Positions 1 to 39,186 of a stretch of DNA of 39,186 nt are shown here, piece after piece. This stretch comes from Candidatus Micrarchaeota archaeon. GTDB taxonomy: Archaea > Micrarchaeota > Micrarchaeia > Anstonellales > J096. Within the stretch, counting starts at the first letter, position 1; every line of letters starts with the position of its first letter. The position numbers and the translations under genes are program-made. The notes below the pieces were generated by a model, which saw only the letters and a list, made by a program, of their open reading frames with translations, was not told the origin of the DNA and made no database searches. Location of the stretch: positions 34,194 through 73,379 of the forward strand of contig JALVSQ010000034.1 in assembly GCA_027024255.1 (NCBI GenBank). The letters run 5' to 3'.

Positions 1-40
<40 letters not shown>

Positions 41-191
41 GATAAAGGCATTCCCTGTGCGACTTGAAAGAGAAACGAAGACGGCGGGTTTCCGCATTGC
101 GCCTCGATATGAACGAATTCACATCAAAGCTGTTTATCTAACCAAATGTTTAAAAAGAGAAGCTCATCTTAATCTCCACAGGTGAGGCAAT

Positions 192-851
192 ATGGATTTG
201 AGAAAATTATTGTTAGCCTTTGTATTGGTGGTAACTGTTAGTCTGGCTATACAGCCGGTTCATAACTGGACGAACGGGTCTCAGTACAAATACAGCCCAG
301 GAAGTGCAACTGCATTTACAACTGAAGGAGGAAATGTTACAGAGGTCAACATAAGCCAGAACATTTCAACAGAGAAATGGGCAGGTATATGGGGAAACAT
401 TACAGGTAACATACTCTTAGGTGACGGAACCAGTGTGTTCTACTCTTGGGCTTGGAGTGCATCAAGCGGAGGTATTATATGTGCTCAACCAGGCACCTCA
501 GCAGACTTTGATTGGACTTCAATGGCAACAACAACGGCCGGGGATGTAGATAATGCATTCAGCTTTAACACAGCTGATGTGGATTCGGCAACAAACACAT
601 TGACAGCCGCTTGTTCAGTCACAGTTTCAGGAAACACAGTAAACAGCGTGGGTGTTACAGCAAGTGGATTTACAACCTGTGCGATTGAAGATACAGCCAC
701 ACCGACCACAACAGACTTGGCATTCTGTACAGATATAAGTACAGGAACAACAATTTTCAATGGTCAGACAGCAGATTATGCATTGATGCTGCCAACCAAT
801 GAACAAGCAGGTCAAGCACAGGATTATGTCTTCTGGCTCGAGCTAAGCTGA
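192..851 (+). CDS. secreted, N-glycosylation-sequon-rich protein of unknown family (paralog A)
   Basis: N-terminal hydrophobic signal (MDLRKLLLAFVLVVTVSLAIQ). Six N-x-S/T sequons and no C-terminal anchor. Clear paralogy to the next ORF (KWAGIWGNITGNI, SVFYSWAW, DVDNAF, FNGQTADY, C-terminal DYVFWLELS). GGTGAGG lies just upstream of the ATG. Confidence 0.75.
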   Translation: MDLRKLLLAFVLVVTVSLAIQPVHNWTNGSQYKYSPGSATAFTTEGGNVTEVNISQNISTEKWAGIWGNITGNILLGDGTSVFYSWAWSASSGGIICAQPGTSADFDWTSMATTTAGDVDNAFSFNTADVDSATNTLTAACSVTVSGNTVNSVGVTASGFTTCAIEDTATPTTTDLAFCTDISTGTTIFNGQTADYALMLPTNEQAGQAQDYVFWLELS

Positions 852-884
852 TTTCTAAATCTCTTTATTTTGTTTTTTATTTTC

Positions 885-1535
885 ATGAAATATCTACTTT
901 TTTTTGTATTTGTTTTGCTTGAATTAACTGCTTTCTCTATTCAATGGGTTCAGAATTTTACTGCGTCACCTTTTCAAAGATATTCCCAAATTCCTTATTC
1001 TATATATGTTGAAGGAGGGAACAAAACACAACTTAACTTGATGATGAATTCAACAACACGTAAATGGGCAGGTGTGTTTGGTAATATTACAGGAAACATT
1101 ATCATATCAAATAATGCATCTGTTTTTTATTCATGGCTCTGGAATGGTAGTGGTGTTGTGTGTGCTGAACCCAACCTGCCTGTATTTGATTGGCCTAATG
1201 TTGAAAAAGCAGGAGCTCAGGACGTAGATAATGTCTTTGGCTTTTCAATAGGAGATGTGGACTCATCTTTCAACACATTTACTGGGAAATGTAACATATC
1301 TGTTGCAGGCAAACTCATCTCAGATGCTCCATGCAAAAGCACAGGAGAATTCAAAACAATAATCCTTAGGGATAGAGGTTACTCCGTAGGAAAGGAAAAT
1401 TTGGTTTTTTGCACATCAATCCAGGAAAATTCAACTATATTCAATGGAGGAACAGCAGATTATGAATTACTTATTCCAACAAATGAAGCATTGGGAGAAG
1501 TACAGGATTACGTTTTCTGGCTCGAGCTAACTTAA
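885..1535 (+). CDS. secreted, N-glycosylation-sequon-rich protein of unknown family (paralog B)
   Basis: The same conserved blocks as 192-851 (KWAGVFGNITGNI, SVFYSWLW, DVDNVF, FNGGTADY, C-terminal DYVFWLELT). Eight N-x-S/T sequons. I prefer the ATG at 885 (MKYLLFFVFVLL signal) over the TTG at 870 used by the ORF track. Confidence 0.75.
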   Translation: MKYLLFFVFVLLELTAFSIQWVQNFTASPFQRYSQIPYSIYVEGGNKTQLNLMMNSTTRKWAGVFGNITGNIIISNNASVFYSWLWNGSGVVCAEPNLPVFDWPNVEKAGAQDVDNVFGFSIGDVDSSFNTFTGKCNISVAGKLISDAPCKSTGEFKTIILRDRGYSVGKENLVFCTSIQENSTIFNGGTADYELLIPTNEALGEVQDYVFWLELT

Positions 1536-3253
1536 TTTATTCTAAAATGTTTTTTATGTTTTCTAACATTCCTTTCCCATTCTCTTAACCTCTCTCCTAA
1601 GAACATTTCCAGAAGCTCATCAGGCTCACCGCTTTTCCCGAATGAATTTAAAGATATGAACTCAACATTAACTCTTAACCCATGCTTTGCTATTATTTTT
1701 GCTATTATTCTGCCTAAATGCTCTCTATGGCTTTCAACAACTGCTATCTCATTAAAGCAGTTCAATAGCTCTGCTATCTCCTTCTCATTTGTATGGGCAA
1801 GTGAGAGTGTAGGTACATTTACTATTCCTGCCTTCGTATGCTTCATTGAATAATGCAAAGCTTCTCCGTAAGATAGAATGAGATAATTCCCTTTTCTTAT
1901 TATATCTATGCTTCCGAGCTTAAATTCAGGAATATATTTAAACAGGATGGGCCATTTGCTCCTCCCAGTTCTTATGTAAACTGCTTTATCATACTTCATT
2001 GCCCAATCAACAACTGCGATAGCCTGATTTGCATCAATAGGCACAATCACAGGTAAGCCAAGGGACTCAGCGAGTGAAATATCTTCTAAAGCCTGATGGG
2101 TTGCCCCATCTTTACCTACATCAAGTCCGCCGTGAGTACCTACATATATTATCTTAAATCCACTTATTTGATTAAGCCTTATCTGGTCAAATGCCCTACC
2201 TACAACAAATGCTGCAAAAGAACCGACAACAGGCAAAAATCCCTCTGCTGCAAGACCACCTGCAAAGCTTGCAGTGAACTGCTCTCTTATGCCTGTCTCA
2301 ATGTATTCTTTAAACTTAACCGATGTGCCCAAATCAGGAGATAGAACAATTATCTGCTTATTTTTCTTTCTCCACTCTTCAATCCTTTCTCCAATTGCTT
2401 TTCTTACAGCTATTGGCTCTTTATAAGGCACATGCCTTTCAGGTTCTTCAATTAAAGGCTCTTGCTTTGCAAACACATAACCTCCTTTATTTGATGAGGG
2501 TTTTATATCAACATGTACAGGTGGAACCTTTCCATGATACTTCACAGGGTTCATTTCAACTTCTTTAAACCCTTTGCCTTTCACAGTATCTGCAATTATA
2601 ACCTTTAGCTTATCTCCTTTCATGTGTCTTTCAATGCTCTTTATGTTGTGACCGTTTATTCTAACAAGCTTTACACCATACTTCTTTGCCATTAGAGGAA
2701 GAACTTCGATAAACTTACTGTTGGCTGATGTTTTTCCAGTCAGTTGATACCTGTTGTTGTCTATTATTATAGTCAGGTTTGAGAAATCCTCTTTATGGGT
2801 AAACACATAGTCAAGTGTTTCAAATGCCTGGCCTTCCTGCAATTCACCATCTCCAACTATTGCATAGACCCTTTCTTTGTTTCCCTTTAACTTTCTTGCG
2901 TATGCCATGCCTGCTGCTATGCTTATGCCCTGACCAAGTGAGCCTGTTGTAGCAGGAATCAACCCATCTACTCTCTCAGGATGGCCCTGAAAAATAGCAT
3001 TAGGTTTTCTCAGGTTTTCAACAAACTCTTTTTCAGATACATAACCATTGACTGCTAAGCCTGCATAAAGAGCAGGAGCCCCATGGCCCTTTGAAAGCAC
3101 AATATCGTTTGGCTTAGCCCCGTTTCCCAGCAATGCATTGATTATCTCAACAATTGATAAAGAACCACCAGGATGTCCTGACTTGGCATTCTGAATACTT
3201 TTTATTATGAGTTTTCTCATCCTTTCTGATTTTAGCTTTAAGTTATTGCCCAC
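1532..3253 (-). CDS. tkt: transketolase, with the N-terminal (TPP-binding) and C-terminal (pyrimidine-binding) halves fused in one 573-aa polypeptide
   Basis: SGHPGGSLS motif near the N-terminus and the TPP motif GDGELQEGQ. The second half contains GIREQ...FAAF...RAFDQIR, typical of the transketolase pyrimidine-binding and C-terminal part. Confidence 0.85.
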   Translation of the reverse strand: MGNNLKLKSERMRKLIIKSIQNAKSGHPGGSLSIVEIINALLGNGAKPNDIVLSKGHGAPALYAGLAVNGYVSEKEFVENLRKPNAIFQGHPERVDGLIPATTGSLGQGISIAAGMAYARKLKGNKERVYAIVGDGELQEGQAFETLDYVFTHKEDFSNLTIIIDNNRYQLTGKTSANSKFIEVLPLMAKKYGVKLVRINGHNIKSIERHMKGDKLKVIIADTVKGKGFKEVEMNPVKYHGKVPPVHVDIKPSSNKGGYVFAKQEPLIEEPERHVPYKEPIAVRKAIGERIEEWRKKNKQIIVLSPDLGTSVKFKEYIETGIREQFTASFAGGLAAEGFLPVVGSFAAFVVGRAFDQIRLNQISGFKIIYVGTHGGLDVGKDGATHQALEDISLAESLGLPVIVPIDANQAIAVVDWAMKYDKAVYIRTGRSKWPILFKYIPEFKLGSIDIIRKGNYLILSYGEALHYSMKHTKAGIVNVPTLSLAHTNEKEIAELLNCFNEIAVVESHREHLGRIIAKIIAKHGLRVNVEFISLNSFGKSGEPDELLEMFLGERLREWERNVRKHKKHFRIN

Positions 3254-3285
3254 ATATTAATGTTGGGCAGGAGTTTTTATATCTT

Positions 3286-5235
3286 TTGGACAATAACTGT
3301 ATTGTGGAAAAAAGCCTGCCTGTAATTATAGACCCTGATAAAGAACCATCTCTGCAAGAGGATTTAACCAGGGAAAGAACATATCAGGAGAAGGCAAAGC
3401 TCTATACTTTTATAATCCAGAGTGAAGATGGAACTGCTTTCCTTGAAAAAGTAGGGAAGGGTTTAATTGATGATGAAAAGGAAGGAGTAAATAAAGGTAT
3501 TGAGAGAGTTCGTGCTTTAATGCCTTATATGAGATATGAATGGGAAAGAGGCTTTGTTAGCAAGTGGTATGAGTATTACATAAAGAAAGGTTTTGATAAA
3601 GATAAAGCCCTTGAATTAGCAAATGAAAAGTTGAATGAAGAGCAGTACGGGATTAAGGCAAGAGATCTCTTCTTCATATTTCTTCCTGAATCCTCTGGCA
3701 GGGTTTTTGCTGTATCAAGAGCAGGAGCAAAAGGTCTTTATCAGTTTATGCCCAAAACAGCAAAAGAGTACGGCTTAAAGACAAATAAAGCAGATTACAG
3801 AACTGACCCTTTGAGAAGTGCTTATGCTGCTGGAAAAATGTTTGCAAGCCTGATGATAAAGGGTTATGATATACTAACTTCAACTGTTGCCTACAATGGA
3901 GGAGAAAAAAGGACATTCTTCAAAAAGAGGTATGAGGATTATTTTACTGAGCTAAAGAGGAAGTGCAGGGTTAAAGGTATGAAAGCTATAAATGTGGAAA
4001 ATTTGGAGTATCCAGGAAGATTTGTTGCCACAATCGCCTATCTTCAGCAAAAAAGGCCTGATATTTATGGAATTGAGCCCTTAAAGTTCAGAATTTTGAG
4101 GGTTAAGTTTCCTTCTGAGCTGTTTAAGGCTTACAGAGTAAAGAGAGGTGATACCCTTATCAGGATTGCCCGCTCTTATGCTAGGAATCCAAGACCTCTT
4201 CTTTACTTACTTAAACTGATGTATGGAAGGAGAATAAGAGCAGGCCAGACGATAATGGTTCCTTTGTTGACAGGCAAGGCATTGGTGAGCAAAGTAGAAT
4301 CACTTGTCAGGGAAAGGTTAAAGTCTTTAAGCATTCCTGAAAGTAAAATAGATGCGTTGGTCTCCCTTAACGATGCTCAGATATGGAGTGGGTTTTTAGG
4401 CAGGTATCCTGCTGTTCTGATAATTCCTGAGACTATCCCTGAACTGAAAGGAGCTAAAATAAAAGAAGTAAGGAAAGAAAAGCAGAAAGAAAAACCAGTT
4501 GAAAAGACAGAAAAGGAGAAAATTAAGCCAGAAGCTTTTAAATCAACAAAAACAAAGATGGTTTACAGCGAGGAAGGATATACCATAATTTATCATAGGG
4601 TTTTACCCAGTCAAACACTTTACGGTATTGCTGCTAATTATGGTGTTTCCATAAGAGCAATAAGAAGATGGAACAATTTGAAGAGTAACAGGATATATGT
4701 AGGGCAAGTCCTTATTATTAAATTGGCTGGGAGATGGGAAAGAGTGGGAACTGTTAAGAGAGGTGAAACGCTATTTGGTGTTAAAGTGAAATATGGAAGA
4801 AGGGCAAAGGCTGCTGTGTTGGGTGGTAGCAGCATTATACTTCCAGGTCAACCTGTAATAAGAAAAGCACCCCTTGTTCCAAAGGTTAAGTTAACCAAGC
4901 ATAGAAATGAAAATGTAGTATATAAAGCAAATACAACTTACATTAACCACGTTGTTAAAGAAGGTCAAACACTCTTCAGCATAGCAAAGAATTACGGTGT
5001 AAGTGTTGAAGATATTATAAGATGGAATGGAGTAACTCCAAGGCTTTTAAGGCCTGGCATGGTTCTTACAATAAAGTTGAAAGGTAGATATGTTTTACTT
5101 GGAAAAGTCAAAAAAGGAGATACAATCACCAAGATAAAAAGAAGATATAGAAGTTATAAAGTATTCGTTCTTGGCTATGGCTGGCCTCTTGGCAGAAATC
5201 TAAAGTCAGGAATGCTAATCTACGGGAAGAAGTAG
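3286..5235 (+). CDS. family-1 lytic transglycosylase (SLT domain) fused to multiple LysM repeats
   Basis: All three SLT signature motifs are present in the correct order: catalytic E-S (LPESSG, Glu codon at 3688-3690), GLYQFMP and AYNGG. Canonical LysM repeats lie at about 4132-4263, 4591-4722 and 4942-5076 (e.g. HVVKEGQTLFSIAKNYGVSVEDIIRWNGV...LRPGMVLTIK), plus two degenerate copies. No N-terminal signal peptide is visible. Confidence 0.8.
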   Translation: MDNNCIVEKSLPVIIDPDKEPSLQEDLTRERTYQEKAKLYTFIIQSEDGTAFLEKVGKGLIDDEKEGVNKGIERVRALMPYMRYEWERGFVSKWYEYYIKKGFDKDKALELANEKLNEEQYGIKARDLFFIFLPESSGRVFAVSRAGAKGLYQFMPKTAKEYGLKTNKADYRTDPLRSAYAAGKMFASLMIKGYDILTSTVAYNGGEKRTFFKKRYEDYFTELKRKCRVKGMKAINVENLEYPGRFVATIAYLQQKRPDIYGIEPLKFRILRVKFPSELFKAYRVKRGDTLIRIARSYARNPRPLLYLLKLMYGRRIRAGQTIMVPLLTGKALVSKVESLVRERLKSLSIPESKIDALVSLNDAQIWSGFLGRYPAVLIIPETIPELKGAKIKEVRKEKQKEKPVEKTEKEKIKPEAFKSTKTKMVYSEEGYTIIYHRVLPSQTLYGIAANYGVSIRAIRRWNNLKSNRIYVGQVLIIKLAGRWERVGTVKRGETLFGVKVKYGRRAKAAVLGGSSIILPGQPVIRKAPLVPKVKLTKHRNENVVYKANTTYINHVVKEGQTLFSIAKNYGVSVEDIIRWNGVTPRLLRPGMVLTIKLKGRYVLLGKVKKGDTITKIKRRYRSYKVFVLGYGWPLGRNLKSGMLIYGKK

Positions 5236-5724
5236 TTATTTGTTTTCTCCTTTGTAAATCCCTTCATATCCCTTTACTTCATTACTTAGCTTGAAGAATA
5301 TCATCTGTCCTATTCTTGCATTTCTCTTCAAATAAACTCCGTGCTCGTTCTCAACTATTAGTAGGGCTTCACTCCTTCCTTCATATCCAGGATCCCATAA
5401 AGCAGTTTCAAGTGTTACTCCGCTTCTCAGCAATGAACTTCTTGGCAGGCAGATGCCTGCGATGTTCTCTGGAATTCTAACATACTCGTTGAATATTACC
5501 TTATAAGCCCCTCTTTTCAGAAATACATATCCCCTTTCATCAAACTTTAAGGGCTCAACATCACTTATCTTTCTCTCTTCATTTGTAAAATCAATTCTTC
5601 CAGGAGACTTAAATACATAAACTTCTTTAAGTGTTATGTCAAAGCCTGCTGGCTGGAGCTGCTTTTTTAAATCGATGAAAGAATCTACTATGCCAAGTTC
5701 AACTATCTCTCTATTTGTTAGCAT
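5236..5724 (-). CDS. dut: dCTP deaminase/dUTPase family protein; its size (162 aa) fits an archaeal dUTP diphosphatase
   Basis: Family motifs are present: GFDITL, PRSSLLRSGV and WDPGYEGR. The start overlaps the ndk stop (TAATG-type junction), so it is co-transcribed with ndk. Confidence 0.65.
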   Translation of the reverse strand: MLTNREIVELGIVDSFIDLKKQLQPAGFDITLKEVYVFKSPGRIDFTNEERKISDVEPLKFDERGYVFLKRGAYKVIFNEYVRIPENIAGICLPRSSLLRSGVTLETALWDPGYEGRSEALLIVENEHGVYLKRNARIGQMIFFKLSNEVKGYEGIYKGENK

Positions 5725-6185
5725 TACTCATCACTTGCGTATAGAAAATCTTCATAAGCAAGCCTGTAATCAAACAATTCATCTTCTTTAAAGAACCTCT
5801 TTATTTCTTTTTCGGCATTCTCCTTTGAATCACTTGCGTGTATTAAGTTCTTTGATACACTCATGCTGTAATCTCCTCTTATTGAGCCGGGCTCAGCTTC
5901 CCTTCCATTTGTGGAACCAACAATCCTTCTTACGACATCAACAGCATTTCTCCCTTCAACAACAAGGGCAATTATGGGCATAGAAGTCATAAACTTCTCC
6001 AGATCAGGATAGAAAGGCTTTCCAACATGATGACTGTAATGCTCCCTTGCTTTTTCTTCACTCATCTTCATCATCTTCATTCCCACTATTTTCAATCCCT
6101 TTTTTTCGAACCTGCTTATTATTTCTCCAGCCAATCCTCTGTTTATGGCATCTGGCTTTATAAGAATGAGAGTTCTTTCCCTCAT
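5724..6185 (-). CDS. ndk: nucleoside diphosphate kinase
   Basis: ERTLILIKPDA...RGLAGEIISRFEKKGLKIVGMK and the active-site region NLIHASDS. It sits in the conserved archaeal position downstream of rpl24e. Confidence 0.95.
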   Translation of the reverse strand: MRERTLILIKPDAINRGLAGEIISRFEKKGLKIVGMKMMKMSEEKAREHYSHHVGKPFYPDLEKFMTSMPIIALVVEGRNAVDVVRRIVGSTNGREAEPGSIRGDYSMSVSKNLIHASDSKENAEKEIKRFFKEDELFDYRLAYEDFLYASDE

Positions 6186-6370
6186 TTACTCACCTTTTTA
6201 TGGAACTCTCTGTACTTCTTTGTCCATCTAACTTTTCTACCAACTCTGCCGAGCTTTAACGCGTTCTTTTTGCACTTTGATGAGCAGAAGTAAAACACCT
6301 TTCCATCTGCTTTTACATACATGATGCCTTTGCCTTTTGGAATTTCCTTACCGCAAAAATGGCATTGCAT
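6182..6370 (-). CDS. rpl24e: 50S ribosomal protein L24e
   Basis: CHFCGKEIPKGKGIMYVKADGKVFYFCSSKCKKN zinc-ribbon signature, 62 aa. Confidence 0.95.
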   Translation of the reverse strand: MQCHFCGKEIPKGKGIMYVKADGKVFYFCSSKCKKNALKLGRVGRKVRWTKKYREFHKKVSK

Positions 6371-6374
6371 TTTA

Positions 6375-6581
6375 TCACCTTGCCTTTATCTCCCTTGCCT
6401 CTCTTTCTGTTTCTCTTAAAACAACATACATACCTTTGAATACAGGTCCCTTTATGTTTCTCAGGATAACTCTTCCTTCATCCTTTCCTTCAAGTATTTT
6501 GACCAGGCACTGATAAATCTCTCCGTAAACACCTGTTTTACCTTTTATTTCAATAATCTCTGCCAGATAACCTTCATCCAT
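6375..6581 (-). CDS. rps28e: 30S ribosomal protein S28e
   Basis: [16 protein letters not shown]...[19 protein letters not shown]...[11 protein letters not shown] matches the S28e pattern, 68 aa. Confidence 0.95.
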
Positions 6582-6955
6582 TAGCTTTCACCTTCCTTCT
6601 TTGGTTTTGGAAGTCTTTTTATTACATCCTCTAAACTTTCCTTTGCACTTCCTGCATCAACAACAGCAACGCTTGAAGCAGCCACTTTGAGGCCGGCAGC
6701 GTTTCCCAGTTCCTGCTTTGTGCTTACATAGGCAAAGGGGACTCCTTTTTCCTGGCAGAGCTTTGGTAAGTGCATAACTATCTCCGGTGGGTTAACATCC
6801 TCAGCAATAACAACGAGCAATGCTTTACCTCTCTCAACTGCCTTTGTTGTTTCGTTAACCCCTTTCCTTACCTTTCCTGTTTCAGCAGCAGCTTTCACTA
6901 CATTCACTAAATCCTTCTTTACTTCCTCAGGTGTTTCAAACAATACATAGCTCAT
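6581..6955 (-). CDS. rpl7ae: 50S ribosomal protein L7Ae (K-turn binding)
   Basis: [48 protein letters not shown] prefer the ATG at 6955 (MSYVLFE) because GGTGAGGAG lies immediately upstream. The ORF track starts six codons earlier, at 6973. Confidence 0.93.
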
Positions 6956-7159
6956 CTCCTCACCTCTTTTCATAGGCTCATTGCTAAGGGTTATTTTTAA
7001 GGAATATTTAAAAGCCTTTCTATTTTATTCCTCTAAACTTCGTATTCATAAAAACTTTGGCAAAACTTATCGAGAGATGCCCGTCGGAAAATTACAGAAA
7101 GATTTAAAAACTTTTCCCCTCCAAATTCATCGAAGGAAATATATTCAGAGGTGTGAAAA

Positions 7160-7480
7160 ATGGGAGAAAGAGTAGGAAGAGAAAAGATTAGGAGAGAAGA
7201 AGGATACCTTTATTATGTAGGTAAGGATGGATATGTCTGGGCAGTGCCAATGAGGCACAACAAATACGGCAGAAAGAAAAGAGTTGGAACAGAGAGAATT
7301 GTAAAGCAGGAAGGATACCTTTATTATGTAGGTAAGGATGGATATGTATACAGAGCAAAGATGAACAGAGGAGGCAGGAAAGGAGCCAGGAGAAAGAAGA
7401 GGAGAAAGAAGAAGGCAAAGAAGAAAGCAAAGAAAAAGGCAAAGAAGAAAGCCAAGAAGAAAAAGAAGAGAAGGAGATAA
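7160..7480 (+). CDS. small, very basic protein with two EGYLYYVGKDGYV repeats and a poly-Lys/Ala tail; unknown family
   Basis: GAGGTG Shine-Dalgarno 7 nt upstream of the ATG. An internal perfect 38-nt direct repeat (7199-7236 and 7310-7347) encodes the duplicated motif. The C-terminal 40 aa read RKKRRKKKAKKKAKKKAKKKAKKKKKRRR. Confidence 0.65.
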   Translation: MGERVGREKIRREEGYLYYVGKDGYVWAVPMRHNKYGRKKRVGTERIVKQEGYLYYVGKDGYVYRAKMNRGGRKGARRKKRRKKKAKKKAKKKAKKKAKKKKKRRR

Positions 7481-7490
7481 TTAAACCATC

Positions 7491-7515
7491 TTATTTTTCT
7501 TTTTCTTTCTTTTCT
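7491..7515 (+). terminator. oligo-T tract, a possible archaeal terminator after the basic-protein gene
   Basis: ttatttttctttttctttcttttc lies directly after the stop at 7478-7480. Archaeal termination typically uses T runs. Confidence 0.35.
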
Positions 7516-7521
7516 ATCAAC

Positions 7522-7535
7522 TTTAAAAATATAAA
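7522..7535 (+). promoter_or_regulatory. TATA-box-like element for the giant ORF
   Basis: tttaaaaatataaa is centred about 26 nt upstream of the ATG at 7554, the spacing expected for a leaderless archaeal transcript. Confidence 0.45.
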
Positions 7536-7553
7536 CTTCCTTAATTATAATTG

Positions 7554-10500
7554 ATGAAGAACAGGTTGTTTTTCCTTTTGGCTTTGCTTACAGCACTATC
7601 CTTAGCAACACCTTTGCTTCAAGAAGGCACATCAGTTGATTTGAGTATTTCATCTTTAACAAACGAGCTTAATGTTAGCGTTCTTTACAAAGACATTGCT
7701 ATTCTTTACGATGAGTCTGGTAAGATAATAAAAGTTGACGATAACTCTCATTATTTGAAGGATGCTGTTGTAAAACTTTACTTTTTAGACGAAGATGGGA
7801 AAAAGAGACCTCTTACTGGTTGTCAGCAACTCATTACGAATCTTAAACGAGCAAAGAAGATAGAAATTGTGACTCCTTCAGGACCTACTTATAAGGTTGT
7901 TGATGAGTTTTATGCTAACTGCCATTTTTCTCCTCCTGTTTCAGATGGTTGTGTCCAAATATGGGCTGAGTTTGAAGGTTACATAGATAATAGCAAGGAA
8001 GTTTATCCTCCTTCATCAGGTGTTGGTTTATTTTGCAGGGGTAAATCAACAGTAACAGATATTCTTCCAGGTGTTTTGAACCAGTTTTTATTGAAGCAGT
8101 TAGCCAATCCAAGTCCTGGCTGTTTATCAGCTTTGATAATAATAGGGCTTGCAATGACTGCCTTTTACTACAGATACAAAACTACATTTGCAGGAGTGCT
8201 TGACTTAACGAGGCCCAAGATGCCTATGCCAGGAGAGATGAAGTACAGCTATACAGGCGTTGGTATGCATTCAATTGGAAAAGAGGGTCCAAATACTGTT
8301 GTAAATGCTATGGAAGGCAAGTGGAAGAAGGCATTGAGGAATAAAGGGTTTATTTTGTGGGCAGCGAGACTTGGTCTCTCAAGAGCAAAGCTCAAGGCAC
8401 TTTTTAAGTCAAAAAAGGCAAGTCTTGGTGCCCTTGTTGAACTTTACGAAAGAGGAATTAGTCATGGAGAGGTAAGAAGGCGTTTAAGAAGGTTACTTTC
8501 AGACGATACTGGAGAAGTCGTTTCTGCAATGAGAGAAGTGCACAAGGATGCCTCTGAAGCTATAAGAGCCTATGCAGCTTCAAAACAGGTTTTAGCAACT
8601 TATGGAGGCATTTATGAAAAGAAATCAAGATTTGCTAAGACTGTGTTTAAGGTCATTGATAAAATGAAGAAGGTTCCTGTTCTTAAGCCCCTTACTGTGC
8701 CTTTGAATAGATTTGCCACAGGTGTTCACAGAACATTTAAGCTGAACGCAAGGCTTTTCAGAGATGCCCTTGTTTTACCCCCTTTGCTTAGAAGGAGCCA
8801 GAGGTTCTGGAATTTTGTTACAAAGGCAAAGAGAAGAGGAGGAGGTCTGGGCTTTTTAGCAAAGGTTGCAGAGGGATTTGTCGGACATGAACCTGCTGTT
8901 GGCAAACTATTCTTAATAGATAAATTCTTTGAAGGAGGCGTTCAGACAAAGAGGCTTGAAGAGGCACTTGAAAGAAATCTTCTGGCTATTGCTCTTAAAC
9001 CCTTCTTAGAAAATGTCAAAGTAACAAAAGATCCTAAAACAGGAGAAAAAGTCAATATGGTTGAGCTTTTGTCCCCTGATAAAATAGCAGACCTTTATAA
9101 TGCTGAAACTTTCAAAAATAATCTTGAAAGAGCAATAACTGAGTTAGAAGCTTTAGATTTCAAGAGCAAAGCAAATAATGGTTACAGTGAATACATTGAA
9201 GGATTAAGGAATATAATTCAAAGTGATGAGACGGTTGCTGAAAAGGCAGAGGATATAAAATCCCTTCTTAAAGACTTCTCAAAGACAACAGGCGTTGATA
9301 CAAGCAATGAAATGAAGTATTTAGAGGCATTTAATGCTACATTTGATATGGCATACACACAGTATCAGGATTACTTAAATGCAGAATACGGGGGAGATAG
9401 AAGTAAAGACAATTATCAGGATGTTTTATTTACATTTCTTATGGCTGCTGTTAATGCGTTTGATAAGGTTGCGAGACAGCACTTTAAAGAACTGCCTTTC
9501 TACATAGGAAGGCAGTTTGAATATCTGAGTCACTCAGAGAAGGTATTGCAGGGCATAGCCAACGAGTTTTACAACCTCAATAAAAATAAGGATATGGTAG
9601 ATCAAATAAAGGACTACCAGAAGGCTAATGGAAAAAAGGAAGTTGGCCCTGGATTCAAGGATGCCTTTGGCCTGTTTGCTTTAAAGGAAATAACTGCTGC
9701 TTATGGTTATGTAAGTCCTGAAAATGTTGATTATGCTTATGGAAAAGTAAAGGAAAAAGGATGGGCAGAGGTCTTGTCCAAAGAAGGAAGGGAAGGATTA
9801 AAGAAGATGATGGAAGCTGTAAGGGATGTTTTAGTTAAACGTGTGCTTTTAGATGAATCAAAGTTTGCAGATATTGAAGGAATCATCGACCCTGTTTATC
9901 TCTTCAATAGATATGCGCTTGCAAACTACACCTTACCTGAGGCTGAGGAAGCAGTTAAGAGGGCAAAGGGGACACCTGAGGAAAGAGACATGGAGAAGAA
10001 ACTGGAAAGGTTAAAGCAGCTGGTTGAACAGGTTAGAAGCTTTGGAACAATGAAAGAGGAATTCAAGCAATTTGCAAGAGCTGAGGCCCTTTACAACTAC
10101 ATAGGAAGGGAAGAATCAAATCCTTACATACTTGGAGAATCTGTTGAGAAAATAGGATTTATGATTCCTGTTGTAGGAAAAACAGGTATCGAAGCAGCAA
10201 GAGATAATCCCATTTCAATATATTTCAGGAAAAACGGTCTGGATATAGGCATTGCGCTTGCCAAGGTTGGCATTACAGGTAGCGAAGACATAGAGGGTTA
10301 TCCCAGAAACTTCTATGAGTTCAGTTCCTTAGGTAACCTGCTCGTTGAAAAAACAGGTGTAAGAGAAATACCCATAGGTTTGCCTCCAAAGGAGTTAGAG
10401 AGCACTATTAAAGAACTTGTAAAAAGCAATGAAAAGATAAAGGAATTAAGAAACCAGCCCCTTGGAGAAAGGTTCATAGGGTTCCTTGGCACTGACCTGT

Positions 10501-13500
10501 CCCAAACAAAGTTGAAGGGTATTCTTACACTTTACTCCAACTTCACGCTTGGGGAAGCATCGCAGAACTACTTAACTATTAACAATATGCTTCAATCATT
10601 TAAGCTTTATATAGCAAGAAAAAGGGCAGAATCAAAAGGCACAACTGTTGAAGAGGAACTCAAAACAATAAGCATGGAGGACATCAAGGAGTTCCTGAGC
10701 CATGAAGAGAACAGACTAATAACATTGATGGATTTAGAAAAGGACCAGCTCTTTATGGTAAACAAAGACGGAGATGTTATTCCTTTTGAAGATATTGTTC
10801 TTCCTCAAAAGCAGTTTGTTGATTTTTATGTTGATGCCTTTTATGCAGCAAAGGAGGCAGTTGAAGGTGTTGATTACAGTGCTGAGAAAAATGCATACAA
10901 AAATGCCCTGGATGAGGTTTACAAAGAAATAGGAAAGTACGGTTCATTAAGAAAATGGAGGGAGGCTCATGAGGAAGATAAAAGCATTGTTTCCCTTGGA
11001 ACACCAGAGTATGATAAATTGCTGAATCTGGAAAGCAATGTTAGAGATTTTGAGGAAGTGCTTTCAGGCATGGGTCTTACAGCAGGTATGTGGACAGTTA
11101 GTGCTGGATATACCCCCATTAATCTTGATTACAAGGTTGTTATGGATGGCAAAGTTGTTAACATGCTTGAGATTGAAAAACTGGCAAAGAAGGACATGCC
11201 CAAGGTGGTTGAAGCCCTGGAAACAGAGTGGATGTCACCTGCTGATAAAAAAGCATTGAAGAGGATTATTAAATCTGAAGAGCTTACTCCAAACCAGAAA
11301 TCAGAGCTTGAGAACCTGCTTGAAACAAAGCTTGGCTATTCAAAGGAGGAGGCAAAGGCAATAGCAGAGTTTTTGTCCAATAAAAAGAAGTTGAGAGAAG
11401 AAGCTGAAAGACTTGCAGGGGCTGGGTTTACACTCCTTATGCTTTTATCCGGCAGAATACCTGATTTGAATGAGATAAAAAAAGAGGATAAGGTTGCAAT
11501 TAACCAGCTTCTGGAGAAAATACTGAAAGGTATTCTTCCGAATCCAACCATAGAGAATGTGATCAATCTACTTAAAAGCTCTGACCCTTCCAAGGATGCA
11601 CTTAAGAAGGATATAAAGAATGCTTTGAGAAAGGCAAAGGATGATTTAACAAACCTTGGCAAGTTACCAGATATAATAAAGAGAGCCATAAAGGCAAAGT
11701 TGAGTGTTCTTGATGCTCCTGAATTACTTGACAACTCAAAGCTTCTGGAGCCTTTGCTTGAAAGAGTTGTTTCTAACTGGGCGAGTTTGCCCGAGGCTGA
11801 GAGACAAAGGTTAACAGAACAAGTAACCAATTTCTTGATAAAGGAAGTCAGGGAAAGAAGAGGTGGAAAACCCCTCCTGAGTGATTTACAGTTTAAGTAC
11901 TTAATCAAGGTTGCAAATAGAGAAGTAGACTGGACTCCTGAGGTAAAGAAGGAGATAATGGATATTCAGGATAAGTTGATAAGCATGGGTAGAGAAGATA
12001 TGGCATTCAAGATAGGTAGGTGGATTTCAGATGCCACAAGTGATTTTGATTTAGTGCTCAGGGTAGCAACAGGCAGGAAGGTATTCATGGGCTCAACACC
12101 CCAGGTTAGAAAAAGCATAATCAGAAGGTTATTCTCTAACTTTACCCATGATTCATTGAGAGAAAGTTTAACATTTGCTGCTGATGCTGTTAGTTATTTG
12201 GGCTTTGATTTAGCCAAGCATTTCCTCTACAACATTTATGCGAGACCCTTATGGGAGATGACAGGGCCTGAAATGCTCAACATGCATTACTTACAGGGAG
12301 ATTATTCAAGGGCATGGATGCATGGCATTCTCTACAAAAGATCTCTTTTAGCAAAGGCAAAAGAGGGAAGACTTACAAAAGAAGATAGAAAGGTGTTGTC
12401 TGCTCTGGAAAGATTCTTTACAATTGCAGAATGGCACCAGACAAGAGAGCCGGGCCACATAACCTACAACATGGTTGATAGAATTAGCAGATGGGCCAAG
12501 TTAGCAGCAACATACCATGCAAGAATGAGTCAGTTCCACCCAGCATGGTTTGAAGATATTTACAAGAACTTTGTTCCTTACAGGCATTCAAGCATGGGAT
12601 TTGGTATTATGTCAAGACTTTTAGCTGCGGCATCTTACAGCGCTGCTGTTGTTGGCTCAAAAGCTCAGAGCAGAGCTGTGCTCATGCTTAGAGGTATTAA
12701 CAAATCATTTGCTTATCACACAGGCGTTGATATTGCTTATATAAGAGATAAGGAACTTTTAGATAAGCTGGCAAAAGAGATGGCGAGGAGATATGGGGTT
12801 AGTTCAACAGACAAGGAAAAGATAAGGGCCTTCAGGTCAGCACTTGAAACATACATTTACAGAGGACATATGAGAGGGCCGAAGCATGCTTACATATACA
12901 AGCACAATGTTATTGAGGAAAGAAGAATATTTGATGAGATTGAAGGTATTATGAGGTCCTTACCTTACACAAAGGAAGAGAGGGCCATTCCTGATGTTGC
13001 AAGGGGCCTTTCCCATGTCTTCCAACATGGCCTTGGCTTTCTCACATCAAGCTTCTTTACAATGGCTGCTGGAGCCACATGGCTCAGCTCTGCATTGGGT
13101 CTTGGACCTGTTGGAGGAATTGCTTACATAGGTGCTTCATTGTTAAAGCCCAGGTGGGGATGGTCTTTTGTTGAAAGGGTTGAAACAGGTGTTGCTACAA
13201 GAGGTGGTTCCACACTGGATATGTGGGAGAGCAAGAAAGGAGGGTTAAGCAGATTACTGGGTAAAGTTCTGGGAGTTGGAGTTGGTCCCTTTATGGGATA
13301 TGAGGCAACAGGCATTGCTGATTTGTTTGAAAAGGTTGATGGATTCAGGCCTCAGGCAGCGTTTGCAGGATGGTACACAGGCACATTAGGTGCTTACCAT
13401 GATATTCCTGGCTACATGTATTATCAGTATCCAACAGGTTTGATGGGGTTAGAGCCATGGGTGTTCAGGCAGGGTATATTTGAAAGAGGTTTTGGAGGAG

Positions 13501-14081
13501 AATTTTACACAGGTAGTGAAGCTTATATGTCTTACAGATTATTCCAGCAACACCATATTCCTTTAATGGAGAGGTATTTAGAAGGACTCAAAGAGCTCTC
13601 AGGTTTCGAGCCTTATTACAACTATCCTTATGGATTCTTTTCATACGCTTTATTCCTGCCCTGGCTGGGTTACCTGGCTAATTCTCTGGTTGTTCCCCTG
13701 GCTATGAAGGTAGCCTCTCCTGTGTCAGATACATGGCATGAAGCAAAGGCAAGATGGAGATATGTTTCAAGGGCAAAAAGGTTTGGGTTTGGCTCAGAGA
13801 TGCTGCCTCATGAGGCATCGTCCTCACGAATAGGAGCAGTTACATCTGCATTAAGCCATACAGGTGTTGGCAAAGGTCTTCTTGCTGTTGCTGGAGCAGG
13901 AGCAGCAGTTGGATTGGGGGCCATTAGCCTGGGTGGATTGGCCTTTGGTGCTCAAACACTTCTACTTTCAAGTTATTTAAGAAAAGGAAACTACACATAC
14001 TGCCCTGTTTGTGGAAGAAAGAAACCAAGAGGGCTTCCATGTCCTCATTGTGGATATACTCCTTCAAGCTACATGTTTTGA
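7554..14081 (+). CDS. giant (about 2,175 aa) orphan membrane protein: signal peptide, Cys-containing ectodomain, TM helix, about 1,700-aa helical region, C-terminal multi-TM Gly/aromatic module, terminal zinc ribbon
   Basis: A single uninterrupted ORF of 6.5 kb. N-terminus: MKNRLFFLLALLTALSLA. TM helix CLSALIIIGLAMTAFYY at about 8121-8171. Hydrophobic, Gly-rich segments run from about 13030 to 13980. CPVCGRKKPRGLPCPHCG lies at 14001-14051. I recognise no known catalytic or adhesin domain. The ORF track starts at the TTG at 7551; the ATG at 7554 is preferred. Confidence 0.8.
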   Translation: MKNRLFFLLALLTALSLATPLLQEGTSVDLSISSLTNELNVSVLYKDIAILYDESGKIIKVDDNSHYLKDAVVKLYFLDEDGKKRPLTGCQQLITNLKRAKKIEIVTPSGPTYKVVDEFYANCHFSPPVSDGCVQIWAEFEGYIDNSKEVYPPSSGVGLFCRGKSTVTDILPGVLNQFLLKQLANPSPGCLSALIIIGLAMTAFYYRYKTTFAGVLDLTRPKMPMPGEMKYSYTGVGMHSIGKEGPNTVVNAMEGKWKKALRNKGFILWAARLGLSRAKLKALFKSKKASLGALVELYERGISHGEVRRRLRRLLSDDTGEVVSAMREVHKDASEAIRAYAASKQVLATYGGIYEKKSRFAKTVFKVIDKMKKVPVLKPLTVPLNRFATGVHRTFKLNARLFRDALVLPPLLRRSQRFWNFVTKAKRRGGGLGFLAKVAEGFVGHEPAVGKLFLIDKFFEGGVQTKRLEEALERNLLAIALKPFLENVKVTKDPKTGEKVNMVELLSPDKIADLYNAETFKNNLERAITELEALDFKSKANNGYSEYIEGLRNIIQSDETVAEKAEDIKSLLKDFSKTTGVDTSNEMKYLEAFNATFDMAYTQYQDYLNAEYGGDRSKDNYQDVLFTFLMAAVNAFDKVARQHFKELPFYIGRQFEYLSHSEKVLQGIANEFYNLNKNKDMVDQIKDYQKANGKKEVGPGFKDAFGLFALKEITAAYGYVSPENVDYAYGKVKEKGWAEVLSKEGREGLKKMMEAVRDVLVKRVLLDESKFADIEGIIDPVYLFNRYALANYTLPEAEEAVKRAKGTPEERDMEKKLERLKQLVEQVRSFGTMKEEFKQFARAEALYNYIGREESNPYILGESVEKIGFMIPVVGKTGIEAARDNPISIYFRKNGLDIGIALAKVGITGSEDIEGYPRNFYEFSSLGNLLVEKTGVREIPIGLPPKELESTIKELVKSNEKIKELRNQPLGERFIGFLGTDLSQTKLKGILTLYSNFTLGEASQNYLTINNMLQSFKLYIARKRAESKGTTVEEELKTISMEDIKEFLSHEENRLITLMDLEKDQLFMVNKDGDVIPFEDIVLPQKQFVDFYVDAFYAAKEAVEGVDYSAEKNAYKNALDEVYKEIGKYGSLRKWREAHEEDKSIVSLGTPEYDKLLNLESNVRDFEEVLSGMGLTAGMWTVSAGYTPINLDYKVVMDGKVVNMLEIEKLAKKDMPKVVEALETEWMSPADKKALKRIIKSEELTPNQKSELENLLETKLGYSKEEAKAIAEFLSNKKKLREEAERLAGAGFTLLMLLSGRIPDLNEIKKEDKVAINQLLEKILKGILPNPTIENVINLLKSSDPSKDALKKDIKNALRKAKDDLTNLGKLPDIIKRAIKAKLSVLDAPELLDNSKLLEPLLERVVSNWASLPEAERQRLTEQVTNFLIKEVRERRGGKPLLSDLQFKYLIKVANREVDWTPEVKKEIMDIQDKLISMGREDMAFKIGRWISDATSDFDLVLRVATGRKVFMGSTPQVRKSIIRRLFSNFTHDSLRESLTFAADAVSYLGFDLAKHFLYNIYARPLWEMTGPEMLNMHYLQGDYSRAWMHGILYKRSLLAKAKEGRLTKEDRKVLSALERFFTIAEWHQTREPGHITYNMVDRISRWAKLAATYHARMSQFHPAWFEDIYKNFVPYRHSSMGFGIMSRLLAAASYSAAVVGSKAQSRAVLMLRGINKSFAYHTGVDIAYIRDKELLDKLAKEMARRYGVSSTDKEKIRAFRSALETYIYRGHMRGPKHAYIYKHNVIEERRIFDEIEGIMRSLPYTKEERAIPDVARGLSHVFQHGLGFLTSSFFTMAAGATWLSSALGLGPVGGIAYIGASLLKPRWGWSFVERVETGVATRGGSTLDMWESKKGGLSRLLGKVLGVGVGPFMGYEATGIADLFEKVDGFRPQAAFAGWYTGTLGAYHDIPGYMYYQYPTGLMGLEPWVFRQGIFERGFGGEFYTGSEAYMSYRLFQQHHIPLMERYLEGLKELSGFEPYYNYPYGFFSYALFLPWLGYLANSLVVPLAMKVASPVSDTWHEAKARWRYVSRAKRFGFGSEMLPHEASSSRIGAVTSALSHTGVGKGLLAVAGAGAAVGLGAISLGGLAFGAQTLLLSSYLRKGNYTYCPVCGRKKPRGLPCPHCGYTPSSYMF

Positions 14082-14085
14082 TAGG

Positions 14086-14099
14086 TTTTTAAATATTTT
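14086..14099 (+). promoter_or_regulatory. TATA-box-like element for the 244-aa ORF
   Basis: tttttaaatatttt is centred about 26 nt upstream of the ATG at 14118. Confidence 0.4.
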
Positions 14100-14117
14100 G
14101 TGTTAAATAATGTAATT

Positions 14118-14852
14118 ATGAGGAATTTGTCTACTCAACTACTTAAAGATAAAAGAAACAAAGAATTAAAACCACAGGTTGGGTTTACTAAGATTGGCGA
14201 GACAGAATTCTCTATTAAGTTCAGAAGGGCCAGATTCATAACAAAGAACGGAAGGCCTTTACTCATTCCTTATAAAGAAAGCCCTGTTATTGAAGTCCCT
14301 AAGTTTTCAGGAAATGAAAGAGATGCCCTCCTCTTTGGATTGGCTCTGGCATCATTTGGCACAGAGGTTGATATTTACTTCACAAATGAAGAACTTAGAC
14401 TTAGAGAAGGGTTGTTTAAAGAAGAAGGTGATGGGTTTATATTCAAGGGTATGCATGTCTGGTTTAATGAGGAGTATATGATGAGCGGTTTTTTAAATTA
14501 TACTTGGCATGGAAAGGTGGATTATCTCCTTCTGTTATCTAAAAGGCAGTACCTTATCCGTAATGAAACAAATCCTTATTACTCCTTTATATCAGGTGCT
14601 TTGAGAAAGTTGGCTGAAACACTTGCTAAAGTCTTTTTCAGCCAGGAATTTTTGTTAAGTGAATTCGGAATTAGTAACAATCTTTCATCAAGAACAATGC
14701 TTTACAATGGCTTACTTTCTCTTTTAAGCGAGTTTGACTTAATTGCTCCTGTTGTTGAATGCTCTGTTAAGGATAGCAGAAATGTACTTGTTAGAGTTAG
14801 AGGTTTTACTTCAAAAGGATTAAAAGAAAAGGAAGAAAGTGTTCATCTCTAA
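14118..14852 (+). CDS. hypothetical cytoplasmic protein (244 aa), unknown family
   Basis: A long ORF immediately downstream of the giant gene, with no TM segment and no signal. The ATG at 14118 (MRNLSTQ) is preferred over the GTG at 14100 because of the TATA spacing. Confidence 0.55.
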
Positions 14853-15805
14853 TCCCTTATGCCCTCTGCTGTTACTTTAAACACTACCTCTCTTTCAGGC
14901 AGGTTAGGAGAATCAACAAGTCTGGCAATCCTTTTTTCTTCTTTGCTCTTTCTTAAATAAACCCTGTATGTTGCTGCATGAGCCAGTACATGCCCACCTA
15001 TGGGTGTTGTTGGGTCTCCGAACATAATTGCAGGATTATCCATCACCTGGTTTGTGAAGTAAACAGCCACATTGAATTTATCTGCTATTCTCTGCAATGA
15101 ATGAATATGGGCATTGAGCTTCTGCTGTCTTTCTCCAAGAGAACCTCTGCCTATGTACTCAGCCCTGAAATGGGATGTTAATGAATCAACCACAACGAGT
15201 TTTATAGGCTCTTTCTTTATCAGGTTTTCGAGTTTCTCGACTAACAGTATTTGATGGTCGCTGCTTTCAGCTCTCATTACAAATATGTTTTCAAGCACTT
15301 TTTTTGGGTCAAGCTTTAAAGCCTCGGCCATCTGCTTTATTCTGTCTGGCCTGAATGTGCCTTCTGTATCTATGAATGCAACCTTTCCTTCAAGTCCTCC
15401 TTTTTCAACAGGCAGCTGAACATTAACGCTCAGCTGAAAGCCAACCTGGCTTTTTCCACTGCTGAATTTACCGAAGAATTCTGTTAAGGACTGGGTTTCA
15501 ACACCTCCTCCAAGCAGTTCATCAAGCTTCTTTGAGCCTGTTGTTATCTTTCCTATTGTTTTTCTTCTTTCTAAAAGTTCCCAGCCTGTTGTATAATCAA
15601 CTTCAACAGCATTTTTTGCTGCTTCGATTATCTTCTTTGCCTTTTCAACGCTTATCTCAACTGCCTCAGCCAATTCAAAAGGTGTTGAGGCAGCAATGCT
15701 TGCTACATCTGAATAACCTGCATTGCTGAGCTTCTCTGCAATTGCTGGTCCAACACCAGGCAAATCCTCAATGTCTTTTATGACCTTGTAATTGCTTTTA
15801 GCCAT
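14849..15805 (-). CDS. radA: DNA repair and recombination protein RadA
   Basis: N-terminal helix-hairpin-helix [18 protein letters not shown], Walker [10 protein letters not shown] and Walker [16 protein letters not shown]. 318 aa. Confidence 0.93.
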
Positions 15806-15814
15806 TGTCCCACC

Positions 15815-16072
15815 TCACTGGTTGTTTCTGAAGACTAAAAGCCTTAGCTCACCTATCTTTAGCACATAGAACTCGTTGCCATTTTTGCTTACCTGCTTCC
15901 ACATTGCACCAACAGACCTGTAAACAGTGTTTCCGTTCTGGTCTTTATCTGGCTGTACAACTCTAAACTCAGGTCTTGTTCCACCTTTCTTCTCCACATT
16001 CTCTGTGGTTTTTTCATTGTTTGTCTCTTCAAGACTAACCTCTTCATATCCTTCAAGTGTTTCTTCTGTCAT
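15815..16072 (-). CDS. small protein (85 aa) with an acidic N-terminus and a beta-rich C-terminus, co-transcribed upstream of radA; unknown function
   Basis: The ATG at 16072 is preceded by AGGTGGA. The C-terminal block YRSVGAMWKQVSKNGNEFYVLKIG reminds me of DUF736-type proteins (from memory only). The upstream TTG-initiated extension to 16135 uses GC-rich Gly/Arg codons atypical for this genome. Confidence 0.55.
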   Translation of the reverse strand: MTEETLEGYEEVSLEETNNEKTTENVEKKGGTRPEFRVVQPDKDQNGNTVYRSVGAMWKQVSKNGNEFYVLKIGELRLLVFRNNQ

Positions 16073-16187
16073 GTTTCCACCTGGGCCTTCCCCTCGGCCC
16101 CCTGCTTGCCGCAGGTATTGTTTTGCGCCAAGCAATTCCCTAAGGTTTTTGGTTATATAAAAACCTTTCGGGACATGATTGCCAGTG

Positions 16188-17498
16188 CTAAATAAGGGCT
16201 GGCAATAACAATATTATAAATGAGAGGGTTGTTGAATAGACCAGAAGCTTTGTTATTATTGAGTCTCCAAACACTGCCTTCACAATCATTGAGCCATCAA
16301 ACAGGGCAATGGGCAACAGGTTTATTAAGCCCACAACAGCATTTAAAGCAAAGCAGAGGCCAATGAAAGAGTACATAAAATTCAGGAAGTTGTTTTCGTA
16401 GTATCTGGCTAAATATTCCTTTCCCACATTCATGCATAAGATCCCTATTTTTCCGTTTTCATCTGTTTTTACTGTTATGTCCCCTTTGTTTGTTTTTAAG
16501 TGAAGTGTCTCATTTGGCTTAAATGTGAGATTGCAACATGCCTCTTCATTTATGGAATAAATAACTGTTCCTTTTTGAAGAACTCCTGAAAGAACCATGC
16601 ATCCATCAACGCTGTAATCAGATGTCAGGTTTAAGAAAAGCATGAATACAAGCCCAAACAGAATTCCCAGCACTATATTGGCAAATGGACCTCCTGATGC
16701 AATCCTTACTTTGTTTTTAGGAGATGAGGCTGAGAGCCTTTTTTCATCAGGTTCAACAAAGGCACCAACAGGCAATATTCCAAAAAGAACGAGGCCTGAG
16801 CTCTTTAAAGGAATCTTTGCTAATGCCATTTGAACTGCATGGCTTCCTTCATGCACAATCAGCACAACAGCTAATGCAAGTATTCCTTCAACCAAGGGTA
16901 TATTTATGCCAGGTAGAATAAGGGTTGCTCCTTGATTTACTTTCTCTCCTCCATTTACAAAGTAATCAATTAATTTAATTGTTGTGTGAAGAGCTGATGA
17001 AATTATTGAGATGTAAGCAGTTCCCATCAGGCCTGTTGCATATGGAATAATGAGGAGGTGAGCAGGAGGTGCCTTTACCTCTTTGCTCATTGCACCCATA
17101 CTTTCTGTTAAAAAAGATATGGAAAAGGGGTAAAGGAATAAAATCATGGATATTAAAATTGCTGAAATTATGAAAATTACTATTCTGTATTTTAGCGGTT
17201 TCCATTTGAGAAACTTTATAACAAGGAGCCCCATCACAACACCAAAGCCTAAGTCTCCTATAAACTCCCAGCCCTTCCATCTACTTATCCTGCTAAAAAA
17301 GCTTCTTCCCTTTCTGCTTTTTAACAGTATAAACCCCATCTCTGTTTCAAGGTTGTACTTCTCTTTGAAATAGTGGCCCGATATAATTAAAATGACAGCT
17401 GTAAGCACAAACTTTATCAATCCAGTATAGGAGCTGTTTATTATGCTTACGAAAAGTATTAATGTGCCTATAATAACCGCATAGTCCTTTAAATCCAT
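16188..17498 (-). CDS. site-2 protease family (M50) intramembrane zinc metalloprotease with a PDZ-like insert
   Basis: HExxH motif (VHEGSHAV) in a TM helix, the second signature NLLPIALFDGS, and multiple TM segments. The ATG at 17498 (MDLKDY) is preferred over the track start at 17555, which overlaps the upstream gene. Confidence 0.85.
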   Translation of the reverse strand: MDLKDYAVIIGTLILFVSIINSSYTGLIKFVLTAVILIISGHYFKEKYNLETEMGFILLKSRKGRSFFSRISRWKGWEFIGDLGFGVVMGLLVIKFLKWKPLKYRIVIFIISAILISMILFLYPFSISFLTESMGAMSKEVKAPPAHLLIIPYATGLMGTAYISIISSALHTTIKLIDYFVNGGEKVNQGATLILPGINIPLVEGILALAVVLIVHEGSHAVQMALAKIPLKSSGLVLFGILPVGAFVEPDEKRLSASSPKNKVRIASGGPFANIVLGILFGLVFMLFLNLTSDYSVDGCMVLSGVLQKGTVIYSINEEACCNLTFKPNETLHLKTNKGDITVKTDENGKIGILCMNVGKEYLARYYENNFLNFMYSFIGLCFALNAVVGLINLLPIALFDGSMIVKAVFGDSIITKLLVYSTTLSFIILLLPALI

Positions 17499-17523
17499 AA
17501 TTCGAGTTTTGTGCTGAATATTT

Positions 17524-18348
17524 TTAATGGTTGCTATACAAAAGCAAAAATACAATTATGGTTGCCAGGAATACAAGGGATAGGGTTAAATAAAGTAGAA
17601 TAATATTTGTTTTTCTTATTCTTTTATCAAGGCCGTAGATATAGTTAAACTCTATTTTACCTCCATATGAGACCTCTCTCTTATTCCTCAATGCATCTTC
17701 GAAAGAAATTGTGATTAGTATGTCTTCATAATGCTTCAAGTCAGGCAGCTTAAATGTTTTCTCCATTCCTTTGTACAATTCTCCAATTTCAAACATAAGC
17801 TCCTTTGTTTCCTGTCTGCCTATTAAGGCAACCTTTATTTTTCCATTCCTTATTTCATCACCTTTATTTAAAACAGTCATGAAATACTCTCTGGATAGCA
17901 GACCCTTCTTTGATAAAATAATGCCTATTTTTGGCCTTGTGAATATATGCCTCAGCATCTCTTCTTCCTTTTCAATCTTTGCCTGCACATCTTCAAGTTC
18001 CTTTTTCTTTTTTTCATACTCTTTTTTTGTTTTTGAAAATGATTTCTCAAGGGACATCATGCTGTCTCCTATGGCTTTTAGCCTGTCCGAAACAATTTTG
18101 AGTTCTCCAACCATTCTTTCCAGTCCTGTTTCTATCTTTTCATTCATTTCTTTTAATGCGTCTATCTGTCTTTGAGTGCTTGACCTCATCTCTTCAATCT
18201 CAACTCTGGATGCAGCATAAACCAAAATTACACCCAAAAGCAGATTTATCAATGAGTCAACAACATCAAAATAAGATGGAAGGAACACCTTTACAATCAC
18301 AAGTAAGAGCAGTAGAGGGATTGAGAACTTTATTACATCCTTTATCAT
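17524..18348 (-). CDS. membrane protein with two N-terminal TM helices, a long coiled coil, a beta-rich domain and a C-terminal TM helix; unknown family
   Basis: Hydrophobic N-terminus (FSIPLLLLLVIVKVFL, LLLGVILVYAA), a K/E-rich heptad-like region of about 90 aa, and a C-terminal LYLTLSLVFLATIIVFLLL. It starts 4 nt after the preceding pilin-like gene. Confidence 0.6.
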   Translation of the reverse strand: MIKDVIKFSIPLLLLLVIVKVFLPSYFDVVDSLINLLLGVILVYAASRVEIEEMRSSTQRQIDALKEMNEKIETGLERMVGELKIVSDRLKAIGDSMMSLEKSFSKTKKEYEKKKKELEDVQAKIEKEEEMLRHIFTRPKIGIILSKKGLLSREYFMTVLNKGDEIRNGKIKVALIGRQETKELMFEIGELYKGMEKTFKLPDLKHYEDILITISFEDALRNKREVSYGGKIEFNYIYGLDKRIRKTNIILLYLTLSLVFLATIIVFLLLYSNH

Positions 18349-18352
18349 TAAC

Positions 18353-18721
18353 TCACCCTATTTTTACGCTTCCGTTTGGCAGAGAGCTTATTATCACATT
18401 TTTATTTATACTCTCTACATATGTGAAGTTCAGGGAGTTTGCAGCTGCCTTTAGCTTTGATGTGTTGACATCTCTTACTATTGCACACACAACCTCTCCA
18501 TCCACATTCCTTTTATTTTGCTCGTAACAGGCTGTTATAAGAGCCTTCAATCCTTTAACTGAAATATCAGAACCGTCTATTATCAACTCAGATTGTTTGA
18601 ATTCCTTTGATATGGACTGCTCTGCTTTTTCCTGAAGTATGCTGAGCAGTGATAACAGAAGGGAAAGAACTGCAATGGCAATAACAACCCTTACGATTGT
18701 TTCAAATGCAATTTCAGCCAT
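18353..18721 (-). CDS. pilin-like protein (122 aa): N-terminal hydrophobic helix and a small Cys-containing globular domain
   Basis: MAEIAFETIVRVVIAIAVLSLLLSLLSIL at the extreme N-terminus. It overlaps the upstream pilin-like gene by 8 nt and lies in the pilus operon. Confidence 0.6.
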   Translation of the reverse strand: MAEIAFETIVRVVIAIAVLSLLLSLLSILQEKAEQSISKEFKQSELIIDGSDISVKGLKALITACYEQNKRNVDGEVVCAIVRDVNTSKLKAAANSLNFTYVESINKNVIISSLPNGSVKIG

Positions 18722-19055
18722 GAATGACCACCTTACCTTTGTTCAGCTCAACAACTGCAATGGAGGAGATGTTACTTACATTAACAAAAGGGTATAAATA
18801 GCTTTCATTTAAGGTTTGATTTATTATGCTTTCACTAACATTTGAAAACACAGCACATACCCCTTCTTCACCTTTTTCAATGCATGAAAATATTGCCTGT
18901 TTGAACTTTTCCTCAGTAAAAGGTTGAATTCTACATTCTTTTAGCAAACAGCTGTTCCTTGCCTTCTCATCTACATTTGAGATAAGCGTTAGAACTAAAG
19001 ATAGCGCAACAATTGCGGCAATCAGATAGATTAAACTATCCAGTGCAATTTCCAT
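18714..19055 (-). CDS. pilin-like protein (113 aa): N-terminal hydrophobic helix and a 4-Cys globular domain
   Basis: MEIALDSLIYLIAAIVALSLVLTLISNV at the extreme N-terminus, with four Cys downstream. It lies in the pilus operon. Confidence 0.6.
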   Translation of the reverse strand: MEIALDSLIYLIAAIVALSLVLTLISNVDEKARNSCLLKECRIQPFTEEKFKQAIFSCIEKGEEGVCAVFSNVSESIINQTLNESYLYPFVNVSNISSIAVVELNKGKVVIHG

Positions 19056-19179
19056 TTATACACCCTGCTTTGTACTCTTTAACCGCTTCCTCATCTATGT
19101 AGGTGGTAGTTATCATTGCAATAACCACTAAAAGCAGAATAAGGGCAATGATTTCAATTATTAATGCAATTCCTTTCAT
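19036..19179 (-). CDS. 47-aa mini-pilin-like ORF (not in the supplied ORF track)
   Basis: Manual translation gives MKGIALIIEIIALILLLVVIAMITTTYIDEEAVKEYKAGCINGNCTG-stop. Its ATG overlaps the stop of the platform gene (ATGA at 19176-19179) and its 3' end overlaps the next pilin-like start. The K-G followed by a hydrophobic stretch resembles a class III (prepilin) signal. Confidence 0.5.
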   Translation of the reverse strand: MKGIALIIEIIALILLLVVIAMITTTYIDEEAVKEYKAGCINGNCTG

Positions 19180-20666
19180 AATACACCCCCGATTACTGAT
19201 TTTAAGAGCATGTAAGTTAAAATAAAGGAAACAATATAAATTATAATGCCCTGAATAGACTTATTACTTATCTCTTCAATTATCTTTATTTTGTTTCTAC
19301 CGTGCTTTAATATGGCATTGAAGGCAGAGCTTAGCATTATCATTTCTACAGCATAAAGTGAGATTATCAGACTCACTTCGTTTGGAGTAATTGAAACTTT
19401 CTTTAAATCTATGATGATGTTATTTGAGATATTGATTGAGGTTATGTATTCTAAAACAACCAGGGCAAATGATAATGAAATGGCAGCTATAAGAGGTATT
19501 GTTATTGAAGCCATCAGGCTTAAGCTGGATGTAACTTCCTCCAGCAACTCGCTCATTCTCCTTTCCAGCCTTTCCATTCTTTCAATGTATTCAGATAATC
19601 TTTCTATGACTTCTCCTGCTTCTTCTGTTCCTCTTTCAACAGCTATGCTCAGTACAGCGAATATATCTCTTAAAATATTTGAAGGGAACTCTTTGTCAAT
19701 TATGTTTGTGAATGATTTGAGCGATTTTCCCTTTATGCTTATCCAGTTGTAAATTAATCCTATAAACCTTGATGTTGATTTATTGAGGTTTTCTGTTTTA
19801 AGGAGATACTTTAAACTGGATTCAAGGGGCTCACCTCTTCTCAGGCTAACGCCAATCTCTTTCAAAAGAATAGGCATTTCATTGAGAACTTCCTCTACTG
19901 ATTTAGTTTTCTCTTTATGCTCCTTTATGCTTGAGTTCAGAAAGAGGATAAGGCTCATAGAAGACATGCTTATAGAGACTGGAAGCGAAAAGGGATATGG
20001 TAAAAGGAGGGAAGCCAGGGCTATTATGAACCCGATTATAAGGATATAAGCATTCTCTTTTTTTAGCTCCATTCTCTTGCTGTATGTTTCAAGTAAAGCC
20101 ATGGGCCTTTTACTTATCACATCAGTTAATGCTATGAATACAATTAATGGAATTATTATATCTACAATGAAAAGAAGGTCTATTCCAGCATGCGGACTCT
20201 CTACAATCAATGTTGCTATGGGCATAAGGGCAATTAATATAACAGGTAGCAGGACTAAAAATGAGAAGATTATTTTAATGGGATTTATAGCAGTTTCCAC
20301 AAACTTTATCATCATCTTTTCAACAGCGTTCATATGAAAATCAACTGCTTTGTCTATTGACCTGCTGAACTTCTCCTTTACTTCATTCAATGATGAGCTG
20401 AGCAATTCAAGAACATACGAAAAGTATGGGTCAATCCTGTTAATTATCTCCTTTCTTTTTTCAATAGCCTTTCTTATATCAAATTCTCTTTTTGTTTCTA
20501 TTTCCCATATTACCTTTGATAGTTCTTGTGTCAGCACGTTGTTCATAAGTCCTGCACCTATTTTTATAGCTCCTTCTAAGTTTCTTGTCAGTTTTATGTA
20601 TGTGGATGTCAGGAGGGTTATGTAAAGAGATGAGCTCCTTGCCCTATCTATCTTCTCCTTCCACAT
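19176..20666 (-). CDS. type IV pilus/archaellum platform membrane protein (TadC/FlaJ/PilC family)
   Basis: Polytopic membrane protein with two cytoplasmic helical domains separated by TM bundles. The second domain (EMPILLKEIGVSLRRGEPLESSLKYL...) fits the GspF/TadC-type repeat. It lies directly downstream of the secretion ATPase. Confidence 0.75.
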   Translation of the reverse strand: MWKEKIDRARSSSLYITLLTSTYIKLTRNLEGAIKIGAGLMNNVLTQELSKVIWEIETKREFDIRKAIEKRKEIINRIDPYFSYVLELLSSSLNEVKEKFSRSIDKAVDFHMNAVEKMMIKFVETAINPIKIIFSFLVLLPVILIALMPIATLIVESPHAGIDLLFIVDIIIPLIVFIALTDVISKRPMALLETYSKRMELKKENAYILIIGFIIALASLLLPYPFSLPVSISMSSMSLILFLNSSIKEHKEKTKSVEEVLNEMPILLKEIGVSLRRGEPLESSLKYLLKTENLNKSTSRFIGLIYNWISIKGKSLKSFTNIIDKEFPSNILRDIFAVLSIAVERGTEEAGEVIERLSEYIERMERLERRMSELLEEVTSSLSLMASITIPLIAAISLSFALVVLEYITSINISNNIIIDLKKVSITPNEVSLIISLYAVEMIMLSSAFNAILKHGRNKIKIIEEISNKSIQGIIIYIVSFILTYMLLKSVIGGVL

Positions 20667-20782
20667 TCTTTCCTCAGATGTTGAGAGATAGTAAAAGATA
20701 AGAGCAGTTAATGTGAGAGCTATGAGGAAGCCTGAGATTTTGCTTACTATAAGCAGAGTGATTAAAGAAATGAGTATTGGTT

Positions 20783-22816
20783 TTATTTTATCTTTGAGAG
20801 AAATTCCTTTTTCCAGGATTCTACCACCCCATCAATATCTGTATCGCTTTCGATTATCCTGCTCAGCACCATGTTTGCCTTAACAACATTTTCAACTTCA
20901 AGCAATTCAGGCATCTTTCTTATTCTGGCAGTCTCAACAAGTGCTTCCTTTATCTGGCCTATGCTTTGAATGAGTTTAATTGCTTCCTCTTTTTTGAGGC
21001 CGCCTGCTTTGCATATCTTTTCAAGACTCTGACTTTTTTCAAACTCCTTTGTTGGGATTAGCTTATCTTCATCACTTTTGTATGTAAATAGCTCTTTAAA
21101 TCCACTTTCCTTCAATGGGTCATCTGCCCAGTTTTTTCCTACCTCTGTTATGCTCAGCACTCTTCTTTTCAGTTTATGTGTGTAAGGTGTTTTTATTAAA
21201 CCCATCATTACTATTAAATCAGTTGCCTTGAAGGATGTTTTTGGAACGCCCAGATCATTTACAACCCTATCAAACACTCCGTAGGGTGTCTCAGCGTGTA
21301 TCGTGCCTCCTACAAAGTTTGACAGGGCACCAACCCTCATGGCCTCATAAAGCATTCTTGCTTCTTTGCTCCTTACTTCCCCCACAAGCAACGCTGAGTC
21401 TCCAAACCTCAGAGCTGCTCTAAGTCCATCTTCAGCAGATATCTCTCCTTCTGCAAGAGATAATGAGCCTTTAACTTTTAAGGGAAGTATATTGTAGCCT
21501 AGTTTATCCGCAATCTCAACAGGCAATTCAGGTGTATCTTCAATAACTAAAACTCTGTTTGAAGGCAGCATTTCAAACATTGAGGCTGAGAGCATGGATG
21601 TTTTACCACTTCCCCTGCTACCTGCAAACAGGATTGACATACCTGTTTGGATGCTTAATGCTAAGAATCCACTGGCGAGGGGGCTTATGCTTTTCTTTTG
21701 TATAAACAAGGGGTACGTCCACGGCTTTTTTCTGTATTTCCTTATGGCTATGCTTATGCCTTTGTAGCTGAAAGGCTGAGTTGCGATGCTTATCCTTGCT
21801 TTCACTTCTTTTATTGGAAGAGATGCATCCAAAACAGGATTTGCTTTATCTAATGCTCTTCCACTTTCCATTCTTATTTTGGTTATATCTGCATTCAACT
21901 CTTCATTACTTAATACAATATTTGTTTTACACTCACCGTATTCAGCATGCCTTATGAATATCTTCTCTCCGGGATTTATGTATATATCCTCAATATTATC
22001 ATCTAAAAGCAGACTTTCCAGTACTCCATAACCAACAGTTGATTTAAGTATAATTTTTGAGAGCCTGTTCATCTCTCTTACATTAAGCTCCTCCTTCAAA
22101 AGCATATCCCTGATGAATTCGTTTGCTATCTCTCTAATATCCTCTGCCCTGGATAGCTCTTCGTTTTCCACAATTCTTTCAATTATTCTTTTAACCACCT
22201 CTGCCTCATGTTTGGAAAGCATCAACTCAGGGGGTATGAAGTGATAGAAGAACTCATTTGTTGAGAGTTTGAATATCCTCACAGCACTTTCGTCCTTTAA
22301 CCTGTACTCATCAACCAGCACTCCGTTTGAGGGGAAAGATGTTATGAACTTTGTTTGGGAGAAAGGGCTCCTTTCCATTGGATGAAATATGTCTTTGTAT
22401 ATGTCCCTTTTCCCTATTTCATGGCCCACAAGCTTTTTTTCTACGGACTTAATCAGGGTAGTTGAGCTAAGAATTTCTATGAATTCCTTTAACTTTTTCT
22501 CTAATTCCCTGCATTCACTCCCCTCAACTTTAACCCGTGTTAAAAGCCTTTTTAAACCTACATAAAAACCAACAGGGTCTGTTAATGCAAGCGGCATTAA
22601 CTTCACAAATTCAGGGCATGAGCATCTTAATGTCTTTACTTTCTTCACATAATCCTTTATCTTTTCAACATCTTCCTTTAAGTACTCTTTTATTGTTCTT
22701 CCTATTATCTCAATGCTTCCAACACCTACAATTCTATCGATTCTTTCACAAACCTCTTTCATCAGCTCAGGACTTTCCTCGATACTCTTCTCATCGCTGT
22801 AGATTGTTAACTTCAT
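20783..22816 (-). CDS. type IV pilus/archaellum-type secretion ATPase (FlaI/PilB/GspE/VirB11 superfamily) with a long N-terminal extension
   Basis: Walker A GSRGSGKTS, Asp-box/Walker B RVLVIEDTPEL, LLVGEVRSKEA, and His box GGTIHAETP. 677 aa. Confidence 0.88.
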   Translation of the reverse strand: MKLTIYSDEKSIEESPELMKEVCERIDRIVGVGSIEIIGRTIKEYLKEDVEKIKDYVKKVKTLRCSCPEFVKLMPLALTDPVGFYVGLKRLLTRVKVEGSECRELEKKLKEFIEILSSTTLIKSVEKKLVGHEIGKRDIYKDIFHPMERSPFSQTKFITSFPSNGVLVDEYRLKDESAVRIFKLSTNEFFYHFIPPELMLSKHEAEVVKRIIERIVENEELSRAEDIREIANEFIRDMLLKEELNVREMNRLSKIILKSTVGYGVLESLLLDDNIEDIYINPGEKIFIRHAEYGECKTNIVLSNEELNADITKIRMESGRALDKANPVLDASLPIKEVKARISIATQPFSYKGISIAIRKYRKKPWTYPLFIQKKSISPLASGFLALSIQTGMSILFAGSRGSGKTSMLSASMFEMLPSNRVLVIEDTPELPVEIADKLGYNILPLKVKGSLSLAEGEISAEDGLRAALRFGDSALLVGEVRSKEARMLYEAMRVGALSNFVGGTIHAETPYGVFDRVVNDLGVPKTSFKATDLIVMMGLIKTPYTHKLKRRVLSITEVGKNWADDPLKESGFKELFTYKSDEDKLIPTKEFEKSQSLEKICKAGGLKKEEAIKLIQSIGQIKEALVETARIRKMPELLEVENVVKANMVLSRIIESDTDIDGVVESWKKEFLSKIK

Positions 22817-22835
22817 CGCTGGTTTGTTAATCCAG

Positions 22836-22850
22836 AATATTTAAAAATAC
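22836..22850. promoter_or_regulatory. near-palindromic TATA-like element shared by the divergent pilus ATPase gene and the small membrane-protein gene
   Basis: aatatttaaaaatac is centred about 28 nt from the minus-strand ATG (22816) and about 32 nt from the plus-strand ATG (22876). The latter also has a GGTG Shine-Dalgarno. Confidence 0.4.
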
Positions 22851-22875
22851 CTACATTCTATGAAAGAGTGGTGAA

Positions 22876-23292
22876 ATGATGGAGTTGGGTAAAGCCTTTG
22901 GTCAGGTGAAGATTGAAGTGGCAGTAGTTCTTCTCTTAGCCATTCTTTCAGCAATAGTAACAGTTGGCAGCAGTTTTCTCAGCTTTTTGGGAACAATTCA
23001 GTGTGTGCTGGGACCTCTTCTTTTCATAATAAATCTGGCACTCTACCTCTACATGGGAGTTAAGCTTGTAAAGTTTGAGTTGTTGGATGCATTCTTAGTA
23101 GGAGGTATAACAGGCCTTGTGGCAGCTATTGTCTCGGCAGGAGCAAGCATAGTTGTAGCTATCCTAGGAGGAAGCGGTTCGGGCGCTTTGTTTGCAACAG
23201 CCATAGGCTTTGTATCCTTAGTTGTAGGCTTTGTGATGGGGGGTATTTTAGTCTTAATAGGCTATGCAATAAAGAAGTATGTGTTGAAGTGA
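22876..23292 (+). CDS. small Gly-rich 4-TM membrane protein, unknown function
   Basis: Four hydrophobic segments with GxxxG-like, Gly-zipper stretches (GGSGSGALFATAIGFVSLVVGFVMGGILVLIG). Confidence 0.55.
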   Translation: MMELGKAFGQVKIEVAVVLLLAILSAIVTVGSSFLSFLGTIQCVLGPLLFIINLALYLYMGVKLVKFELLDAFLVGGITGLVAAIVSAGASIVVAILGGSGSGALFATAIGFVSLVVGFVMGGILVLIGYAIKKYVLK

Positions 23293-23967
23293 TTAAATCC
23301 TTAACCTCTTTTTTATTTCATCTATATCCAGGTTCGTTGTTACAATTGGAATCTTTATTCTTTGAGATATCTTTATGGCAAGAGGGTCAACCTTGTTTAG
23401 GTTGTGCAAAACAACAATCTTTGGTTTTGTAGGAGCAACCCTTATTACAACAAGAGGGCTTCTTCCTGTGCTTACACCTAAGAATATGAATGCCCTTTCA
23501 GGAATCCCTCCGTAGAGCTTTGGAAACTCCTCGTAAGGCATATCTAAAATTATTTTTAAACTATCAAGGATTGTATAACCGTAAATATTGTCGTTTTCTA
23601 CTCCTTCAACCTTACTAACATATTTCCCATCAATCAGCTTTACAAACTCATCAACCTTAATTGGTTGCGTGAAGTCCCTTCTTTCAAAGAATTGCTCTTC
23701 CTTCTCCTCACTCAGGTTTCTTGCAATAGGAGAGCCTCTTTTAGCATCAATCTCAAACATGGCATCAACAAATCTCTTTATGACCTTCACTCCCGGGCTC
23801 TTCCTCCTGTTGCTTTCATAATCACTGATTGTTGAGGGAGATATGCCGAGGTGTTTTGCTAACTCTGACTGAGTAATCTGGAATATTTCCCTCCATTTTT
23901 TAAGCGTCTTTCCAGGCTCTGGACTTAATACAATTTCACCTGCAATGAGCATTCTTATCTTATCCAT
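23293..23967 (-). CDS. XRE-family helix-turn-helix protein with an uncharacterised C-terminal domain
   Basis: ITQSELAKHLGISPSTISDYESNRRKSP is a classic HTH_3/XRE motif. It is followed by an alpha/beta-looking domain of about 130 aa. Confidence 0.75.
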   Translation of the reverse strand: MDKIRMLIAGEIVLSPEPGKTLKKWREIFQITQSELAKHLGISPSTISDYESNRRKSPGVKVIKRFVDAMFEIDAKRGSPIARNLSEEKEEQFFERRDFTQPIKVDEFVKLIDGKYVSKVEGVENDNIYGYTILDSLKIILDMPYEEFPKLYGGIPERAFIFLGVSTGRSPLVVIRVAPTKPKIVVLHNLNKVDPLAIKISQRIKIPIVTTNLDIDEIKKRLRI

Positions 23968-23968
23968 T

Positions 23969-25162
23969 TTATCCCCTCATTATAAGCAACCTATCTTTTG
24001 CTCTCTCAATTTTATATACAAAGGAAGAGGTTAAAAAATAATCGTTCCATGCTGATGGAGACCTTGAGGCAATGACGTTGAGCCTTTGCTTTTTAGAGTT
24101 TAACCTGTACTTTATGATTACATCCCCTATCTCAAATTTGGTTGTAAATGAAAGGTTTAATACATCTTTTTTAATAGCCTTACTCAGTTTGAGAGACTCA
24201 GGTGTAATGGAGAGCTTCAATTTTCTTTCAATGCCTTTTTCAAGCAGCTGAGCAACAGCAACCCCACATTTCATCACTCTCTTTCCACTAATTACTTTAA
24301 AATCAATCCCTTCACTTAACCTGTCCCAGCTTATGTATTTTGAAACATCCTTGCTTATGAAAACTAACTTAGTCAAAGGTTCTTCTCTTTTCATTCTCTT
24401 TTCCACATCTGCTTTTACTTTCCCCCCATAGTTGGATGCATATTTGTAGAATCTTGATGCTTCCATAAGCGTTTTGTATCTTCTTATGTAATAAGCCTTT
24501 GCAACTCCTTCAAACTGGTTTATAAAGCCCTTCATACTCTCTTCATTAATCATTAGCTCAGGGTTAGGAAATAAGGTTTTGTCCAGCTTTAAGCCACCAC
24601 ACCTTTTGTTATTGATAATTCTTGACAGAGCCCATAGAGGATTTTCAGGTAAGCTTATTCTTTTCTTTACCCATTTTAGATGATAGCTTTCATTTCCTAT
24701 TGCTGATATACTTATCAATGGAAAGTTAAATATTGTTTTGTTTGATATTAAGTAAAGGAGGGGCTCAATTATGTCATAGTTGAACAGAACTGTGAAGTTG
24801 TTCTTTATTAAATCAGGAAATGGATTATGTTTGAGCTTTATCCCCTTTCCTTTGAATAATCCATCTTTAAACACTCCTTTGTTTTCAGGCCTTGTTATTC
24901 CTATGGGGGTTTCTGATGGTTCAAATTCGCTTATAGGCTCATTTACTTTCTCCAGCATAAAGCATTCATAAACCTTCATCCTGCCTTTGTATGGAAACTT
25001 TGATAACGCCTTTATCAGCATTTTAGAAAAAAGGATGTTTCTTATATCTCCGCCTTCGGCATTTGAGATTATCTTATTTGCCAGTGTCTCCTTTTCTTCA
25101 AAATCAATCTCAAGCATTGAAGGAGATACAAACCCCTCAAGCTGGTTTAAGCTTATTCCCAA
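23969..25162 (-). CDS. hypothetical protein (397 aa), unknown family
   Basis: A long ORF tightly packed between the 233-aa ORF (10-nt overlap) and the HTH gene (1-nt gap). No motif recognised. Confidence 0.6.
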   Translation of the reverse strand: MGISLNQLEGFVSPSMLEIDFEEKETLANKIISNAEGGDIRNILFSKMLIKALSKFPYKGRMKVYECFMLEKVNEPISEFEPSETPIGITRPENKGVFKDGLFKGKGIKLKHNPFPDLIKNNFTVLFNYDIIEPLLYLISNKTIFNFPLISISAIGNESYHLKWVKKRISLPENPLWALSRIINNKRCGGLKLDKTLFPNPELMINEESMKGFINQFEGVAKAYYIRRYKTLMEASRFYKYASNYGGKVKADVEKRMKREEPLTKLVFISKDVSKYISWDRLSEGIDFKVISGKRVMKCGVAVAQLLEKGIERKLKLSITPESLKLSKAIKKDVLNLSFTTKFEIGDVIIKYRLNSKKQRLNVIASRSPSAWNDYFLTSSFVYKIERAKDRLLIMRG

Positions 25163-25851
25163 GGCTCTCCCTCCAGGAACAGTAGTAATGCTTTGCCATC
25201 TGGTGTGCCAAATGCATACATGAATTCTCTGAGTTTTGGTAAGAAGAGCAGAATCCTCCTCATGTTTATAGCTCTTCCTCCAAGGCTCATTTTTATCAAA
25301 TACTTACATATTTTTTCTATAATGTTTAAAGAGAAGCCAGAGGCTATAAGCAGAGGAAGTATCTTTTTAATAAAGAAATACAATGTAATTAAGTCAAACG
25401 ATTTAATCAAATCAAGCAAATCAGGTCTTTCCTCTTCTATCTTCTTTAATAAAGCCATAAAGCTCTCATTCTCCATTATTTTCAGGTATGCTTTTAGAAG
25501 GTCTTTGAAGTTCCTTATCTCTCCAAATTCCTTTTCAGCAATTGTGCCTTTGAACATTTCTTTTATCACGGTATTGAAATTTTTCTTATCTTTCAGGTAA
25601 TTCTCGACAATATTTCCAAGCTCAACATTCTGTTTAAATATTGCAGGCAGCCTTTTCTGCAATACATCATCTGGCACTGATGCGAATGCTATGCTTTCTT
25701 TATCAACCTTGCTTATTATCAATGAGAGCCTTTCGAGTGTTTCAATTGCGTGTTCAAACTCCTTTTTTCTCAGCTTTTCTGTTGGTGAGCTTATCTCAGG
25801 TTTTAATGTTATTATCTCTTTTCTTTCCTCTTTTACTTTCTCAATTTCCAT
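25153..25851 (-). CDS. hypothetical helical protein (233 aa), unknown family
   Basis: I prefer the ATG at 25851 (MEIEKVKEERKE). The track's 67-aa N-terminal extension (poly K/R) is the frame-shifted shadow of the acidic tail of the P1 gene and overlaps it. Confidence 0.55.
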   Translation of the reverse strand: MEIEKVKEERKEIITLKPEISSPTEKLRKKEFEHAIETLERLSLIISKVDKESIAFASVPDDVLQKRLPAIFKQNVELGNIVENYLKDKKNFNTVIKEMFKGTIAEKEFGEIRNFKDLLKAYLKIMENESFMALLKKIEEERPDLLDLIKSFDLITLYFFIKKILPLLIASGFSLNIIEKICKYLIKMSLGGRAINMRRILLFLPKLREFMYAFGTPDGKALLLFLEGEPWE

Positions 25852-25891
25852 CAATATAAAAAGAAAGAGAAAACATAAAAAACTAAGGGGT

Positions 25892-26203
25892 TTAACCAAA
25901 CAGAGAGGCAAGTCCTGCTGCTGCTTCTTCCTCTTTCTTCTCCTCCTTTTCTTCTTCCTTCTTTTCCTCTTTCTTTTGCTCCTGTTGAGGAGCTGCTTGA
26001 GGAGCTGCAACGGGCATTGCTGCCTGCTCAAGCAACTTGCTGAAATCAACATCCTTTACAGCTTCTGCCAGCACCTTTGCCCTTGCCTCGTCTGGCTGCA
26101 TACCTGCTGCTTTTAATACAGCAACTATGTTCTCAACACTAACCTCCTTCTCTGCTCCATGGAGCAAAAGAACAGCATGTAAATATGGGTCTACCTTGCT
26201 CAT
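25892..26203 (-). CDS. rpl12: 50S ribosomal stalk protein P1 (L12e)
   Basis: YLHAVLLLHGAEKEVSVENIVAVLKAAG, an Ala/Pro hinge, an EEKKEEE acidic tail and the terminal GLASLFG. The ATG at 26203 is preceded by GAGGTGAT. Confidence 0.93.
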   Translation of the reverse strand: MSKVDPYLHAVLLLHGAEKEVSVENIVAVLKAAGMQPDEARAKVLAEAVKDVDFSKLLEQAAMPVAAPQAAPQQEQKKEEKKEEEKEEKKEEEAAAGLASLFG

Positions 26204-26219
26204 TTTATCACCTCTATTT

Positions 26220-27068
26220 TCAGCCACCCTCTAAACTTTTTATAGCGTTACCTTCCCTTAACGCTTTGAGCAGTAACTCTTTTATATATTGTGGTGAGTA
26301 GATATTGCCGTTTATGGCTAAATTCATTGCATTCATCAATGCTTTTGTTAACAGCATCTCTATGTTTTGAGGTGTTGGATATCTTACATTTATGCTGAAG
26401 TTAAGAGCATCTGTTAATGCAATGCTCAGCCCTTCTTTAACATCCTCTGGTGTTATATCAAGCACATCCTTTGAATAGATGAGTTTTCCATCATAAGCCC
26501 TGTATATCCTTATACCTACTTTAAACGGCTTTATTCCGAGCATTTGCAGGGCTTGAGCTTTTTCTGCTGTTATTATTTCTCCTGCCTTTGCCACAACGCT
26601 GTCTTCGCTTATTACTATCTTACCTTTCTCTATCTTCACCTTCAATCCGGCCTGCTTTAGTTGACTCAATGCCGGACCAGGGGGTAAATCAGTTTCTCCC
26701 TTTGGCACAACTATATCATAAGGAGCAACCTGGCCTGGTTTTGCAGGCACATCAAGCATATTTTGCATAAAGAACTGATTTATCCTGTAGGGCTCTTCAT
26801 CTATGCCAATAACAGCAGTTGGAAAATCTATGGCTTCATAAACCTCTTTCGGCACCTTTAACTTCTCTAAGGCTCTTTTTATAACAGCCAGCTTTGCCAC
26901 TTTCACGAATGCTTTATACTTCTCCTTTAACTTCTTCCTTGTTGATTGCAATAGCTTATCAGGCGTGTTTCTTAAGTCTATTAGTATGATTGCAGGAGAG
27001 GCTTTCATTTTATTGCTTATTTCATCTACCTGCTTCTTTTTCTCAATTATTGCTTTTCTTTCCTTCAT
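26220..27068 (-). CDS. rpl10: 50S ribosomal stalk protein P0 (L10e), short form lacking the acidic C-terminal tail
   Basis: N-terminal L10 domain, a domain-II-like insert (VPKGETDLPPGPALSQLKQAGLKVKIEKGKIVI) and a position between L1 and P1. It ends ...LREGNAIKSLEGG with no EEE...LFG tail. Confidence 0.9.
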   Translation of the reverse strand: MKERKAIIEKKKQVDEISNKMKASPAIILIDLRNTPDKLLQSTRKKLKEKYKAFVKVAKLAVIKRALEKLKVPKEVYEAIDFPTAVIGIDEEPYRINQFFMQNMLDVPAKPGQVAPYDIVVPKGETDLPPGPALSQLKQAGLKVKIEKGKIVISEDSVVAKAGEIITAEKAQALQMLGIKPFKVGIRIYRAYDGKLIYSKDVLDITPEDVKEGLSIALTDALNFSINVRYPTPQNIEMLLTKALMNAMNLAINGNIYSPQYIKELLLKALREGNAIKSLEGG

Positions 27069-27704
27069 TTACATCACCTTTACGGGTTTTCCCATAGTTA
27101 ATTTAAAGTAGACATTCTTTATGTTTCCCTGAGGTATTTTCTTTGTTATTTCTTCTAAAACAGCAAGAGCATTCTCCACCAGATCATCAATGCTCATGTC
27201 TTCACAGCCTATGCCTGCTTGAACTACAGGCATGTACTTTCCTTTGTTCTGTATTTTTACAAGTTTCCTTGCGTTTTCTATTGCTTTCTTCAAGTTTCCG
27301 AGCACAGGAGTTGGGATTTTACCCCTTGGACCAAGCACCTTACCCCAGTGCTTTGCAACCAGACCCATTGCCTTTGGATGTGCAATGAAGAAGTGGTCCT
27401 TTGCTAACTTCTTTAGCTCTTTTACATCAACATTTGGTATCTCTTCTATACTGAATACTTTATCTGCTCCAAGTTTTTTAGCCTCGTGCACAAGCGCCTC
27501 ATCACCTATAACCACAACCCTGTTTTCCTTCTTACCCTTTCCTTTTGGAAGCACTATGTTGAGGTTGAGCCTGTTTTCAGGTTTTGTAAAGTCAATACCT
27601 CTAAAATTCACTATTAACTCAAGCGTTTGAGTAAATTTCCTCTTACCTTTATCTTCAAGAGCCTTTGCAATTCCTTCTTTTACCTTTTCCTTTTTTATTT
27701 CCAT
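27069..27704 (-). CDS. rpl1: 50S ribosomal protein L1
   Basis: KRKFTQTLELIVNFRGIDFTKPENRLNLNIVLPKGKGK is typical of L1. 211 aa, immediately upstream of P0. Confidence 0.93.
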   Translation of the reverse strand: MEIKKEKVKEGIAKALEDKGKRKFTQTLELIVNFRGIDFTKPENRLNLNIVLPKGKGKKENRVVVIGDEALVHEAKKLGADKVFSIEEIPNVDVKELKKLAKDHFFIAHPKAMGLVAKHWGKVLGPRGKIPTPVLGNLKKAIENARKLVKIQNKGKYMPVVQAGIGCEDMSIDDLVENALAVLEEITKKIPQGNIKNVYFKLTMGKPVKVM

Positions 27705-27759
27705 GCTATCCCTCCCACCACAGGTGGTGCCAGCGGGTGCTTATTGGTTTGATAGAAGG

Positions 27760-27773
27760 GTTTTTAAATAATT
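27760..27773 (-). promoter_or_regulatory. TATA-like element for the L1-P0-P1 operon
   Basis: The minus strand reads AATTATTTAAAAAC about 60 nt upstream of the L1 ATG. This leaves a short leader containing a small hairpin (27716-27729) next to the GGTGGGAGGG Shine-Dalgarno. Confidence 0.35.
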
Positions 27774-27776
27774 GTG

Positions 27777-29639
27777 CTATAACCTCTTCTGCCTGAACAC
27801 AACCCTTTTGCTCAACAGCCAGGGCATGTTCAACCTTTCGAAATACATTTGCTTTCCTTCTATCTCATTTACAAGCTCTTCAATGCTCATCTCTTTCTTT
27901 TCCCCTGTTTCTCTAATGCTTACAGTCAATTTTCCGCTTTCAATCTCTTTGTCTCCAATAACAGCAATGTATGGAATCCATTCCTTTTCAGCCTTTCTTA
28001 TCTTTTTGCTTAAACTCTCATTGCTATCATCGACATCAAACCTTATCTTTCTGCTTTTGATTTTATCCACTGTCTTTAACACGCCTTCCAAATGCCTTTC
28101 AGCGCTTACAGGAATCAATCTCAGCTGAATAGGTGAAAGCCATAAGGGCAACTTAGCCTTTCTTCCCTTTTCCATCTCCATTGCTTCCTTTTCAAGTATT
28201 GCATACATCACCCTCTCAATGGCTCCGCTTAAACTTGCGTGAAGTATTAAAGGCTTTTTGAGGTTTCCATCCTTATCCATGTAATTTATATCATATGTGT
28301 GGGCATTTTCCACATCTATCTGCACAGTGCTTAAAGCAGTTGCTTTATTCATTGCATCTATGAAGTTAAATTCAAATTTTGTTATGAAGTATGCATACCT
28401 CTCCTTAAACATCTCAACCAGTATGGGTTTTCCTACAAGCTTTACAATCCTTCTGTAAAAGTCTCTGTGCTCATTAAAGAAATCTTCCTGGATTCTGAAT
28501 GCTGTTTCACAATAGCTGAATAAACCAAGGCTTTCTAAAAAGTCCTTGCTTTTAATGAATTGCTCCTCAAATTCCTTAACAGCCATGTTTATATCAGCAA
28601 CGAATGTGTGCATATCGGGCATTGTAAATGCTCTGAGTCTTTTAAGCCCTGCAAGTTCGCCGCTTTGCTCTCTTCTGAAAGAGTACCTTGTTAACTCGTA
28701 AAGTTTGAACGGCAGTTGTTTATAGCTTATTGTTGCATCGTGTGCAATTAAAAACTGGCCAAAGCATGCTGCAAACCTGAGGAAAAGCTCTTTATCATCA
28801 CTCAGAACTATGTACTGCCTTGCCGGGAATCTGTTGAGGTACTTCTTCAAAGAAGGATGCTCCATATCATACATGATAGGTGTTTCCACCTCATGGGCTC
28901 CTAATGAAATGCATAGTTCATTGATAGCCCTTTCAAGTATTTTCTTAACAAGCCTTCCTTTTGGGTAAAACCTCAGGTTTCCAGGGTCAGAACCGGGCTC
29001 ATAGCCCACCCATTCAAGTTCCTGCATAAGTTTTATATGAGGTGGCTCTTTTTCATAACTCCTGACCTTTGCTATTTCATACATTGCCAGCTTCTCTAAA
29101 TTTTTGTGCTCTTTAAAATCAAATTCTTCAACAGGAATTAGTTCATCGTTTGGTGTGTAAATGTAAAACTTACTTTTTAATCTGGCCTCTGCCTTTAAAG
29201 ATTCTGAGACCTCTTCCTTTTCCTCTTTTTTCTTCGCTCTTCTTATTTCTCTGCTCAACTCACTTAAAGGATGGCCCTTTGCCTTTATTGTAAATGCTTT
29301 GTACCATCCAAAAGGAGCTTTATAAACCTCATATCTTTCTTTCAACTTTTCAAACGCTTTGTTTAATACCTGCTTTGCCAATCTTGGTGAGGAGGGCCTT
29401 GATGTTAGATGGACATAAGGGTAAAGCACTATTCTTTCAGCCTTTACCTGCTTTGCAATATCTTCAATCTCCTTTATTAAATCATCTACAACAAGCAGGT
29501 TGTCATCTTCCTCAACAGCTGTGAAAACAACTAACGCCTCATCAACCTCAAAGGCCTTTGCTTCCTCATCTGCTCTTTCTATGGCTTTTTGCTTTGGCAC
29601 TACCTCTAAATAACTGCTATGTATTGCAAGGATTTTCAT
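27777..29639 (-). CDS. thrS: threonyl-tRNA synthetase, archaeal type with an N-terminal DTD-like editing domain
   Basis: Class II motif 2 FRREQSGELAGLKRLRAFTMPDMH, motif 3 GAIERVMYAILE, a C-terminal anticodon-binding domain and an archaeal-style N-terminal domain (MKILAIHSSYLEV...). GAGGTGGA Shine-Dalgarno. Confidence 0.93.
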   Translation of the reverse strand: MKILAIHSSYLEVVPKQKAIERADEEAKAFEVDEALVVFTAVEEDDNLLVVDDLIKEIEDIAKQVKAERIVLYPYVHLTSRPSSPRLAKQVLNKAFEKLKERYEVYKAPFGWYKAFTIKAKGHPLSELSREIRRAKKKEEKEEVSESLKAEARLKSKFYIYTPNDELIPVEEFDFKEHKNLEKLAMYEIAKVRSYEKEPPHIKLMQELEWVGYEPGSDPGNLRFYPKGRLVKKILERAINELCISLGAHEVETPIMYDMEHPSLKKYLNRFPARQYIVLSDDKELFLRFAACFGQFLIAHDATISYKQLPFKLYELTRYSFRREQSGELAGLKRLRAFTMPDMHTFVADINMAVKEFEEQFIKSKDFLESLGLFSYCETAFRIQEDFFNEHRDFYRRIVKLVGKPILVEMFKERYAYFITKFEFNFIDAMNKATALSTVQIDVENAHTYDINYMDKDGNLKKPLILHASLSGAIERVMYAILEKEAMEMEKGRKAKLPLWLSPIQLRLIPVSAERHLEGVLKTVDKIKSRKIRFDVDDSNESLSKKIRKAEKEWIPYIAVIGDKEIESGKLTVSIRETGEKKEMSIEELVNEIEGKQMYFERLNMPWLLSKRVVFRQKRL

Positions 29640-29761
29640 TTATTCCACCTCTTAAACATAAGTAAGTAAAACAAGGCTTAAATTCTCGTTTCAAACCACC
29701 CTGCCAATTGCTCCACCTTTGGTTTTATGTTTCAGGAAATATTTATAAGTTTTTAGGTAGT

Positions 29762-30124
29762 TTATGGGCTTAATTTTAGTTTTCCTGGATTTAGAGAATA
29801 AATGCCTGTCAAATAAATACTTTTTATCAATGCAATACCTGAAAACACAAATGCAACAATTAAATCAGCATGTTCCCTGCTTATTATGTAAAAGACAAGA
29901 AAAATAGCAGGCCATCCTAACAAATCCATTATTTGATTCAGGAGAGGTTTTTTTACATCTACAATTGCAATGTTATGCTTCAAGCATATGTAAAGTAATC
30001 CTATGTAGAAAATTAAAGGACCTATTATGAGTCCAGGGTTGGCTGTTATAAATATAATGAAAAACATTAAGAATTCAAAAAATGAAAGGGTTGTTTTAAT
30101 GGCTAATTCCTTCAATCTCATCAC
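29762..30124 (-). CDS. small 3-4 TM membrane protein, unknown function
   Basis: Hydrophobic segments run throughout. The start overlaps the 3' end of eno by 29 nt, so the exact start is uncertain. Confidence 0.45.
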   Translation of the reverse strand: MMRLKELAIKTTLSFFEFLMFFIIFITANPGLIIGPLIFYIGLLYICLKHNIAIVDVKKPLLNQIMDLLGWPAIFLVFYIISREHADLIVAFVFSGIALIKSIYLTGIYSLNPGKLKLSP

Positions 30125-31301
30125 CTATCCTCAGCAACTGATTGTACTTGGCTGTTCTCTCACCTCTTGCAGGTGCTCCAAACTTAACAGCATCTGCTCC
30201 AATGCCCACTGCAAAGTCAGCAATGAATGTGTCCTCAGTCTCACCACTTCTATGGCTAACAACAACTATCCATCCACTTTTCTTTGCTAAATTAAATGAT
30301 TCAATGGCTCTGCTTACAGTGCCTATCTGGTTTATCTTTAAAAGTAAGCCGTTGACACTATCTTTTTCAACAGCCATTTTTATTCTCTCAGGATTTGTTG
30401 TTAACAAATCATCACCCACAATCCATCCGTTGAACTTTCTCTTTATCTCAGCAAAGCCTTCAAAATCTTCTTCATAAAAAGGATCCTCAATACTCTTTAT
30501 ATTAAACTTACTGCTCAACTCTAAGTAGAAATCAAGTAGCTCTTCTCTGCTTAAATATTTACCATCTATGAAGTACTTCCCTTCTTTGTAAAACTCGGTT
30601 GCAGCACTGTCCAGAGCAATCTCTAAATCATAGTTACCATTCTCAATTGCTTTACTTATCATTTCAAGGGCTTCCTCGGTTTTGTTTATAGGAGGTGCAA
30701 ACCCTCCTTCGTCACCCACATTTATTGCATCTTTACCGTACTTTTCTTTAAGCATGCTTTTTAATTCAATGTACGTTTCTGATAGTGCTTTTACTTTTTC
30801 TCTCATTGACCCTTTTTTGGCAACTATCATGAATTCCTGAATGCTTAGCTTGTTTCCAGCGTGCTTTCCACCATTTATTATATTACTCATCAATGCAGGC
30901 ATTTTTTTCATACCTAAGTACTCATAAACATTTTTTCCTTCAAGTTTGCTTGCGGCTTTAACAAGGGCAATAGATATGGCAGTTATTGTATTCCCTCCCA
31001 ATCTTGATAGGTTTGGAGTTCCGTCCAGTTCAACCATTAATTTATCAAGTTCTCTCCAATCCCTTGGGTCTTTTCCTACAAGCTTTTTCTCAATTTCATT
31101 TACATTTTTTATTGCCTTTTTAACGCCTTTTCCATGAAAATCATTATCATTGTCTCTTAATTCAACAACCTCATGGCTTCCTGTACTTGCTCCTGAAGGG
31201 CAGCTTGCTCTCACTATGCCACCTTTAAACCTCAACTCAACTTCAACTGTTGGATTTCCTCTTGAATCAAGTATCCAGTAGCCTCTTAATCCTTCAATCA
31301 T
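30096..31301 (-). CDS. eno: enolase (phosphopyruvate hydratase)
   Basis: SRGNPTVEVEL, GASTGSHEVVELRD and SHRSGETEDTFIADFAVG. Confidence 0.97.
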   Translation of the reverse strand: MIEGLRGYWILDSRGNPTVEVELRFKGGIVRASCPSGASTGSHEVVELRDNDNDFHGKGVKKAIKNVNEIEKKLVGKDPRDWRELDKLMVELDGTPNLSRLGGNTITAISIALVKAASKLEGKNVYEYLGMKKMPALMSNIINGGKHAGNKLSIQEFMIVAKKGSMREKVKALSETYIELKSMLKEKYGKDAINVGDEGGFAPPINKTEEALEMISKAIENGNYDLEIALDSAATEFYKEGKYFIDGKYLSREELLDFYLELSSKFNIKSIEDPFYEEDFEGFAEIKRKFNGWIVGDDLLTTNPERIKMAVEKDSVNGLLLKINQIGTVSRAIESFNLAKKSGWIVVVSHRSGETEDTFIADFAVGIGADAVKFGAPARGERTAKYNQLLRIGDEIEGISH

Positions 31302-31302
31302 A

Positions 31303-31941
31303 TTACCACCTCAACAATGTTTTTACTGCCTTTCTTAGAACAGGTCTCATTTCACCCAAAATGTTTTTTAATCTGCTTTCATCAATGAAGAGTAGTTCTT
31401 CATACTCCCATCTGTCTATGGCTGTGTTGCTTAGCCTGAGAATTGTTTCTTTGTCAAGGTTTGTTTTCATGTAAGCAATAAACAACAACTCTTCATTTTC
31501 AAAGGGCTTTACATCAACCATCTTAACATCTTCTTTCAACAATCCAAGCTCTTCCTCAAGCTCAAAGAAAAGATTCTCATTCACTATATCTCTGGAGAAA
31601 GGTCCAACTTTACAAAAGCCCATGTAAGAGATTGAAAGCTGTTTGTCCCTTTTGTATGTAATGCCTGCTGCACTCAGCACAATCTCATTTTGTAGCGTTA
31701 TTATAAACCCGTCTTTACTTTCTATCAATCCACCAACGCCTATGGGCTTATAGAATTCTTTATTTAGGTGCTTTATGGCTAAGTAATGACTGAAAGGAAT
31801 TGTGAAATACTCAAGCCTTTTTTCGCTTAACTTTTTTACAAATGCAATATCTTCGTTTATTTCAAGTTCTGTGCTTATTTCTACTCCTAACTTCTCAACT
31901 TCATCATCTAGAATGGGAGGATTGATTCTTTTTGTTAGCAT
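31303..31941 (-). CDS. hypothetical protein with a degenerate Nudix-like box
   Basis: GPFSRDIVNENLFFELEEELGL approximates GX5EX7REUXEEXGU, but with Arg replaced by Phe and one spacing off by one residue. Its stop abuts the eno start. Confidence 0.35.
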   Translation of the reverse strand: MLTKRINPPILDDEVEKLGVEISTELEINEDIAFVKKLSEKRLEYFTIPFSHYLAIKHLNKEFYKPIGVGGLIESKDGFIITLQNEIVLSAAGITYKRDKQLSISYMGFCKVGPFSRDIVNENLFFELEEELGLLKEDVKMVDVKPFENEELLFIAYMKTNLDKETILRLSNTAIDRWEYEELLFIDESRLKNILGEMRPVLRKAVKTLLRW

Positions 31942-32030
31942 AGCTTAGTCTGGCCTGGTTTTGTTTAAAAGTGTTTTTGTTTATGGGGTGTTTAAGTTGA
32001 ATTCTTCTTGTTCTCCTTGGATTTTTAGTT

Positions 32031-32165
32031 CTCAAAAATGTGTTTCCTCTACAAGGAGGTAGTAGGAACCCCTTCTAGTCACCACCTGGGTTCCAAAAAA
32101 CCTCAAAAATGTGTTTCCTCTACAAGGAGGTAGTAGGAACCCCTTCTAGTCACCACCTGGGTTCC
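32031..32165. repeat. perfect tandem duplication of a 64-bp unit (32031-32094 and 32102-32165) separated by 7 bp
   Basis: Letter-by-letter comparison shows both copies read ctcaaaaatgtgtttcctctacaaggaggtagtaggaaccccttctagtcaccacctgggttcc. Each copy contains two hairpins: CCTCT-ACAA-GGAGG, and GGAACCC-16 nt-GGGTTCC. Confidence 0.9.
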
Positions 32166-32172
32166 TACATAC

Positions 32173-32180
32173 TTTAAAAA
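32173..32180 (+). promoter_or_regulatory. TATA-like element for psmA
   Basis: tttaaaaa lies about 38 nt upstream of the ATG at 32215, with a GGTG Shine-Dalgarno at 32205-32208. Confidence 0.4.
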
Positions 32181-32214
32181 CCAAATGGATTAAACAGGTT
32201 AAAAGGTGTTTAAC

Positions 32215-32949
32215 ATGTATGGTGTATCTCCGCAAGCATACGATAGAGCGATAACTGTTTTTAGTCCTGACGGCAGGCTTTTCCAGGTAGAGTATGCAAA
32301 AGAAGCAGTAAAAAGAGGAGCCACAAGTCTTGGCATAAAGGTGAATGAAGGCCTTGTTCTTGTGGCAACAAAGGTTGCCTTCTCAAGACTGGTTGAAAAG
32401 GAAACGATAAAGAAGATATTTGAAGTTGATGACCACATATTCCTCACGGCATCAGGCCTTATTGCAGATGTCAGAAAGCTTGTTGATTTAGCGAGAGATG
32501 AGGCAAGGAGACACAGGCTTGTTTACAATGAGCCAGCATCTGTAATCAATGTTGTTAAGTATGTTGCAGATATAATGCAGCTTTACACGCAGTATGGTGG
32601 TGCAAGACCTTTTGGAGTCTCTTTGCTTGTAGGAGGTTATGACGGTGGAAGGCTTGGCCTTTACGAGATTGAGCCGAGCGGTGCTTATACAGGTTACATG
32701 GCAGATTCAATTGGGGAATATAAAAAGGAGGTTGATTCAATACTGGAAAAGAAGTACAGACCTAACCTCTCCATAAAGGAGGCTATAAAGCTTGGCATAA
32801 CTGCACTTGTTGAGGTCGATAGTGAATGGACTTCAAAATCGTTTGAGGTTGCTTACATTAAGTCAAGCGAGGGCATCTTCAAAAGATTGAGTGAAGAAGA
32901 GGTTGCGAAACTTCTGCCTTCAAAGCCTAAGAAGAGGAAGAAGCGCTGA
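32215..32949 (+). CDS. psmA: proteasome alpha subunit
   Basis: YDRAITVFSPDGRLFQVEYAKEAVKRG signature. The ATG at 32215 is preferred over the GTG at 32206. Confidence 0.95.
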   Translation: MYGVSPQAYDRAITVFSPDGRLFQVEYAKEAVKRGATSLGIKVNEGLVLVATKVAFSRLVEKETIKKIFEVDDHIFLTASGLIADVRKLVDLARDEARRHRLVYNEPASVINVVKYVADIMQLYTQYGGARPFGVSLLVGGYDGGRLGLYEIEPSGAYTGYMADSIGEYKKEVDSILEKKYRPNLSIKEAIKLGITALVEVDSEWTSKSFEVAYIKSSEGIFKRLSEEEVAKLLPSKPKKRKKR

Positions 32950-33631
32950 CAACAGTTCCTCCATGTTTTTTTCCTTTTATTGCATTCTCAATATCTTTGA
33001 GGTTCTTTCCTACAAAATGAATCTCTAATCTGCTTCTCATGGCAAGCTTTATTGCCACAACATCAAATATGAAGTGCTGGCCTGCTTTTCTTTTATCTGC
33101 TTGTAGAGCCATTTTATAGAATTCGTTTATGCTTAACTTGCTGAATTTCTTTGCTTTAAACCTGCTGGGGTCTTTATCATAAACACCATCTACATTACTT
33201 ATGTTGATAATTCTCTTTGCATTTATCTTTTCAGCAAGTAAAACAGCATCAGCATCGGTTGTTATGCCCGGGATTGTTCCACCCATAACAACCCTATCAA
33301 ATAATTTAAGGGCTATGCTTGCCTCCTCAAATGTTTCAGGGATTTTTGGATAAACATCTTTAAGGCATGCTTTTACGAGCATGGCATTTTGCCTTGTTTC
33401 TTCTATTGCTACAATATCACTCTCATATTCATTACCGCCTAATAGCCTTATTGCTTTTGCATACTCCCTTGCATAAGCTCCTCCACCAACTAAAATAGCG
33501 AGCTTTCCTCTGAAAGAGTTGAAAACTCTGCAAACCTTCTTTACAAAGCTTACATCTGGCCTGCCCGGATTTACAACACTACCCCCAAGAGATACAACTG
33601 CTTTAGCTAACATTCCAGACAACCCCATCAT
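32927..33631 (-). CDS. pyrH: UMP kinase, archaeal type
   Basis: VVSLGGSVV..., ILVGGGAYAREYA, ETRQNAMLV, and GGTIPGITTDADAVLLAEK. The exact start is uncertain because the 5' end overlaps the upstream gene. Confidence 0.85.
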   Translation of the reverse strand: MMGLSGMLAKAVVSLGGSVVNPGRPDVSFVKKVCRVFNSFRGKLAILVGGGAYAREYAKAIRLLGGNEYESDIVAIEETRQNAMLVKACLKDVYPKIPETFEEASIALKLFDRVVMGGTIPGITTDADAVLLAEKINAKRIINISNVDGVYDKDPSRFKAKKFSKLSINEFYKMALQADKRKAGQHFIFDVVAIKLAMRSRLEIHFVGKNLKDIENAIKGKKHGGTVVSASSSS

Positions 33632-34562
33632 AGTTTATCCTTGTTCCGTTGTTCCATACTTTGAATAAACCTATCTTCTTTATTCTCGCATATTCTTCAA
33701 AGAACTGCCTTGCATCTGTGCCTATTGCAGAAACATCTTCTTTGTAGCCATCAACCACTATAAATTTGGGCTTTATTTTATCAAACAACAGGGTTACAGG
33801 CCCTGGTGTTATGTCCATGCCGTAGTTTGGAGCTTCCACTCCATTTACTTCTTCCAGTTTTACATAGGCATTTACCTTTTGAATTTCCCCATCTACTGCA
33901 TCTGTCAGGAAAAGGAAAGAGAAGTTTCTGTCCTGCAACAGCATTATTATTGCATTGTTGTTTGCTCCGCTTAAAGAATCATCAGGAAACGGAGCAATGA
34001 ATTTGAATGTTATGCCGTTGTATTTGAGAAGGTCTCCGTTCTTTGCTTTTATAACCTCAATACCATTTGATTTGAACATGCTCTCTATTTCATTTATTCT
34101 TTCAGACTCAAAATCAGGCAGTACAACTTTGCCTATATTTACTGCTTTAATCAACTTACTTACATCATCTGCGTTTATTTCAGAAGGGATTATAAGCAAC
34201 TCAACATCATCAGCATTTGAGGCAAGATAGCTTATCCCTTTTTGGTAGTTTTCATGAGGGACCGAGTAGATTACAGCATTGAAATCCTCTTTGCTTATCA
34301 TTATCAACCTTCCGTTCTTTCCTCCATAACCTACATCGTAAAATCTTATTGATAAAGGGGCATCGGGATTGTTTATGTAATCCATTACATCATAGCTAAA
34401 ATCATCATTTTCCTCGTTCACTTCTTTCTCTTCCTGAATTGTTTTGTTTTCTTCCTTTACTATCTTTACCTCTCCACTTATGTTTTTATCCTCGCTTACT
34501 TCAGGCTGGGAAATACATCCAAGGAGTAAGGCAAGAGCAACAATAAATAATAACCATCTCAT
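33603..34562 (-). CDS. predicted lipoprotein with a ComEC-like metallo-beta-lactamase-fold domain lacking the metal ligands
   Basis: Signal plus lipobox MRWLLFIVALALLLGC. The body aligns by eye with the ComEC C-terminal MBL layout: FYDVGYGG versus flDVGQGD, NNNAIIMLL...FLFLTDA versus NNxSlvl...lLltGD, and VEAPNYGM versus lkvgHHGS. The HxHxDH and HHGS-type His/Asp positions are replaced. Confidence 0.45.
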   Translation of the reverse strand: MRWLLFIVALALLLGCISQPEVSEDKNISGEVKIVKEENKTIQEEKEVNEENDDFSYDVMDYINNPDAPLSIRFYDVGYGGKNGRLIMISKEDFNAVIYSVPHENYQKGISYLASNADDVELLIIPSEINADDVSKLIKAVNIGKVVLPDFESERINEIESMFKSNGIEVIKAKNGDLLKYNGITFKFIAPFPDDSLSGANNNAIIMLLQDRNFSFLFLTDAVDGEIQKVNAYVKLEEVNGVEAPNYGMDITPGPVTLLFDKIKPKFIVVDGYKEDVSAIGTDARQFFEEYARIKKIGLFKVWNNGTRINYDGVVWNVS

Positions 34563-34656
34563 GGTTAAAATTTTGCATAACTCATTTAATAACCTTTTGG
34601 GAAATTTGAGTTAAGATTAAAAACCTTTCTTTGAGAATGGGCTTTCAGGTGAGAGT

Positions 34657-34746
34657 ATGCTCTGGATGGATGATGAAGAGGACTTTGATTGGGAAGATGA
34701 TGAGGACTGGGATGAGGAAGAGGATGAAGAGGACTTTGAGTTTTAA
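34657..34746 (+). CDS. 29-aa hyper-acidic micro-ORF (MLWMDDEEDFDWEDDEDWDEEEDEEDFEF)
   Basis: Manual translation. GGTGAG lies 3 nt upstream of the ATG, a TATA-like attaaaaac lies about 37 nt upstream, and T-rich tracts follow the stop. It is too short for the ORF track. Confidence 0.4.
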   Translation: MLWMDDEEDFDWEDDEDWDEEEDEEDFEF

Positions 34747-34811
34747 CAGAATTTTATTTTTCTTCTTTTACTTTTTAGCTTAATTAAATAAAAAATTTAG
34801 GGAGATTCACT

Positions 34812-35951
34812 TTACACCATATAACTCATAGCTTCTTCAACCCTCTGCTTTGCTATGGTCAATGCAGGTTTCCTCATATTTCTCTCTCCTTTTTCCAATC
34901 CAAGTTCAAGGACCTTTCTTGTGTTTCTCCTTATTTTGTATTCTACAAGCTCAAACATCTTCTCGGGTGTGTAATGGAGGAGTTCAGCATAAGAGCTTAT
35001 AACACCTCCTGCATTAACCAGAAAGTCAGGCAGTATGTAAGTCCCTTTTTTTGCCAGCTTATCCTCAATTTCCTCTGTTGCAGGTATGTTTGCTGCCTCA
35101 ACAATGTACTTTGCCTTTATCTTATCAACATTACCTTCATTTATTACATGAGGTCTTGCTCCAGGTATTAGTATATCAACTTCCAGTTCAAATAGCTCTT
35201 TTGGCATTCCTTTTTTCTCTGCATTAGCATAAGCATCAACCCTTCCTTTCTCTTTCTTTACTTTCATCAACTCATTGTAATCCAGCCCTTTACTGTTGTA
35301 AACAAAGCCTTTTGAATCCGAAACTGCAACTACATTTAACCCCATCTCTGTTAGGAACTTCATTGTAAATGTACCAACATTTCCAAATCCTTCAATTGCA
35401 ACGCTTAAGTTTTTATCCAATCCCAGGACTTTAATCATCTCTTCAATGGCTTTAGCAACACCAAATCCTGTTGAACCGAGTTCGTGAGGTAATCCTCCAA
35501 GAGTAGATGGTTTTCCTGTCACCGCGTTAAATCCTGCTTCATAGGCAACAATAGCCATCTCCTTTTCTCCCATGTACATGTCAGGCCCTGCTATGTACAC
35601 AGTGCCTAAATAAGGCTTCAAAAGCCTTGCAAATGCTTTTATTGCCTTCTTTTTATCAATGCCTTCCTTTGCCTTTATACCTGCTTTCGCTCCTCCAAAA
35701 GGCAACTCTGCCAGAGCATTCTTCCACGTCATTGCTCTTGCCAGCCCTGCAACCTCCTCCTTTGTTATGTCCCTTACAAATCTTATTCCTCCTTTTCCAG
35801 GTCCCCTTGCTGTGTTGTCAACAACAAGAACGCCTTCCATGCCTGTGTTGGAGTCATAAACCTCTACTATCCTTTCTGGTCCGTATTTATCCTTTGTGAG
35901 CATGAACCAACTTTTTTCAAAAGAATTTTTAAACATTTCCCAAAATTCCAT
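34812..35951 (-). CDS. Glu/Leu/Phe/Val dehydrogenase family protein (glutamate dehydrogenase-like, short form)
   Basis: Catalytic GPGKGGIRF, the dinucleotide fold IEGFGNVGTF and GGVISSYAE. The first 82 codons of the track ORF are rejected (see findings). The start is at 35951 (MEFWEMF) or 35936 (MFKNSF). Confidence 0.85.
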   Translation of the reverse strand: MEFWEMFKNSFEKSWFMLTKDKYGPERIVEVYDSNTGMEGVLVVDNTARGPGKGGIRFVRDITKEEVAGLARAMTWKNALAELPFGGAKAGIKAKEGIDKKKAIKAFARLLKPYLGTVYIAGPDMYMGEKEMAIVAYEAGFNAVTGKPSTLGGLPHELGSTGFGVAKAIEEMIKVLGLDKNLSVAIEGFGNVGTFTMKFLTEMGLNVVAVSDSKGFVYNSKGLDYNELMKVKKEKGRVDAYANAEKKGMPKELFELEVDILIPGARPHVINEGNVDKIKAKYIVEAANIPATEEIEDKLAKKGTYILPDFLVNAGGVISSYAELLHYTPEKMFELVEYKIRRNTRKVLELGLEKGERNMRKPALTIAKQRVEEAMSYMV

Positions 35952-35954
35952 CAC

Positions 35955-35963
35955 ATTTATAAA
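35955..35963. promoter_or_regulatory. palindromic TATA-like element between the dehydrogenase gene and the divergent 78-aa ORF
   Basis: atttataaa is centred about 30 nt upstream of the plus-strand ATG (35989) and about 23 nt upstream of the minus-strand ATG at 35936. Confidence 0.35.
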
Positions 35964-35988
35964 CCTTTCTTTGAAAGAAAACGCAGCA

Positions 35989-36225
35989 ATGCCCAGAAAA
36001 CTTGTTGTTGAAATTGAAGTTGGGGGAACCCTGCAGAAGATTTCACTCAACATTATTGAAGAGCAAACTCCTTTTGGAAAATACAAACTTTTAGATGCAA
36101 GAGAGTTCTCAATTCCCCAAAAGGAGCTGTTGAGGATTGCCAGGGAAACAGGATATCCTGTTATAAGTAAGGAGGGTAAATTCTTTCCTCCAAACAAGAC
36201 AGCCAGAGATTTAGTTAAGAGATGA
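35989..36225 (+). CDS. small hypothetical protein (78 aa)
   Basis: MPRKLVVEIEVGGTLQKISLNIIEEQTPFGKYKLLDAREFSIPQKELLRIARETGYPVISKEGKFFPPNKTARDLVKR has a balanced, protein-like composition. It has its own TATA spacing and occupies what would otherwise be a gap between the dehydrogenase gene and thyX. Confidence 0.45.
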   Translation: MPRKLVVEIEVGGTLQKISLNIIEEQTPFGKYKLLDAREFSIPQKELLRIARETGYPVISKEGKFFPPNKTARDLVKR

Positions 36226-37779
36226 ACCGTATTTTTTCTTAAGCTCTTCTATCTTTTTATCTATCCTTACCTCGGCATTTATTCTTTCCAGGCTTACCTT
36301 TTTTCTATTAACAAATTTCATATCTCCAATAATAGGATGCACTTTCTTTATTTCATCAGCTATTTTTATAGCAATCCTTCTATAATCTGGATGACCCTGT
36401 TCGGAGCTCCTTAACTCACATAGATGGAATGCTTCTCTCAAATTCAGGTGGAATAGAAATCTTACTCTATAAGCAAAGGGCACAACATACTGGGCTTCAT
36501 AAGGCAGCTCCTTCCTTATTTTATAGTAAAGCTCAGCACTTCTTTCCATTGCCTCCTTCCATGTTTTTTCTTCTCCTATCTCACTTATTTCCTCAGGCAT
36601 ATCATAACCCAAATCAACTGTTAGGTTTTGCCTCATCTGGGTTAGGATCCTGTGCCTCTGTAAATCTCTATAGGCTCCAAAATTGGCTATTATATCAAAA
36701 GTATAACTGATTAATTCAAATGCTCTGTGTGGTTTATGCCTTCTATTCTTCCTGAAAGAAAAGTAAGTTCTTATTAAATCCACTTTCTCATCTTTACTCA
36801 TCTTTTCTGCTATGCTCAATGCTTCTTCATAACTTAAAGATGAGAAAGCATAGATGATGCCTGCGATAACATCATCCTCACTTCCTTTAACTTTGACCAG
36901 CTTTACAAATTCACCATTGCCTGTGGAGTTAAGCGAAGAAAACTTTGTAAATAATTCTCTTTCTTTCTTGAAAAATTCTACCCACATGTCTCCATGCTTT
37001 GAGAATGCTCTTTTTACAAACTTTGGCAAAACTTTCCTTATTTCATCATGCATTTTTTCAGCAATCTCGTTTAGCTCTTTCAATGGAGAAGCTCTTAGTT
37101 TTATTATTAAGTATTCAAATGCCCTTCCGTTCCCTGCAAGCCCGAGGTTTGTTAGTGTGCTTGCTGGCAATAAGCCCCTCAACACATCGCATGTCTTTGC
37201 CTTTATTGCAGAGTTATAAGCTCTTTCACTTACACCTTCTTCTCTTGGAAACTTCTCTTTCAGATAATCGTTTAAAGGTTTTATGAGGTTTGAGTATGTA
37301 TCAAATAAAAAGTCCATCACCTCTTCATACTCCTCTCCAAATTTTTCCATTATTCTTGGCTCTCTATAATATTTGTATTTTCCACCCTCTTTTTTATCAA
37401 AATACACATACCTTGTGCTTTTTTCGAGAGGGGATATTCCTATTCTTGCATCTTCGAGTGCTTTTGTTGCTATATTGCTCACATTCTCAATACCAACATG
37501 GATGAAGGCCAGCTCTGCCACGCTATCATCGCCATAGCCTATCAACACCCTTTCATAAAATTCCTCTGCCTTTTCTTTGTTTACATTCCCATCCAGAATG
37601 CCGAGGTCTTTATTTGAGAGAAATTCAGTTAAGAGCAATTCCTTTAAGCTTTTATCACTTCTACTATACCTTGAAAACAATGTGCCTTTTACAACCTCTG
37701 GCAGGTTTGTTAGCACAAATATATTTCCATTTGGGTTGGATATGTATCTGGATAAAACATCTTCGTCCATTTTACTCAC
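36211..37779 (-). CDS. thyX: flavin-dependent thymidylate synthase ThyX, long (522 aa) two-module form
   Basis: ThyX signature RHR (YRDLQRHRILTQ) in the C-terminal module, LFSRYSRS near the N-terminus, and ELRSSEQGHPDYR. The length is about twice that of a single ThyX domain. Confidence 0.75.
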   Translation of the reverse strand: MSKMDEDVLSRYISNPNGNIFVLTNLPEVVKGTLFSRYSRSDKSLKELLLTEFLSNKDLGILDGNVNKEKAEEFYERVLIGYGDDSVAELAFIHVGIENVSNIATKALEDARIGISPLEKSTRYVYFDKKEGGKYKYYREPRIMEKFGEEYEEVMDFLFDTYSNLIKPLNDYLKEKFPREEGVSERAYNSAIKAKTCDVLRGLLPASTLTNLGLAGNGRAFEYLIIKLRASPLKELNEIAEKMHDEIRKVLPKFVKRAFSKHGDMWVEFFKKERELFTKFSSLNSTGNGEFVKLVKVKGSEDDVIAGIIYAFSSLSYEEALSIAEKMSKDEKVDLIRTYFSFRKNRRHKPHRAFELISYTFDIIANFGAYRDLQRHRILTQMRQNLTVDLGYDMPEEISEIGEEKTWKEAMERSAELYYKIRKELPYEAQYVVPFAYRVRFLFHLNLREAFHLCELRSSEQGHPDYRRIAIKIADEIKKVHPIIGDMKFVNRKKVSLERINAEVRIDKKIEELKKKYGSSLN

Positions 37780-38044
37780 TCATAAGCTTTTTCAGATTTT
37801 CTGATTGGGATTTGTTTGCTTTTACTATAACAATTCTTTCTTCGTCTATTTTGCCTATTGCTACAACTGTTTCGCTGTCTATTTCAACTTCTTTCAGCTC
37901 ATCTCCGCCAAGCTCGAATAAATAAGCCAGGCTGTTAAATATATCCACATATTCTTCAGAACTAATTGAGCCTTCGATTACCTTACCTTTTCTATCTACA
38001 ATTGCATATTCAAATCCAGATTCTCTAATTCTGCTTATCTCCAT
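37772..38044 (-). CDS. Roadblock/LC7 (MglB-like) domain protein
   Basis: A 90-aa alpha-beta pattern (GFEYAIVDRKGKVIEGS ... LKEVEIDSETVVAIGKIDEERIVIVKA) typical of the Roadblock fold. The 3' end overlaps the thyX start by 8 nt. Confidence 0.45.
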   Translation of the reverse strand: MEISRIRESGFEYAIVDRKGKVIEGSISSEEYVDIFNSLAYLFELGGDELKEVEIDSETVVAIGKIDEERIVIVKANKSQSENLKKLMSE

Positions 38045-38053
38045 TCTTTCACC

Positions 38054-38728
38054 TCACAATATTGAGATTCCATTGCCTGTAACAGCAAATGATATTGGAA
38101 AGGGCAGAAATGAGGATTTAATTACCCATTCTCCGTCTTTTTCTATGTTAAACACATAATCACAGCTCCTCAATATCAAATTCAGGTTTGATTCATCGTG
38201 CAACCCTTTTTCAAGCAGAATCATAACAACTCCATTCCTTTCTTTGATTCTGCCTTCAATTACCTGAAAAAACTTCATCATTGAGTCAATGGGATTGTAG
38301 AGCAAGAGGGTTGAGAATGAATGAAAGAAGAATTTAGGTGTCTGCCATGGCTGAATTGTTTGAAGAACCTTGTTTAATTCTAATGAAATATCGTTCAGGG
38401 CAGTTGGTCCCTCTATCATCACATCGTTTTCACTTACCCTTATGCCTGCCTGTTTTGAGTAGCCATCAAAGAACTTCTCAACATTTAAGCTTATTGAATA
38501 CTCTTTGGCCTTTTCTTTAATCTCCTTTGGGCTCATATCAAATGTTAAGTAGTAGTTCTTTGTGTTTGCAGAAGACATAAAGTGCAGGCCAAACAGTGTT
38601 TTCTCAAAACCCACAGGCCCAAGTATGGCTACACTGCTTGATTTATCAAATCCACCTTCCATTATTACATCAAGGTCTTCAATGCCTGTTGAAACCTTCC
38701 CTTCTTTGAACAGGTATTTTTCTTCCAT
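38054..38728 (-). CDS. KaiC/RecA-superfamily (COG0467-like) protein with degenerate Walker motifs
   Basis: STGIEDLDVIMEGGFDKSSSVAILGPVGFEKTLFGLHF matches the KaiC-like N-terminal layout. However, Walker A is GPVGFEKT rather than GxxGxGKT, and the Walker B position reads FFFHSF (no Asp). Confidence 0.6.
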   Translation of the reverse strand: MEEKYLFKEGKVSTGIEDLDVIMEGGFDKSSSVAILGPVGFEKTLFGLHFMSSANTKNYYLTFDMSPKEIKEKAKEYSISLNVEKFFDGYSKQAGIRVSENDVMIEGPTALNDISLELNKVLQTIQPWQTPKFFFHSFSTLLLYNPIDSMMKFFQVIEGRIKERNGVVMILLEKGLHDESNLNLILRSCDYVFNIEKDGEWVIKSSFLPFPISFAVTGNGISIL

Positions 38729-38750
38729 AAGTGTAAGATTAAAGGAACTA

Positions 38751-39186
38751 TTAAAAAATGTAATTGTTCAGAATTTGCTTTATTTTCTCATTCAACAGCT
38801 TAACATCATCTGCAACTGTTTCTTCTACTACGGGTATATTAGATGATTTCTTTTTGCCAAGCTTTACATATACCAGGCCATATTCTATAAATTTATTTAT
38901 CACTTTGCTCCTTTTCGTTGCTGTTTTTATATCAACATTGTAGTCAAGGAAGACTTTGGCAACAGGAAGATTTATGCCTTCTTTTGAAGGAATAAAGAGC
39001 TTTACCCTTGTTATCATTTCAAACCTTTTTGGAGCCACTGGTTTTGTTATATCTCCAAGGATTTCGCTTATTTTTCTGGCGTTTTTTTCCTCTGGCTTTA
39101 CAAGTCCCATTTCATATTTGTGCAGTGTGTGAATGGAGATACCCGTTTCTTTTGAAAGTCTTGCCAGACTTATATTCTTCTTTTCT
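38751..39186 (-). CDS. XRE-family HTH protein, 5'-truncated by the window edge
   Basis: The frame stays open to the window end. Upstream of the track's Met it reads KKNISLARLSKETGISIHTLHKYEMGLVKPEEKNARKI, an HTH_3/XRE motif. Confidence 0.65.
   Translation of the reverse strand, partial: EKKNISLARLSKETGISIHTLHKYEMGLVKPEEKNARKISEILGDITKPVAPKRFEMITRVKLFIPSKEGINLPVAKVFLDYNVDIKTATKRSKVINKFIEYGLVYVKLGKKKSSNIPVVEETVADDVKLLNEKIKQILNNYIF

Follow-up and report, generated by a model that had tools for sequence, protein, structure and literature searches.

A very rare family of giant membrane proteins from Micrarchaeota with conserved ends and a lineage-specific interior

The product of the gene described here, a membrane protein, is the first complete member seen in a very rare, uncharacterised family whose proteins measure about 2,200 aa. 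Its host is a tiny, symbiotic archaeon of the Micrarchaeota (DPANN). As judged from alignments, both ends of the protein are kept across deeply diverged lineages and its huge interior varies among them. No enzyme or motor is recognisable from its sequence. We infer, with a probability of roughly 40%, that it is a receptor-like transmembrane scaffold which links the surface of the cell with partners in the cytoplasm, where most of its mass would lie.

The giant gene, its neighbourhood and its family

The window, i.e. the whole stretch of DNA analysed (39,186 nucleotides), contains a giant ORF on the plus strand (7551/7554-14081; 2,176 codons without stop). In agreement with the initial annotation, which had reported a single 6.5-kb ORF at 7554-14081, it is uninterrupted and intact. 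The ATG at 7554 was taken as start codon, consistent with the start in both homologs. The TATA-like box located upstream (Table 1) is identical and equally spaced in L001, where the loci share just 75% nucleotide identity, and the P0003 gene also exhibits a similar upstream box, TATTTAAAAAG. This box suggests that the gene is transcribed from a promoter of its own, the mRNA having a short leader or none. The T-run found on the 3' side is, from its sequence, a plausible terminator of the giant gene and promoter of the next one, and the giant gene looks monocistronic.

Table 1. Features of the giant gene and of its product, with positions in the window
Feature	Residues	Position	Strand	Remarks
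TATA-like box TTTAAAAATATAAA		7522..7535	+	Read from sequence; ~20-30 nt 5' of ATG
Complete CDS, giant protein		7554..14081	+	2,175 aa + stop, 245 kDa, pI 9.1
Signal-peptide-like N-terminus	1-23	7554..7622	+	MKNR, then hydrophobic core
Ectodomain	24-187	7623..8114	+	All-beta (predicted), acidic, pI 5.2
TM helix 1 and cytoplasmic juxtamembrane stretch	188-243	8115..8282	+	Kept in three clades
Lineage-specific interior (~1,200 aa)	244-1425	8283..11828	+	Basic (pI 8.7), K/E/L/A-rich, Cys-free, repeat-free
Conserved C-module, putative cytoplasmic part	1426-1825	11829..13028	+	pI 9.8
Family's most conserved motif, EWHQTREPGHITYNMVDRISRWAKLAATYHARMSQFHPAWFED	1626-1668	12429..12557	+	From alignments
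Hydrophobic segment A	1826-1865	13029..13148	+	40 aa, central Gly/Pro
Gly/aromatic-rich loop	1866-2027	13149..13634	+	Conserved; pI 5.6
Hydrophobic, aromatic-rich segment B	2028-2050	13635..13703	+	Wimley-White octanol sum -11.3
Basic B-C linker	2051-2106	13704..13871	+	Net charge +4 to +5
Hydrophobic Gly/Ala-rich segment C	2107-2143	13872..13982	+	GxxxG-type spacing
C-terminal C4 zinc ribbon CPVCGRKKPRGLPCPHCGY	2150-2168	14001..14057	+	CPVC-x9-CPHC at 2150-2166
T-run / TATA-like TTTTTAAATATTTT		14086..14099	+	Read from sequence; between stop 14079-14081 and next ATG 14118

The possibility of an assembly artefact, or of an ORF split in related genomes, had been raised initially. Three diverged sequences of independent assemblies carry the entire ORF uninterrupted, and a fourth sample carries part of it. 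The protein P0002, from an independent assembly, is 77% identical to the giant protein and colinear with it, with indels of 5 aa at most. The dN/dS ratio was about 0.08 over the entire gene, for a dS of about 1.9 that is near saturation, and ranged from 0.04 to 0.15 in each resolvable 200-codon bin. Since the copy is colinear and the ratio low over the full length, the giant ORF is not an artefact, and purifying selection acting throughout answers the initial concern.

Housekeeping genes flank the giant gene, RadA, L7Ae, S28e, L24e and a ThrRS with the archaeal editing domain being encoded, and the closest RadA sequences all belong to Micrarchaeota MAGs. Within the clade of the giant protein, the upstream neighbour encodes a small, very basic protein that ends in a poly-Lys/Arg tail, and this gene is not adjacent to that of P0003. 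The flanking genes had been put forward as possible conserved neighbours. None of them is kept across clades and no conserved partner gene was detected. Together with the monocistronic aspect of the gene, this argues against the "undescribed system" of the initial annotation.

An exhaustive profile search was performed with the C-terminal 1,186 aa against 1.84 billion representatives, the N-terminal half being searched by a word-indexed tool only. The profile search retrieved one distant full-length relative, P0003 (2,221 aa, E=1e-30), and three C-terminal fragments. The term orphan is thus not strictly right, as a small family exists (P0002, P0003 and the fragments). No informative match was obtained in Pfam, NCBIfam, PHROGs, PADLOC and PDB sequences or in the phage and plasmid searches, and conserved motifs of the Walker A, HExxH or GxSxG kind are likewise missing. 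Consistent with the initial reading, no part of it matches a characterised family, save for a generic zinc ribbon.

Conserved ends and lineage-specific interior

Using BLASTP, both ends of the giant protein align with P0003, residues 32-243 at 33% identity and residues 1481-2175 at 27%. With hhalign, residues 1426-2175 were aligned to residues 1560-2221 of P0003 with a probability of 99.9%. For the interior, no alignment to P0003 could be obtained by BLASTP or hhalign, and the Smith-Waterman z-score was just about 4.

The predicted N-terminal architecture was recovered in all its parts. The signal-peptide-like segment (residues 5-23, Kyte-Doolittle peak of 1.99), probably cleavable, is found in all three full-length members. 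The ectodomain had been described as beta-looking, with 4 Cys and a fifth opening the TM helix. In the AF2 model, residues 25-161 are all-beta and sandwich-like (block pLDDT of 56 to 82, the N-module model having an overall pLDDT of 53), and the five Cys (90, 123, 133, 161 and, at the TM helix, 190) are invariant in three clades. A Foldseek search with this model retrieved only generic Ig-like sandwiches with E>1e-3. The TM helix, placed initially at 8121-8171, corresponds to residues ~188-208 (8115-8177) and is followed, up to residue 243, by the juxtamembrane motif IIGLAM..FY.RY.T...P.P...KY..T..GMH...K.

The conserved C-module spans about 750 aa, with a dN/dS of about 0.04; its structure model, like that of the N-module as a whole, is too low in confidence (pLDDT of 39) to be usable. 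The core of its most conserved motif, common to all members, is TRxPxH..Y...D..SR..K.A.T. In the divergent L082 fragment the TR.P.H/SR/K.A.T core is kept and the Glu and Trp-His are lost. The "multi-TM module" of the initial annotation can be retained as three moderately hydrophobic segments (~1826-1865, 2028-2050 and 2107-2143) that recur in relatives, and that we regard as putative spans. Segment A, compatible with a single span or with a helical hairpin, is also found in P0002, P0003 and P0004; segments B and C are weaker in P0004, where they are barely hydrophobic. The Gly/aromatic-rich loop (G 16.7%, Y+F+W ~19%) contains the motifs RPxxAF, IPGxMY, LEPW and GFEPxYNYPYGF, and carries a net charge of -3 to -4 in 3/3 full-length members, the ectodomain being likewise negative. 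Finally, the anticipated terminal zinc ribbon is present, with its four Cys, K2156, G2160, P2164 and G2167 invariant in 6/6 family sequences; at position 2151, Pro is found in 5 of the 6 and is replaced by Ala in P0006. It weakly matches ribosomal L32 (E=0.004) and Zn_ribbon_3/DZR.

Concerning the interior, its composition (K 10.9%, E 9.9%) and a BLASTP self-comparison of the giant protein, which detected no internal repeats, agree with the K/E-rich, repeat-free region expected. Its predominantly helical character would follow from a crude, slightly helix-favouring propensity score and from the DSSP assignment of a low-confidence model, and only three short coiled-coil-like stretches were detected. 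Within the clade its dN/dS is 0.05 to 0.11, residues 600-1100 being the best kept (~0.05). Such strong purifying selection suggests that the interior does not serve as a mere spacer, and an enzyme that has escaped recognition could be housed in it. The P0003 interior carries ankyrin repeats at residues 1001-1087.

Topology and alternative readings

The initial annotation had proposed a two-anchor model with a mainly cytoplasmic mass. Four observations fit the cytoplasmic location, and the C-terminal anchor is made of putative spans. First, the ectodomain and the Gly/aromatic loop are acidic, in contrast to the basic interior (net charge of +30 to +81), the B-C linker and tail being also positive. 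Second, Cys residues are confined to the N-module (ectodomain and start of TM1) and to the zinc ribbon, residues 206-2149 containing none where 8.5 would be expected (P ~2e-4). Third, ankyrin repeats lie inside the interior of the distant homolog. Fourth, the pI of 9.1 contrasts with values of about 4 for the extracellular giants of nanohaloarchaea (PMC10266531).

In the scaffold that we propose, TM1 and the hydrophobic segments of the C-module would lie in the same cytoplasmic membrane, probably packed together, as suggested by the joint conservation of both ends. This arrangement would leave a small acidic head exposed outside, made of the Ig-like domain and possibly of the Gly/aromatic loop. 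The basic polypeptide without Cys, some 1,600 aa long, would be closed into a large cytoplasmic loop serving as a docking platform adaptable by lineage, and the zinc ribbon, at the inner membrane face, would offer a docking site.

Among the alternatives, the protein might, in loose analogy to the ryanodine/IP3 receptor, be a giant-footed channel or transporter, the C-terminal segments of several subunits forming a pore or conduit gated by the cytoplasmic mass and the zinc-binding domain. The conserved membrane module with its GxxxG-type spacing in a Gly/Ala-rich segment, the position of the zinc ribbon directly behind segment C, the large basic region on the cytoplasmic side preceding the module and the higher conservation of the membrane part compared with the interior would suit such a role. 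We nevertheless consider it unlikely, because Pfam, NCBIfam and PDB reveal no likeness to channel or transporter families, the hydrophobic segments are weak (two barely hydrophobic in P0004), oligomerisation is without support and the likeness to RyR is architectural only.

Also unlikely, and ranked just after, is a membrane-bound enzyme with lipids or glycans of the envelope as substrates, in which the C-module would be a new catalytic domain and the remainder a regulatory or targeting part. The conserved polar motif could be catalytic: its invariant cluster (T, R, P, H, Y, D, S, R, K) adjoins the membrane segments, and purifying selection is strong over the entire C-module. Moreover, the gene of CarS (CDP-archaeol synthase) is the immediate neighbour of the family member in two diverged lineages, L081 and L082, whose CarS are 38-42% identical. 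However, CarS orientation differs between these two loci and the gene is missing from the 39-kb window. No enzyme family was matched, classical catalytic signatures are not conserved, the Glu and Trp-His of the motif are absent in L082, and such a role would not account for the other ~1,400 aa of the protein.

It is improbable that the protein is a membrane tether for the nucleoid or a cytoplasmic structure (a cytolinker, or a segregation/division scaffold), with the zinc ribbon or the basic interior binding nucleic acid or a filament. Such binding would be in line with the basic interior (pI of 8.7 to 9.8), the weak similarity of the ribbon to the RNA-binding one of L32, the very basic upstream neighbour in the clade and RadA being encoded nearby. 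The lack of both NTPase motifs and long coiled coils speaks against a role like that of SMC, the searches gave no match related to SMC, Cdv or FtsZ (CdvA at E=9.4 is noise), and the neighbourhood varies by clade, the basic small gene not adjoining P0003.

Even more doubtful is an extracellular host-interaction protein or adhesin, with the polypeptide mostly outside and TM1 not a true span. DPANN archaea commonly have giant surface proteins (PMC10266531), which in other Micrarchaeota (L011, L046 and L058) are also encoded close to RadA, and the signal peptide and the Cys-free interior would be compatible with export. But TM1 is conserved and strongly hydrophobic and precedes a basic juxtamembrane stretch that is itself conserved, the basic interior lacks Ig, FN3, beta-helix or Ser/Thr-rich repeats and includes ankyrin repeats in the homolog, and the zinc ribbon requires a reducing cytoplasm. 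The true surface giants of the Micrarchaeota examined are Cys-rich or Ser/Thr-rich and wholly unlike this protein.

Lastly, an assembly chimera, fused ORF, pseudogene or mobile-element cargo is effectively refuted: all members do come from metagenome assemblies and L082 has the membrane module as its own ORF past a stop codon and frame change, but, besides the intact diverged ORFs, the uniform purifying selection and the housekeeping flanks, GC and skew run smoothly across the gene and phage, plasmid and viral-contig searches gave no matches.

Comparison with known systems

The SPEARE proteins of nanohaloarchaea (e.g. SVXNc_0300 and BNXNv_0298; 8,900-9,400 aa, pI ~4) combine gigantic outside tandem Ig/fibronectin-like repeats with a VirB4/TraG-like ATPase inside, and a VirB4-like ATPase gene is adjacent (PMC10266531). 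They share with the giant protein a single giant gene in a DPANN episymbiont, a Sec signal peptide followed by an Ig-like domain, and membrane anchoring (PMC10266531). The giant protein differs from them by its basic character, its N-terminal outside part of just ~160 aa, and the lack of repeats, ATPase, conserved neighbour or sequence similarity to SPEARE.

Two local resemblances concern the extremities. With Zn_ribbon_3, DZR and L32-type ribbons, the giant protein shares CPxC-x9-CPxC knuckles at its extreme C-terminus, through weak profile matches that all fall under curated cut-offs (14.7 bits vs 27 for Zn_ribbon_3); covering ~20 of 2,175 residues, the ribbon is uninformative on the overall function. 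Small Ig-like sandwiches (e.g. DsbD-alpha, VNAR, CD160) are the best Foldseek matches of the ectodomain model, with E-values above the 1e-3 level and TM-scores <0.5 for a model of only moderate confidence (overall pLDDT of 53), so that the resemblance would at best be one of fold class, not of family membership.

Bridge-like lipid-transfer and AsmA/TamB-type proteins are large, with an N-terminal membrane anchor and repeating beta-groove units. The giant protein is likewise large and anchored at its N-terminus, but its K/E/L/A-rich interior is repeat-free with a weak, slightly helix-favouring propensity, and no AsmA, TamB or VPS13 match was found in Pfam.

Among eukaryotic membrane-anchored cytolinkers and channels with a giant foot, nesprins, junctophilins and RyR/IP3R carry a very large, mainly non-enzymatic cytoplasmic region on a small membrane module, and in RyR a zinc-binding C-terminal domain comes after the last TM helix. 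No cytoskeletal partners are known in the archaeal host, and the giant protein has neither homology to these proteins nor spectrin or SPRY repeats. The likeness is one of architecture only, a big cytoplasmic region tied to a small membrane module, to which the giant protein, compared with this group, adds an N-terminal signal peptide, an ectodomain and a TM helix, with both ends at the membrane.

Integrity of the gene and extent of the family

The giant protein is encoded by a single open frame on the + strand, starting at 7551 (TTG) or 7554 (ATG) and ending at the stop codon 14079-14081. The ATG start, which gives 2,175 codons, is in register with the starts of both full-length relatives in the alignment. 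GC content and skew run smoothly over the gene, and no tRNA or Rfam feature was found within the window. An identical copy lies on the ENA contig L002, which is 100% identical to positions 45-16728 of the window and thus represents the same population. An independent assembly (contig L001, 75% nucleotide identity) encodes P0002, a homolog of 2,169 aa that is 77% identical to the giant and colinear with it, the largest indel being 5 aa; as upstream of the giant, L7Ae and a small basic gene precede it. Between the two genes the Nei-Gojobori method gave a dS of about 1.9, near saturation, and a dN of 0.15. The dN/dS ratio was 0.04-0.15 across all resolvable bins of 200 codons, so that all 6.5 kb are coding and under purifying selection. 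The intact frame, the colinear homolog in an independent assembly and the purifying selection establish the ORF as real, and we regard an assembly artefact as extremely improbable. The TATA-like box upstream of the ATG is identical in L001, and a box similar to TTTAAAAATATAAA also precedes the gene of P0003, the distant full-length relative. From this box and the T-run with a TATA-like element behind the stop codon, the gene looks monocistronic.

Relatives were searched for exhaustively with HMMER, comparing a trimmed profile of the C-terminal 1,186 aa with 1.84 billion cluster representatives. Only five proteins matched: the giant itself, P0003 (2,221 aa, E=1e-30) and P0004-P0006, three C-terminal fragments of 217-276 aa whose source contigs measure 0.7-2.4 kb. 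A word-indexed search with the full-length sequence returned only the giant and P0002; queried with the N-terminal 975 aa, or with an alignment of six C-module sequences, it returned nothing and missed the query's own entries, so that these negatives are unreliable. Scans of genome contigs, metagenomes and viral sequences with patterns derived from two close sequences found nothing, and a rescan of JGI metagenomes with the truly conserved motifs recovered only L085, a near-identical counterpart of P0003 from another sample. Neither tblastn nor family profiles detected a relative within 10 kb on each side of RadA at 78 loci, nearly all of which come from Micrarchaeota MAGs. Likewise, tblastn gave no match in 50,697 phage and 72,556 plasmid records, and viral contigs contained no relative. 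Since the window protein has no PADLOC match either, a phage, plasmid or defence protein was ruled out.

Full-length and segment-wise searches of Pfam, NCBIfam, PHROGs and PADLOC gave nothing informative (all PHROG matches had E>=0.06), and PDB sequences, searched with the giant alone and with profiles of the N- and C-modules, returned zinc-ribbon noise only. The initial annotation, which recognised no enzymatic, adhesin or SMC-type motif, is borne out, the only family matches being weak ones to zinc ribbons and L32. Its description of the protein as an orphan holds as regards known families, none of which match, and has to be amended in that a small family exists (P0002, P0003, P0004-P0006 and L085). 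This family is rare, with five clusters among the 1.84 billion representatives, and was seen only on Micrarchaeota or unassigned archaeal contigs. The GC content of these contigs ranges from 27% to 52%, so that several diverged lineages are represented. We found no description of it in the literature on giant proteins of Micrarchaeota and other DPANN archaea. As nothing known resembles the giant, the family is new at the protein-family level; it is also very rare and uncharacterised. Its restricted occurrence limits generality, yet makes it a sharp lineage marker.

In the divergent family member on contig L082, the coding sequence is broken shortly ahead of hydrophobic segment A by a stop codon with a change of reading frame. 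Its membrane module and zinc ribbon (252 aa) form a separate ORF, and the ORF before this one can be aligned, in colinear order, with the conserved motif region. Either the gene has truly been split here or the break is a frameshift introduced by sequencing.

Conserved ends and a replaceable interior

The giant has a mass of 245 kDa and a pI of 9.1, and its segments are listed in the table together with the genomic features discussed here. We refer to the signal peptide, Cys-bearing ectodomain, transmembrane helix TM1 and juxtamembrane stretch as the N-module and to residues 1426-2175 as the C-module.

Segments of the giant protein (residue numbers; net charges as ranges over the three full-length proteins) and genomic features (nucleotide positions, in the window unless another contig is named)
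Feature	Location	Characteristics	Net charge
Signal-peptide-like segment	residues 1-23	strong hydrophobic core	
Acidic ectodomain	residues 24-187	pI 5.2; Cys 90, 123, 133, 161	-2 to -4
TM helix (TM1)	residues 188-208	Cys 190 at its opening	
Juxtamembrane stretch	residues 209-243	conserved	
Interior	residues 244-1425	pI 8.7; K/E/L/A-rich	+30 to +81
C-module, soluble part	residues 1426-1825	pI 9.8	
Hydrophobic segment A	residues 1826-1865	40 aa, central Gly/Pro	
Gly/aromatic loop	residues 1866-2027	G 16.7%; Y+F+W ~19%; pI 5.6	-3 to -4
Hydrophobic segment B	residues 2028-2050	aromatic-rich	
Basic linker (B-C)	residues 2051-2106		+4 to +5
Hydrophobic segment C	residues 2107-2143	Gly/Ala-rich	
C4 zinc ribbon	residues 2150-2168	CPVC-x9-CPHC (2150-2166)	
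Tail			+5
SLT/LysM gene	3286-5235 (+)	murein hydrolase	
Upstream gene	7160-7480 (+)	106 aa, very basic	
TATA-like box	7522-7535	TTTAAAAATATAAA; ~20-30 nt upstream of giant ATG	
T-run + TATA-like element	14086-14099	between giant stop and next ATG at 14118	
Downstream gene	14118-14852 (+)	244 aa	
Small gene upstream of RadA	15815-16135 (-)	85-106 aa	
Type IV pilus-like/archaellum-like cluster	17524-22816 (-)	T2SSE-family ATPase, 677 aa; T2SSF-family platform protein, 496 aa	
Small ORFs of this cluster	17524-19055	three, on low-coordinate side, 3' of platform gene on - strand	
ThyX	36211-37779 (-)	522 aa	
CarS-like gene	L081 3731-4213 (+)	upstream of family gene, co-directional	
CarS-like gene	L082 1764-2219 (-)	downstream of family gene, convergent	
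Split family member	L082 1-987 and 1005-1763	two ORFs	
Large ORFs near RadA	L011 15293-20914 (-); L046 15226-19749 (-); L058 14613-19076 (-)	1,500 to at least 1,874 aa	

All members have a strong signal peptide and a strong TM1. Over residues 32-243 the N-modules of the giant and P0003 share 33% identity, and neither the five N-terminal Cys nor the TM helix nor the juxtamembrane motif varies; the four ectodomain Cys and the fifth opening the TM helix, noticed at first reading, are thus all retained. The C-modules align over residues 1426-2175 with an hhalign probability of 99.9% and about 27-31% identity. They contain a near-invariant stretch, EWHxTREPGHITYNxxDRxSRxAKLAxT...SQxHPxWxED, and the further motifs RPxxAF, IPGxMY, LEPW and GF/YxPxYNYPY in addition to the zinc ribbon, whose four Cys are the same in all six family sequences. 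The most divergent fragment keeps only the core TRxPxH..Y..D..SR..K.A.T. We therefore define the family by an N-module signature (signal peptide, 4-Cys beta ectodomain, Cys-opened TM helix, juxtamembrane KY..T..GMH) and a C-module signature (TRxPxH...SR..K.A.T, segments A/B/C, RPxxAF/IPG/GxxPxYN, terminal CPxCGxxKxxGxxCPxCG). By these signatures it comprises the giant, P0002, P0003/L085 and the fragments P0004-P0006.

The interior, by contrast, could not be aligned between the giant (244-1425) and P0003 (~250-1560), the Smith-Waterman z-score of about 4 being confined to one K/E-rich stretch. The total lengths of the giant, P0002 and P0003 are nonetheless close. Ankyrin repeats (Ank_2/Ank_4) were detected at residues 1001-1087 of P0003; in the window protein Pfam gave no Ank match, even segment-wise at E<=10, and an ankyrin-repeat protein was ruled out for the giant. 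Inside the giant/P0002 clade the interior is well kept, with a dN/dS of about 0.05 at residues 600-1100. The family layout is thus unusual, its ends being conserved and its giant interior replaceable.

Composition and crude propensity of the giant's interior lean slightly, and weakly, to helix. The repeat search found no internal repeats, as anticipated, and the coiled-coil character originally proposed is limited to three coiled-coil-like stretches of only ~30 aa apiece. Residues 191-2149 contain no Cys; at the frequency with which Cys occurs in 17 annotated window proteins, about 8.5 would be expected (Poisson P ~2e-4). A scan for classical motifs (Walker A, HExxH, GxSxG, HKD or similar) found none conserved across clades; the sole string resembling a Walker A belongs to the ectodomain, and P0003 does not conserve it.

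With three sequences, the AF2 model of the N-module (residues 1-260) had a pLDDT of 53, within which residues 25-161 formed an all-beta domain (block pLDDT 56-82). Searched against the PDB with Foldseek, the N-module model gave a best E of 1.2e-3; the Ig-like matches, at 6.5e-3 or worse and TM <=0.45, were to generic sandwiches (DsbD-alpha, VNAR, CD160). From this model and these matches, the ectodomain is probably a small disulfide-bonded beta-sandwich. The AF2 model of the C-module, from six sequences, was unusable (pLDDT 39), DSSP assigning mostly helix. C4 zinc ribbons have two CxxC knuckles and a short beta-hairpin spacer, and the predicted ribbon of the giant shows two such knuckles nine residues apart; the knuckles are shared with Zn_ribbon_3, DZR and L32, at scores below the curated cut-offs (14.7 bits against 27 for Zn_ribbon_3, 12.5 against 27.3 for DZR) and with a weak match to L32 chains (E=0.004). 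The terminal zinc ribbon and a probable Ig-like sandwich, both generic, are the only recognisable parts of the giant.

Genomic context

The giant gene is flanked by archaeal housekeeping genes (RadA, L7Ae, S28e, L24e, NDK, dCTP deaminase). The window also encodes a ThrRS with an archaeal editing domain, L1/L10, enolase, proteasome alpha, a type IV pilus-like ATPase with its platform protein and an SLT+LysM murein hydrolase. In a comparison with 185,579 species-representative genomes, the RadA proteins nearest to that of the window (up to 83% identity) came almost without exception from Micrarchaeota MAGs, which identifies the organism as a member of the Micrarchaeota (DPANN). The context of P0003 is also archaeal housekeeping (Alba, Lhr, CarS, IleRS); its Lhr is closest to that of L004, a MAG titled Methanobacteriota whose RadA, 75% identical to the window's, is among the closest.

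The product of the upstream gene is very basic, contains two EGYLYYVGKDGYV(W/Y) repeats and ends in a poly-Lys/Arg tail of ~35 aa. No Pfam family matches it, and it may bind nucleic acids. Its conservation is 94% next to P0002, where it likewise lies upstream, and 64% at an unrelated position in another Micrarchaeia genome (L019); beside P0003 it is absent. The downstream protein, for which no family matched, is only ~26% identical to its L001 counterpart (7304-7738), against 77% for the giants and 94% for the upstream gene, and is unrelated to the 259-aa gene product 3' of P0003. The idea that these flanking genes are conserved neighbours was therefore abandoned, the upstream one being clade-specific and the downstream genes of the window and of P0003 being unrelated. 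With no conserved partner gene, the candidate system of the initial annotation reduces to one protein. We make the modest claim of a new uncharacterised protein family, not of a new system. A gene for CarS (CDP-archaeol synthase) adjoins the giant-family gene in two diverged lineages, L081 and L082, the CarS proteins being 38-42% identical; none was found in the 39-kb window. This adjacency is a weak lead that hints at membrane-lipid biology.

Several other genes deserve mention in their own right. The SLT/LysM gene combines a bacterial-type lytic transglycosylase with three LysM domains in an archaeal gene, which in a Micrarchaeota genome points to contact with the peptidoglycan of bacteria or to horizontal transfer of the gene. 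The three small ORFs of the pilus-like cluster have no family matches and could be pilins. ThyX has two Thy1 stretches and is roughly double the normal length, so that it appears to be a flavin-dependent thymidylate synthase that has undergone duplication or fusion. The small gene immediately upstream of RadA is found beside RadA in ~20 Micrarchaeota genomes (47-65% identity); its sole family match, DUF736, is sub-threshold, and its product is a candidate for a partner of RadA conserved across the phylum. Finally, three large ORFs lying a few kb from RadA in other Micrarchaeota genomes look like classic surface proteins, one having Cys-rich repeats and two being Ser/Thr-rich with repeated beta-type modules; they are unrelated to the giant.

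Topology, proposed role and comparison with known systems

The charge pattern in the table is common to all three full-length proteins. Together with the Cys distribution, the P0003 ankyrin repeats and the basic overall pI, it favours a cytoplasmic location of the interior and the zinc ribbon. Two models of the C-module remain: either segment A is a single crossing, with the Gly/aromatic loop outside, B returning and C forming a hairpin or lying at the interface, or segment A is a hairpin and the entire C-module lies on the cytoplasmic face. The two-anchor arrangement suggested at the outset hence stands in outline, not in detail. If this topology is true, the giant would provide a new archaeal link between cell envelope and cytoplasm and two new domain families, namely the N-module and the ~750-aa C-module with its terminal zinc ribbon.

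Our preferred reading, held tentatively (probability roughly 0.4), is that of a receptor-like transmembrane scaffold. In it, TM1 and the hydrophobic segments near the C-terminus would share one membrane, probably packed together, exposing a small acidic head made of the Ig-like domain and possibly the Gly/aromatic loop. About 1,600 aa of basic polypeptide would thereby be closed into a cytoplasmic loop acting as a docking platform, adaptable by lineage, and the zinc ribbon would offer a docking point at the inner membrane face. A more ambitious view, which we consider rather unlikely, makes the giant the first representative of a new class of coupling machines that act across archaeal membranes. 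Here a novel membrane module would connect the small extracellular head with a ~180 kDa cytoplasmic platform, rebuilt in each lineage, that organises a host-contact site or an internal membrane-associated structure from inside the episymbiont, or else gates a new kind of giant-footed channel; the C-module and interior folds would have no known counterpart.

A giant-footed channel as such, with a pore made of the C-terminal hydrophobic segments, is unlikely. Next in probability, and likewise improbable, comes a membrane enzyme acting on lipids or glycans, for which the CarS adjacency would speak and the lack of conserved catalytic motifs would not. A nucleoid or filament tether would suit the basic interior; we think it improbable as well. 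An extracellular adhesin, for which the signal peptide might plead, would conflict with the cytoplasmic interior favoured here and has little probability.

DPANN archaea have tiny genomes, and the giant gene would occupy ~0.6-1% of a genome assumed to be of ~1 Mb. That such a genome spends 6.5 kb on one gene kept under strong purifying selection implies an important role. The find is the less surprising in that DPANN genomes not infrequently encode giant orphans. To our knowledge, all well-described DPANN giant proteins have their mass outside the cell, reaching the host, and the present family appears to be the opposite, with conserved membrane-proximal ends and a huge lineage-variable interior.

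Proteins of the SMC/Rad50 type carry an N-terminal Walker A and a C-terminal Walker B/signature, and between them a hinge and long coiled coils that run antiparallel. Such an ATPase was ruled out by the lack of a conserved Walker A, the shortness of the three coiled-coil-like stretches and the absence of an SMC Pfam match; motif scan and Pfam thus agree with the first impression that no SMC-type motif is present. AsmA-TamB and bridge-like lipid transfer proteins have repeating beta-groove modules along their length and AsmA/TamB/Chorein domains; the giant has neither such a Pfam match nor repeats, and this class was also rejected. The nanohaloarchaeal SPEARE proteins (8,900-9,400 aa, acidic, pI ~4) combine a huge Ig/FN-repeat ectodomain with a cytoplasmic VirB4/TraG-like ATPase and are encoded beside a VirB4-like ATPase gene (PMC10266531). 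None of these features is shared by the giant, which has no Ig/FN repeats or AAA/VirB4 match in Pfam and NCBIfam and no internal repeats, and whose neighbours are the 106-aa basic protein and the 244-aa protein without family match instead of a VirB4-like ATPase; its mass appears to be distributed in the opposite way.
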